A DNA stretch of 26,221 nucleotides, from positions 1-26,221 of IMG/VR virus record IMGVR_UViG_2617270943_000001; one strand, 5' to 3'. The position numbers and the translations under genes are program-made. This document shows, piece by piece, positions 1 to 26,221 of this stretch; positions within the stretch are counted from its first letter, which is position 1, and each line of letters opens with the position of its first letter. The DNA is from a virus (taxonomy: Duplodnaviria > Heunggongvirae > Uroviricota > Caudoviricetes). The notes below the pieces were generated by a model, which had not been told where the DNA came from, ran no database searches, and worked only from the letters and a program-made list of their open reading frames with translations.

Positions 1-1164
1 TTACGCCTTCTTTATATCCTCCATAATTCCAGAGTGGGACATATTTGGGACATTATCACCAAAAATGTCGTCTATTTTCCTCGCATGCTCTGTCAAATGA
101 TTAGGCGCAAGGTGAGCATACCTACGAACCATTTCTATGGACTCCCATCCGCCCATTTCCTGAAGCACTGATAATGGGACGCCTGACTGAATCAGCCAGC
201 TTGCCCAGGTGTGTCTGAGGTCATGGAAACGGAAATCTTCAATTCCTGCACGACGACAAGCTGATAGCCATGATGTCTTGCTGTCGATGCGCATCTTCCT
301 GACCGCAGGCGTTGATGTTCCATCTGCTCGCTTAGCCGCCTTGGTATGTACAAACACCCATTTGTGATGCTTGCCTATTTGATCACGCAACACTTTACAG
401 GCGGTATCGTTCAGCGCCACACCAATGGCGCGGTTTGATTTGCTCTCTTCTGGATTCACCCAGGCAACTCGTCGCTGCATGTCGATTTGTTGCCATTCCA
501 GATTTATGATGTTCGACTTTCTCAGACCAGTTGCCAGCGCAAACTTGACGACAGATTTCAGTGGTTCGGGGCACTCATCAATAAGGCGTTTTGCTTCCTC
601 CTTTTCCAGCCATCTGACTCGCTTGTTTCTGACCGCTGGTATCTTGATGACAGGCGCTTTTTCCAGCCACTTCCAGTCGCGTTCTGCAGCACGGAGAATG
701 GCCTTTATCATGGCAAGATGCTTTGCCTTTGTCTGAGTTGATACTGGCTTTGGTTCATAAACAGGCGGTTCTTTACCTTTCCTGATGGCGGCCTGAACTT
801 TCTGTTTCCATATTTCTTTCGTCTTTCTGTTATGCATTCTGCTTACAGCAGAGTAAATCTTTGCCTCCGAGATATCTTTAAGCCTTATACCCTCAAAATG
901 TTCAAGCCAGAACTCAATCCGGCTTTTATCTGAATCGAGAGATTTTTTATCAGCTTTTTCCTCAAGCCATCTTAGGCAGGCCTCTTCAAAAGTGACATCA
1001 GGTAAATCCCCTAGCTTTTCTACTCGCCAGAGTTCTGCTTTTCGCTTGTCGTGCAACTCCTGAGCTTGCCGCTTGTCCTTTGTGCCAAGAGATTCCTTAA
1101 TTCGTTTCCCGCCCGGGAGCGAATACGAGGCATACCATATTTCATTTCTGCGGAAGAGTGACAT
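1..1164 (-). CDS. int: Tyrosine-type site-specific integrase, 387 aa
   Basis: Complete ORF on minus strand; C-terminal HDLRHTWAS...VRRYAHL block matches the tyrosine recombinase box II pattern (His-x-x-Arg...Tyr); sits at the prophage end next to an excisionase-like gene. Stop codon is at window position 1-3, so attL lies outside the window. Confidence 0.9.
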
Positions 1165-1391
1165 TTTCTTTCCTCTGTTATGCCATCACCCGCGCTCACC
1201 TGGACAGTATGCAGCGGAGACTGAAGCGCCGCAATGCAGGCTTGCCGTGTTGTGAGGTAAGGAGATTTTGGCTTGGTTGGATCTTTACGTGTTGCCTGTA
1301 GGCGGCCTGTTCGTATCCAGTTGGTGGCGGTTGGTCTGGATATCTTAAGAAACTGACAGGCCTCATCGAGTGTGAGGCTGTATGATTCCAT
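1020..1391 (-). CDS. xis: Excisionase-like DNA-binding protein (start at internal Met, [31 protein letters not shown])
   Basis: ATG at 1391 (minus) gives an N-terminal helix-turn-helix typical of Xis/AlpA-type proteins, immediately upstream of int. The reading frame stays open to 1020 and so overlaps the int start by 145 nt; true C-terminus not verified. Confidence 0.55.
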
Positions 1392-1641
1392 GGTTACCTC
1401 TGCTTTTTGAACGCATGTCACGTAACTTCTTAATGTGTTCTGCCGTTTCGATCTCTTCTGCTATCCGATCTGCATCAGCTTTATTCACAGGTTCAAAGTC
1501 ATGATTAAAGCGGAACATGCTGGCGATACATGTTCTGCCTTTTCGGATGTAGTGAACTTTGTTGTGGGTAGAACGCAGGATTTTGCAGGGAGTGCCGTGG
1601 TGGTCGACGTACCAGGTGTTAGGAAAAATGATTCTGAACAT
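1363..1641 (-). CDS. Hypothetical small prophage protein, 92 aa
   Basis: ORF in the leftward early operon, co-oriented with neighbours. Product not recognised with certainty. Confidence 0.45.
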   Translation of the reverse strand: MFRIIFPNTWYVDHHGTPCKILRSTHNKVHYIRKGRTCIASMFRFNHDFEPVNKADADRIAEEIETAEHIKKLRDMRSKSRGNHGIIQPHTR

Positions 1642-1688
1642 TTTTACACCTCAGTTGGACGATGTTGAAATTTGCTGCTTTGAGGCCA

Positions 1689-1907
1689 TCACAGTCCCCA
1701 TTGTTTGTTCTTAAGTTCGATCTCCTCCTGGCAACTTGCACAAGTCCGACAACCCTGAACAGCCAGGCGTCTTCGCTCATCTATCGGATCGCCACACTCA
1801 CAACAATGAGTTGCGGATACAGTCTGGTAGTTCAGACGACGCATTTTTATTGCTGTATTGCGCTGTAATTCTTCGATTTCTGATGCCGAATCAATGATGT
1901 CTGCCAT
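1689..1907 (-). CDS. TraR/DksA-family C4-type zinc-finger protein, 72 aa
   Basis: Four-Cys motif CxxC...CxxC (HCCECGDPID...GCRTCASCQ) in a 72-aa phage early protein, typical of TraR/YbiI-like zinc-finger proteins of prophages and plasmids. Confidence 0.7.
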   Translation of the reverse strand: MADIIDSASEIEELQRNTAIKMRRLNYQTVSATHCCECGDPIDERRRLAVQGCRTCASCQEEIELKNKQWGL

Positions 1908-2005
1908 CTTCCATTAATCCCTGAATTGTTGGTTAATACGCTTGAGGATGAATGCGAACAATAAAAAAGGAGCCTGTAGCTCCCTGATGATTTTGCTTTT
2001 CATGT

Positions 2006-2287
2006 TCACCGTTCCTTAAAGACGCCGTTTAACATGCCGATCGCCAGGCTTAAATGAGTCGGTGTGAATCCCATCAGCGTTACCGTTTCGCGGTGCTTCT
2101 TCAGTACGCTACGGCAAATGTCATCGACGTTTTTATCCGGAAACTGCTGTCTGGCTTTTTTGATTTCAGAATTAGCCTGACGGGCAATGCTGCGAAGGGC
2201 GTTTTCCTGCTGAGGTGTCATTGAACAAGTCCCATGTCGGCAAGCATAAGCACACAGAATATGAAGCCCGCTGCCAGAAAAATGCAT
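2006..2287 (-). CDS. Hypothetical small prophage protein (start uncertain; candidate ATGs at 2317, 2287, 2221)
   Basis: ORF in the leftward operon between the zinc-finger gene and exo. No recognisable motif. Confidence 0.35.
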   Translation of the reverse strand: MHFSGSGLHILCAYACRHGTCSMTPQQENALRSIARQANSEIKKARQQFPDKNVDDICRSVLKKHRETVTLMGFTPTHLSLAIGMLNGVFKER

Positions 2288-2297
2288 TCCGTGGTTG

Positions 2298-2489
2298 TCA
2301 TACCTGGTCTCTCTCATCTGCTTCTGCTTTCGCCACCATCATTTCCAGCTTTTGTGAAAGGGATGCGGCTAACGTATGAAATTCTTCGTCTGTTTCTACT
2401 GGTATTGGCACAAACCTGACTCCAATTTGAGCGAGGCTATGTGCCATCTCGATACTCGTTCTTAACTCAACGGGAGATGCTTTGTGCAT
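2298..2489 (-). CDS. Hypothetical small acidic prophage protein, 63 aa
   Basis: Co-oriented ORF tightly packed in the leftward early operon. Function unknown. Confidence 0.4.
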   Translation of the reverse strand: MHKASPVELRTSIEMAHSLAQIGVRFVPIPVETDEEFHTLAASLSQKLEMMVAKAEADERDQV

Positions 2490-2650
2490 ACAGCTCCCCG
2501 TTTATTATTTATCTCCTCAGCCAGCCGCTGTGCTTTCAGGGGATTTCGGATAACAGAAAGGCCGGGAAATACCCAGCCTCGCTTCGTAACGGAGTAGACG
2601 AAAGTGATCGTGCCTACGCGGATATTATCGTGAGGATGTTTCATCGCCAT
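2462..2650 (-). CDS. Hypothetical small prophage protein, 62 aa
   Basis: Start overlaps the exo stop by about 10 nt, a typical phage operon coupling arrangement. Function unknown. Confidence 0.4.
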
Positions 2651-3321
2651 TGCTCCCCAAATACAAAACCAATTTCAGCCAGTGCCTCGTCCATTTTTTC
2701 GATGAACTCCGGCACCATCTCGTCAAAACTCGCTATATACTTTTCATTCCGCTCAATCACGACATAATGCAGGCCTTCACGCTTCATACGCGGGTCATAG
2801 TTGGCAAAGTACCAGGCATCTTTTCGCGTCACCCACATGCTGTACTGCACCTGGGCCATGTAAGCCGATTTTATTGCCTCGAAACCACCGAGCCGGAATT
2901 TCATGAAATCCCGGGAGGTAAACGGGCATTTCAGTTCAAGGCCGTTGCCGTCACTGCATAAACCATCGGGAGAGCAGGCGGTGCGCATACTTTCGTCGCG
3001 ATAGATGATCGGGGATTCAGTAACATTCACGCCGGAAGTAAACTCAAACAGGGCTCTGGCGTCATTCTCGTACTGTTTTCCCCAGGCCAGCGCCTTAGCG
3101 TTAACTTCCGGAGCCACACCGGTGCAAATCTCAGCCAGCAGGGTGTGAAAGTAGGACATTTTCATGTCAGGCCACTTTTTTCCGGAGCGGGGTTTTGCTA
3201 TCACATTGTGAACTTCTGAAGCCGTGATGACGCCGAGTCGTAATTTGTTCCACGCATCATCTCCCTGTTCGACAGCTCTCACGTCGATCCCGGTACGCTG
3301 CAGGATAATGTCCGGTGTCAT
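2641..3321 (-). CDS. exo: Lambda-type exonuclease (Red alpha), 226 aa
   Basis: Translation [24 protein letters not shown]...[10 protein letters not shown] is near-identical over its full length to phage lambda Exo as I recall it; located directly downstream of bet. Confidence 0.95.
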
Positions 3322-4103
3322 GCTGCCACCTTCTGCTCAGTGGCTTTCTGTTTCAGGAATCCAAGAGCTTTCACTGCTTCGGCCTGTGTCAGTTCTGACG
3401 ATGCGCGAATGTCGCGGCGAAATATCTGGGAACAGAGCGGCAATAAGTCGTCATCCCATGTTTTATCCAGGGCGATCAGCAGAGTGTTAATCTCCTGCAT
3501 GGTTTCATCGTTAACCGGAGTGATGTCGCGTTCCGGCTGACGTTCTGCAGTGTATGCGGTATTTTCGACAATGCGCTCGGCTTCATCCTTGTCATAGATA
3601 CCAGCAAATCCGAAGGCGAGACGGGCACACTGAATCATGGCTTTATGCCGTAACATCCGTTTGGGATGCGACTGCCACGGCCCCGTGATTTCTCTGCCTT
3701 CGCGGGTTTTGAATGGTTCGCGGCGGCATTCATCCATCCACTCGGTAACGCAGATCGGATGATTACGGTCCTTGCGGTAAATCCGGCATGTACATGATTC
3801 ATTGTCCTGCTCAAAGTCCATGCCATCAAACTGCTGGTTTTCATTGATGATACGGGACCAGCCATCAACGCCCACCACCGGAACGATGCCGTTCTGCTTG
3901 TCAGGGAAGGCGTAAATTTCTTTCGTCCACGGATTAAGGCCGTACTGGTTGGCGACGATCAACAATGCGATGAACTGCGCATCGCTGGCATCACCTTTAA
4001 ATGCCGTCTGGCGAAGAGTGGTGATCAGTTCCTGTGGGTCGACAGAATCCATGCCGACACGTTCAGCCAGCTTCCCAGCCAGCGTTGCGAGTGCTGTACT
4101 CAT
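3318..4103 (-). CDS. bet: Single-strand annealing protein Bet (Red beta), 261 aa
   Basis: Translation [48 protein letters not shown]... matches lambda Bet; start/stop overlap with exo as in lambda. Confidence 0.95.
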
Positions 4104-4108
4104 CCGTT

Positions 4109-4405
4109 TTATACCTCTGAATCAATATCAACCTGGTGGTGAGCAATGGTTTCAACCATGTACCGGATGTGTTCTGCCATGCGCTCCTGAAACTCAACAT
4201 CGTCATCAAACGCACGGGTAATGGCTTTTTTGCTGGCCCCGTGGCGTTGCAAATGATCGATGCATAGCGATTCAAACAGGTGCTGGGGCAGGCTTTTTTC
4301 CATGTCGTCTGCCAGTTCTGCCTCTTTCTCTTCACGGGCGAGCTGCTGGTAGTGACGCGCCCAGCTCTGAGCCTCAAGACGATCCTGAATGTAATAAGCG
4401 TTCAT
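4109..4405 (-). CDS. gam: Gam, RecBCD inhibitor (short GamS-type form, 98 aa)
   Basis: Translation [37 protein letters not shown]...[10 protein letters not shown] matches lambda Gam from its internal start; AGGAG Shine-Dalgarno upstream of the ATG at 4405. Confidence 0.9.
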
Positions 4406-4481
4406 GGCTGAACTCCTGAAAATGGCTGTGAAAATATCGCCCGCGAAATGCCAGGCTGATTAGGAAAACAGGAAAGGGGGG

Positions 4482-4772
4482 TTAGTGATTCAGGCCGTTA
4501 CCGCGTCCGTCGAGAAAAACTTCCACGAGCAAATCACTGGTATAAGTGCGCTCGATGCCGCGATGCAGATAAAGCCGTCCGCGTAAATTAGCTGATGCAG
4601 TCCAGGTACCATCTTTGTGTTTGACCAGCATTCCTGGCATGACCGCGCCGCGATTAACGGTCTGTGTTCCGTAATGTTGATGAACCATAAAAACTCCTGC
4701 CCGTAAGCTGGGCTGCTGAACATATAGAGACTTCTGCGCATATTCAGGCGGTGGATGGCCGCCGGTTGTCAT
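4482..4772 (-). CDS. Hypothetical protein, first gene downstream of putative pL (96 aa from ATG at 4772; alternative TTG start at 4892 would add an Arg-rich N-terminus)
   Basis: ORF 4482..4892 on minus strand; the internal ATG at 4772 has a GAGG Shine-Dalgarno, whereas the TTG at 4892 has none. Not recognised as any lambda early protein. Confidence 0.35.
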   Translation of the reverse strand: MTTGGHPPPEYAQKSLYVQQPSLRAGVFMVHQHYGTQTVNRGAVMPGMLVKHKDGTWTASANLRGRLYLHRGIERTYTSDLLVEVFLDGRGNGLNH

Positions 4773-4959
4773 AACTAAGCCGCCTCGTTGAAGCGACTGA
4801 GGTATGAAATGTTGAGTTAATTTCAGCTGGTCACACCGACGTTCACGCGTCCGTTTCACCCCTCGCACTCCCCGAAGCCTGCTGAAATTCAAACTGCGGA
4901 TCTAAGCGGTCATCGCAACGGTGAATCAGGTAGTTGCCGTATCGTTGTGTTGTTGCGAT

Positions 4960-5040
4960 GAACTTATTTAAAACTATAGTTGTTTTATCGTCAACAACAA
5001 AAGTTGTTTTATTGGTTGTTTTAGATATAACTGGTTGTAT
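4960..5040 (-). promoter_or_regulatory. Putative pL promoter and OL operators
   Basis: Minus strand reads TTGTTGTTGACGATAAAACAACTATAGTTTTAAAT, almost identical to the pR module TGGTTGTTGACTAAAAACAACCATAGTTTTAATCT. -35 TTGACG at 4994..4989; several GTTGTT/AACAAC half-sites arranged as dyads. Confidence 0.55.
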
Positions 5041-5120
5041 TTAGGATGGATTTATTTTGTGACTTGAATCGCATAGCGATAACTGAAGCGAGGTTATGGT
5101 GGTTTTTTTAACGGTGTGTG

Positions 5121-5152
5121 TGATGAGGGGAGGGCAAAAGAAAACCCGGCAC
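5121..5152 (-). terminator. Putative rho-independent terminator downstream of cI
   Basis: Minus strand has a CCCGG-8 nt-CCGGG hairpin followed by TTTTCTTTT; lies between the cI stop and the pL region. Confidence 0.4.
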
Positions 5153-5283
5153 GGTGACCGGGATTCTTACGCCGTTAGGTAAAGATATTATTGCGGTGGC
5201 TTAATATTACTACCTAGAGCAAAGATAGGAATTAGTTCTTTACTGAATGAGCACAATGCCCAGTTGATAATTTTTAATTGGTA

Positions 5284-5973
5284 CTACCCATGCTTCCTAT
5301 ATGTCTGCGGCATGCTCCCAATAACCTTACCGAAGATGAACACCCGGTTCATCTCGTCTTTCTCGATCGGGTCCCACGGTGAGTAGCTTTTGTTATCAGA
5401 GATGACCAGCAGCTTATCCTTCATCATTTGCAGGCGCTTTACATGGGCTGTGTCGTCGTACAGAAACGCATAGATACCATCACCGTCGAAAGATTTAACT
5501 GTGATATCAACGAACAGCAGATCACCTGGTTCGATCGTTCCTGACATGCTGTCACCACGCACGTTAATGATGCGGATATTTTCCGCCTTCCTACCATCGA
5601 ACATGTGACGAGCATCGTCAAACGAGTACTCAACCGAGCGTAGAACTTCTACAAACTCACGGTTGATGACTCCCGGCCCAGCACTGACTTCTATATCAAG
5701 AACGTCAATCTTGAAGTATTTGGAATGGCTGACAGTTGATTGTATTGGTTGCACTGTACTGTCTGACATATTTCCAACGCCAGAAGATAACCATTCTGCG
5801 CGCACACCCAAAGCGTTCGCGATCTCCACGATTTTAGTTGTTTGATTAGCTTTCCCTGTTTCGATTTTCTGAATAGCAGCCTGGCTAACCCCGACCAAAT
5901 CCCCAAGCGCCTTTTGTGTAAGGCCTCGCGCTAATCTGGCTTCTTTAAGTCTTTCTGAGAGTGTTGTTTTCAT
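5284..5973 (-). CDS. cI: cI-type repressor: N-terminal HTH plus C-terminal S24 (LexA-like) autopeptidase, 230 aa
   Basis: HTH LTQKALGDLVGVSQAAIQKIE; Ala-Gly cleavage site (SAGPG); catalytic Ser (GDSM) and Lys (VKRL). Divergent from the cro-like gene across an operator-rich spacer. ATG at 5973 has no Shine-Dalgarno, consistent with a leaderless PRM transcript as in lambda. Confidence 0.85.
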   Translation of the reverse strand: MKTTLSERLKEARLARGLTQKALGDLVGVSQAAIQKIETGKANQTTKIVEIANALGVRAEWLSSGVGNMSDSTVQPIQSTVSHSKYFKIDVLDIEVSAGPGVINREFVEVLRSVEYSFDDARHMFDGRKAENIRIINVRGDSMSGTIEPGDLLFVDITVKSFDGDGIYAFLYDDTAHVKRLQMMKDKLLVISDNKSYSPWDPIEKDEMNRVFIFGKVIGSMPQTYRKHG

Positions 5974-5979
5974 AGTCCA

Positions 5980-6077
5980 AATGTACAACCAAGGTTTTAT
6001 TCCATCAAACGAAAATGGTTGTTGACTAAAAACAACCATAGTTTTAATCTTGATTCAAATTAACCACGGAGGTTGTT
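5980..6077. promoter_or_regulatory. OR operators with divergent pR and pRM
   Basis: Dyad TGGTTGTT-7 bp-AACAACCA (6017..6039) overlaps a -35 TTGACT (6022..6027), 17-bp spacer and -10 TAATCT (6045..6050). Further ACAACCA/GGTTGTT half-sites at about 5986 and 6071. GGAGG Shine-Dalgarno before the cro ATG. Confidence 0.6.
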
Positions 6078-6308
6078 ATGAACCCAGCTATCAAAACAGC
6101 GATCAATATCGTTGGTTCACAAAAGAAACTGGGCGCTGCTTGCGAAGTTTCACAGCAGGCCGTCTATAAGTGGCTTCACAACAAAGCAAAGGTATCCCCT
6201 GAACATGTCGGCAGCATTGTTACGGCTACTGGTGGAGTAGTGAAGGCATACCAGATTCGCACGGATCTTCCGAAGTTGTTTCCACACACCGAAAAGAACG
6301 CAGCTTAA
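6078..6308 (+). CDS. cro: Cro-like HTH repressor, 76 aa
   Basis: Small HTH protein (GSQKKLGAACEVSQQAVYKWL) transcribed divergently from cI off the pR-like promoter. Confidence 0.75.
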   Translation: MNPAIKTAINIVGSQKKLGAACEVSQQAVYKWLHNKAKVSPEHVGSIVTATGGVVKAYQIRTDLPKLFPHTEKNAA

Positions 6309-6320
6309 ATTTCCATTTCA

Positions 6321-6333
6321 CGCTCTTTAACAA
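6321..6333 (+). promoter_or_regulatory. boxA-like element (candidate nutR component)
   Basis: CGCTCTTTAACAA lies 13 nt after the cro stop and matches the boxA consensus (lambda CGCTCTTA, rrn GCTCTTTAACAA). No convincing boxB hairpin seen downstream. Confidence 0.4.
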
Positions 6334-6377
6334 TAAGCAATCAACTTAACAGTCAATTCAAACTAAAGGAGTCAATT

Positions 6378-6917
6378 ATGCAACCACTTCCATACCAACA
6401 GACTAGCGGATTTAGCCCGACTGCGGTGATAAATCGTTCTCAAACAAAACAGGTGCCAGGCCACGAAAAAATCCGTGATGCCGTCCGCGCCTGGTCGGCT
6501 GTAGATAATCAGGATGTCGTTGCCACACTCATTGTGAATGAGTATCGGGAGCAGGGCGGCGGCACCATCGATTTCCCTGATGATGTCAGCCGTGCACGCC
6601 AGAAGCTGTTCCGCTTCCTCGATAACAAATTCGATTCTGAAAAATACCGAAATAACGTGCGTGAACTGACCCCGGCAATTCTGGCGGTACTAACGCTGGA
6701 ATATCGCGGTTACCTGGTTGAGCAGGATAGCTTCATGGCCAGGTTGGCTGAAATGGAAAAGGAACTCAGTGAGGCAAAACAGGCTGTCATTCTCAACGCA
6801 CCACGCCACCAGAAACTGAAGGAAATTAGTGAAGGTATTGTATCGATGTTTCGTGTGGACCCAGATCTGGCTGGTCCATTGATGGCGATGGTTACTACCA
6901 TGCTGGGGGCGATATGA
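6378..6917 (+). CDS. YdaT-family protein in the cII position, 179 aa
   Basis: Conserved blocks YREQGGG and ELTPAILAVLTLEYR resemble Rac prophage YdaT as I recall it; located between cro and O; AGGAG Shine-Dalgarno. Confidence 0.65.
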   Translation: MQPLPYQQTSGFSPTAVINRSQTKQVPGHEKIRDAVRAWSAVDNQDVVATLIVNEYREQGGGTIDFPDDVSRARQKLFRFLDNKFDSEKYRNNVRELTPAILAVLTLEYRGYLVEQDSFMARLAEMEKELSEAKQAVILNAPRHQKLKEISEGIVSMFRVDPDLAGPLMAMVTTMLGAI

Positions 6918-7003
6918 CAGGTTCAGAAATGGCGAAAGCCGGTCTGCTGGAACAGAACCGACTTTCAGGTGCAAATCGTAACACACTCATTGCGGGAGGA
7001 ATT

Positions 7004-7933
7004 ATGGCAAACACTGCTGAGATATTCAATTTTCCAGTGCCGGATGCGGCACAAAAGGAGCCGCGCGTGGCAGATCTCGATGATGGTTATACGCGCATTG
7101 CAAATGAGTTGCTGGAAGCTGTGATGCTGGCCGGATTAACACAGCACCAGCTTCTGGTCTTCCTGGCTGTCATGCGCAAAACATATGGCTTTAATAAAAA
7201 ACTGGATTGGGTGAGCAACGAGCAACTGTCCGGATTGACCGGGATATTACCGCACAAGTGTTCTGCTGCAAAAAGTGTTCTGGTAAAGCGTGGGATTTTG
7301 ATTCAGAGCGGGCGGAATATCGGTATTAATAATGTGGTCAGTGAATGGTCAACATTACCCGAATCAGGTAAGAAAAATAAAGTTTACCTGAAAGAGGTAA
7401 ATTTACCTGAATCAGGTAAGAAAAGTTTACCCAAATCAGGTAAAGGCGTTTACCCGAATCAGGTAAACACAAAAGACAAACTAACAAAAGACAATATAAA
7501 ACCTTTTTCGTCCGAGAATTCTGGCGAATCCTCTGACCAACCAGAAAACGATCTTCCTGTGGTGAAACCAGATGCTGCAATTCAGAGCGGCAGCAAGTGG
7601 GGGACAGCAGAAGACCTGACCGCCGCAGAGTGGATGTTTGACATGGTGAAGACCATCGCACCATCAGCCAGAAAACCGAATTTTGCAGGGTGGGCTAACG
7701 ATATCCGCCTGATGCGTGAACGTGACGGACGTAACCACCGCGACATGTGCGTGCTTTTCCGCTGGGCATGCCAGGACAACTTCTGGTCCGGTAACGTGCT
7801 AAGTCCGGCCAAACTCCGCGACAAGTGGACCCAACTCGAAATCAACCGTAACAAGCAACAGGCAGGCATGATAGCCAGCAAACCAAAACTCGACCTGACA
7901 AACACTGACTGGATTTACGGGGTGGATTTATGA
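7004..7933 (+). CDS. O: Replication initiator O (start at internal ATG 7004 with GGGAGGA Shine-Dalgarno)
   Basis: C-terminal about 100 aa (AEWMFDMVKTIAPSARKPNFAGWANDIRLMRERDG...TNTDWIYGVDL) is near-identical to lambda O; N-terminal domain is O-like; contains ori iterons internally. Confidence 0.9.
   Translation: MANTAEIFNFPVPDAAQKEPRVADLDDGYTRIANELLEAVMLAGLTQHQLLVFLAVMRKTYGFNKKLDWVSNEQLSGLTGILPHKCSAAKSVLVKRGILIQSGRNIGINNVVSEWSTLPESGKKNKVYLKEVNLPESGKKSLPKSGKGVYPNQVNTKDKLTKDNIKPFSSENSGESSDQPENDLPVVKPDAAIQSGSKWGTAEDLTAAEWMFDMVKTIAPSARKPNFAGWANDIRLMRERDGRNHRDMCVLFRWACQDNFWSGNVLSPAKLRDKWTQLEINRNKQQAGMIASKPKLDLTNTDWIYGVDL
7356..7468 (+). repeat. Origin iterons: five tandem copies of about 18 bp (TTTACCCGAATCAGGTAA-like), followed by an A-rich tract
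   Basis: Direct repeats at about 7356, 7383 (degenerate), 7402, 7426 and 7448 inside O, followed by ACACAAAAGACAAACTAACAAAAGACAATATAAAAC, mirroring the lambda ori layout. Confidence 0.75.
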
Positions 7934-8631
7934 AAAACATCGCCGCACAGATGGTTAACTTTGACCGTGAGCAGATGCGTCGGATCGCCAACAACATGCC
8001 GGAACAGTACGACGAAAAGCCGCAGGTACAGCAGGTAGCGCAGATCATCAACGGTGTGTTCAGCCAGTTACTGGCAACTTTCCCGGCGAGCCTGGCTAAC
8101 CGTGACCAGAATGAACTGAACGAAATCCGCCGCCAGTGGGTGCTGGCTTTTCGGGAAAACGGGATCACCACAATGGAACAGGTTAACGCTGGAATGCGCG
8201 TAGCCCGTCGGCAGAATCGACCATTCCTGCCATCACCCGGGCAGTTTGTCGCCTGGTGCCGGGAAGAAGCATCCGTTACCGCCGGGCTGCCAAACGCCAG
8301 CGAGCTGGTTGATATGGTTTACGAGTATTGCCGGAAGCGCGGGCTGTATCCGGATGCAGAGTCTTATCCGTGGAAATCAAACGCGCACTACTGGCTGGTT
8401 ACCAACCTGTATCAGAACATGCGGGCCAATGCGTTGACTGACGCGGAATTACGGCGCAAGGCTGCCGATGAACTGTCCTGTATGACCGCACGAATTAACC
8501 GTGGTGAGGCTATACCTGAACCAGTAAAACAACTTCCTGTCATGGGCGGTAGACCTCTAAATCGTGCACAGGCTCTGGCGAAGATCGCAGAAATCAAAGC
8601 TAAGTTTGGGCTGAAAGGAGCAAGGGTATGA
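7930..8631 (+). CDS. P: Replication protein P (DnaB helicase loader), 233 aa
   Basis: Translation MKNIAAQMVNFDREQMRRIANNMPEQYDEKPQVQQVAQ... is near-identical to lambda P; ATGA overlap with the O stop. Confidence 0.95.
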   Translation: MKNIAAQMVNFDREQMRRIANNMPEQYDEKPQVQQVAQIINGVFSQLLATFPASLANRDQNELNEIRRQWVLAFRENGITTMEQVNAGMRVARRQNRPFLPSPGQFVAWCREEASVTAGLPNASELVDMVYEYCRKRGLYPDAESYPWKSNAHYWLVTNLYQNMRANALTDAELRRKAADELSCMTARINRGEAIPEPVKQLPVMGGRPLNRAQALAKIAEIKAKFGLKGARV

Positions 8632-8930
8632 CGGGCAAAGAGGCAATTATTCATTACCTGGGGACTCATAAGAAATTCTGTGCGCAGGACGTTGCCGCGG
8701 TAACAGGCGCAACGGTAACCAGCATAAATCAGGCTGCGGCTAAAATGGCACGGGCAGGTCTTCTGGCTATCGAAGGTAAGGTCTGGCGAACGGTGTATTA
8801 CCGGTTTGCTACCAGAGAAGAACGGGAAGGAAAGGTGAGCACGAATCTGATTTTTAAGGAGTGTCGCCAGAGTGCCGCGATGAAACGGGTATTGAGGGTA
8901 TATAAAAGAACATCAATGGGTACACAATGA
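8628..8930 (+). CDS. ren: Ren protein, 100 aa
   Basis: Translation MTGKEAIIHYLGTH...AAKMARAGLL...VWRTVYYRFATREEREGK matches lambda Ren; overlaps the P stop. Confidence 0.85.
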   Translation: MTGKEAIIHYLGTHKKFCAQDVAAVTGATVTSINQAAAKMARAGLLAIEGKVWRTVYYRFATREEREGKVSTNLIFKECRQSAAMKRVLRVYKRTSMGTQ

Positions 8931-8997
8931 TGAAACAGGTGAGTTGAGTTCAAACTGTAGTACAATTCTCTCCAGTTTGAACAGGAAAGAATATTCT

Positions 8998-9330
8998 ATG
9001 AACCCTTATATTTATCTTGGTGGTGCAATACTTGCAGAGGTCATTGGTACAACCTTAATGAAGTTTTCAGAAGGTTTTACACGGTTATGGCCATCTGTTG
9101 GTACAATTATTTGTTATTGTGCATCATTCTGGTTATTAGCTCAGACGCTGGCTTATATTCCTACAGGGATTGCTTATGCTATCTGGTCAGGAGTCGGTAT
9201 TGTCCTGATTAGCTTACTGTCATGGGGACTTTTCGGCCAACGGCTGGACCTGCCAGCCATTATAGGCATGATGTTGATTTGTGCCGGTGTGTTGGTTATT
9301 AATTTATTGTCACGAAGCACACCACATTAA
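8998..9330 (+). CDS. emrE: SMR-family multidrug efflux transporter EmrE, 110 aa
   Basis: Translation MNPYIYLGGAILAEVIGTTLMKFSEGFTRLWPSVG... matches E. coli EmrE (the DLP12-borne gene) with four predicted TM helices; ATG at 8998 preceded by AGGAAAG. Confidence 0.9.
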   Translation: MNPYIYLGGAILAEVIGTTLMKFSEGFTRLWPSVGTIICYCASFWLLAQTLAYIPTGIAYAIWSGVGIVLISLLSWGLFGQRLDLPAIIGMMLICAGVLVINLLSRSTPH

Positions 9331-9361
9331 AAATAATTTGTTTCTAAACGACTAAAATATG

Positions 9362-9394
9362 GAGGCTCTTATATTTATATGAGCCTCGTTTTAT
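9362..9394 (+). terminator. Rho-independent terminator after emrE
   Basis: GAGGCTC-loop-GAGCCTC hairpin followed by GTTTTATGCTTTTTG. Confidence 0.5.
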
Positions 9395-9584
9395 GCTTTT
9401 TGTTAATGTCTTTATTTTTTATGTATTCTTTTGTGCTTTCAAGATTATGGCGTAAGAAAATTGCAATACGATTATTGTTGTATATTCAAGATAATGTGAC
9501 CTTAATTGTCTTTTTAAATAAAAATTAAACAAAATTATATCCCACCACTAAGGTTTATAAAAGCATACGTTAGCAGGTGTCACC

Positions 9585-11111
9585 ATGAAAAAAGCCATAG
9601 CATATATGCGATTTTCATCACCAGGTCAGATGTCTGGCGACTCATTAAACCGACAGAGAAGACTTATTGCTGAATGGTTAAAGGTAAATAGTGATTATTA
9701 TCTTGATACCATAACATATGAAGATTTAGGATTAAGTGCATTCAAAGGAAAGCATGCACAATCAGGAGCTTTTTCGGAATTTTTAGATGCTATAGAGCAT
9801 GGTTATATATTGCCAGGAACTACATTGTTAGTTGAAAGTCTGGACAGACTTTCAAGAGAAAAAGTCGGTGAAGCGATTGAACGTCTGAAATTGATTTTGA
9901 ATCACGGTATTGATGTTATAACTCTTTGCGACAATACAGTCTATAATATTGACTCTTTGAATGAGCCATATTCATTAATAAAAGCCATACTTATAGCACA
10001 AAGGGCAAATGAAGAAAGCGAGATAAAGTCAAGTCGGGTTAAATTATCATGGAAGAAAAAACGGCAGGATGCACTGGAATCAGGTACGATTATGACGGCG
10101 TCTTGTCCGAGATGGCTCTCCTTAGATGACAAAAGAACGGCTTTTGTTCCAGACCCCGACAGGGTGAAAACTATTGAGCTAATTTTTAAACTCAGGATGG
10201 AAAGGCGCTCATTGAATGCAATAGCCAAGTATTTAAATGATCATGCTGTAAAGAATTTCTCAGGAAAAGAAAGTGCATGGGGACCTTCTGTAATTGAAAA
10301 ATTATTAGCGAATAAAGCTCTGATAGGTATATGCGTACCTTCATATCGTGCAAGAGGTAAAGGAATAAGTGAAATCGCTGGCTATTATCCCAGAGTCATA
10401 TCAGATGATTTGTTTTACGCTGTACAGGAAATTCGGTTGGCACCTTTTGGTATTAGCAATAGTAGCAAAAATCCTATGTTGATAAATCTACTTCGAACAG
10501 TTATGAAGTGCGAGGCTTGTGGTAATACCATGATTGTTCATGCGGTATCTAGAAGTTTGCATGGCTATTATGTTTGTCCGATGAGAAGACTGCATCGATG
10601 TGACAGGCCATCAATAAAGAGAGATTTGGTTGATTATAATATCATTAATGAGTTGCTTTTTAATTGTAGTAAAATCCAACCAGTTGAAAACAAGAAAGAT
10701 GCTAATGAAACTTTAGAGTTGAAAATTATTGAGCTCCAGATGAAAATTAATAATTTAATTGCTGCATTATCTGTTGCGCCTGAAGTTACCGCTATAGCAG
10801 AAAAAATCAGAGTATTAGATAAGGAATTACGAAGGGCTTCTGTATCATTAAAAACTTTGAAGAGTAAAGCGGTGAGTTCACTTGGTGATTTTCATGCTAT
10901 TGACTTAACCAGTAAAAATGGGCGAGAGCTATGTCGTACACTTGCCTATAAAACATTCGAAAAAATCATAATCAATACAGATAATAAAACCTGTGATATC
11001 TATTTTATGAATGGCATTGTTTTTAAACACTATCCTTTAATGAAAACAATATCCGCCCAGCAGGCGATAAGTACTCTCAAATATATGGTTGATGGTGAGG
11101 TTTATTTTTGA
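9585..11111 (+). CDS. ybcK: Large serine recombinase (resolvase/invertase-type N-terminal domain with recombinase and zinc-ribbon extension), 508 aa
   Basis: N-terminal AIAYMRFSSPGQ with catalytic-Ser context and LLVESLDRLSR motif; C-terminal CxxC...C cluster; AT-rich codon usage; resembles DLP12 YbcK. Confidence 0.8.
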   Translation: MKKAIAYMRFSSPGQMSGDSLNRQRRLIAEWLKVNSDYYLDTITYEDLGLSAFKGKHAQSGAFSEFLDAIEHGYILPGTTLLVESLDRLSREKVGEAIERLKLILNHGIDVITLCDNTVYNIDSLNEPYSLIKAILIAQRANEESEIKSSRVKLSWKKKRQDALESGTIMTASCPRWLSLDDKRTAFVPDPDRVKTIELIFKLRMERRSLNAIAKYLNDHAVKNFSGKESAWGPSVIEKLLANKALIGICVPSYRARGKGISEIAGYYPRVISDDLFYAVQEIRLAPFGISNSSKNPMLINLLRTVMKCEACGNTMIVHAVSRSLHGYYVCPMRRLHRCDRPSIKRDLVDYNIINELLFNCSKIQPVENKKDANETLELKIIELQMKINNLIAALSVAPEVTAIAEKIRVLDKELRRASVSLKTLKSKAVSSLGDFHAIDLTSKNGRELCRTLAYKTFEKIIINTDNKTCDIYFMNGIVFKHYPLMKTISAQQAISTLKYMVDGEVYF

Positions 11112-11255
11112 GTAATAATCACTTTTTCAACCGTGCTATAGTAAGAAAGTTAGGTAAGTACATTTAGACTGGCCCCCTGAATCTCCAGACAACCAATATC
11201 ACTTAAATAAGTGATAGTCTTAATACTAGTTTTTAGACTAGTCATTGGAGAACAG

Positions 11256-11621
11256 ATGATTGATGTCTTAGGGCCGGAGAAACGCAGACGGCGTACCACA
11301 CAGGAAAAGATCGCAATTGTTCAGCAGAGCTTTGAACCGGGGATGACGGTCTCCCTCGTTGCCCGGCAACATGGTGTAGCAGCCAGCCAGTTATTTCTCT
11401 GGCGTAAGCAATACCAGGAAGGAAGTCTTACTGCTGTCGCCGCCGGAGAACAGGTTGTTCCTGCCTCTGAACTTGCTGCCGCCATGAAGCAGATTAAAGA
11501 ACTCCAGCGCCTGCTCGGCAAGAAAACGATGGAAAATGAACTCCTCAAAGAAGCCGTTGAATATGGACGGGCAAAAAAGTGGATAGCGCACGCGCCCTTA
11601 TTGCCCGGGGATGGGGAGTAA
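11256..11621 (+). CDS. insC: IS2 transposase OrfA (InsC)
   Basis: Translation [47 protein letters not shown]... with HTH; ends just after the AAAAAAG slippery heptamer at 11573..11579. Confidence 0.9.
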
Positions 11622-12484
11622 GCTTAGTCAGCCGTTGTCTCCGGGTGTCGCGTGCGCAGTTGCACGTCATTCTCAGACGAACCGATGACTGGATGGATGG
11701 CCGCCGCAGTCGTCACACTGATGATACGGATGTGCTTCTCCGTATACACCATGTTATCGGAGAGCTGCCCACGTATGGTTATCGTCGGGTATGGGCGCTG
11801 CTTCGCAGACAGGCAGAACTTGATGGTATGCCTGCGATCAATGCCAAACGTGTTTACCGGATCATGCGCCAGAATGCGCTGTTGCTTGAGCGAAAACCTG
11901 CTGTACCGCCATCGAAACGGGCACATACAGGCAGAGTGGCCGTGAAAGAAAGCAATCAGCGATGGTGCTCTGACGGGTTCGAGTTCTGCTGTGATAACGG
12001 AGAGAGACTGCGTGTCACGTTCGCGCTGGACTGCTGTGATCGTGAGGCACTGCACTGGGCGGTCACTACCGGCGGCTTCAACAGTGAAACAGTACAGGAC
12101 GTCATGCTGGGAGCGGTGGAACGCCGCTTCGGCAACGATCTTCCGTCGTCTCCAGTGGAGTGGCTGACGGATAATGGTTCATGCTACCGGGCTAATGAAA
12201 CACGCCAGTTCGCCCGGATGTTGGGACTTGAACCGAAGAACACGGCGGTGCGGAGTCCGGAGAGTAACGGAATAGCAGAGAGCTTCGTGAAAACGATAAA
12301 GCGTGACTACATCAGTATCATGCCCAAACCAGACGGGTTAACGGCAGCAAAGAACCTTGCAGAGGCGTTCGAGCATTATAACGAATGGCATCCGCATAGT
12401 GCGCTGGGTTATCGCTCGCCACGGGAATATCTGCGGCAGCGGGCTTGTAATGGGTTAAGTGATAACAGATGTCTGGAAATATAG
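11579..12484 (+). CDS. insD: IS2 transposase OrfB (InsD; DDE catalytic domain, expressed by -1 frameshift fusion to OrfA)
   Basis: The ORF is in the -1 frame relative to insC and overlaps it by 43 nt; sequence matches IS2 InsD as recalled, with the DDE catalytic core expected for an IS3-family OrfB. Confidence 0.9.
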
Positions 12485-12558
12485 GGGCAAATCCAACATT
12501 AAAATTATCTATCCTGAACGAAGCGTCCTGAGCTATGGTTTTACTATAGAGACTGCCA

Positions 12559-12882
12559 ATGGATGCTGGCGTTCTCGTTCTAGCAGTTCAACAATACCCA
12601 ATCACAAAACAATTCACTGATAACGAACTTTGCACACTCGCCTGGTTATGGCGAGCAGGGAATGTGATGTTAATTACCTACCAGAACGTTACTCCTCTTC
12701 TTCAGGTTGCGGAGCATCGTGAAGCTGGTCGCTTCACTTCTATCGAGCAAGAATATCCCCAGATACTCAATAAGGCACAGGCAATCCTTGCCAGAGAAAC
12801 GGCACATGTAAAATTCCGGCCGTGGCAGGATGATAAGTGGAGTCGAGTTTTGCCGCATTTACGTTCGGATCGATTACAGTAG
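12559..12882 (+). CDS. Hypothetical protein, 107 aa (orphan ORF immediately right of IS2)
   Basis: ORF with ordinary codon usage; no recognisable motif; not a lambda nin-region gene. Confidence 0.4.
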   Translation: MDAGVLVLAVQQYPITKQFTDNELCTLAWLWRAGNVMLITYQNVTPLLQVAEHREAGRFTSIEQEYPQILNKAQAILARETAHVKFRPWQDDKWSRVLPHLRSDRLQ

Positions 12883-13343
12883 ATTCCAATTAACAATGAG
12901 AAACACATAGCCACCCCGTGGTATTGAAACCATATAATGTTGGATTTGAAAACAGATCTTTTTCCATGTATTAATAACTACATCCCCGCGAGTGATTCAA
13001 AAAGGAGGGCCCAATTTTGTCCGAGTTTTTGTATTCCCCCGCATGCCGCTGCGGAGCACTACATCTGAGTGTCTGACTAGGGGATAAAATTAGACTGGAT
13101 AGTGAGAAGAAAGTGGCGTGCTAGGCTGTGCCGAGTGCTACCAGTACACCCTGGGGGTGTGCAGCTTTCGCCGAGACTGTAGTGGGTATCGGTTAATGCA
13201 CGAAAAACCGAGAGGTCAGACAACCAATTTGCCGTAGGATTGTTTCCGGTGCGATACCGGTGTACTAACTGAAAGCAATGCGAAAAAGCATAAACTCGGT
13301 CCTTCAGTCGCCCTACACACTATTTACTAAGAAGGGCTAAAGC

Positions 13344-13700
13344 ATGGATACAATTATCACATGGATGGGAGATCGTCTGTTGGGGTGGATAACAAACAAA
13401 TCCGATCTGCGGCAGAGGGCAATCACTGGATTAACTCCTGCGATTTATTCAACAATTTTATATACTGAAAAATTAAAACGTGGTGAGCCTAATAACCCAA
13501 ACGAAGAAGAAAAACTTTATAGGCTTTGGTATGAAGCGTCTTCCCAAGTCGTAGACTTTGATCGAGAGCTGGCTAAAAGATGTTTAGATAAATCAGAATA
13601 TTGGCTTCATTCTGAATTATATAGCCCTGAGAAAGTTGGAGAGCTAAACATTTCTTTGGTTGGTATGAAGGCAACGCTTGAAGGAATAAAGCACAATTAA
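13344..13700 (+). CDS. Hypothetical protein, 118 aa (AT-rich orphan ORF)
   Basis: ORF with AAGGG Shine-Dalgarno-like sequence upstream, preceded by a GC-rich structured leader; low-GC codon usage suggests foreign origin. Confidence 0.45.
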   Translation: MDTIITWMGDRLLGWITNKSDLRQRAITGLTPAIYSTILYTEKLKRGEPNNPNEEEKLYRLWYEASSQVVDFDRELAKRCLDKSEYWLHSELYSPEKVGELNISLVGMKATLEGIKHN

Positions 13701-13887
13701 AACCTTTGATTTGCGATAATCAACTCGCCATAATCATGTCATCGGAGCCTGAACAACTCCGGTGACTTCTGCGCTAAACGGGGACGTTTATGCGCACACA
13801 CAATCCAAACTCTCTTCTCCCTCCAAAGATGCAGAAATGCACCTGCGATATATTGTATCCAGCGTTTGACCTCTGCGGAGGTGAAGC

Positions 13888-14343
13888 GTGAATCTCCCAC
13901 AAGATGGCATCAAATTACATCGCGGTAACTTCACCGCTATCGGTCGGCAGATCCAGCCTTATCTGGAGGAGGGCAAATGCTTTCGCATGGTGCTTAAACC
14001 GTGGCGTGAGAAACGCAGTCTTTCCCAGAATGCACTCAGCCACATGTGGTACAGCGAAATCAGTGAATACCTCATCAGCAGGGGTAAAACGTTCGCTACT
14101 CCAGCTTGGGTAAAAGATGCTCTCAAACACACATATCTCGGTTATGAAACCAAAGACCTGGTTGATGTTGTAACCGGTGATATCACCACTATCCAGTCGT
14201 TACGCCATACCTCCGATCTTGATACCGGAGAGATGTATGTCTTCCTGTGTAAGGTTGAAGCCTGGGCGGTGAATATTGGCTGCCACCTGACTATTCCGCA
14301 GAGCTGCGAGTTCCAGCTGCTCCGCGACAAGCAGGAGGCGTAA
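13888..14343 (+). CDS. ybcN: NinB-like protein (YbcN family), 151 aa
   Basis: Translation [27 protein letters not shown]...[13 protein letters not shown] matches DLP12 YbcN and the NinB family RSLxQN motif; GTG start. Confidence 0.8.
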
Positions 14344-14513
14344 TGGCTACACCGCTTATTCGTGTCATGAACGGACACATCTACAGAGTACCAGATCGTC
14401 GTAAGCGTAAACCGGAGCTGAAGCCTTCCGAAATACCAACACTGCTCGGATATACCGCCAGCCTGGTTGATAAAAAATGGTTGCGACTGGCAGCAAGGAG
14501 GAATCATGGCTGA
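14343..14513 (+). CDS. ninE: NinE-like small protein, 56 aa
   Basis: ATG overlaps the ybcN stop (TAATG); translation [56 protein letters not shown] resembles NinE. Below the 60-aa ORF-track cutoff, so found by manual translation. Confidence 0.6.
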   Translation: MATPLIRVMNGHIYRVPDRRKRKPELKPSEIPTLLGYTASLVDKKWLRLAARRNHG

Positions 14514-14796
14514 TTTGAGAAAAGCAGCGCGTAGTCGGGAATGCCAGGTAAGAATCCCTGGCGTATGTAATGGCAACCCTGAAACGTCTGTACTGGCACA
14601 TATCCGGCTGACTGGATTGTGCGGCACCGGTACCAAACCGCCAGACCTGATTGCCACCATTGCATGTTCTGCCTGCCACGACGAAATCGACCGCCGCACA
14701 CATTTTGTCGATGCTGCATATGCAAAAGAATGCGCGCTGGAAGGTATGGCGAGAACACAGGTTATCTGGCTGAAAGAGGGGGTTATTAAGGCGTGA
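14506..14796 (+). CDS. ybcO: YbcO-like nin-region protein (Cys-rich, putative nuclease), 96 aa
   Basis: Translation [64 protein letters not shown] matches DLP12 YbcO; overlaps the ninE stop. Confidence 0.75.
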
Positions 14797-15155
14797 ATAC
14801 CTACAGCATCACATTACCCTGGCCTCCGAGCAATAATCGCTATTACCGCCATAATCGCGGGCGCACGCACGTCAGCGCAGAGGGGCAGGCATACCGCGAT
14901 AACGTCGCCCGAATCATTAAAAACGCAATGCTGGATATCGGCCTGGCTATGCCTGTGAAAATCCGCATTGAGTGCCACATGCCGGATCGCCGTCGCCGTG
15001 ACCTGGATAATCTGCAAAAAGCCGCTTTTGACGCACTCACTAAAGCAGGTTTCTGGCTGGATGATGCTCAGGTCGTTGATTACCGCGTTGTGAAGATGCC
15101 TGTTACCAAAGGTGGGAGGCTGGAACTGACCATCACCGAAATGGGGAATGAATGA
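14793..15155 (+). CDS. rusA: Holliday junction resolvase RusA, 120 aa
   Basis: Translation [41 protein letters not shown]... matches RusA; GTG start overlapping the ybcO stop. Confidence 0.9.
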
Positions 15156-15292
15156 TGTTTGAGTTTTATATGGCAGAACGTCTTCGCCACCGCTGGGGGC
15201 GTCTGCGCTTATATCGTTTCCCCGGTTCTGTTTTGACCGATTACCGAATACTGAAGAATTACGCCAAAACCCTGACAGGAGCAGGAGTATGA
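15152..15292 (+). CDS. ylcG: Small protein, 46 aa (YlcG-like)
   Basis: ATGA overlap with the rusA stop; manual translation [46 protein letters not shown]. Position between rusA and Q is as in DLP12. Confidence 0.4.
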
Positions 15293-15377
15293 AGTCAGAG
15301 ATAACAATCAACTAATACTGTTTCGTTGATTTTTGCTTGTAATTGGCGTTCTGGTCTGATTTTTGTGGAGTAAGTTG

Positions 15378-15761
15378 ATGCGTGATATTCAGATGGTTCT
15401 TGAGCGTTGGGGAGCGTGGGCGGCTAATAATCATGAAGATGTGACCTGGTCGTCCATTGCCGCCGGTTTTAAGGGATTAATTACTTCAAAAGTAAAATCT
15501 CGCCCGCAATGTTGTGACGATGACGCGATGATCATTTGCGGGTGCATGGCCCGTCTGAAAAAGAACAACAGCGATTTGCACGATTTATTAGTAGATTATT
15601 ATGTAGTCGGTATGACATTCATGTCACTGGCAGGTAAGCATTGCTGCTCTGATGGTTATATCGGGAAAAGGTTACAGAAGGCTGAGGGCATAATTGAAGG
15701 GATGTTAATGGCATTAGATATCCGGTTAGAGATGGATATCGTTGTTAATAACTCTAATTAA
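15378..15761 (+). CDS. quuD: Late-gene antiterminator Q (phage 82/DLP12 QuuD type), 127 aa
   Basis: Translation [24 protein letters not shown]... with Cys-rich zinc-binding region ([16 protein letters not shown]); positioned after rusA and before the lysis genes. Confidence 0.8.
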
Positions 15762-15785
15762 TACGCCAATTATTTACTAAAAGTT

Positions 15786-15813
15786 ATTAAAAATGGGGCG
15801 TTGAAACGCCCCC
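15786..15813 (-). terminator. Rho-independent terminator (minus strand) downstream of the porin gene
   Basis: GGGGCG-TTGAAA-CGCCCC hairpin followed on the minus strand by a U-run (plus-strand AAAAA at 15789..15793). Confidence 0.55.
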
Positions 15814-15965
15814 AAAAATAAAGGGTAATATATAACAGAAGGTTTGTATAGTTAGAAGCAAGGTTGTGCTTCTAAAGGAAGTGGCTTGAGGGAGCCACTT
15901 ATATGTTGGGGAGGCAAAGCCTCCCACAACATATCTTTTAGTAATCAAATTAGAACTGGTAAACC
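15814..15965 (-). ncRNA. Candidate small RNA between the porin 3' end and the minus-strand terminator (IpeX-like position)
   Basis: Three perfect 8-bp hairpins (15853..15874, 15879..15900, 15901..15934) plus the terminator hairpin in under 180 nt, co-directional with the porin gene. The DLP12 sRNA IpeX is reported at the nmpC 3' end; sequence identity not verified. Confidence 0.25.
15901..15940 (+). terminator. Rho-independent terminator on plus strand (candidate tR' of the late operon)
   Basis: Extended hairpin ATATGTTG-GGGAGGC-AAA-GCCTCCC-ACAACATAT followed by CTTTT, about 140 nt downstream of Q. Confidence 0.5.
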
Positions 15966-17032
15966 ATACCTACAGCAACGATATCATCGGTAGCAACGCC
16001 AGATGCTTTCGTGAAATCGCTCTTATCAATCAGGTTGATTTTGTAGTCAACAAAAGTGGACATATTTTTGTTGAAGTAATAGGTTGCACCTACATCAACA
16101 TATTCAACCAGGTCCTGATCACCCCAAACACCCAAGTCTTTTCCTTTAGAATGCAGGTAAGCAACGGATGGACGCAGGCCGAAGTCGAACTGATATTGTG
16201 CAACAGCTTCGAAGTTTTGTGCTTTGTTGGCAATATGGTTATTACCAAAAACAGTCATGTTCTGGGTTTCAGAATAGGTGGTGGCCAGATAGATGTTGTT
16301 CGCATCATATTTCAGACCAGCTGCCCATACTTCAGCATTTTGACCAGAAGCATTCAGACCGTTGTTACCGTAGATAACCTGATTATTAGTGCGATCAGAT
16401 TTAGCATAGGTTGCACCCACGCCGAATCCTTCATACTCATAAGTAGTTGAGAAACCGAAACCATCGCCATTAGCTTCAGTTACTTCATTTCGGTCATTTT
16501 TGCCCTGATACTGAGCTGCAAAGTTCAGGCCATCAACCAGACCAAAGAAGTCGTTGTTACGATAAGTTGCAACACCTGTGGTGCGACCAGTCATGAATAC
16601 ATCTGTTTGGGTCCAGGTATCGCCACCGAATTCTGGCAGAACGTCAGTCCACGCACCGATGTCGTATGCTACACCGTAGTTACGGCCGTAATCGATTGAG
16701 CCGTAGTCACCGAATTTCAGGCCTGCAAATGCAAGACGGGTTTTGTCTTTGGAGGAACCTTGAGATTCAGCGCGGTTGCCTTTGAATTCATATTCCCACT
16801 GACCGAAACCAGTCAGTTGATCGTTGATTTGGGTTTCACCTTTGAAGCCAAGACGGGCATAAGTAGTATCACCATCATCTGCATCATTAGAGGAGAAGTA
16901 GTGCTTAGCATTAACTTTCCCGTACAGATCCAGCTTGTTACTGTCTTTATTATAAATTTCAGCTGCCTGAGCAGACATCGCCATCAGTACTGATGCAGCT
17001 ACAGCAGAAATTGCCACTGTTAATTTTTTCAT
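15950..17032 (-). CDS. nmpC: General porin of the OmpC/OmpF/PhoE family (NmpC/Lc-type phage-encoded porin), 360 aa
   Basis: Signal peptide [29 protein letters not shown], porin motifs and C-terminal VGMVYQF. Encoded antisense to the late operon between Q and the lysis genes, as in DLP12 and PA-2. Confidence 0.9.
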
Positions 17033-17620
17033 CGTGAGCCCTTTTTTTTGAACTATTATTAAAAAATGATGTCACTGCGCGATAAATATTCATCTAATCA
17101 ATGTGATTATTTCAAGATGTAAGTTTTAGTTTCTCATTTAATTTGTGAAGTAGATCTCTATTTTTATCTGAACTTTTTCTATCGAAACCTATTTATGGCT
17201 CTTATTTGAACAAAAATAAACCTATTAGCTAATTTATATTAATGGCTGTTATTTATGGGGGTTCTATAATTCGGCAGTTTAATTTAAATCAACTAAAAAT
17301 AACGTCTGAAATTATTTATTGGTTATTTGTTGAGGTTTTCTTATGTATTTGTGGTGGAGTTTTGAACACTCGGTAGCATTCTCATAAATATCATTCAGCG
17401 GTTTACGTACGTAAAAAATTGGTTATGCTGTTAAGAGTGGTTACTTCGTCACACAGCTTAAACCCGCCGTCGAGCTGGTTTTTCCATTTTTTGAGTCTCG
17501 ATATTAGCTGATAACTCAATACCTGAGTTATTCACTGACTCCGAGTCTGTTACGTTTCTGCTTTTTTGCGATACGTTGTATTCCCTCAATTTACACCCGC
17601 TTTGTCTGCGAGGTGGGGTT

Positions 17621-17836
17621 ATGAAATCCATGGATAAGTTAACAACGGGTGTCGCCTATGGCACCTCAGCAGGTAGTGCCGGTTACTGGTTTTTACAGCT
17701 GCTCGATAAAGTCACGCCCTCACAGTGGGCAGCAATAGGTGTGCTGGGTAGCCTGGTATTTGGCCTGCTGACGTACCTGACAAACCTTTATTTCAAGATT
17801 AAAGAAGATAAGCGCAAGGCTGCGAGAGGTGAATAA
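17621..17836 (+). CDS. essD: Class II holin (phage 21 S-type pinholin) with dual-start motif MKSM, 71 aa
   Basis: Translation [71 protein letters not shown] matches S21; two TM segments; Met1/Met4 dual start. Confidence 0.85.
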
Positions 17837-18333
17837 TGCCTCCATCATTACGAAAAGCCGTTGCTGCTGCTATTGGTGGCGGAGCAATTGCTATAGCATC
17901 AGTGTTAATCACTGGCCCAAGTGGTAACGATGGTCTGGAAGGTGTCAGCTACATACCATACAAAGATATTGTTGGTGTATGGACTGTATGTCACGGGCAT
18001 ACAGGAAAAGACATCATGCTCGGTAAAACGTATACCAAAGCAGAATGCAAAGCCCTCCTGAATAAAGACCTTGCCACGGTCGCCAGACAAATTAACCCGT
18101 ACATAAAAGTTGATATACCGGAAACAACGCGCGGCGCTCTTTACTTGTTCGTTTACAACGTGGGCGCTGGCAATTTCAGAACATCGACGCTTCTTCGCAA
18201 AATAAACCAGGGCGATATCAAAGGCGCATGTGATCAGCTACGTCGCTGGACATATGCTGGCGGTAAGCAATGGAAAGGTCTCATGACTCGTCGTGAGATT
18301 GAGCGTGAAATCTGTTTGTGGGGTCAGCAATGA
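17836..18333 (+). CDS. rrrD: SAR (signal-anchor-release) endolysin, lysozyme family, 165 aa
   Basis: Gly/Ala-rich N-terminal SAR segment ([20 protein letters not shown]) followed by a lysozyme domain; TAATG overlap with the holin stop. Confidence 0.85.
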
Positions 18334-18797
18334 ACAGAGTAACCGCGATTATCTCCGCTCTGGTTATCTGCATCATCGTCTGCCTGTCATGGGCTGTTAA
18401 TCATTACCGTGATAATGCAATCGCCTACAAAGAACAGCGCGATAACAAGGCCAGTGAACTGGAGAAGGCGAACGCCACCATTACTGACATGCAGCAGCGC
18501 CAGCGTGATGCTGATGCACTCGATGATAAATACACGAAGGAGTTAGCTGATGCGAAAGCTGAAAATGATGCTCTTCGGCGCAAGCTTGATAATGGTGGTC
18601 GGGTGCTCGTCAAAGGAAAATGCCCTGTGCCATCCTCAGCCGAAACCTCCAGCGCCTCCGGCATGGGCAATGATGCCACCGTCGAACTCTCTCCAGTTGC
18701 TGGACGAAACGTTCTCGGTATCCGGGACGGAATTATCCGCGACCAAACAGCACTGAGAACGCTTCAGGAATACATCAGGACGCAATGCCTTCGATGA
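18330..18797 (+). CDS. rzpD: Spanin inner-membrane subunit Rz, 155 aa
   Basis: N-terminal TM segment followed by a coiled-coil-rich periplasmic domain; ATGA overlap with the endolysin stop; Rz1 embedded in the +1 frame. Confidence 0.8.
18550..18756 (+). CDS. rzoD: Spanin outer-membrane lipoprotein subunit Rz1 (embedded within Rz)
   Basis: Lipoprotein signal with VVGC lipobox, then Pro-rich [16 protein letters not shown], entirely inside Rz in a different frame. Confidence 0.7.
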
Positions 18798-18970
18798 TAG
18801 CGATAATTTTACTCATCATCCTTCACATCTGGCTCTGTAGACAGGGTGGTGCTCACTTCTGGAGTGAATCCAGATTAAACATCTCATTGCTGATGCTTGA
18901 TATTGAGCATTTTGCGCGCGGTAAGGGGCTGCGTTGAGATAAGAGCCAGTCATTACAAATACCAGGATTT

Positions 18971-18996
18971 AGCCTCGCATTCGCGGGGCTTTTTAT
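18971..18996 (+). terminator. Rho-independent terminator after the lysis cassette
   Basis: AGCCTCGC-ATTC-GCGGGGCT hairpin (one G-U pair) followed by TTTTTATT. Confidence 0.5.
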
Positions 18997-19288
18997 TGCC
19001 ATTACAAAAGCCACTTCCTACAGAGTGGCTTTGATAATGGCTTATACCCTACACGGGATAACTTAACTGATATCCCTTTTAAAGGATAAAGGTATTCAAG
19101 CCTGACACATCATGCGCTGTATCGTCGCCGTATTCCCGTATTAACAGAGACCGTAGCCCGACGGGGAACTCCTTCTGCGCGAGTGTGTGGGAATAATCAA
19201 AAACGATGCACACCGGGGTTACCGGGTACACATATTTCATCATGCCAGCGAGTCCGGTTCTGGCACGGAAGAAACCGGACGTTATGAT

Positions 19289-19699
19289 TTAGTGCGGAAA
19301 TATTTGTGTAGTGTTCTGAATGTTCTCAGTAAAGAGTAATGAATTATCAAAGGTATAGTAATACCTTTTGTTTTCGTGGATATTTGTAATCCATCTGAAA
19401 ACCCCTGCTGTAGCAAGATTTTTCCTGTATTCGTAAAATGATAACTCTCCTGATTTGAATCCTTTTAAGGTGGCTTCTATAAGGCATTTATTTTTTGAAA
19501 ATCTTACATTTACAACCTTACCCTGTCCTTTTATTAAAACCGTATTATCGTTTTCAAGAACAAGATGAATATTCTCTGTGGCTAAATAGTAAATGTAATG
19601 TGAGACATTGTGACGTTTTAGTTCAGAATAAAACCAGTGATAGTTTAAATTATTTCGCACTTTATCGAATATTTGTTTAAAAATGGCAACCTGAGCCAT
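19289..19699 (-). CDS. ybcV: YbcV-like protein, 136 aa from ATG at 19699
   Basis: Translation [18 protein letters not shown]...[24 protein letters not shown] resembles DLP12 YbcV; GGAAGG Shine-Dalgarno 7 nt upstream; AT-rich; opposite strand to late genes, in the position occupied by bor in lambda. Confidence 0.7.
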
Positions 19700-19755
19700 T
19701 GTAGTACCTTCCATGTGATATGAGGGGTGTAGTCTGCACGATTATCTAAATTGCT

Positions 19756-19989
19756 TCAATCTGGTCTGATCTGTTTTCTGAGCAATTCAGTAATGTCACT
19801 CTTTTCTTTGTTTGCTTCAGGAGAAACTCTTTTTTCTGAGCACAGTCTCCGGCGGCAGGCTTCAATGACCCAGGCTGAGAAATTCCCGGACCCTTTTTGA
19901 TCAAGAGCGATGTTAATTTGTTCAATCATTTGGTTAGGAAAGCGGATGTTGCGGGTTGTTGTTCTGCGGGTTCTGTTCTTCGTTGACAT
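19756..19989 (-). CDS. Small putative ribbon-helix-helix (Arc/CopG-like) DNA-binding protein, 77 aa
   Basis: Basic N-terminus RRTTTRNIRFPNQMIEQINIALD suggests an RHH fold; co-oriented with the ybcV-like gene. Confidence 0.45.
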   Translation of the reverse strand: MSTKNRTRRTTTRNIRFPNQMIEQINIALDQKGSGNFSAWVIEACRRRLCSEKRVSPEANKEKSDITELLRKQIRPD

Positions 19990-20139
19990 GAGGTTGTCCC
20001 GTATTCAGTGTCGCTGATTTGTATTGTCTGAAGTTGTTTTTACGTTAAGTTGATGCAGATCAATTAATACGATACCTGCGTCATAATTGATTATTTGACG
20101 TGGTTTGATGGCGTAGATGCACGTTGTGACATGCAGATG

Positions 20140-20360
20140 ATAATTATTATCATTTTGCGGGTCCTTTCCGGCGATCCGACAGGTTACGGGGCGGCGACCT
20201 CGCGGGTTTTCGCTATTTATGAAAATTTTCCGGTTTAAGGTGTTTCCGTTCTTCTTCGTCGTAACTTAATGTTTTTATTTAAAATACCCCCTGAAAAGAA
20301 AGGAAACGACAGGTGCTGAAAGCGAGCTTTTTGGCCTCTGTCGTTTCCTTTCTCTGTTTT
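20140..20360 (+). other. cos: Lambda-type cos site (cosQ-cosN-cosB); cosN 12-nt cohesive end GGGCGGCGACCT at 20189..20200
   Basis: The sequence ...GATCCGACAGGTTACGGGGCGGCGACCTCGCGGGTTTTCGCTATTTATGAAAATTTTCCGGTTTAAGG... is near-identical to the lambda cos junction with a few substitutions and a 1-bp indel, immediately upstream of nu1. Confidence 0.85.
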
Positions 20361-20377
20361 TGTCCGTGGAATGAACA

Positions 20378-20923
20378 ATGGAAGTCAACAAAAAGCAGCT
20401 GGCTGACATTTTCGGTGCGAGTATCCGTACCATTCAGAACTGGCAGGAACAGGGAATGCCCGTTCTGCGAGGCGGTGGCAAGGGTAATGAGGTGCTTTAT
20501 GACTCTGCCGCCGTCATAAAATGGTATGCCAAAAGGGATGCTGAAATTGAGAACGAAAAGCTGCGCCGGGAGGTTGAAGAACTGCGGCAGGCCAGCGAGG
20601 CAGATCTCCAGCCAGGGACTATTGAGTACGAACGCCATCGACTTACGCGTGCGCAGGCCGACGCACAGGAACTGAAGAATGCCAGAGACTCCGCTGAAGT
20701 GGTGGAAACCGCATTCTGTACTTTCGTGCTGTCGCGGATCGCAGGTGAAATTGCCAGTATTCTCGACGGGATCCCCCTGTCGGTGCAGCGGCGTTTTCCG
20801 GAACTGGAAAACCGACATGTTGATTTCCTGAAACGGGATATCATCAAAGCCATGAACAAAGCAGCCGCGCTGGATGAACTGATACCGGGGTTGCTGAGTG
20901 AATATATCGAACAGTCAGGTTAA
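20378..20923 (+). CDS. nu1: Terminase small subunit Nu1, 181 aa
   Basis: Translation MEVNKKQLADIFGASIRTIQNWQEQGMPVLRGGGKGNEVLYDSAAVIKWYA... is near-identical to lambda Nu1 (NohD-type). Confidence 0.95.
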   Translation: MEVNKKQLADIFGASIRTIQNWQEQGMPVLRGGGKGNEVLYDSAAVIKWYAKRDAEIENEKLRREVEELRQASEADLQPGTIEYERHRLTRAQADAQELKNARDSAEVVETAFCTFVLSRIAGEIASILDGIPLSVQRRFPELENRHVDFLKRDIIKAMNKAAALDELIPGLLSEYIEQSG

Positions 20924-22199
20924 CAGGCTGCGGCATTTTGTCCGCGCCGGGCTTCGCTCACTGTTCAGGCCGGAGCCACAGACCGCCGTTGAATGGGCGG
21001 ATGCTAATTACTATCTCCCGAAAGAATCCGCATACCAGGAAGGGCGCTGGGAAACACTGCCCTTTCAGCGGGCCATCATGAATGCGATGGGCAGCGACTA
21101 CATCCGTGAGGTGAATGTGGTGAAGTCTGCCCGTGTCGGTTATCTGGATTTTTTCAAAGGCGAGATAGGGAAAACCCATCTGGCTCAGGAGCTGTGGACG
21201 CAGATTGATAACGGTCAGCTTGCGCCTGACCTGACTGAAATCAGGACGTCCATAACGGATGTCAGCAATGAAATAACGCAGACCGTCAATAAGAAACTGG
21301 AAGACCAGAGTGCAGCGATCCAGCAGATACAGAAGGTTCAGGTTGATACAAATAATAACCTGAACAGCATGTGGGCAGTGAAGCTGCAGCAGATGCAGGA
21401 CGGACGCCTTTATATTGCGGGTATCGGTGCCGGTATTGAGAACACCCCTGACGGCATGCAGAGTCAGGTGCTGCTGGCAGCAGACAGGATTGCGATGATT
21501 AATCCTGCGAATGGCAACACAAAGCCGATGTTTGTTGGTCAGGGCGATCAGATATTCATGAATGAAGTGTTCCTGAAACGCCTGACGGCCCCCACCATTA
21601 CCAGCGGCGGTAATCCTCCGGCATTTTCCCTGACATCAGACGGGAGACTGACGGCGAAAAATGCGGATATCAGTGGCAGTGTGAATGCGAACTCAGGAAC
21701 GCTCAACAATGTCACGATTAACCAGAACTGTACGATTAAGGGCATGCTGGAGGCGACCCAGGTCAGAGGAGATTTCGTTAAAGCTGTATCAAAAGCCTTC
21801 CCGAAAAAAGTCGGTACATGGGGTAACACGGAAACACCAAACGGTACGGTTACAGTCACCATCAGCGATGATCATAACTTTGACCGCCAGATTATTATTC
21901 CGCCCATTATTTTTAACGGTATAGCGTATGACGATCCGGGGAGCGGAAATAACCCAGGAGGCACGCGATACACGGGTTATGGTTTTGAAGTTCGCAAAAA
22001 CGGCGTATTAATCGCATCCAGAGAAACTAAAGGGGCCATTCCCGGTAGTTACAGTGCAGTTATTGATATGCCCAGTGGCAGGGGAAGCGTCACTCTGGAG
22101 TTTAAGATTTTCCAGAAAGGCAATCAGGGGGCAGGCAATATCACCGACTGTACGGTGATTGTGACCAAAAAAGCCGCTTCCGGCATCAGTATTCGTTGA
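20898..22199 (+). pseudogene. Chimeric in-frame ORF: terminase large subunit A N-terminus (about 82 aa) fused to the C-terminal about 350 aa of tail-tip host-specificity protein J
   Basis: Residues 1-82 (MNISNSQVNRLRHFVRAGLRSLFRPEPQTAVEWADANYYLPKESAYQEGRWETLPFQRAIMNAMGSDYIREVNVVKSARVGY) match lambda A; the remainder (...WAVKLQQMQDGRLYIAGIGAGIENT...SGGNPPAFSLT...VNANSGTLNNVTI...) matches the lambda J C-terminal region; junction near 21144. Start overlaps nu1 by 26 nt as in lambda. Confidence 0.75.
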
Positions 22200-22220
22200 A
22201 ATATTTATAACCCCAATAAA

Positions 22221-22247
22221 GGGCGTCAGGAATGACGCCTTTTTTAT
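22221..22247 (+). terminator. Rho-independent terminator after the J remnant
   Basis: GGGCGTCA-GGAA-TGACGCC hairpin followed by TTTTTTATT. Confidence 0.7.
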
Positions 22248-22269
22248 TGCAGAAAAGCGAGAGGTAATT

Positions 22270-22869
22270 ATGCGTAAAGTTTGTGCAGCAATTTTGTCCG
22301 CAGCCATTTGTCTGGCCGTATCCGGTGCGCCTGCATGGGCGTCTGAACATCAGTCCACGCTGAGCGCGGGGTATCTTCATGCCTCGACGAACGTCCCCGG
22401 CAGCGATGATCTGAACGGGATTAACGTGAAATACCGTTATGAGTTTACGGACACACTGGGGCTGGTGACGTCATTCAGCTATGCAGGAGACAAGAATCGC
22501 CAGCTGACCCGTTACAGCGATACCCGCTGGCATGAAGATTCCGTTCGTAACCGCTGGTTCAGCGTAATGGCGGGGCCGTCTGTGCGCGTGAATGAATGGT
22601 TCAGCGCGTATGCGATGGCGGGTGTAGCTTACAGCCGTGTGTCGACTTTCTCCGGGGATTATCTTCGCGTAACTGACAACAAGGGGAAAAAGCACGATGT
22701 GCTGACCGGAAGTGATGACGGTCGCCACAGCAACACGTCTCTGGCGTGGGGGGCTGGCGTGCAGTTTAACCCGACCGAATCCGTGGCCATTGATATTGCT
22801 TATGAAGGCTCCGGCAGTGGTGACTGGCGCACTGACGGTTTCATCGTGGGTGTCGGTTATAAATTCTGA
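22270..22869 (+). CDS. lom: Lom outer-membrane beta-barrel protein (Ail/Lom family), 199 aa
   Basis: Signal peptide and Ail/Lom-type beta-barrel ending in VGVGYKF; gene order J-lom-stf as in lambda. Confidence 0.9.
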   Translation: MRKVCAAILSAAICLAVSGAPAWASEHQSTLSAGYLHASTNVPGSDDLNGINVKYRYEFTDTLGLVTSFSYAGDKNRQLTRYSDTRWHEDSVRNRWFSVMAGPSVRVNEWFSAYAMAGVAYSRVSTFSGDYLRVTDNKGKKHDVLTGSDDGRHSNTSLAWGAGVQFNPTESVAIDIAYEGSGSGDWRTDGFIVGVGYKF

Positions 22870-22895
22870 TTAGCCAGGTAACACAGTGTTATGAC

Positions 22896-22923
22896 AGCCC
22901 GCCGGTTCAGGCGGGCTTTTTTG
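22896..22923 (+). terminator. Rho-independent terminator after lom
   Basis: AGCCCGCC-GGTTCA-GGCGGGCT hairpin followed by TTTTTTG. Confidence 0.7.
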
Positions 22924-22933
22924 TGGGGTGAAT

Positions 22934-25900
22934 ATGGCAGTAAAGATTTCAGGTGTACTGAAAGACGGCACAGGAAAACCGGTACAGAACTGCACAATCC
23001 AGCTGAAAGCAAAACGTAACAGCACCACGGTGGTGGTGAACACGCTGGCCTCAGAAAATCCGGATGAAGCCGGGCGTTACAGCATGGACGTTGAGTACGG
23101 GCAGTACAGCGTTATTCTGTTGGTGGAGGGATTCCCGCCGTCACATGCCGGGACCATCACCGTGTATGAAGATTCCCGACCCGGTACGCTGAATGATTTT
23201 CTCGGTGCCATGACGGAGGATGATGCCCGTCCTGAGGCACTGCGCCGTTTTGAACTGATGGTGGAAGAGGTGGCGCGTAACGCGTCCGCGGTGGCACAGA
23301 ACACGGCAGCCGCGAAGAAGTCAGCCAGCGATGCCGGCACATCAGCCCGTGAGGCGGCAACCCATGCGACTGATGCTGCAGGCTCAGCACGCGCAGCCAG
23401 CACGTCAGCCGGACAGGCCGCTTCGTCGGCTCAGTCAGCGTCTTCCAGCGCAGGAACGGCATCAACAAAGGCCACTGAAGCGGAAAAAAGTGCTGCCGCT
23501 GCAGAGTCCTCAAAAAGCGCGGCGGTCACCAGTGCCGCTGCGGCGAAAACGTCAGAAACGAATGCGGCAGCGTCACAACAATCAGCAGCCACTTCTGCAT
23601 CCGCCGCGACCACGAAGGCGTCAGAAGCAGCCACCTCAGCCCGGGATGCGGCGGCCTCAAAAGAGGCAGCGAAATCATCAGAAACGAACGCATCATCAAG
23701 CGCCAGTAGTGCCGCTTCCTCGGCAACGGCGGCAGGCAATTCCGCGAAGGCGGCAAAGACGTCTGAGACAAACGCCAGGTCTTCTGAAACGGCAGCGGGA
23801 CAGAGCGCCTCGGCTGCGGCAGGCTCAAAAACAGCGGCTGCGTCGTCTGCCAGTGCCGCGTCAACAAGTGCCGGGCAGGCCTCAGCCAGTGCCACCGCCG
23901 CCGGAAAATCGGCAGAAAGCGCCGCATCGTCTGCTTCAACAGCCACAACGAAGGCTGGCGAAGCCACTGAACAGGCCAGCGCAGCAGCAAGGTCTGCTTC
24001 CGCAGCGAAGACATCCGAGACGAACGCGAAAGCGTCGGAAACCAGCGCAGAATCCTCAAAAACGGCTGCCGCATCGTCCGCCAGTTCGGCGGCGTCATCG
24101 GCATCATCGGCGTCTGCTTCAAAAGATGAGGCGACCAGACAAGCGTCCGCAGCGAAGGGCAGCGCCACGACGGCATCCACGAAGGCGACAGAGGCAGCTG
24201 GCAGTGCGACGGCGGCAGCACAGAGCAAAAGTACGGCGGAATCCGCGGCAACGCGCGCCGAGACAGCGGCAAAACGGGCAGAGGATATTGCATCCGCCGT
24301 GGCGCTTGAGGATGCAAGTACGACGAAAAAGGGGATAGTACAGCTCAGCAGTGCGACCAACAGTACGTCTGAAACGCTGGCGGCAACGCCAAAGGCAGTA
24401 AAATCAGCCTATGACAATGCAGAGAAACGTCTGCAGAAAGACCAGAACGGCGCTGATATACCCGATAAGGGACGCTTCCTGAACAACATTAACGCGGTCA
24501 GTAAAACAGACTTTGCTGATAAGCGTGGTATGCGTTATGTGCGGGTTAACGCTCCTGCAGGTGCAACATCTGGAAAATATTACCCTGTTGTTGTTATGCG
24601 TTCTGCTGGCTCAGTAAGCGAACTGGCATCAAGGGTCATTATCACCACGGCAACGCGAACCGCAGGCGATCCGATGAATAACTGCGAGTTTAACGGATTT
24701 GTTATGCCTGGTGGCTGGACTGACAGGGGGCGTTATGCTTATGGAATGTTCTGGCAATATCAAAACAATGAACGAGCCATCCACTCAATAATGATGAGTA
24801 ATAAGGGCGATGATTTGCGCTCTGTGTTCTATGTTGATGGCGCTGCTTTCCCTGTTTTTGCGTTTATCGAAGATGGCCTGTCAATATCCGCACCTGGTGC
24901 TGATCTCGTTGTTAATGATACGACCTATAAGTTTGGGGCAACAAATCCGGCGACTGAATGTATCGCGGCGGACGTTATCCTTGATTTTAAGAGTGGGCGT
25001 GGTTTTTATGAGTCTCATTCGTTAATCGTTAACGATAACTTGTCGTGCAAAAAACTTTTTGCCACAGACGAAATTGTAGCGCGTGGTGGTAATCAGATTC
25101 GAATGATAGGTGGGGAGTATGGGGCATTATGGCGTAATGATGGCGCTAAAACTTACCTGCTGCTTACCAATCAAGGTGATGTTTATGGTGGCTGGAATAC
25201 ATTAAGACCGTTTGCTATTGATAACGCAACCGGCGAACTGGTTATTGGAACCAAACTGTCCGCAAGTCTGAACGGTAATGCATTAACAGCAACAAAGCTG
25301 CAAACGCCAAGACGGGTTTCTGGTGTTGAGTTTGATGGTTCCAAAGATATTACTTTAACCGCCGCGCATGTGGCTGCTTTTGCCAGAAGGGCAACGGATA
25401 CATATGCCGATGCGGATGGTGGCGTTCCCTGGAATGCCGAATCAGGCGCTTATAATGTCACCCGCTCTGGCGACAGCTATATTCTGGTTAACTTCTATAC
25501 CGGAGTCGGAAGTTGCCGGACCTTGCAGATGAAGGCGCATTACAGAAATGGTGGTCTGTTCTACCGTTCTTCAAGAGACGGTTATGGTTTTGAGGAAGAC
25601 TGGGCAGAAGTTTATACCTCGAAAAATCTTCCACCAGAAAGCTACCCAGTCGGCGCACCAATCCCGTGGCCATCAGATACCGTTCCGTCTGGTTATGCCC
25701 TGATGCAGGGGCAGACTTTTGACAAATCTGCTTACCCGAAACTTGCAGCCGCTTATCCGTCAGGCGTGATCCCTGATATGCGTGGCTGGACGATTAAGGG
25801 CAAACCTGCCAGTGGTCGGGCCGTATTGTCTCAGGAACAGGACGGCATTAAATCGCATACCCACAGCGCCAGCGCATCCAGTACAGATTTGGGGACGAAA

Positions 25901-26221
25901 ACCACATCGTCGTTTGATTACGGCACTAAATCCACGAATAACACTGGTGCGCATACCCATAGTTTAAGTGGCAGCACGAATGCAGCTGGTAATCACAGCC
26001 ATAGAGATGGCCGTCGATTTAACCCCAGTGTTTTTAAAGATACTTATCAATATGGTTATACAAGCTCAGGTCAAAATACCTGGGGTGTACAAGGCTCAGT
26101 AGGTATGTCTACGGGGTGGTTAGCTAATACCAGTACAGATGGTAATCATAGCCACTCACTGTCCGGCACAGCAGCATCTGCAGGTGCACACGCGCATACT
26201 GTCGGTATTGGTGCTCATACG
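22934..26221 (+). CDS. stf: Side tail fibre protein (Stf-like), 3'-partial; at least 1096 codons open to the window end
   Basis: Manual translation from ATG 22934 ([30 protein letters not shown]...) stays open to 26221; long Ala/Ser/Thr-rich repetitive region; C-terminal HxH motifs ([26 protein letters not shown]) typical of phage long tail fibres. Absent from the ORF track because no stop codon lies within the window. Confidence 0.8.

Follow-up and report, generated by a model that had tools for sequence, protein, structure and literature searches.

The window analysed here, a 26,221-nucleotide stretch of viral DNA (IMGVR_UViG_2617270943_000001), carries an intact porin gene of the nmpC/lc/ompD type on the minus strand (15950..17032), an uninterrupted open reading frame of 360 amino acids, between the gene for the antiterminator Q and the lysis genes, all of which lie on the plus strand. 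The Q protein (15378..15761, quuD type, 127 aa) belongs to the Q21 family, matching Pfam model PF06530 with 179 bits across positions 1-118 of the 118-position profile. A classification as phage 82 type was considered and rejected, PF06530 being the Pfam family of Q21. This Q is 100% identical to QuuD of K-12 and 78% identical over 126 aa to the Q of Stx phages, from which it diverges only in the C-terminal tail, while its relationship to the solved Q21 structure is distant (E=7.6e-7). On the far side of the porin gene lie a pinholin/antiholin gene of the S21 type (essD, 17621..17836, Pfam PF04971), whose dual starts at 17621 and 17630 agree with the annotation in the records of 434B and phage 21, and a SAR endolysin gene of the rrrD type (17836..18333), recognized by Pfam PF00959 and by the annotation of relatives. 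NCBIfam contained no model matching Q or the S21-type holin.

With the NCBIfam model of the OmpC subfamily, for which 484 bits is the cut-off, the porin reaches 515 bits; Pfam Porin_1 (PF00267) matches residues 29-360 with 507 bits. The best relatives of the porin in the PDB are OmpK37 and OmpC, with E about 1e-135. Its translation begins with an OmpC-like signal peptide (MKK start), contains the PEFGG motif of loop 3, and ends in Phe (...MVYQF). A full-length profile match above the curated threshold, combined with signal peptide, PEFGG motif, and C-terminal aromatic residue, marks it as a general diffusion porin. It is 91% identical in amino acid sequence to the K-12 NmpC fragment over 347 aa, and NmpC is reported to form trimeric outer-membrane pores (Hindahl 1984, cited in PMC8144880). 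Chromosomal ompD orthologues from Citrobacter, Salmonella, and Enterobacter show 72-79% nucleotide identity, limited to 15950..16966, the region encoding the mature protein. By this comparison the signal sequence, control region, and 3' UTR of the porin gene are phage-specific, and since the homology to ompD is confined to the mature coding region, no porin promoter can be transferred from ompD.

The 2.6 kb stretch from Q through the porin to the holin is found at 100% identity in many E. coli chromosomes; 2393 of 5426 complete E. coli genomes cover at least 80% of its length, as do 36 phage records. One of the chromosomes with 100% identity carries there a lambdoid prophage with int/xis, exo/bet/gam, a repressor, O/P, and a nin region, continuing through rusA, Q, the porin, and the lysis genes to lambda-like head and tail genes. 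The Q-porin-holin stretch is collinear with quuD-nmpC-essD-rrrD of the K-12 prophage DLP12 (qsr') and with the DLP12-derived segment of phage 434B. With DLP12 it shares the order rusA-ylcG-quuD, opposite-strand porin, and essD-rrrD-Rz, as well as an identical late promoter pR' and palindrome, both described below, and an ipeX 3' region of about 95% identity. It differs from DLP12 of K-12 in that nmpC of K-12 is broken by IS5 after codon 346, whereas the porin gene of the window is intact, and in that the window has a G>T substitution in the terminator of the lysis-operon leader. Its antisense porin gene between Q and holin, and the close match of porin and flanks to those of K-12 NmpC, identify the locus as the nmpC/lc porin module already described for DLP12/qsr'-type prophages. 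The porin is presumably related to lc of phage PA-2 in the way treated by Blasband et al. 1986 and Highton et al. 1985.

Morons of lambdoid phages (bor, lom, HK97 gp15 type), in the definition of Hendrix and colleagues, are extra units between genes that are adjacent in relatives. The porin gene is absent from Stx phages, in which Q and pR' are contiguous. It has a terminator of its own (15812..15795), and its promoter side offers weak matches and two CRP-like motifs. The unit resembles morons also in its flanks of lower GC content, its expression in the prophage, and its function at the cell surface, but where they lie within an operon, it occupies the gap between the antiterminator gene and the promoter which that antiterminator targets. 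The earlier note on this DNA had recognized a full-length porin moron on the opposite strand between Q and the holin, and reading frame, family scores, and neighbours all agree with that description.

Beyond the porin stop codon, the porin transcript continues into a structured 3' UTR (15783..15949, minus strand) that corresponds to the region of the small RNA IpeX. It folds into four hairpins with an energy of -59 kcal/mol (z = -8.6), and the terminator scan identified the last of these as an intrinsic terminator, with a stem at 15812..15795 followed by ATTTTT. The 188 bp that separate Q from the porin stop are about 95% identical to the ipeX region of K-12, with 196 of 207 aligned columns invariant. 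Rfam, which holds no IpeX model, returned nothing in the window or in 15700..17700, either at gathering thresholds or at E<=1. The assignment is therefore based on the identity with the K-12 region and on a review (PMC12197685), in which IpeX is described as a 167-nt RNA that is part of the porin transcript and lowers OmpC.

On its other side, the porin gene is preceded by a conserved proximal upstream region (17033..17190, minus strand) that comprises the 5' UTR and a presumed promoter, and then by a less conserved AT-rich spacer (17191..17400, 28.6% GC) that reaches to pR'. In the 35 unique porin-bearing variants, the roughly 160 bp beside the start codon are nearly invariant. A motif scan placed CRP-like sequences at 17102..17117 (7/10) and 17144..17159 (8/10); the two fit the response of NmpC to carbon limitation, and suggest that the porin is controlled by cAMP-CRP. 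A consensus promoter scan of 17033..17400 yielded no site and a relaxed scan yielded weak candidates only. With no convincing -35/-10 pair for the porin in these upstream scans, we name no porin promoter. The earlier note had attributed 540 bp of AT-rich upstream sequence to the porin. The AT-richness stands, at 32% GC for 17033..17575 and 28% for 17033..17400 against 47.5% for the whole window, but the porin-specific extent does not, being only about 17033..17400; the sequence 17401..17620 is late promoter and lysis-operon leader, not porin-specific upstream DNA. As for expression, an intact K-12 allele of NmpC in strain NCM3722 makes up about 2% of the proteome and is induced by carbon limitation, and levels of NmpC and OmpC are reciprocal (PMC8144880). 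The K-12 allele, at least, is thus far from silent, silence in all conditions having been named by the earlier note as the finding that would speak against its account. The proposal that a phage-borne porin alters the surface and receptor make-up of the cell likewise matches the literature on NmpC and IpeX (PMC12197685, PMC8144880).

The late promoter pR' (essDp) was located at 17402..17429 on the plus strand by homology to the annotated pR' of OP797663 and KR781488. It consists of a -35 hexamer TTTACG (17402..17407), a 16-nt spacer, and a -10 hexamer TATGCT (17424..17429), with a predicted start at A17436. With the intergenic region as query, a sensitive search found matches in hundreds of Stx phages, over 17401..17483 only, and there the window is 76% identical to the annotated pR' and first rho-independent terminator that adjoin Q in those phages. 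The alignment preserves the order of -35 TTTACG, palindrome, A-run, -10 (TATGCT in the window, TATCAT in Stx phages), the block TAAGAGTGGTTAC, which is invariant between the two, and a GC-rich hairpin with T-run. The two blastn homology blocks, 15376..15710 and 17401..17483, lie 1690 bp apart here and 88 bp apart in Stx phages. For prophage Sp5 of strain Sakai, the pR' start mapped by dRNA-seq and the tR' 3' end mapped by Term-seq are 258 nt apart (PMC7547250). That distance fits A846 to T1103 in the Sp5 sequence, where T1103 falls in the T-run of the annotated terminator, and A846, 7 nt after the -10 hexamer, aligns to A17436; the start given for the window is thus transferred by homology from a relative at 76% identity. 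The adjoining spacer varies among the 35 unique porin-bearing variants, but 17395..17480 hardly changes. Work cited as refs 27 and 28 in PMC7918800 reportedly gives the DLP12 lysis operon a promoter fragment of its own (-121..+650), directly upstream of essD and responsive to a Q-like protein; in a paper on minor sigma factors, essD appears in a SELEX table only, with no start site.

The conserved block beside the promoter occurs a single time in the window, and the promoter scan found no promoter-like site between Q and the porin. The Q gene stops at 15761 and the -35 hexamer of pR' begins at 17402, so pR' is not immediately adjacent to Q but is separated from it by 1640 bp of cargo. As the only pR'-like promoter in the window lies beyond the porin as seen from Q, the late transcript should begin downstream of the porin. 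We conclude that the porin cassette (~1.69 kb) is probably placed between Q and pR', so that the Q-dependent late transcript does not include it. The earlier claim that Q-antiterminated transcription has to traverse about 1.7 kb of antisense porin sequence is unsupported in view of a pR' at 17402..17429, the Stx homologue of which has a start mapped by dRNA-seq.

The first transcribed nucleotides include a conserved block, TAAGAGTGGTTACTTCGTCAC (17432..17452, plus strand), that we presume, by analogy with pR'21, to be a sigma-dependent pause region. A -10-like repeat TGGTTA occurs at 17438..17443, 18 nt after a TGGTTA that overlaps the promoter -10, and folding predicts a small nascent-RNA hairpin at 17437..17452. 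The -10-like hexamer of the block is TACTTC here (2/6) versus TACATT in Stx phages (4/6). The block TAAGAGTGGTTACTTCGTCAC is common to 125 loci spanning 8 Q classes, but these were selected with the block as search pattern. Further along the leader, at +28..+57 (17463..17492, plus strand), lies a tR'-like terminator hairpin, CCCGC-CGTCGA-GCTGG followed by T-runs, recognized by homology to the rho-independent terminator of Stx phages. Relatives and K-12 have both the hairpin and the T-run, but in the window a G>T substitution at 17476 breaks the stem, and the hairpin is missing from the minimum-energy fold. Leaders with the GCGGG allele fold at -14.1 kcal/mol with the hairpin, versus -8.4 kcal/mol without it for the window allele, GCTGG; the two alleles were found at 25 and 17 loci, respectively. 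With its leader terminator broken by this change, the window may have a relaxed dependence of the lysis genes on Q.

The 14-bp perfect palindrome TTTACGTACGTAAA (17402..17415), for which the sequence and position in the earlier note were exact, falls at -34..-21 of pR' when +1 is placed at 17436, and so takes in the -35 hexamer together with half of the spacer, the half next to that hexamer. A first-order Markov model predicts 1.7 perfect palindromes of 14 bp or longer for the window, which has three, and the chance of finding one in the 588-bp intergenic stretch is about 0.06. The significance of the palindrome rests on conservation, not on chance statistics. So as not to bias the sample toward the palindrome, the downstream block served as the search pattern for IMG/VR, and 126 sequences were analysed: 120 IMG/VR loci, the window, and five related loci. 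In 89% of 47 unique promoters, a palindrome with 4 bp or more in each arm has its centre at -23.5 or -24 relative to the block, versus at most 5% for any other centre. Symmetry is kept while the sequence varies, with changes on both arms that define eight classes, among them TTTACG-TA-CGTAAA, TTTACG-AT-CGTAAA, GCGT-ACGC, GCGG-T-CCGC, TGTTA-TAACA, TGGAA-TTCCA, and TTCGT-T-ACGAA. A homologous palindrome sits at the same promoter position in phages without any porin. A variable spacing between palindrome and porin was also considered and dropped, the porin start being nearly constant at -398..-400 from the anchor.

For each promoter, the nearest upstream Q homologue was taken for comparison of the Q proteins. 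Identity among these is 0.69-0.99 within a palindrome class (0.84-0.99 where a class has more than two sequences) versus 0.40-0.82 between classes, and the nearest neighbour of a Q belongs to the same palindrome class in 50 of 54 cases. The grouping holds although members of one class vary in their downstream genes and in the cargo that separates Q from pR'. Q differs between classes in its helix-turn-helix (in one class, SEKAIRIEMQIA), a segment that aligns with H5 and H6, the helices by which Q21 contacts DNA. From this covariation we infer that the palindrome is a candidate Q-binding element (QBE) for Q proteins of the QuuD type, although the covariation could partly reflect the linkage of neighbouring DNA.

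Two known systems offer a direct comparison. Stx phages (933W, Sp5, H-19B type) have the same Q subtype and homologous -35 hexamer, palindrome, -10 hexamer, initial-transcribed block, and first hairpin. Their palindrome has AT at its centre where the window has TA, their Q and pR' overlap with no cargo between, where the window has the porin cassette, and their pR' is followed by tRNAs and stx, tR' lying at +258, whereas in the window the holin gene starts at +186. Phage 21 shares with the window the Pfam family of Q (PF06530), the S21 pinholin, and the SAR endolysin. Every promoter element is annotated in its record, a -35, a QBE in the spacer, a -10, a start, a pause element, and a terminator by +50, and the window appears to be laid out alike. 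The QBE of Q21, the only relative with a solved structure, is, however, a direct repeat (10.1101/651190) of two 8-bp subsites (ATTGAGCA/AATGAGCA) at about -27..-12, while the window has an inverted repeat at -34..-21. Q21 reads its QBE by a helix-turn[loop]-helix, and the Q of the window, 35 aa shorter, appears to be without the long loop.

Three other explanations of the palindrome and its surroundings deserve consideration. In textbook lambdoid phages pR' abuts Q, as it would if the late promoter of the window lay beside Q, polymerase crossed 1.7 kb of antisense porin, and the palindrome were the site of a global regulator controlling the porin, a role the earlier note had proposed for it. 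The palindrome is indeed in the intergenic region upstream of the porin, 370 bp from the ATG at a nearly constant distance, and read leftward it makes a weak promoter-like match (TTTACG, 17 nt, GATATT). Yet scans of the gap between Q and the porin for promoter-like sites and for the pR' block found neither, Stx phages do not conserve the leftward -10, and a global regulator of the host would not need eight site sequences that track Q. Furthermore, the palindrome together with its flanks is homologous to pR' of Stx phages that lack a porin and sits there at the same promoter position, which speaks against a porin regulator site; we regard this explanation as very improbable.

A binding site for some regulator other than Q, such as another phage protein, would also suit an inverted repeat, a form typical of dimeric repressors, and the palindrome might similarly be a contact site for RpoE at essDp, where the effect of RpoE reportedly depends on the -35 region. 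No gene other than Q, however, goes consistently with every palindrome class, the residues of Q that are specific to a class fall in the helix-turn-helix, and sites that differ by class cannot be accounted for by a sigma factor of the host. The DLP12 lysis cassette is reported to be under the control of RpoE (cited in PMC7918800), and even so we consider an operator or contact site of this kind quite unlikely. Slightly less improbable, though still unlikely, is that the palindrome is simply the -35 hexamer of pR' with accidental symmetry, read by region 4 of sigma-70 alone. TTTACG matches TTGACA at 4/6 positions at the correct distance from the -10, and perfect 14-bp palindromes are not rare in a window of this size, as the counts above indicate. 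Accident, however, would hardly produce one fixed centre in 89% of the unique promoters or changes on both arms between classes. Several classes, moreover, have their best -35/-10 register displaced by about 2 nt, whereas the distance from the palindrome to the transcribed block does not change.

The reading we favour, and consider likely, is that a DLP12-like nmpC/lc porin cassette lies between Q and pR', that the late operon starts at pR', and that the palindrome is a putative QBE; the promoter is based on homology and published mapping in relatives, and the role of the QBE on covariation. The cassette (~15711..17400) would comprise the C-terminal end of Q, where the Q proteins diverge, the structured 3' UTR of IpeX type including the terminator, the porin coding sequence, and the AT-rich control region, and would be cargo inserted between the Q gene and the pR' on which Q acts. 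The porin would be an autonomous leftward unit, expressed in the lysogen to judge from the literature on the K-12 allele. Rightward from pR', the late operon would run through a short leader with the terminator hairpin into holin, endolysin, spanin, and structural genes. Two copies of Q may load at the palindrome onto RNA polymerase paused in the initial-transcribed block, and the Q-modified polymerase would never need to cross the porin. Only rightward transcripts running beyond the end of Q would be antisense to the porin, and their entry into the cassette might be restricted by the first IpeX hairpin in its complementary form, with CTTTTAG after it.

A broader proposal, to which we give an even chance, is that Q proteins of the QuuD/Q933W branch load at a palindrome overlapping the -35, as head-to-head protomers and in at least eight matched classes of Q and site, and that the interval between Q and pR' is a recurrent site for cargo on the opposite strand. 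Of 10 proteins encoded by such cargo at other loci, PADLOC named only 2 and Pfam only 3. If the proposal is true, cargo such as the porin and candidate defence genes would be kept apart both from the late transcript and from early transcription, which is repressed in the lysogen.

What the analysis adds to a known module is a corrected map of the cassette and the placement of the palindrome in the late promoter. The class-covarying palindrome in these late promoters and the recurrent use of the Q-pR' interval for cargo are modestly new. The module is present in about 44% of complete E. coli genomes, and it is established that an intact porin can rank among the most abundant outer-membrane proteins, with consequences for permeability, for OmpC via IpeX, and for phage receptors. 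With cargo positioned between the antiterminator gene and its target promoter, porin expression and the lysis switch would be transcriptionally separate. If the palindrome is the Q-binding element, its classes would supply a sequence rule for predicting which Q activates which late operons, including those with stx, in polylysogens.

The interval between the antiterminator gene Q and the late promoter pR' was surveyed in lambdoid phage loci from IMG/VR (L006-L125; for example L024, L052, L048, L045, L011, L077, L091, L025, L009, and L037), all of which have the late-promoter block TAAGAGTGGTTAC. In these loci the interval takes two forms, being either about 10-40 bp long or 0.6-2.9 kb long and occupied by cargo. 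The cargo is low in GC (31-45%) and, in nearly all cases, is oriented in the direction opposite to Q. It includes single genes for the porin, an alpha/beta hydrolase, an NA37-like protein, a KAP-NTPase-like protein (PADLOC PDC-S20, 590 bits) and a PDC-M68A/HNH protein, as well as two-gene cassettes that include membrane proteins; most of the cargo lacks a family match. From these sequence comparisons, the Q-pR' interval looks like a hot spot for the insertion of cargo or defence genes.

The porin-bearing interval of the window has further features. On the plus strand at 15901..15934, the complement of the first hairpin of the IpeX region, the structured 3' UTR of the porin transcript, reads ATATGTTGGGGAGGC...GCCTCCCACAACATAT and is followed by CTTTTAG, where K-12 has CTTTTTCG. 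This complement could be a rightward terminator downstream of Q; a terminator scan returned no match there on the plus strand, because the stem contains a bulge. If functional, the candidate terminator would protect the porin from early transcription. The AT-rich spacer contains a 44-codon plus-strand ORF (17242..17376), which certain phage records, ev099 among them, list as a hypothetical protein. Conservation of this region is low across variants, and the ORF is therefore probably not coding. Besides the 14-bp palindrome overlapping the -35 element of pR', the window has a second perfect 14-bp palindrome, CATCAGTACTGATG, within the porin signal-peptide coding region (16982..16995), and a third, AGGTAAATTTACCT, at 7395..7408.

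Positions +2..+17 of the predicted late transcript (17437..17452) form a small hairpin, GUGG(C)...(G)CCAC, 5' of the terminator hairpin. It is kept at homologous positions in nearly all 125 loci, a conservation that is partly a selection effect because the pattern used to retrieve the loci includes part of the hairpin. At the other end of the leader, a final hairpin, CCCGCUUUGUCUGCGAGGUGGG (17596..17617), pairs the holin Shine-Dalgarno region just upstream of the two holin start codons (17621 and 17630), and resembles the known start-choice structures of S genes.

Between these two hairpins, the leader terminator stem (17463..17478) differs among DLP12-type loci at base 17476. K-12 and 25 of 42 such loci have GCGGG in the stem; the window has GCTGG, as do the other 17. 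With GCTGG the predicted terminator hairpin is absent (-8.4 kcal/mol, versus -14.1 kcal/mol for GCGGG). Judging from the predicted fold, the GCTGG allele may allow a part of transcription to proceed into the lysis genes independently of Q.

Follow-up and report, generated by a model that had tools for sequence, protein, structure and literature searches.

The lysis cassettes that lambdoid and P22-like phages carry belong to the most thoroughly studied gene sets, and are usually described as four genes, which code for a holin, an endolysin, an i-spanin, and an o-spanin. In phage 21 and its relatives, the holin is an S21-type pinholin, which is established to depolarise the inner membrane. Holins of this type have a Met1 start for the antiholin, a Met4 start for the holin, and two transmembrane domains, the first of which leaves the membrane to give a heptameric pinhole. 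Accessory small membrane proteins of lysis cassettes include the antiholins, LysA and LysB of P2, LydB of P1, and the releasin of Mu. In lambdoid phages, the Q-modified polymerase is expected to read through terminators.

Lysis genes in common with phage 21 and DLP12

The window (the whole stretch of 26,221 nucleotides analysed here, IMG/VR record IMGVR_UViG_2617270943_000001) is a DLP12-family lambdoid prophage of Escherichia coli. Its late lysis cassette is of the ordinary, well-known phage-21/DLP12 type, with a pinholin, a SAR (signal-anchor-release) endolysin, and embedded spanins, and all of its features described here are on the plus strand. Gene order and gene families are the same as in phage 21 and in the DLP12 prophage of K-12 (essD-rrrD-rzpD-rzoD). 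The nucleotide identity to K-12 DLP12 is 93.6% over 17500–18574, which begins upstream of essD and reaches the middle of Rz. The following stretch, 18575–19112, is a different mosaic segment and comprises another C-terminal half of Rz with Rz1, a small ORF, a terminator-like hairpin, and an extended hairpin. In contrast, in K-12 DLP12, the closest of the classical cassettes, Rz has a lambda-like end at this place and is followed by borD on the other strand, and the small ORF is lacking.

The essD gene (17621–17836) encodes an S21-type pinholin/antiholin of 71 amino acids. Residues 5–67 of its product cover the whole PF04971 profile, "phage P21 holin S" (E=2e-35), and phrog_9876 and the holin family phrog_20 are matched as well. 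The label essD is also present in the annotation of an identical genome. The translation from the ATG at 17621 opens with MKSM, a dual start with Lys between Met1 and Met4, and two hydrophobic stretches are visible in it. Position 17576 is a mere in-frame TTG upstream of this ATG.

The rrrD gene (17836–18333) encodes a SAR endolysin of 165 amino acids, a GH24 lysozyme (PF00959, E=3.6e-44) with the Glu-Asp-Thr residues E35, D44, and T50 read off the translation. Its N-terminus is weakly hydrophobic and Gly/Ala-rich, as in a SAR domain. The product is identical to RrrD (PDB 4ZPU) at 163 of 165 residues, and the identical residues 1–103 include the SAR segment. The 165-residue lysozyme chain of 3HDE, which we take to be R21 of phage 21, matches residues 1–165 with a score almost equal to that of 4ZPU.

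The i-spanin gene Rz (18330–18797) encodes 155 amino acids, and its matches to PF03245 (E=3.8e-29) and phrog_13 (E=1.2e-74) indicate an N-terminal transmembrane domain and a coiled-coil periplasmic domain. The o-spanin Rz1 (18550–18756) is a lipoprotein of 68 amino acids with the lipobox VVGC and a Pro-rich mature part (PF06085, E=3.8e-21; phrog_3198). It lies wholly inside Rz in the +1 frame, and is missing from the feature table of the RefSeq record. The original prediction of a phage-21-type cassette is confirmed, including the MKSM start of the holin, the SAR domain of the endolysin, and the full embedding of Rz1 in Rz.

The small ORF behind the spanins

As had been noticed from the sequence, the ATG at 18794, which shares bases with the Rz stop (ATGA), starts a frame of 47 codons with a strongly hydrophobic N-terminus, which ends with the TGA at 18935–18937. 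An in-frame ATG at 18785 gives 50 codons (18785–18937), and is the start chosen by RefSeq. An AGGA Shine-Dalgarno-like motif (18777–18780) lies 4 nt before the first and 13 nt before the second ATG, with an anti-SD duplex energy of −4.3 kcal/mol. An open frame of 47–50 codons is not rare by itself.

The ORF had been considered unannotated, but it is already in databases as WP_001139678.1 (PGAP "hypothetical protein"), Sf6 gene 65, and PHROG 11822, the profile of which matches the product over its full length (positions 1–50 of 50, E=1.8e-36). The copy in the window is a member of this family, whose members are recorded as hypothetical proteins after Rz. The same ORF is found in Sp3 (as ECs0822), HK620, epsilon34, g341c, CUS-3, and mEp460, where it has 90–100% amino-acid identity and overlaps the Rz stop. 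A search of the literature found no ribosome profiling, proteomics, or genetics on the ORF, and nothing relevant on ECs0822, on WP_001139678, or on small proteins that accompany spanins.

The product comprises a hydrophobic helix, an IWLCR motif, a variable linker, and a C-terminal ARGKGLR. The hydrophobic stretch is 13–18 residues long, and about 13 in the 45-residue forms, a short length for a helix that has to span the membrane. An AF2 model of low confidence (pLDDT 67) predicts a helical hairpin with helices at 3–20 and 25–46. Apart from PHROG 11822 itself, the product has no match to or sequence similarity with holin, antiholin, or spanin families in Pfam, PHROGs, or NCBIfam, and it matches none of the Pfam or NCBIfam families for toxins, defence, or anything else.

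In phage HF4s the ORF is labelled "Rz2 o-spanin". The sequence does not support this label, as the residues before the sole Cys are I-W-L, which do not fit the lipobox [LVI][ASTVI][GAS]C, a basic n-region is absent, and Rz already contains a true Rz1. A 37-residue hydrophobic alternative allele after the same start was seen in only 11 of the 5426 genomes and never in the phage records, and was treated as a one-off recombinant. The minus-strand ORFs 18816–18953 and 18853–19014 and the other reverse frames were also discarded, with worse pN/pS.

The module 18762–18995 is found in 1962 of 5426 complete E. coli genomes (36%). The ORF is present in 44 of the 50,697 phage records searched, including Sf6, HK620, epsilon34, g341c, CUS-3, and mEp460; neither lambda nor P22 is among the 40 of these 44 records that are listed. 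Since it is absent from K-12 DLP12 and from all but these records, it is dispensable for lysis. When loci were sampled on the Rz end only, the ORF was intact in 100 of 108, and when they were sampled on the 3′ block only, in 244 of about 249. Together with the conservation across genera described below, these counts speak against a mere chance frame.

The comparison covered phages of Escherichia, Shigella, Salmonella, and Klebsiella. Close relatives were the only ones returned by a word-indexed protein search and a genome-contig scan; the Klebsiella forms were reached by a full HMM scan alone. The contig scan gave six loci with the ORF, several of them on MAGs binned as Bacillota, Cellvibrionaceae, and Collinsella, and these non-enteric placements are probably due to mis-binning. 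Neither the profile scan nor the contig scan found relatives outside the phages of Enterobacteriaceae. The profile search gave relatives of 44–46 residues, with Klebsiella phages among the sources, at 44–47% amino-acid identity, and the Klebsiella forms of 45 residues match phrog_11822 at E=5e-11 to 8.5e-15. In these Klebsiella forms, the start, the stop, and the motifs IWLCR and AR(S/G)KGLR are kept. Of 70 further loci that were retrieved, 65 have exactly 45 codons, and their hosts include Klebsiella phages.

The upstream neighbour of the ORF in the relatives is always a spanin gene (phrog_13, 312, 5672, or 1275), at a gap of −1 to 35 nt, while the genes downstream differ. The ATG of the ORF stays in place even where the sequences upstream are unrelated, and mostly has an SD-like motif before it. 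The check on conservation in related cassettes that had been proposed is therefore passed, both across genera and behind non-homologous spanins. The ORF is not specific to the pinholin pathway, since Sf6 and HF4s, with their lambda-type S105/S107 holin, have it after Rz as well.

Coding evidence from the E. coli-type copies alone is weak. Their omega is about 0.6 (p about 0.05), with a similar value in frame +1, compared with 0.09 for S, 0.21 for R, and 0.38 for Rz. The copies are 86–100% identical, and one divergent lineage with W16R and L17P has a pN/pS of 1.17. In the set of distant relatives, codons 1–14 have 15 synonymous and 10 non-synonymous events (omega about 0.24, p=4e-4), and the block that ends in IWLCR (codons 7–14 of the 45-codon form) has six synonymous and no non-synonymous events (p=5e-4). 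The central 21 codons are neutral, with an omega of about 1.06. The E. coli type and the Klebsiella consensus have 59% nucleotide identity, with a pS of 0.76 and a pN of 0.23 in codons 2–14. For the conserved Arg, one clade uses CGA and the other AGA, and hydrophobic codons keep T at the second position while the first and third positions vary. The pN/pS is lowest in frame 0 among the six frames, and there is a single indel event within the ORF versus several in the next 58 nt. The substitutions in codons 1–14 show purifying selection.

RNA features around and after the small ORF

Two blocks of 30 nt in the conserved segment have a mean pairwise nucleotide identity of 0.91–0.95, compared with 0.40–0.47 in the adjacent spanin genes. 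Four-fold third positions within the blocks are invariant or nearly so, and the conservation runs past the stop of the ORF; part of it is therefore at the nucleotide level and not at that of the protein. In an alignment of 36 unique family sequences, the 10 nt directly 3′ of the stop codon, GATAAGAGCC (18938–18947), are nearly invariant. The TGAGAT at 18935–18940, which contains the stop codon, is complementary to the ATCTCA at 18881–18886. RNAalifold predicts a helix of the two, both arms of which are invariant and hence without covariation. Of a long-range pairing of CUGGCUCU with AGAGCCAG, only 6 bp with invariant arms are left in the wider family.

A direct repeat, CATTACAAA, brackets the terminator segment, and its first copy is at 18951–18959. 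The hairpin AGCCTCGCATTCGCGGGGCT followed by TTTTTATT (18971–18997) resembles an intrinsic terminator, with an 8-bp stem of which six pairs are GC, a 4-nt loop, and the tail TTTTTATT, and it may be active in termination. The scan, which put this hairpin with its T-run at 18971–18990, gave two such sites in the region where 2.6 are expected, and is not significant on its own; the hairpin is supported because it is conserved in relatives, and the same stem follows some Klebsiella-type ORFs. It had been taken for the operon terminator, but the late operon continues beyond it: nohD and the terminase genes lie downstream on the same strand, and the Q-modified polymerase would be expected to read through.

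The extended hairpin CATTAC...GATAATG (19000–19039) consists of 5 bp, a 2x2 internal loop, and 9–10 bp. It is present as a single copy within the window, and most members of the family have it after the ORF. The canonical terminator precedes it in the E. coli type, and in relatives without 18960–18999 the ORF is joined directly to it. Its covariation is strong: 98% of the cells are paired, compensatory changes occur in 7 of 14 pairs, and none of 500 shuffles reaches the observed values. The folding z-score of 18760–19040 is −3.96, which is owed to the two terminal hairpins, and that of the ORF region (18785–18955) is −1.4.

No Rfam family matches at the gathering threshold in the window, or at the ORF in 20 Klebsiella-type loci. 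The best sub-threshold match in 18780–19100 is mir-458, with 24.7 bits against a threshold of 59, on the minus strand over the hairpin. Homology to STnc560 was rejected, since its 19.9 bits are far from the gathering threshold of 55 and it aligns through two hairpins only. A cos, pac, or other packaging site was rejected for the conserved blocks, as they are carried by both cos-type and headful phages (Sf6, HK620), and their distance to the terminase genes ranges from about 70 nt to 1.4 kb.

A possible fifth gene of the lysis cassette

The ORF at 18785/18794–18937 is probably a genuine fifth and last gene of the lysis cassette, which codes for a small membrane protein. It would be translated from the late transcript, coupled to the end of the spanin gene. 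The product of 45–50 residues would have an N-terminal hydrophobic helix that ends in the invariant IWLCR, a fast-evolving linker, and a conserved basic C-terminal helix that ends in AR(S/G)KGLR, with the C-terminal part in the cytoplasm according to the positive-inside rule. It may be located in the membrane and have an accessory role at the envelope during lysis, such as the tuning of holin or spanin action or of timing. The likely role of the extended hairpin is to mark the 3′ end of the lysis message or to make it more stable. Synteny and substitution patterns are in line with the original prediction of an extra membrane protein of the cassette, whose translation and function are putative. 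The putative product would resemble the antiholins, LysA/LysB, LydB, and releasin in being small and membrane-associated, in its place within or at the end of the cassette, and in its late co-expression.

The conserved unit could instead be an RNA element of the lysis transcript, which acts in 3′-end formation, processing (e.g., by RNase III), or stability, and in which the frame is incidental or weakly translated. Its layout would be a three-way junction with AUCUCA/UGAGAU as the closing helix, and the extended hairpin after it. The nucleotide identity of the two blocks, their invariant four-fold sites, the conserved 10 nt past the stop, the local helices that take in the stop codon, the covarying hairpin, and the canonical terminator that replaces or joins this hairpin at the same position all point this way. 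However, the helices inside the ORF have almost no covariation (a term of −2.95 kcal/mol, with three of five double changes in the terminal hairpin), and the fold of the ORF region by itself is no better than that of shuffled sequences. The E. coli type has lost the block-1 hairpin GUCGAU/GUCGAC but retains IWLCR, and in the N-terminal third the amino acids are conserved while synonymous divergence is saturated. The length, start, and stop of the ORF are fixed, while the spacer after the post-stop GATAAGAGCC varies in length, and the site has no Rfam family. These points make an RNA element unlikely as the main explanation. It is improbable that the segment is only a junction between lysis and packaging modules, kept by homologous recombination among lambdoid and P22-like phages around a functionless ORF. 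Mosaic breakpoints do cluster tightly, with a left limit of similarity at 18762 in 43 loci that have another Rz type, right limits at 18959/18960 or 18994–19001, and at least six different downstream contexts, and the segment lies between the modules in cos-type and headful phages with various holin and endolysin types. Such breakpoints at gene borders are, however, expected around any functional phage gene, and recombination does not explain the kept frame, the start codon, the hydrophobic second positions, the synonymous bias of codons 1–14, or the free divergence of the middle of the segment without indels.

The bor gene of lambda, and borD in K-12 DLP12, hold exactly the slot of the ORF, between Rz and a DUF1398 gene (ybcV in K-12, with a homologue in the window). 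This, together with a terminator of its own directly after the E. coli-type ORF, could speak for a moron-type factor of lysogenic conversion or superinfection exclusion, unrelated to lysis. Another variant is a depolarising peptide like those of type I toxins, with a structured mRNA that limits translation. The size of about 50 residues, the hydrophobic N-terminus, and the nucleotide-conserved mRNA with predicted local structure resemble hok and ldr. In contrast to the ORF, bor is on the opposite strand, encodes an unrelated lipoprotein, and has its own promoter. No sigma-70-like promoter was found on the plus strand in 17000–19259, and unlike hok and ldr, the ORF has no antisense RNA gene or antisense promoter recognisable on reading the sequence, and no toxin or defence family match in Pfam or NCBIfam. 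It lies inside a late phage operon, and its tight coupling to spanin stops points to late-operon expression, so that both variants are quite improbable. The last alternative is that the frame is open by chance in DNA that spread recently, and that its conservation reflects recent ancestry only. The similarity of the E. coli-type copies, their barely non-neutral omega, and the lineage with W16R and L17P would fit this. It is disfavoured by the cross-genus data, in which relatives at 59% nucleotide and 44–47% amino-acid identity keep the frame, length, and motifs behind unrelated spanins, and is hardly credible.

In addition to the usual four, a small gene that is conserved and appears to be coding would come right behind the spanins in model phages such as Sf6, HK620, CUS-3, and epsilon34. 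A more specific proposal, which is speculative and rather unlikely, is that the small ORF and the structured 3′ region form an unrecognised functional unit of the lysis cassette of enterobacterial temperate phages. Its spanin-coupled membrane peptide of 45–50 residues would be limited in output by the mRNA fold, with the stop codon sequestered in the AUCUCA/UGAGAU helix and the covarying extended hairpin next to it. The peptide might tune lysis timing, for example through an effect on the membrane potential, the holin, or the spanins. If so, it would be a new class of lysis regulator in these four phages and in about one third of E. coli genomes. If the ORF is translated, it would be an overlooked component of the late-stage events at the envelope; should it act chiefly as an RNA element, it would show in what way the lysis message ends or is processed before the packaging genes. 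In both cases, the gain would be a better annotation of a "hypothetical protein" that is very common.

Lysis cassette and surrounding prophage

The holin gene of the window encodes the predicted MKSM start at ATG 17621 and matches PF04971 ("phage P21 holin S", E=2e-35); 17576, where the originally described region begins, is an in-frame TTG upstream of it. The endolysin (17836-18333; PF00959) is identical to RrrD (PDB 4ZPU) at 163 of 165 residues; no difference falls within residues 1-103, a stretch that takes in the Gly/Ala-rich N-terminal segment. The enzyme contains E35, D44, and T50, and the 3HDE lysozyme chain (phage 21 R21) matches it over its full length with a score almost equal to that of RrrD. 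Rz (18330-18797; PF03245) encloses the Rz1 o-spanin gene (18550-18756; PF06085, lipobox VVGC). The SAR domain and the wholly embedded Rz1 of the original prediction are thus confirmed. Published phage 21 work shows that such cassettes lyse by the pinholin/SAR route and not as in lambda, and by analogy the window cassette would do the same. The cassette itself is ordinary, of a kind already known. The Rz1 gene has no annotation in the identical RefSeq genome PM4-5; its K-12 equivalent, rzoD, is annotated.

Positions 17500-19300 are 100% identical to several E. coli chromosomes. The annotated order in PM4-5 is ninE, ybcO, rusA, ylcG, quuD, an intact ompC-type porin gene (opposite strand), essD, rrrD, "lysis protein", a 153-nt "hypothetical protein", DUF1398 and YlcI/YnfO genes (both opposite strand), nohD, and large terminase. 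By this gene content and order, the window is a relative of the cryptic K-12 prophage DLP12, and a much more complete one. The identical genome has an intact integrase adjoining a tRNA-Arg gene, exo/bet/gam, an S24 repressor, replication genes, emrE, ybcK, terminase, a head-tail joining protein, and portal, and its ylcJ is annotated as frameshifted. The OmpC/NmpC-type porin gene (360 aa; 15950-17032, minus strand), between quuD and the lysis genes, is intact in the window; its K-12 DLP12 counterpart is interrupted by IS5. The YbcV-like DUF1398 protein (19289-19714, minus strand) matches PHROG 413 (E=1e-89), whose label "head protein" seems hardly to suit a gene that is moron-like and oppositely oriented.

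Annotation and distribution of the small ORF

A frame of 47 codons, ending at 18937, starts at ATG 18794, within an ATGA that also holds the Rz stop; a second in-frame ATG at 18785, 4 bases 3' of AGGA, gives 50 codons. The overlapping frame is as first described, but it is not unannotated: the 50-codon form is WP_001139678.1 in RefSeq, Sf6 gene 65 ("similar to Sp3 ECs0822") is the same ORF, and PHROG 11822, labelled as of unknown function, matches it (E=1.8e-36). The family is therefore catalogued but uncharacterised, and literature searches found no paper mentioning it. By tblastn, 44 phage records carry the ORF at 90-100% identity, including Sf6, HK620, epsilon34, g341c, CUS-3, Sf101, and mEp460/043/213. 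Conservation in related cassettes, proposed as a check, is borne out by these records and by Klebsiella-type relatives. The 234-nt module 18762-18995 occurs in 1962 of 5426 complete E. coli genomes. The ORF is not bound to pinholins, because Sf6 and phage HF4s, which both carry it, have lambda-type S105/S107 holins. K-12 DLP12 lacks the ORF and has instead a different Rz end and borD; its homology to the window stops at 18574 and restarts at 19113.

In GenBank, HF4s (locus L003, 2486-2653) has Rz labelled "Rz1 i-spanin" and the small ORF "Rz2 o-spanin"; the latter has no lipobox and looks mis-annotated. A rare recombinant (loci L118, L151, L188, L195, and L198, and EPEC E2348/69) joins codons 1-8 to unrelated DNA, yielding a 37-aa hydrophobic peptide with a hairpin at the end; no phage record carries it, and of 5426 E. 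coli genomes 11 do. Near-identical copies of the E. coli phage segment in contigs binned as Bacillota, Cellvibrionaceae, and Collinsella MAGs (L085-L088) most likely reflect binning error.

A profile search of 1.84 billion representatives finds proteins of 44-46 aa, such as MLLLFILLSIWLCRLSEKPSWFKVSHIISMLALEDEHPARSKGLR, with 44-47% identity to the window protein. Shared features are L-x-IWLCR, W26, S34, L36, and a C-terminal AR(S/G)KGLR. A viral-contig scan gives 70 loci, 65 of them with exactly 45 codons and Met nine residues ahead of IWLCR. Named members are from Klebsiella pneumoniae phages and Salmonella phage SEN22, and the Klebsiella forms also match PHROG 11822. Klebsiella phage ST16-OXA48phi5.2 has the order Q, tRNAs, holin, lysozyme, Rz, small ORF, unnamed ORF, and large terminase. 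The upstream neighbour, separated from the ORF by -1 to 35 nt, is a spanin of PHROG 13, 312, 5672, or 1275 or, in one class, a 66-aa PHROG 8494 protein, itself 3' of an endolysin-like ORF. The endolysins vary, being R21-like SAR enzymes in one class and of an unrelated type in others, and the genes 3' of the ORF are variable.

Evidence for translation

Among 108 E. coli-type loci picked solely by the last bases of Rz, 100 have the intact 50-codon frame. Omega is ~0.6 (p ~0.05), compared by the same method with 0.09 for S, 0.21 for R, and 0.38 for the non-overlapped part of Rz, and pairwise pN/pS is 0.65. One indel event falls within the 153-nt ORF versus several in the 58 nt 3' of it. Similarity to the window breaks off close around the ORF: on the left at 18762 where Rz is of another type (43 loci), and on the right at 18959/18960 or 18994-19001, with at least six downstream contexts. 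The E. coli-type evidence for a gene is suggestive, not decisive.

In 35 unique 45-codon sequences of the wider family, codons 1-14 have 15 synonymous versus 10 non-synonymous events (omega ~0.24, p=4e-4), and codons 7-14, the block ending in IWLCR, have 6 versus 0 (p=5e-4). For the central 21 codons omega is 1.06, which is neutral, and for the last 10 it is a non-significant 0.59. When the window is compared with the Klebsiella consensus, at 59% nucleotide identity, pS and pN are 0.76 and 0.23 in codons 2-14, 0.57 and 0.51 in the middle, and 0.37 and 0.14 in the C-terminal block. The two clades encode the conserved Arg differently, by CGA and by AGA, and hydrophobic codons retain second-position T with variation at positions 1 and 3. 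Of the six frames, frame 0 gives the lowest pN/pS, 0.56 versus 0.71-1.39. The ATG is retained behind unrelated upstream sequences, in few independent contexts; in most cases an SD-like motif, for example GAGGT, precedes it by 5-6 nt, but this motif is weak in the PHROG 8494 context. Of about 249 loci chosen by the 3' block instead of the Rz end, 244 have an intact ORF. An AF2 model gives a helix-turn-helix (helices 3-20 and 25-46) at low confidence (pLDDT 67). Taken together, the substitution pattern, frame 0, the retained ATG, and the intact ORFs make translation the best explanation of the comparative results, and on this basis the ORF is rather likely to be translated.

RNA-level constraint and downstream structures

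Protein coding leaves part of the conservation unexplained. Mean pairwise nucleotide identity is 0.91-0.95 at 18810-18839 and 18915-18944, compared with 0.40-0.47 in the spanin genes, and four-fold sites inside both blocks are nearly invariant. So is the non-coding GATAAGAGCC (18938-18947), directly 3' of the stop, across 36 unique family sequences. RNAalifold pairs ATCTCA (18881-18886) with TGAGAT (the stop codon and the next 3 nt), and two small hairpins lie between the arms; this 6-bp pairing is a possible, and the only candidate, account of GATAAGAGCC conservation, and since its arms are invariant there is no covariation to test. The ORF alone folds no better than shuffles (z=-1.4). A first-block hairpin, GUCGAU/GUCGAC, is confined to the Klebsiella type; in the E. 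coli type it is destroyed although IWLCR persists, which argues for the protein as the more general constraint.

Directly 3' of the ORF in most family members is an extended hairpin, CATTAC...GATAATG (19000-19039 in the window), with 5 bp, a 2x2 internal loop, and 9-10 bp. This strongly covarying stem is kept across Escherichia and Klebsiella phages: in 14 distinct sequences 98% of cells are paired, compensatory changes affect 7 of 14 pairs, and 0 of 500 shuffles reach the observed values. It has no match in Rfam. Its 3' arm contains GATAAT, also a good -10 hexamer, with no evident -35 element. In some members a canonical terminator (GCCTCGC...GCGGGGCTTTTT) takes the place of the hairpin; the two occur together in the E. 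coli type, with the terminator at 18971-18997. The direct repeat CATTACAAA flanks the terminator segment (18951-18959 and 19000-19008), and in relatives without this segment the ORF joins straight to the hairpin, which suggests that the terminator was gained by insertion at the hairpin base, or lost, through recombination at the repeat. The terminator-like structure predicted at 18971 looks real, yet the late operon does not end there, because terminase genes follow on the same strand and read-through by Q-modified polymerase is expected.

The suggestion of an extra small membrane protein of the cassette holds in part, from the substitution pattern and the position behind the spanins; a putative role in lysis is inferred from synteny. 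The full explanation, a translated small membrane protein encoded by the last lysis-cassette gene, is favoured somewhat less firmly than translation itself. RNA-level constraints are superimposed on the ORF, and a conserved structured RNA lies next downstream. The lysis cassette probably includes the small ORF as its fifth gene, dispensable and encoding a small membrane-associated protein.

Follow-up and report, generated by a model that had tools for sequence, protein, structure and literature searches.

Gene content of the window

The window (the whole stretch of DNA that was analysed, 26,221 nt) begins at the stop codon of int; attL lies just to its left, and an adjoining argU would likewise fall outside it. 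The window ends where the contig ends, and the right arm and attR lie beyond. On a sister contig (L009), tfa and pin come after stf. The features identified are collected in Table 1. The gene order found was that of the DLP12 family (emrE-ybcK ... ybcN-ninE-ybcO-rusA-ylcG-quuD-nmpC-ess-rrr-rzp ... nohD).

Table 1. Coordinates of features in the window, with strand and basis of assignment.
Feature	Position (nt)	Strand	Basis or comparison
Integrase, IntD type, 387 aa, argU/DLP12 attachment-site family	1-1164	-	99.7% protein identity to PhiR34_1 integrase
Excisionase ORF, 123 aa, HTH_17, overlaps 5' end of int	1020-1391	-	PHROG match
Red module (exo, bet, gam)	2641-4405	-	full length, 97-99.6% to PhiR34_1
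Immunity region	5284-6917	cI minus; cro, cII-like plus	full length compared with PhiR34_1
cI	5284-6039	-	100% to PhiR34_1
cro	6078-6308	+	98.7% to PhiR34_1
cII-like	6378-6917	+	98.9% to PhiR34_1; PHROG 163 CII-like
Replication genes O and P	O 6914-7933; P 7930-8631	+	full length compared with PhiR34_1
Origin inside O: five 19-23-nt iterons, then A/T-rich stretch	iterons 7350-7467		sequence repeats
IS2-like insertion sequence (IS3 family)	11165-12495 (ends approximate)	+	transposase ORFs, inverted repeats
Late antiterminator Q (QuuD type)	15378-15761	+	100% to PhiR34_1 Q
Lysis cassette: holin S, endolysin R, spanin Rz	17621-18797	+	S 100%, R 98.8% to PhiR34_1
cosQ, GGGTCCT, packaging-termination signal	20159-20165	+	identical to lambda 48473-48479
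cosN	20187-20202	+	identical to lambda
Cohesive end, 12 nt, GGGCGGCGACCT	20189-20200	+	identical to lambda
cosB (R3, I1 region, R2, R1)	20238-20353	+	lambda arrangement
R3; R2 (inverted); R1	20238-20253; 20297-20312; 20338-20353	+	read from sequence
nu1 (small terminase subunit, NohD homologue), 181 aa	20378-20923	+	179/181 identical to lambda Nu1
Chimeric A-J ORF, 433 codons (in-frame fusion: A codons 1-82, then last ~351 codons of J)	20898-22199	+	translation
Deletion junction, 7-nt microhomology CGGTTAT	21137-21143	+	present in A and parental J allele
lom (Ail/Lom outer-membrane protein)	22270-22869	+	100% to PhiR34_1 Lom
Side tail fibre stf	22928-26221, runs off window	+	99.5% to PhiR34_1 Stf residues 1-1098

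Integration and excision genes: The int region (window 1-1259) is 99.8% identical in DNA sequence to K-12 intD, and the identical integrase protein adjoins fimZ and fimbrial genes in six of the six places listed, as in K-12. The excisionase family PHROG 2907 matched the window at 1044-1265 on the minus strand (E=8.5e-23), and the equivalent 123-aa gene is annotated as PF12728 on related contigs.

Replication, immunity and lysis genes: A first-pass annotation of this DNA had taken replication, immunity, int/xis and lysis to be intact, and comparison with the viable DLP12-like phage PhiR34_1 (PV340559.1) bears this out at the level of gene length. No stop codon interrupts int, exo, bet, gam, cI, cro, cII, O, P, ren, Q, S or R, each of which has the full length of its PhiR34_1 counterpart and 95-100% identity to it. 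Rz, likewise uninterrupted and of full length, is a different allele (62% identity, three gaps). By the same comparison the excisionase, too, is full length. The Red region is 96.8% identical in DNA sequence to lambda 30418-33193.

Mosaic segments: Every ORF outside two mosaic segments has a counterpart in PhiR34_1. The unmatched segments contain the insertion sequence, an ORF resembling the C terminus of Ant, members of PHROG families of unknown function, DUF1398 and DUF3950; the insertion sequence and these ORFs also occur in ordinary prophages. The insertion sequence, which is absent from PhiR34_1, lies between ybcK and nin-like genes, upstream of Q, and encodes HTH_Tnp_1 (11211-11621) and rve (11579-12484) domains between terminal inverted repeats of 33 nt (11174-11206 and 12455-12487). 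From the ORF sizes and the end sequence we take it to be IS2.

The cos site and Nu1

The window was aligned with both ends of the lambda genome: lambda 1-956 corresponds to window 20189-21143 (99.3% identity; six mismatches, one gap) and lambda 48141-48502 to window 19827-20188 (95.0%). Subsites of cos were assigned by the definitions given in PMC9026076. What had been described as a near-lambda cosN with its flanks proved to be a complete lambda-type cos (cosQ, cosN and R3-I1-R2-R1; window 20159-20353). R2 and R1 match lambda exactly, and R3 differs from lambda at bp 53 only, outside the stretch contacted by TerS (R3 bp 55-63), which is unchanged; the spacer from cosN to R3 is also that of lambda. 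In total, cosB departs from lambda at bp 53 (C>T), bp 73 (A>G) and bp 102 (T>C) and by a 1-nt deletion between R2 and R1, and all four differences also occur in viable phages. Each base change in cosB and in the segment from cosQ to cosN recurs in one or more of the isolated viable phages PhiR29_1, 2H10 and Turner. The one exception in the cos region, a single base 53 nt upstream of the nick, falls in none of the defined subsites.

The full-length Nu1 proposed in the first pass is likewise present (Table 1). Residues E24 and K35 are retained; the change E52K is private, being found in none of the nine homologues compared.

Deletion of the morphogenesis block

The large terminase, capsid and tail genes had been reported as missing. 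The head-tail block is indeed gone, but A codons 1-82, the last ~351 codons of J, lom and stf remain. The J part of the chimeric ORF comprises the tail tip and the receptor-binding domains, and a Pfam search of the ORF returned a GpA_ATPase fragment, Phage_Tail_Tip and Ig_GpJ_C. PhiR34_1 (44,626 bp) is colinear over window 1-11120, 13705-18574 and 19827-21143, whereupon the alignment jumps to PhiR34_1 37105-42188; ~17.0 kb is absent relative to that phage. The alignments with lambda and PhiR34_1 stop at 21143 and start again at 21138, within the microhomology listed in Table 1.

This arrangement would be produced by a single illegitimate, microhomology-mediated deletion of ~17.0 kb, extending from A codon 83 to about J codon 815. 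The integrity of cos and nu1 is then explained by the position of the left end, which fell 220 nt downstream of nu1. We are confident that the element is best read as a lambdoid prophage of the DLP12 family that has recently lost its head and tail genes and is defective, not adapted. Simple decay, which the first-pass annotation had offered as its fallback, is favoured; the event was a plain microhomology deletion that left fragments of A and J behind.

Rarity of the junction

An exact search for the junction returned none of the 5,426 complete E. coli genomes and none of the GTDB representative genomes. The exact fusion protein was found on three contigs of a very large gene index (JNPK01000008.1 of GCA_000703725.1, which is the window's own, and one Logan run). 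From this rarity and the absence of other damage, the deletion looks recent. Among the 5,426 complete genomes the only near match is NZ_CM151356.1, in which a prophage at the thrW site has the same endpoint in A and retains 122 nt more of J. The junction of the window could be derived from the NZ_CM151356.1 type by a slip between GGTTA repeats, but the left arms of the two differ at 19 of 1,066 positions.

A recurrent breakpoint in gene A

At least five further deletions, all different and found in other genomes, share with the window the exact nucleotide of their left breakpoint in A. A left breakpoint shared in this way implies that the position of the deletion is not random. At all junctions for which the parent sequence could be read, a short microhomology ending in TAT was present, a sign more of a mechanistic hot spot than of selection. 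The left arms of the remnants with the recurrent breakpoint, compared for a shared origin, showed no common haplotype. No significant DNA hairpin was detected at the breakpoint (z = -1.5). The breakpoint carries what we take to be a half-site resemblance to the Hin/Gin/Pin site (TTAT[T]CCAAAA); a pseudo-site for such an invertase was rejected, as the junction coincides with its outer edge and not with the crossover dinucleotide.

A recurrent breakpoint might also reflect selection of the remnant itself, with cos, nu1 and the 82-aa segment A' kept, and produced repeatedly, for the benefit of the host or of the element; the remnant might serve as a decoy cos, as the source of a Nu1/A' complex that poisons an incoming lambda-type terminase, or as a landing pad for recombination. 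Each of the deletions at the same A nucleotide that was checked keeps an exact cosN and a 181-codon nu1, and the retained A' segment includes the N terminus of gpA, which is the part that binds Nu1. Recombination with infecting phages is, moreover, stimulated beside the cos of DLP12 (PMC3945230). Other remnants, however, have their breaks elsewhere: within nu1, 62 nt deeper into A, or well downstream in A. The fusion is in frame in some cases only, and the genes concerned, being part of the late operon, would not be expressed in a lysogen. We regard selection for this architecture as quite unlikely. That head-tail loss should be a recurrent, site-directed event joining one A nucleotide to at least six tail-gene partners, with the remnant kept as a decoy or poison or as a helper-mobilisable or recombination-ready module, strikes us as improbable in the same way.

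Unit length and prospects of packaging

The unit length was estimated at 17 + 26,221 + 2,438 = ~28,676 bp (~28.7 kb), on the assumption of a right arm like that of PhiR34_1; this corresponds to 0.59 (59%) of lambda for a monomer and 1.18 (118%) for a dimer. Lambda heads reportedly accept about 75-78% to 105% of the lambda length. The size check against these limits that was recommended in the first pass therefore speaks against packaging: monomer and dimer both lie outside the accepted range, so that packaging of the whole element should be inefficient. A right arm longer by at least 9 kb would bring the element into the packageable range.

On SOS induction the element, a defective prophage by the reading preferred here, would be expected to be derepressed, excised and replicated and to lyse the cell, without particles being formed. 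The terminase of any phage of lambda-type Nu1/A specificity, whether co-resident or infecting, is predicted to cleave the element's cos. With such phages, homologous recombination or marker rescue in the neighbourhood of cos would be the likelier interaction. The nu1, R and Rz genes of K-12 DLP12 function once they have been recombined into lambda, and the recombination is concentrated beside cos (PMC3945230); the defective O157 prophage Sp4 is packaged by the terminase of Sp14 through an identical cos (PMC2669165). By analogy with these defective lambdoid prophages, a co-resident lambda-type phage could occasionally package the element or rescue its markers (PMC2669165, PMC3945230).

A stronger form of the same idea is that the element, though not an evolved satellite, is transferred at a measurable frequency when its cell also supports the growth of a heteroimmune lambda-type phage: once induced, it would be excised, replicated from its own origin and, aided by Gam, form concatemers, which the terminase, heads and tails of the helper would package from the element's cos. 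In specificity class the cos and Nu1 agree with those of viable phages, and the replication, Red/Gam and int/xis modules appear intact. Potential helpers are common, as 80% or more of a 2.5-kb cos-nu1-A segment is present at high identity in 3,264 of the 5,426 complete E. coli genomes, and packaging in trans has been documented for defective lambdoid prophages (PMC2669165) and for passive prophages between two cos sites (PMC4669245). Against this, no multimer falls inside the accepted head capacity, and no gene for remodelling of capsid size is present. The element's CI would repress a homoimmune helper, late transcription may be lowered by the IS2 upstream of Q, and Nu1 carries the private E52K. 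On balance, measurable transfer by this route is doubtful, with perhaps a small chance of being correct.

The first-pass annotation had suggested possible satellite-like packaging, which the present results do not support. An evolved cos-type satellite, for which the loss of morphogenesis genes would be adaptive and which would exploit a helper in the manner of P4, the cos-SaPIs and the E. coli PICIs, has only a general resemblance to the element, namely an integrase and replication genes of its own, a retained cos and the absence of the capsid and tail block. The fragments of A and J, lom and stf are typical of a deletion derivative; the junction is unique and arose by a plain microhomology event, and the genomes searched gave no conserved lineage. 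The ORFs of the window include no recognisable packaging redirector of the Rpp, Sid or Ccm type, no Rpp- or Ppi-type binder of TerS, and no helper-sensing regulator such as an AlpA-type activator or a master repressor lifted by a helper protein; the regulators are the ordinary set of CI, Cro and CII. In PICIs cosB is replaced and TerS is redirected by Rpp (PMC9026076), whereas cosB in the window is of the normal phage type and not private. The size, finally, is about twice that of known PICIs and is incompatible with lambda heads. We consider an evolved satellite extremely unlikely, and this reading is already close to refutation. Insertion of a satellite into gene A, as in HE-PICI, was also rejected: the only A site reported belongs to another terminase family and lies at another position (PMC10111431), and no foreign integrase is present.

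Significance

In itself the finding adds little, as the element appears to be an early-stage form of the decay that lies behind K-12 DLP12, with replication, immunity and lysis genes still intact as judged from their sequences. It offers a convenient natural example of how a cryptic prophage originates. Being predicted to lyse the cell without making particles, it is a potentially lethal prophage for its host. Its cos and nu1 are a predicted usable substrate for many lambda-type terminases of E. coli, so that gene exchange with the prophages that encode them would be possible; cos-proximal recombination is already known for DLP12. The more interesting by-product is that deletions of the morphogenesis block repeatedly begin at the same few nucleotides of A. 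If confirmed, such a hot spot would account for the retention of cos-nohD in so many E. coli remnants.

Comparison with known systems

K-12 DLP12: The cryptic prophage DLP12 of K-12 (intD ... essD-rrrD-rzpD-borD-ybcV-ylcI-cos-nohD-aaaD'-tfaD) shares with the window its gene order, a lambda-type cos and a Nu1 homologue; across cos-nohD-A' the two are 98.4% identical in DNA sequence. It is likewise without head and tail genes, and its A is truncated near the 5' end. Unlike the window, in which all these modules are retained, DLP12 no longer has cI, cro, O, P or most of Red, and it carries IS3 and IS5. A common deletion event was considered and rejected: the K-12 breakpoint lies 62 nt further into A and is joined to tfaD, and from this difference we conclude that the two deletions were independent.

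Viable DLP12-like phages: The colinearity of PhiR34_1 and PhiR68_2 with the window runs from int as far as A codon 82 and resumes at J codon ~815 as far as stf, the individual genes being 96-100% identical. Phages of this type have the full A-W-B-C-D-E-FI-FII-Z-U-V-G-T-H-M-L-K-I-J block (17.0 kb), which is absent in the window; ybcL-ybcM takes the place of IS2 and two small ORFs, and bor sits where the window has the DUF1398 gene.

Defective prophages of O157: Sp4 of O157 Sakai, which is of roughly full phage length, keeps most of its morphogenesis genes, whereas the element in the window is ~28.7 kb long without the block for heads and tails. Sp4 is similarly defective, its cos is nearly identical to that of a co-resident phage, and the same principle of complementation between prophages applies (PMC2669165).

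Phage-inducible chromosomal islands: The element carries a phage cosB of its own, a genuine Nu1 gene beside it and CI/Cro regulation, and is ~28.7 kb in length. PICIs measure ~10-15 kb and are induced by helper functions. They have no phage cosB; Rpp, encoded beside cos, binds and retargets the TerS of the helper, and helper packaging is blocked. Gram-negative cos-type PICIs such as EcCICFT073 are nevertheless integrated, without capsid genes and equipped with a lambda-like cosQ and cosN (PMC9026076), as is the element in the window.

Passive prophages and cosmids: In the constructs of the Feiss laboratory, partial lambda prophages with cos were packaged by a helper matched in cosB when two cos sites were suitably spaced (PMC4669245). 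Those constructs were engineered to a phage-length distance from cos to cos, whereas the corresponding distance in the natural element is not of phage length.

The deletion junction

Similarity to gene A of lambda and of the viable DLP12-like phage PhiR34_1 ends at position 21143 of the window, and similarity to the 3′ part of J begins at 21138. The two genes meet at the heptamer CGGTTAT (21137–21143). A carries it in the context …GTGTCGGTTAT|TCCAAA…, and J carries it, in the parental allele, in the context …GCATCCGGTTAT|CTGGAT… (seen in E. coli strain 90-1). A 433-codon in-frame ORF (20898–22199) comprises A codons 1–82 and the J tail-tip and receptor-binding domains; the N-terminal end of gpA is the Nu1-binding part. 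The fusion ORF is followed by lom and then stf, and on the sister contig L009 by tfa and a Pin-type invertase gene after stf. Relative to PhiR34_1, ∼17.0 kb was lost: what followed codon 82 of A, every head gene, and the tail genes up to and including most of J. The large terminase, capsid and tail genes had been described as missing; this holds for most of them, with the 5′ part of A, the 3′ part of J, lom and stf still in place. Such a pattern marks one illegitimate deletion mediated by microhomology.

Among related fusions, an A′::stf fusion in E. coli WWCOL-315 (L017, 6760–7806) is in frame and annotated as an intact "phage tail protein", and the aaaD/tfaD fusion of K-12 is in frame as judged by coordinates; two other junctions are out of frame, so no clear reading-frame bias is apparent.

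A query placed across the junction found this A–J join in none of the 5,426 complete E. coli genomes, the single near match (NZ_CM151356.1) having 122 extra bases of J. Exact matching against a set with a single genome for each species likewise gave no hit, and in a search of a very large gene index just three contigs carried the exact fusion protein, namely the source, one identical to it and a Logan assembly.

Prophage identity and gene content

The window is the terminal 26,221 bases of the 242,660-base draft contig JNPK01000008.1 (GCA_000703725.1). Its left edge is the stop codon of a 387-aa integrase gene with 99.8% DNA identity to intD of DLP12, a cryptic prophage of K-12; at all locations consulted, the identical integrase protein is encoded next to fimZ and the sfm fimbrial genes, at the argU locus, the window's own attL lying outside the stretch. 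K-12 DLP12 is colinear with the window gene by gene, and colinearity is closer still with DLP12-like temperate phages that have been isolated and are viable, among them PhiR34_1 (PV340559.1, 44,626 bp). Replication (O, P, ori), immunity, int/xis and lysis had been considered intact in the first-pass annotation, and the gene content agrees: int, exo/bet/gam, cro, cII, O, P, ren, R, Rz and a 123-aa excisionase gene (HTH_17) are uninterrupted, cI, Q and S are uninterrupted and 100% identical to those of PhiR34_1, and five iterons followed by an A/T-rich stretch lie inside O. The 179-aa ORF at 6378–6917, named cII in PhiR34_1, is matched along its length by PHROG 163 ("CII-like activator"); its residues 67–154 also match Pfam YdaT_toxin (E=1.7e-28).

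Three cargo genes are whole (Table), including a porin gene that is broken by IS5 in K-12; ybcL and ybcM, present in PhiR34_1 and K-12, are missing. Two segments, 11121–13704 and 18575–19826, are unlike PhiR34_1 and contain the insertion element, a small Ant-C-terminal-like ORF, PHROG families of unknown function, DUF1398 and DUF3950, the last three of which are also present in another ordinary prophage remnant. The insertion element is the only other visible damage; it sits within the rightward early operon, with ybcK on one side and the nin-like genes on the other, upstream of Q, and might already impair late expression. The modules on either side of the deletion barely differ from their counterparts in viable phages.

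The rarity of the junction and the near-intactness of the element argue that the event was recent and confined to one lineage, and against a design that is being maintained. Simple decay, the alternative that the first-pass annotation had set beside a satellite-like role, is favoured, and a recently decayed prophage rather than an adapted satellite is very probably what the window represents.

Table. Coordinates of features in the window and of the main breakpoint in A in other sequences
Feature	Position	Remarks
emrE	8998–9327	SMR efflux; intact cargo gene
ybcK	9585–11111	508-aa serine recombinase; intact cargo gene
IS2-like element	∼11165–12495	presumably IS2; terminal inverted repeats 11174–11206 and 12455–12487
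nmpC/ompD-type porin gene	15950–17032	360 aa; uninterrupted cargo gene
cosQ	20159–20165	GGGTCCT, identical to lambda; coordinates as we take them
cosN, cohesive end	20189–20200	identical to lambda
R3	20238–20253	sole difference from lambda at lambda bp 53
R2	20297–20312	identical to lambda
R1	20338–20353	identical to lambda
Main breakpoint, L001 (thrW-site prophage)	∼20243	
Main breakpoint, L017 (E. coli WWCOL-315)	∼7005	
Main breakpoint, L019 (remnant-bearing sequence)	∼2370	minus strand
Main breakpoint, L021 (remnant-bearing sequence)	∼14500	
Main breakpoint, L022 (remnant-bearing sequence)	∼8047	

A recurrent breakpoint in gene A

The A nucleotides …GTGTCGGTTA(T)| (codon 82, window 21137–21143) are where at least six different deletions have their left breakpoint; J and stf are each joined at two sites, and L and K also serve as partners. 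In a thrW-site prophage the partner is again J, entered 122 nt further upstream. A remnant at the DLP12 site, present in 25 complete genomes and one IMG/VR contig, has the C-terminal part of stf at this place, and a metagenome contig has stf from a more distal point. In IMG/VR contigs the partner is either the 5′ end of L or gene K. The thrW-site prophage (L001, NZ_CM151356.1 3688093–3728815) is CPS-53/KplE1-like and has cos-nu1-A′ joined to J′-lom-stf, so the late-region remnant is combined with different integrases and different early regions. All main-site remnants checked have kept the exact cosN and a 181-codon nu1. Their 1,066-nt left arms differ mutually at 11–19 positions and resemble one another no more than they resemble intact phages, so a single origin is not evident.

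Two partners each were found for the K-12 aaaD site (…CACCCTTAT|) and for a third site in A (…CCCGGATAT|), both of which end in TAT, and a microhomology of 3–7 nt ending in TAT was present at every junction with readable parent sequence. No junction turned up when five control positions in A were scanned in the same way, in an uneven comparison, the main site having been searched in more collections; at least 120 IMG/VR contigs run uninterrupted through the main site. The simplest reading would be a mechanistic hot spot for illegitimate recombination in A which, if true, helps to explain the commonness of cos-nohD remnants (nohD being the nu1 homologue of K-12 DLP12) without selection for packaging.

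A DNA hairpin was looked for at the breakpoint and none was found; a serine-invertase crossover did not fit, and reported late-gene-integrating satellites showed no link to it.

cos site and Nu1

Window 20189–21143 matches lambda 1–956 at 99.3%, and 19827–20188 matches the lambda right end at 95.0%. The near-identity to lambda first reported for cosN, its cosQ/cosB flanks and a full-length Nu1 was borne out. The spacer between cosN and cosB shows no difference, and cosB differs by bp 53 C>T, bp 73 A>G, bp 102 T>C and a 1-nt deletion between R2 and R1. The change at bp 53 falls outside bp 55–63, which TerS contacts in R3 (Murialdo and Feiss, PMC9026076). Each of these differences, and likewise each base change between cosQ and cosN, is common to at least one of the viable phages PhiR29_1, 2H10 and Turner; one base 53 nt upstream of the nick, outside the defined subsites, recurs only in another prophage remnant.

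Nu1 (181 aa) is identical to lambda Nu1 at 179/181 residues and retains the DNA-contact residues E24 and K35. Its charge-reversing substitution E52K (codon 52, window 20531) is private, being absent from nine homologues (lambda, four viable phages and four other remnants). The residues adjoining position 52 have been placed in the dimer interface of the TerS DNA-binding domain (PMC9026076), and E52K could be neutral or a first disabling mutation.

Packaging length

The length tested was the cos-to-cos distance in the replicating element, that is, its full unit length. With a PhiR34_1-like right arm assumed beyond the contig end, the unit is estimated at 17 + 26,221 + 2,438 = ∼28,676 bp, or 0.59 lambda (dimer, 1.18 lambda); L009 agrees with such an arm as far as it extends. 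The right end of the window (26221) is the source contig end, inside stf, with attR and the rest of the right arm lying beyond; the assembly probably broke off here because the tail-fibre gene is repeated. Work by Feiss et al. in 1977 and by Feiss and Siegele in 1979 reportedly found stable cos-terminated lambda particles only at ∼75–78% to ∼105% of wild-type length. Short cos replicons enter the head as multimers falling inside the accepted length range. With these limits, neither the 28.7 kb monomer nor any multimer of it fits the lambda head, and no capsid-size-redirecting gene was found in the window. The size check proposed at first pass came out against packaging; the mismatch would fail only with an unseen right arm at least 9 kb longer.

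Helper packaging and comparison with known systems

K-12 DLP12 likewise retains cos-nohD and a 5′ stub of A (aaaD). De Paepe et al. found DLP12 nu1, R and Rz to be functional once recombined into lambda, with about half of the sequenced recombination junctions on that side of the marker directly beside cos, and suggested that cutting of both partners by terminase promotes the exchange (PMC3945230). The defective O157 prophage Sp4, without a working terminase, was still packaged (Asadulghani et al.), and the terminase responsible is most likely that of Sp14, a prophage with an identical cos (PMC2669165); passive prophages between two cos sites were routinely packaged in the helper-packaging assays of Feiss (PMC4669245). 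By these precedents, the service of a defective cos+ lambdoid prophage by a neighbour is established as a general idea, and potential lambda-type helpers are common in E. coli genomes; a cos-nu1-A probe matched in 4,607 of 5,426 complete genomes, over at least 80% of its 2.5 kb in 3,264. Measurable opportunistic transfer of this element is nevertheless unlikely, given a unit length of ∼28.7 kb outside the lambda-head range and an E52K substitution and IS2 that could impair function.

Upon SOS induction the element would be expected to excise, replicate and lyse the cell without producing particles, a selective burden that may drive further decay towards the state of K-12 DLP12. A lambda-type terminase supplied in trans would probably cut its cos; packaging of the whole element would be inefficient owing to its length, and what could realistically be expected is recombination with the helper close to cos, or else rare aberrant products.

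The satellite-like, helper-dependent design suggested by the first-pass annotation is not supported for this particular element. It has no capsid genes and its own int and replication genes; satellite-defining features beyond these were tested for in the window and not found, its regulators are the ordinary CI/Cro/CII set, and the rare junction and the wrong size also make an evolved satellite extremely improbable. In Gram-negative cos-type PICIs the phage cosB is replaced, and Rpp, encoded beside cos, binds the helper TerS and retargets the terminase (PMC9026076), whereas the window, with no Rpp-type gene at that place, has kept an ordinary phage cosB and a genuine Nu1 gene beside cos.

Follow-up and report, generated by a model that had tools for sequence, protein, structure and literature searches.

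Why does an open reading frame that begins as the terminase large subunit of a lambdoid phage end as its tail-tip protein, and does it represent the scar of a deletion or an expressed protein? This question is raised by the 433-aa frame at 20898..22199 (+) of the window, by which we mean the whole 26,221-nt stretch of DNA under analysis, corresponding to the last 26.2 kb of the draft E. coli contig JNPK01000008.1 (GCA_000703725.1). A first-pass annotation had proposed an in-frame fusion of the terminase gene A with the tail-tip gene J, left by deletion of the head and tail genes between them. The composition of the frame, the prophage that carries it, the deletion, its endpoint within A and the likely fate of the product are considered below.

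Composition of the chimeric frame

The frame was resolved by BLASTP and Pfam into A codons 1–82 followed by J codons 815–1165, that is, gpA(1-82)::J(815-1165), and the exact product is present at NCBI as WP_032183549.1 under the name 'DUF1983 / phage tail tip domain-containing protein'. The GTG start is that of lambda A and lies in an upstream context identical to that of lambda A, with the frame overlapping the end of nohD/nu1 by 26 nt in the arrangement known from lambda. As had been proposed, the frame opens with about 82 aa of the terminase large subunit: residues 1–82 are 100% identical to lambda gpA 1–82 (E=1e-53), and the corresponding segment (A nt 1-246, codons 1–82; 20898..21143, +) is the same in the window, lambda, K-12 and the intact sibling prophage PM4-5 described below. 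From residue 82 onward the product aligns with lambda J from Y814 to residue 1131/1132 at 47% identity (E=1e-100), which places the junction at gpA residue 82 and J Y814. This J-derived segment, consisting of J codons 815–1165 and the stop (21144..22199, +), is 99.88% identical to PM4-5 gpJ and contains a Phage_Tail_Tip domain at aa 140–268 (Pfam, 2e-31) and the receptor-binding domain Ig_GpJ_C at aa 297–432 (1e-25), while chains of the solved gpJ structures 8iyk and 8xcj match residues 134–432 (up to 6e-100). At the DNA level, homology to A stops at 21143 and homology to J begins at 21138-21141, and the frame stays open across the junction as one 433-aa ORF. Both the A and the J matches lie far above chance expectation. 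A contiguous homologue of one single protein was ruled out, the two halves matching unrelated proteins in Pfam and BLASTP, and residues 83–433 are related to J.

What remains of A is a binding segment attached to a fragment of an enzyme. The GpA_ATPase profile is matched over a 45-residue stub (profile positions 3–49 of 247) with 23.3 bits, below the cut-off of 25.6; the complete packaging ATPase domain with Walker A and B is absent from the chimera according to Pfam, the A homology ending at nt 246, and the C-terminal nuclease/prohead-binding region of gpA gave no match past residue 82 (Pfam, BLASTP). Genetic work by the Feiss laboratory reportedly assigns Nu1 binding to the first ~48 residues of gpA, and the identity of aa 1–82 indicates that the whole Nu1-interacting N-terminal segment is kept, as the first-pass annotation had claimed. 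The A-derived segment ends within the deviant Walker A stretch KSARVGY, the breakpoint falling in what we take to be the codons of the P-loop-like motif KSARVGYS of gpA. A deviant Walker A is present in lambda gpA (PMC9410871).

On the J side, cryo-EM of gpJ places an alpha-helical bundle from residue 809, followed by the central straight fibre and then the receptor-binding domain (PMC11101478). By this domain map the chimera retains from J all but the first ~6 residues of the alpha-helical bundle, together with the central straight fibre and the receptor-binding domain, and the cut in J would thus lie close to a domain boundary. The in-frame switch into J and the retention of its receptor-binding end therefore stand, although the description of the J part as the receptor-binding region was too narrow, as it also includes the bundle and the fibre. 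The N-terminal hub and FNIII domains of J are absent from the chimera, J codons 1–814 having been deleted and the lambda J alignment starting at residue 814.

Prophage setting

Gene content and order indicate that both arms, left and right, of a DLP12-lineage lambdoid prophage lie in the window, with the DLP12 synteny intD, emrE, ybcK, porin, essD-rrrD and nohD recognised from the gene names under the matches and from comparison with K-12. The tRNA-Arg gene that adjoins intD in PM4-5 lies just outside the window. The left arm contains the integrase (1-1164, −), a cI-like repressor (5284-6039, −), red and replication genes, emrE and ybcK, which encodes a 508-aa large serine recombinase with Resolvase, Recombinase and zinc-ribbon domains (9585-11111, +). 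Comparison with PM4-5 delimited a 1,331-bp IS2 (11165-12495; ends TAGACTGGCCCC...GGGGCAAATCCA) inserted immediately downstream of ybcK with a 5-bp ACATT duplication. Q (15363-15761), lysis genes and an OmpC/NmpC-like porin gene (15950-17032, −) are followed by the lambda cohesive-end site cosN, GGGCGGCGACCTCG (20189..20202, +; exact match, 0 expected by chance), which lies upstream of nohD/nu1. The latter encodes an intact terminase small subunit of 181 aa (20378..20923, +; full-length Pfam Phage_Nu1, 4.5e-100, with nohD annotation in relatives). The right side carries lom, stf and tfa: lom, encoding an Ail/Lom outer-membrane protein, is intact (22270..22869, +; Pfam Ail_Lom, 1e-122), and the side tail fibre gene stf (22934..26221, +; Pfam phage_tail_N, Gp34_trimer and Collar, with the gene call in L007/L008) is cut by the end of the window and contig at 1096 of its 1132 codons.

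Two further features of the arms were recorded. The serine recombinase of ybcK sits in a prophage that already holds a tyrosine integrase, and it was considered as a candidate for events with a TA core. Within stf, alternative-frame ORFs of 335, 309 and 263 aa cover the alanine-rich repeat on both strands (23331-24360, GC 0.61); these long frames are by-products of repetitive composition and not genes.

An intact sibling prophage defines the deletion

Intact sibling prophages were found in E. coli PM4-5 (NZ_CP096834.1) and EC100 (NZ_CP182308.1) at the same DLP12/argU site, next to tRNA-Arg. They carry A, W, portal, protease, D, E, FI, FII, Z, U, V, G, T, H, M, L, K and I, with J, lom, stf and tfa at the right end. 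Positions 1-21143 of the window match the PM4-5 prophage at 99.9% identity, the IS2 insertion aside, and for positions 21138-26221 the identity is 99.88%, with 6 differences over 5084 nt; exactly 17,005 bp between the two matches are absent from the window. The PM4-5 prophage differs in having the full 17,005 bp from A to J and in lacking the window's copy of IS2, and on this comparison it would be, in effect, the undeleted parent form of the window prophage. The missing DNA takes with it A codons 83–641, W, B, C/Nu3, D, E, FI, FII, Z, U, V, G, T, H, M, L, K, I and J codons 1–814, and hence all head and tail genes between the two endpoints. The identity of ~99.9% to the intact prophage on either side of the junction shows one deletion, which agrees with the earlier proposal that a single event took most of A, W through I and most of J; the distance of roughly 15 kb then given for the two points has to be corrected to 17,005 bp as measured in the sibling, or 16,990 bp on the lambda map.

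A three-way comparison with A and J of PM4-5 placed the junction in the hexamer GGTTAT (21138..21143, +), with the crossover in TAT at 21141-21143. The codons read GTC GGT TAT TCC in A, TCA GGC TAT CTG in J and GTC GGT TAT CTG in the window, the shared TAT being A codon Y82 and J codon Y814 (of 1165). Short homology, which the first-pass annotation had suggested looking for at the breakpoint, is thus present, exact over TAT and with 5/6 positions over GGYTAT. Both parent ends carry the direct repeat, one copy is left at the junction and A runs straight into J, as expected of a microhomology deletion; no IS or recombinase-site sequence was seen when the window junction was read. The deletion would have joined A codon 82 to J codon 815 through the common TAT. 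Taken together, these data make it highly likely that the frame is a scar, left when a single recent microhomology-mediated event removed 17,005 bp from an otherwise complete lambdoid prophage at the DLP12 site. As such, the fusion is ordinary prophage decay, another case of a known pattern.

Reality, rarity and number of steps

Since the window is the final 26.2 kb of a draft contig, a mis-join near the contig end had to be weighed. However, the junction lies 5 kb from that end, and both it and the protein recur in one further NCBI assembly and in an SRA run that was assembled separately; the copy from the latter differs by one synonymous base, at which the PM4-5 state is kept. With the junction present in three independent assemblies, an assembly artefact was ruled out, and we give it practically no probability. 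The same junction was found in none of 5,426 complete E. coli genomes, and the event is therefore rare and probably recent.

The best match to the whole region, 38M23CPO015, has the same cut in A, but its junction enters J 122 nt further upstream and is out of frame. This arrangement is exactly what an intermediate would look like (with TAG at the junction) if the fusion had arisen in two steps, by a 16,883-bp out-of-frame deletion as in 38M23CPO015 and a subsequent frame-restoring loss of 122 bp; the 122-nt difference is bordered by GGTTA/GGCTA, and a comparable nested pair exists in E14 and L019, which have both flanks in common and differ by a further loss of ~127-130 nt starting exactly at the junction. 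Yet the 38M23CPO015 junction occurs in 1 of 5,426 genomes, and in the A sequence to its left 6 of 243 positions disagree with the window, the mismatches reaching to within 4 nt of the junction, whereas the flank of the window is identical to that of intact prophages. With flank haplotypes that differ and a junction unique to one genome, descent from a 38M23CPO015-type junction is unlikely. A single step from a PM4-5-like parent explains everything, and we regard the two-step route as highly improbable. As an observation in its own right, the right ends lie 122-130 nt apart behind the same left end in both pairs, E14/L019 and window/38M23CPO015 (L001), which reflects either two successive uses of that left end or independent events that fell close together.

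A reused endpoint at nucleotide 245 of A

Complete genomes, together with contigs from IMG/VR and from metagenomes, were found to carry the left end of the deletion, '...GTGTYGGTTA' (A nt 245), in combination with at least 16 different right partners, most of these examples having been found by searches anchored on that position. The junction types include the two in J (window and 38M23CPO015). With coordinates given on the reverse complement of the PM4-5 locus L006 (A = 532-2457), the other mapped partners are L at 13275 (VG48B2 and porcine ETEC, at the Qin site), lom at 18961 (E94), stf at 22850 (LR-45) and 22139 (L018), K at 14084 (L026), E at 6810 (L022) and C at 5092 (L025), while in STEC308, E14, E423, L016, L017, L019 and L021 the partner is unmapped tail-fibre or other sequence. 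TA directly precedes the first retained base in 9/10 of the mapped right partners. The left flanks of different junction types differ from intact prophages by 0-2 mismatches in 766 nt, and the events therefore arose on several backgrounds.

Like-built scans of the same collection found no junction at two other TA positions in A (nt 116 and nt 203) or at the second GGTTAT in the gene (nt 526-531), compared with 8 contigs at nt 245; the control pattern for nt 170 was ill-designed and failed to recover two known nt 170 cases. In an unbiased sample of 80 Nu1 loci, A was intact in 66, and 11 truncated copies ended at 10 different positions, one of the 11 at nt 245. An apparent truncation in this sample, L028 at A nt 1463, looks like an IS186 end and is presumably an insertion rather than a deletion. 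The position is thus strongly preferred, not exclusive, accounting for ~3-10% of truncations against ~0.05% expected per position. The reuse of nt 245 is a real regularity, of which we found no earlier description.

Other endpoints in A also recur. Nucleotide 170 is joined to two different right partners in the 80-locus sample (L076, L098) and nt 1167 to two partners in a second sample (L127/L035 and L133); reused left endpoints may be general to deletions in A. In E. coli E423 (L015, NZ_CM173464.1), the stub of A left by a cut at nt 245 precedes an AraC-family regulator, fragments of IS elements and then ybhB-bioA, which suggests a larger rearrangement reaching the lambda attachment-site region. 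Across the 16 junction types, the retained sequence after TA approximates N-C-N-G, with G at +4 in 13/16 and C at +2 in 10/16; it mirrors the CGGT left of TA to give a quasi-palindrome CGGT TA NCCG, in a sample partly biased to window-like junctions. This right-partner dyad motif was not relied on, part of the sample having been found through similarity to the window's own junction.

Possible causes of the preference

The A-side endpoint of the window deletion was probably non-random, since deletions in lambdoid A genes show a strong preference for the very position at which it lies. Because the A breakpoint is reused, 'random illegitimate recombination' gives an incomplete account of the origin of the deletion. 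An alternative that is compatible with reading the frame as a scar is that a site-directed event set off the deletion at A nt 245; candidate triggers are a nick or break, a stalled 3' end that re-primes where it meets a 'TA' downstream, or a recombinase whose 2-bp core is TA. The scar would in that case be one outcome of a recurring process by which lambdoid prophages are inactivated at the terminase gene. The number of partners on exactly the same left end, the TA before the first retained base, the empty control positions (including the second GGTTAT) and the several backgrounds of the events all argue for such a trigger, and the E14/L019 and window/H1 pairs look like repeated use of one left end. 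However, no enzyme or structure was identified; there is no Chi site, significant hairpin at the position or IS remnant, the Pin invertase crossover site differs in sequence and core, only one of the 11 truncated A genes in the unbiased 80 loci ends at nt 245, and most examples stem from searches anchored on nt 245 itself. We therefore regard a site-directed trigger of this deletion as a tentative possibility.

Several specific candidates were rejected. Chi-stimulated end protection was ruled out by the lack of Chi, in either orientation, in the right arm of PM4-5. A local hairpin or pause at nt 245 was discarded, as 60-nt folds were no better than those of shuffled sequences (a weak upstream stem had z of about −2). 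The published site of Pin-type invertases, TTCTCCCAAACC-AA-GGTTT, is unlike GTGTCGGTTATTCC, and the crossover here is at TA. The hexamer GGTTAT is not a sufficient cause, its second copy in A having given no junctions, and IS-mediated adjacent deletion was dismissed because no IS sequence was seen at any junction read.

A pattern in which the left end is constant, the right ends vary and TA pairs at the terminus would fit downstream re-priming from a 3' end or nick that arises repeatedly, or the action of an enzyme with a 2-bp TA core. In its general form, namely that a site-directed process repeatedly breaks or switches strands at A nt 245 and deletes rightward to any nearby 'TA', the proposal appears to us rather unlikely. 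If it holds, the loss of morphogenesis and packaging genes in E. coli lambdoid prophages would be driven in part by a specific host-, phage- or sequence-encoded mechanism. Deletions that start preferentially at one terminase nucleotide would represent a mechanistic bias in prophage inactivation that can be tested experimentally, and one for which genome annotation and prophage-completeness tools could allow. The fusion itself is of low interest in comparison with this hotspot, which is of moderate interest.

Fate of the prophage and of the chimeric product

Without the terminase ATPase and nuclease domains, portal, capsid and tail, the prophage would be 'grounded', unable to package DNA or to form particles, while the genes present suggest that it may still be induced to replicate and lyse. 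The strain would thereby keep immunity, replication, lysis, cos and Nu1 and forgo particle production. The fusion provides a clean one-step example of the passage from an inducible to a grounded prophage, and with parent and product at 99.9% identity it makes a good model for early prophage domestication.

Translation of the chimera would begin at the A start, which is unaltered, with the same coupling to nu1 as for A, and on the late-operon transcript only. The product would probably have neither terminase nor adsorption function, because the catalytic domains of A and the tail-mounting hub domains of J are missing. A selected role could be, for example, that of a decoy which uses the gpA N-terminus to titrate the Nu1 of incoming lambdoid phages, or of a soluble, receptor-blocking trimeric fibre freed at lysis. 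In support of such a role, the chimera combines the whole Nu1-interacting N-terminus of A with a complete fibre and receptor-binding module, whose cut lies ~six residues inside the alpha-helical bundle; the native start of translation, with its coupling to nu1, is retained, the frame is intact in all three assemblies with one synonymous difference, and the J part is structurally autonomous and might fold, a gpJ fragment from residue 713 being able to bind the receptor (PMC11101478). On the other hand, a domesticated gene should show spread across lineages, purifying selection or a preference for in-frame junctions, and what was found is three assemblies (with 0/5,426 complete genomes), one synonymous difference and an in-frame junction with the partner gene in 3/16 of the deletions that use this A endpoint, a share at or below the chance rate. 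Furthermore, a divergence of ~0.1% from the intact parent leaves no time for selection to show, and the product would have no signal peptide route to the outer membrane. We therefore consider a functional, selected protein very unlikely.

The scar is favoured over an expressed protein because most of the parallel deletions that use this A position lose the frame, and the open frame would then be a 1-in-3 accident. On sequence comparison, the evidence favours the ORF being, most simply, an inert scar, and nothing was found that points to a new function.

Comparison with known systems

Among the closest parallels are the other scars at nt 245. Those of 38M23CPO015, VG48B2 and porcine ETEC (Qin), E94, LR-45, E14 and STEC308 have the same left end '...GGTTA' and TA microhomology with the partner, and these nt 245 scars differ from the window in their partners (L, K, C, E, lom, stf or another J position) and in being mostly out of frame. 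Independent deletions from A to the tail region were also seen elsewhere, in 52F4 from A nt 879 to J and in CT02, at Qin, from A nt 1617 in two steps.

The cryptic prophage DLP12 of K-12 (nohD-aaaD-tfaD) resembles the window in its chromosomal site and in the gene order intD...ybcK...porin, essD, rrrD, nohD, and there too A is reduced to an N-terminal stub joined through TAT microhomology to a gene of the tail-fibre region. Its break, however, lies at A nt 308 with tfa as partner and a loss of ~22 kb, which rules out common ancestry of the window junction with the aaaD scar of K-12. Many other genes of DLP12 in K-12 are lost or disrupted, whereas the window prophage is otherwise intact and keeps J', lom and stf.

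As to the protein, the J-derived residues are homologous to the C-terminal part of gpJ713 (PDB 8xcj/8xck), the recombinant C-terminal fragment from residue 713 that binds LamB (PMC11101478). The chimera differs from this fragment in starting ~100 residues later (J 815), without FNIII, and in carrying 82 foreign N-terminal residues. From 21521 onward, J and lom of the window are ~95% identical at the DNA level to those of phage 434, whose J directs binding to OmpC (PMC11101478), and the same prophage has the OmpC/NmpC-like porin gene on the opposite strand.

Follow-up and report, generated by a model that had tools for sequence, protein, structure and literature searches.

A mosaic stfR-type side tail fibre gene in a deleted lambdoid prophage of Escherichia coli

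The window, which is the whole 26,221-nucleotide stretch of DNA that was analysed, ends in three genes read from the same strand: a truncated J (J'), lom, and stf, with tfa following stf in near-identical loci. The stf frame occupies positions 22934-26221 of the + strand and continues past the window end. On retranslation its 1096 codons contained no stop, so that the open reading frame of the first-pass annotation stands, and 36 further codons lie beyond the window end, judged from the near-identical 1132-residue allele of strain 90-1. The completeness of this copy, that is, the last 36 codons and tfa, is presumed from these near-identical loci. The features of the locus are collected in Table 1.

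Table 1. Features of the stf locus and of its upstream flank, by position in the window
Feature	Position	Strand	Evidence
In-frame fusion of gpA codons 1-82 to gpJ codons 813-1165 (deletion scar)	20898..22199	+	ORF list, Pfam, comparison with PM4-5
lom (Ail/Lom outer-membrane protein), usual upstream neighbour of stf	22270..22869	+	Pfam PF06316, E 1e-122
GC-rich hairpin followed by a T-run, terminator-like, between lom and stf	22896..22917	+	8 pairs, 7 of them G-C, then TTTTTT
Stf N-terminal collar domain, aa 1-94	22934..23215	+	PDB 9e7m, Pfam PF08400
Ala/Ser/Thr-rich shaft, aa ~103-459	23240..24310	+	Period of 7 in a single register, helical model
AAKTSETNA, three copies (nt 23540, 23750, 24002), and AAKSSETNA (23666)	23540..24028	+	Common heptad register
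Spurious ORFs	23331-24338, 23431-24360, 23526-24317	+, -, -	ORF list
Conserved 24-residue junction motif (aa 467-490) and first breakpoint (24403-24462)	24332..24462	+	Comparison of relatives
Middle module, aa ~521-892	24494..25609	+	PF21446; PDB 4uxe, 5nxf, 8ju3; PHROG tail-fibre families; GC3 0.40
T4 gp37-type collar (aa 907-954) and HxH needle, incomplete where the window stops	25652..26221	+	PDB 2xgf, Pfam Collar

The predicted protein differs at one residue in 1096 from RefSeq StfR WP_000279133.1, the annotated stfR product of strains 90-1 and PM4-5. At the nucleotide level the gene is 99.9% identical to genes annotated as stfR, and in those genomes tfaR and pinR lie downstream. At the amino terminus, the phage_tail_N family (PF08400) is matched over its full profile length by residues 1-134 (E 1.5e-71), and the lambda side-fibre collar chain 9e7m ("Tail fiber protein") is matched by the collar domain (E 1.9e-51). 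These two matches, the stfR annotation and the place of the gene after J'-lom substantiate the proposal that the gene encodes a side tail fibre, and nothing in the sequence argues against that assignment. In lambda, the gpV-gpM junction is where the Stf collar domain attaches to the tail (PMC12617516). By homology, the same domain would anchor the present fibre on a lambda-type tail, as the first of five modules in a homotrimeric side tail fibre.

The second module is the shaft. Approximately 51 heptads run unbroken and in one register from residue 103 to residue 459, with the consensus A-[ST]-A-A-x-[TS]-S; Ala fills the first position in 35 of the 51 heptads and the fourth in 47, and Ser the seventh in 37. 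Autocorrelation over residues 101-480 gave a peak at each multiple of seven up to a lag of 119 (z 7.5-10.9 against 300 shuffles). The tandem-repeat shaft that the first-pass annotation had described is therefore real as a repeat, but its unit is a seven-residue heptad and not a longer unit built on the motif AAKTSETNA; a longer unit was considered and rejected, as self-BLASTP of the shaft returned no significant longer internal repeat. The repeat is visible only in the protein. Tandem Repeats Finder, run on the DNA, reported as its sole array 22 nt at 24090-24111, and DNA self-BLAST of the shaft gave two short matches, displaced by 231 and 567 nt, each a multiple of 21. The motif itself does recur as claimed, with exact copies of AAKTSETNA beginning at residues 203, 273 and 357 and AAKSSETNA at residue 245 (successive spacings of 42, 28 and 84 residues). 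A 9-mer present three or more times turned up in 4 of 2000 plain shuffles and, when the heptads were preserved, in 1 of 2000. Synonymous differences between the copies of the motif show that they did not arise by recent duplication of DNA.

An AlphaFold2 single-sequence model places residues 98-505 nearly entirely in helix (mean pLDDT 70.5), and a trimeric coiled-coil model exists for the homologous region of lambda Stf, residues 102-393 (PMC12617516). The shaft is thus a predicted alpha-helical coiled coil, in which some 51 heptads would form the rod of the fibre, Ala taking both core positions. Shaft length does not always change by whole heptads: the lambda shaft, shorter by 105 residues (15 heptads), fits such a rule, but two related alleles on other contigs have gained 4 and 9 residues by tandem duplication, lengths that are not multiples of seven. 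It is therefore not established that the family keeps strictly to the heptad register.

The composition of the DNA changes along the gene. GC content falls from approximately 0.62 to 0.44-0.50 near 24350-24500 and GC3 from 0.55-0.59 to 0.40-0.42, in agreement with a shift that had been placed near 24400. Much of the high GC content of the shaft is owed to its Ala/Ser/Thr codons (GC2 0.77) and not to origin. The long open frames in other registers on both strands, which had been called spurious, are present as described (Table 1). They arise because the shaft is poor in T (11%) and no stop codon can form on either strand unless the + strand has a T. It could be argued that one of these frames is a real overlapping gene, most notably the Ala-rich antisense frame 23431-24360, which spans 309 codons and has a pN/pS of 0.17-0.26 against close relatives; a similar antisense frame, orf206b, is still listed in the lambda GenBank record. 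We consider this the least credible of the alternatives weighed here, and close to negligible. These frames are open only within the stretch that has 11% T, and pN/pS in the remaining frames ranges from about 0.95 to 6. For the antisense frame, pN/pS is worse than that of the stf frame in every comparison, and a value below 1 is expected because its wobble positions are shared with stf; pN/pS alone cannot reject a frame of this kind, which we reject on the other grounds. DNA encoding an Ala-rich, T-poor coiled coil is therefore an annotation trap, yielding wrong-frame ORFs of up to 335 codons.

In the stf frame, pN/pS over the full aligned regions is 0.10 against K-12, 0.10 against PhiR68_2 and 0.23 against lambda, and within the shaft 0.14-0.15 against K-12 and PhiR68_2 and 0.33 against lambda. 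Third codon positions account for 48 of the 64 differences between the window stf and its K-12 counterpart. These ratios (0.10-0.23) point to purifying selection in the stf frame.

Beyond the shaft lies the conserved junction motif, which would serve as a recombination joint and constitutes the third module. The match to lambda stops at nt 1469 of stf and that to PhiR68_2 at nt 1482-1529, and among 68 distinct relatives most of those that diverge do so with an identity break at residues 496-521. Comparison with relatives placed three breakpoints, at 24403-24462, 25611-25652 and 25930-25976, which coincide with the junction motif, the start of the distal collar domain and the HxH "His-box" region, respectively. 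The first of these also coincides with the drop in GC3. The mosaic distal segment that had been proposed is thereby supported, and the three breakpoints together with the GC3 shift show that the modules of the fibre have different histories. With breakpoints placed to within approximately 40-60 nt, the gene is a clear case study of modular fibre construction.

The middle segment, which would be the fourth module, combines a T4 gp34-like stretch with one resembling the S fibre of Mu and P1. Residues 663-762 match the Gp34_trimer family (PF21446; E 3.3e-27), and the local likeness to the trimerisation domain in the T4 gp34 C-terminal region (4UXE, 5NXF) extends over residues 663-777. Chains of the tail fibre protein S from Mu and from the Mu S/S' fusion (P1-like; 5YVQ, 8JU3) are matched locally at residues 441-521 and again at 813-907. 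Both are single modules set within a fibre of the lambda type; the architecture of gp34 and S as a whole is not shared.

The fifth module is the tip. Its collar domain (PF07484, residues 907-954) was found with E 6.6e-12, and residues 902-1096 match the T4 gp37 tip (2XGF) with E 3.1e-63. Five complete HxH motifs lie within the window, at residues 975, 1007, 1021, 1072 and 1086, all of which align in register with HxH motifs of T4 gp37, so that the HxH motifs and T-even-type tip of the first-pass annotation hold. A sixth begins at residue 1095, where the window stops after HT; the full allele has seven, with HTH as the sixth and an additional HGH. By analogy with the gp37 needle, the seven conserved HxH layers would bind metal ions (iron), held octahedrally by His residues from three chains. 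Aligning the tip with lambda, PhiR68_2 and K-12 StfR shows its variable part to be a loop at residues ~1024-1070, between the third and fourth HxH motifs. The corresponding segment of 2XGF, which we take to be the receptor-binding head, is longer and unrelated in sequence, and the rest of the window protein is not gp37-like. This variable loop of approximately 45 residues would touch the receptor.

Given the serine recombinase gene of the pinR type that lies right after tfaR in near-identical loci, stf might be suspected of belonging to a host-range switch of the Pin/Gin/Cin type, in which alternative C-terminal fibre segments are flipped. Such invertases have been tied to the exchange of fibre genes in Mu, P1 and e14 (Sandmeier 1994, cited in PMC3945230). 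However, the window holds no gix/cix/pix-like crossover site: a search for the 26-nt crossover site returned no match in the window at up to three mismatches, and the core AAACCNNGGTTT occurs once in the window, outside stf, which is the chance level. In addition, related full loci run from stfR-tfaR to pinR with no inverted alternative fibre or tfa set between them. An invertible switch at this locus is therefore very improbable.

Among the closest known systems is StfR of the K-12 Rac prophage (b1372, 1120 aa), to which the window gene is 97.9% identical at the nucleotide level over nt 1-3039, gapless and with the same order of modules. The K-12 protein departs from this allele only in its tip loop, which lies between HxH 3 and HxH 4 and has about 35 residues compared with about 45-47 here. 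The setting also differs, since the K-12 gene resides in Rac, whereas the window stf belongs to a prophage at the DLP12 site whose lom is free of the IS5 interruption. More distant is Ur-lambda Stf, a protein of 774 residues that in lambda PaPa is divided into orf-401 and orf-314. It shares the collar domain, the shaft (87.6% nucleotide identity over nt 1-909), the junction motif, the distal collar, the first HxH layers and the last ~60 residues with the window protein, but the segment at residues ~491-906 has no counterpart in it. On Ur-lambda, four Stf trimers sit on the tail tip and speed adsorption through an outer-membrane receptor, and binding to OmpC is reported (PMC12617516). As the tip loop differs from that of lambda, OmpC specificity cannot be assumed here.

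The prophage that carries this fibre gene has lost the genes needed to use it. Compared with the intact prophage of PM4-5, 17.0 kb are deleted between codon 82 of terminase A and codon 813 of J; the deletion was mapped to the base and leaves the two genes fused in frame. The statement that the tail genes are deleted is thus correct, and with the A-to-J genes lost the resident prophage cannot build virions. It has no head or tail genes, and retains the integrase, recombination, immunity, replication and Nu1 genes, as well as quuD (the Q antiterminator) and the lysis genes upstream. K-12 Rac was considered as a second carrier of the same deletion endpoint in J, but it matches only in lom and stf. 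Over 5084 nt, J'-lom-stf shares 99.88% identity with the intact prophage of PM4-5, and flanks this similar (99.9%) indicate that the deletion is recent. An intact frame would consequently be expected even without selection and is not proof of retained function, a second trap for annotation: after a recent deletion, selection cannot be read from the intact state of a gene that a defective prophage carries.

That the fibre "can only function if supplied to another phage" is accordingly a plausible inference, but it is not demonstrated, and a recent deletion allows for a remnant that has yet to decay. We consider it most likely that the gene persists as such a not-yet-decayed remnant. An infecting lambdoid phage could nevertheless acquire stf by homologous recombination, and recombination between lambda and the stfR of Rac has a measurable frequency (PMC3945230). 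A less certain route is late transcription, which could give rise to Stf that is then assembled onto a co-resident lambda-type tail. The hairpin directly upstream of stf has a predicted fold of -19.1 kcal/mol (z -2.6), and the gene would presumably be transcribed only through Q-antiterminated late transcription. This hairpin, the near identity to PM4-5 and the IS2 element that the prophage has acquired are all consistent with a starker reading, in which stf is functionless, neither usefully expressed nor used, and intact only for lack of time to mutate. We regard this as a serious possibility, though one that we do not favour. It overlaps the explanation preferred here rather than excluding it; a silent gene is still rescuable by recombination, as Rac stfR is by lambda (PMC3945230), and K-12 Rac, a far more degraded prophage, still has an open stfR. 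At the other extreme, the deleted prophage might be a standing host-range donor whose stf is kept by selection, delivering a long-shaft, alternative-tip Stf to lambda-type virions upon superinfection or induction, either in trans or through Red/Rad52-type recombination. This seems to us unlikely. Equally speculative is the idea that heptad-wise variation in shaft length might tune the reach of the fibre.

Taken together, we hold with high confidence that 22934-26221 is an allele of stfR with the five modules outlined above, carried by a lambdoid prophage integrated at DLP12 (argU/intD) in E. coli. Left beside a 17.0-kb deletion, it most likely persists for now as an undecayed remnant. Neither the gene and its family nor the mosaic construction and the HxH tip is new as a discovery, all having been documented before. 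Hundreds of E. coli genomes have this allele annotated, and isolated phages carry it too. Among 5426 complete E. coli genomes, approximately 1230 were found to have a copy that spans at least 80% of stf, and the viable lambda-like phages Kati and PhiR34_1 have stf genes 99.5% identical to that of the window; a literature search on the provenance of the PhiR phages showed no more than their use as a panel of infective lambda-like phages.

The side tail fibre gene stf (an stfR allele) lies on the plus strand at window 22934-26221, and its retranslation gives 1096 codons with zero stops and no frameshift, so that the fibre ORF proposed in the first-pass annotation is unbroken up to the window end. 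The frame does not appear in the ORF listing because it runs past the window end. The near-identical counterpart in E. coli strain 90-1 spans 3399 nt and encodes a 1132-aa product with one residue different from the window protein; the window copy therefore lacks 36 codons. Identification as a side tail fibre is supported by the matches to phage_tail_N and the lambda collar chain 9e7m and by stfR annotations, and each third of the protein matches tail-fibre families in PHROG (3/3). The distal end aligns with the T-even gp37 tip, its five HxH motifs (aa 975, 1007, 1021, 1072 and 1086) lining up with those of gp37; the complete allele has seven, HTH and HGH being the extra two. The feature is already known: copies covering at least 80% of the query occur in 1231 of 5426 complete E. 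coli genomes, the top matches there being annotated stfR at 99.9% identity, and phages Kati and PhiR34_1, the latter from a series that serves as a panel of infective lambda-like phages, carry stf at 99.5% identity, with tfa and a gene for a PinQ/PinR-type recombinase downstream. Overall, the original observation was confirmed and its interpretation supported, with corrections, among them the length of the repeat unit.

Modules and recombination breakpoints of the stf product (residues counted from the gene start)
Feature	Residues	Window (nt)	E value	Location
phage_tail_N (Pfam)	1-134		1.5e-71	
Lambda side-fibre collar chain 9e7m	1-94		1.9e-51	
Mu and Mu S/S' fusion (P1-like) tail fibre S chains (5yvq, 8ju3)	441-521			
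Gp34_trimer (Pfam)	663-762		3.3e-27	
T4 gp34 match	706-777			
Mu S/S' fusion (P1-like) tail fibre chain (8ju3)	813-907			
Collar (Pfam)	907-954		6.6e-12	
T4 gp37 tip 2xgf	902-1096		3.1e-63	
Breakpoint 1		about 24403-24462		at conserved motif [24 protein letters not shown]
Breakpoint 2		about 25611-25652		at collar domain start
Breakpoint 3		about 25930-25976		within HxH region

Ala, Ser and Thr make up 70-80% of residues 101-450. The shaft had been described as repeated units containing AAKTSETNA, and both the repeat and the motif stand, but the unit is a heptad and not anything longer. Autocorrelation of aa 101-480 revealed a strong period of 7, with identity of 0.35-0.42 at all multiples of 7 to lag 119 (z 7.5-10.9 against 300 shuffles) and no similar signal at the remaining lags. 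Written seven to a line, residues 103-459 give about 51 heptads that keep a single unbroken register, with the consensus A-[ST]-A-A-x-[TS]-S, Ala occupying the first position in 35 of 51 and the fourth in 47 of 51, and Ser the seventh in 37 of 51. There are three exact copies of AAKTSETNA (aa 203, 273 and 357), a recurrence reached by a 9-mer in only 1-4 of 2000 shuffles, and with AAKSSETNA at aa 245 they share one heptad register at spacings of 42, 28 and 84 residues. The copies differ at synonymous sites, and therefore the peptide is conserved whereas the DNA was not recently duplicated. Self-BLAST found no longer repeat unit in the shaft and Tandem Repeats Finder detected almost nothing in its DNA; an array of long units was therefore rejected in favor of a degenerate heptad array. 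A single-sequence AlphaFold2 model renders aa 95-520 almost wholly helical (mean pLDDT 70.5), the two helix breaks being turns at which the monomer doubles back. In Ur-lambda Stf, the homologous residues 102-393 have been modelled as a trimeric coiled coil that a flexible linker joins to collar domain 1-91 (PMC12617516).

Two IMG/VR contigs (L010 and L085) carry short tandem duplications in the shaft, of 4 aa (STSA) and 9 aa (AAAAESSKS). Neither length is a whole number of heptads, indicating that replication slippage occurs in this low-complexity DNA and that register is not always kept. In three loci from Escherichia ruysiae and Escherichia sp. (L092, L103 and L112), the same collar domain precedes a far more regular shaft of 14-residue units [14 protein letters not shown] and then an unrelated distal domain, making the AAKTSETNA motif a family-wide unit.

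The low-complexity DNA was also said to create long spurious ORFs on both strands, and the other frames do hold three ORFs of 263-335 codons within 23331-24360, plus a pair of 108-118 codons in 23077-23513. Any stop on either strand requires a plus-strand T, and T is scarce in the shaft (11%, and 2% at second codon positions, compared with 26% in the remaining gene), which accounts for the open frames. Most substitutions relative to three relatives hit the third codon position in the stf frame (for K-12, 48 of 64). Shaft pN/pS in this frame is 0.14-0.15 with K-12 or PhiR68_2 as the reference and 0.33 with lambda, whereas four of the other frames give about 0.95 to 6. The antisense frame that shares wobble positions with stf gives 0.17-0.26 against close relatives and 0.40 against lambda, an expected side effect of that sharing, and is worse than the sense frame in every comparison. 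In the GenBank record of lambda, an antisense 'orf206b' is still annotated in the corresponding region.

A composition shift from about 24400 had been read as consistent with a recombined receptor-binding module. GC does fall from about 0.62 to 0.44-0.50 near 24350-24500, but part of this drop is due to amino-acid content (shaft GC2 is 0.77). GC3 declines as well: the collar domain, shaft and junction have values of 0.55-0.59, the middle module and tip 0.40-0.42. The distal modules therefore differ in synonymous composition, consistent with a different origin. For the breakpoints, the comparison covered 68 distinct relatives of full length, taken from 80 viral contigs and from other loci, with total lengths of 652 to 1252 aa. 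The shared N-terminal part stops at aa 496-499, 521, 548 or 567-577, and similarity returns at aa 766-771, 830-842 or 876. Lambda matches nt 1-909 (87.6%), 1216-1469 (79.9%) and 2719-2997 (86.4%), with a shaft offset of 315 nt, or 15 heptads, and no counterpart of nt 1470-2718, while PhiR68_2 matches nt 1-1482 and 2678-3288 around a different middle of its own. The match to K-12 and mEp332 runs to nt 3039-3043 and diverges beyond, K-12 stfR being 97.9% identical and gap-free over nt 1-3039. The ends of these matches define the three breakpoints in the table. At the protein level, K-12 StfR differs solely in the loop that separates HxH 3 from HxH 4, and PhiR68_2 carries the same loop as here on a different middle module. 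The pattern fits a 'His-box' recombination model reportedly put forward by Tetart and Krisch for T-even adhesins. From sequence comparison, the mosaic fits the module exchange in fibre evolution that PMC3945230 refers to Haggard-Ljungquist 1992 and Sandmeier 1992, 1994.

Window 1-21143 is a 99.8-99.9% match to the prophage of strain PM4-5 at the argU/intD (DLP12) site, which carries int, exo, bet, gam, repressor, cro and replication genes, emrE, ybcK, rusA, quuD, a porin gene, essD, rrrD, Rz and nohD, followed by a complete head and tail gene set. Deletion of the tail genes was borne out: relative to PM4-5, a 17.0-kb stretch running from codon 82 of terminase A to codon 813 of J is absent from the window. 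The two sides meet at 21138-21143, with TAT microhomology, and this junction creates an in-frame ORF of 433 codons (20898-22199) joining gpA codons 1-82 to gpJ codons 813-1165, with the J C-terminal receptor-binding domain retained. Identity to PM4-5 right of the junction is 99.88% over 5084 nt, and the deletion is therefore recent.

By homology, the stf product would be a trimeric fibre in which the collar domain docks onto a lambda-type tail, the long coiled coil with its Ala core serves as a spacer and the gp37-type needle displays a variable loop to an outer-membrane receptor. It had been proposed that the fibre functions only if supplied to another phage. The resident prophage is indeed unable to build a tail; that its fibre gene can matter only by way of another phage is what we infer from this. 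Recombination is the better-supported route, since lambda acquires Rac stfR markers by homologous recombination, with all sequenced recombinants differing (PMC3945230). Supply in trans would require a compatible tail and late transcription past a strong hairpin between lom and the stf start codon (22896-22917; 8 pairs, 7 of them G-C, then TTTTTT), which could keep lom transcription from reaching stf in the lysogen. Given the recent deletion, the intact frame is explained equally well by too little time to decay.

A thrW-site prophage in another E. coli (L003 21310-21480) has the same left deletion endpoint to within 1-2 nt, with 117 nt more of J retained and the fusion out of frame; either common descent or a recurrent endpoint may underlie this. 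A 1331-bp IS2 with a 5-bp target duplication lies downstream of ybcK (11165-12495) and is absent from the otherwise 99.9% identical PM4-5 prophage. An OmpC/NmpC-type porin gene (15950-17032, minus strand; 360 codons) appears intact; its position, with quuD (Q antiterminator, 15363-15761) on one side and the lysis genes on the other, is that seen in DLP12. Finally, a scan of genome contigs turned up a lambda-type stf in about 20 'genomes' from unrelated genera (Leeuwenhoekiella, Pseudomonas, Shewanella, Oceanobacillus, Kitasatospora and Bradyrhizobium among them). This stf shares 93% identity with the query and lies on contigs that have low coverage and reach about 48.5 kb (L093-L111, L114, L119, L125, L127, L129), which suggests assemblies contaminated with DNA of phage lambda.
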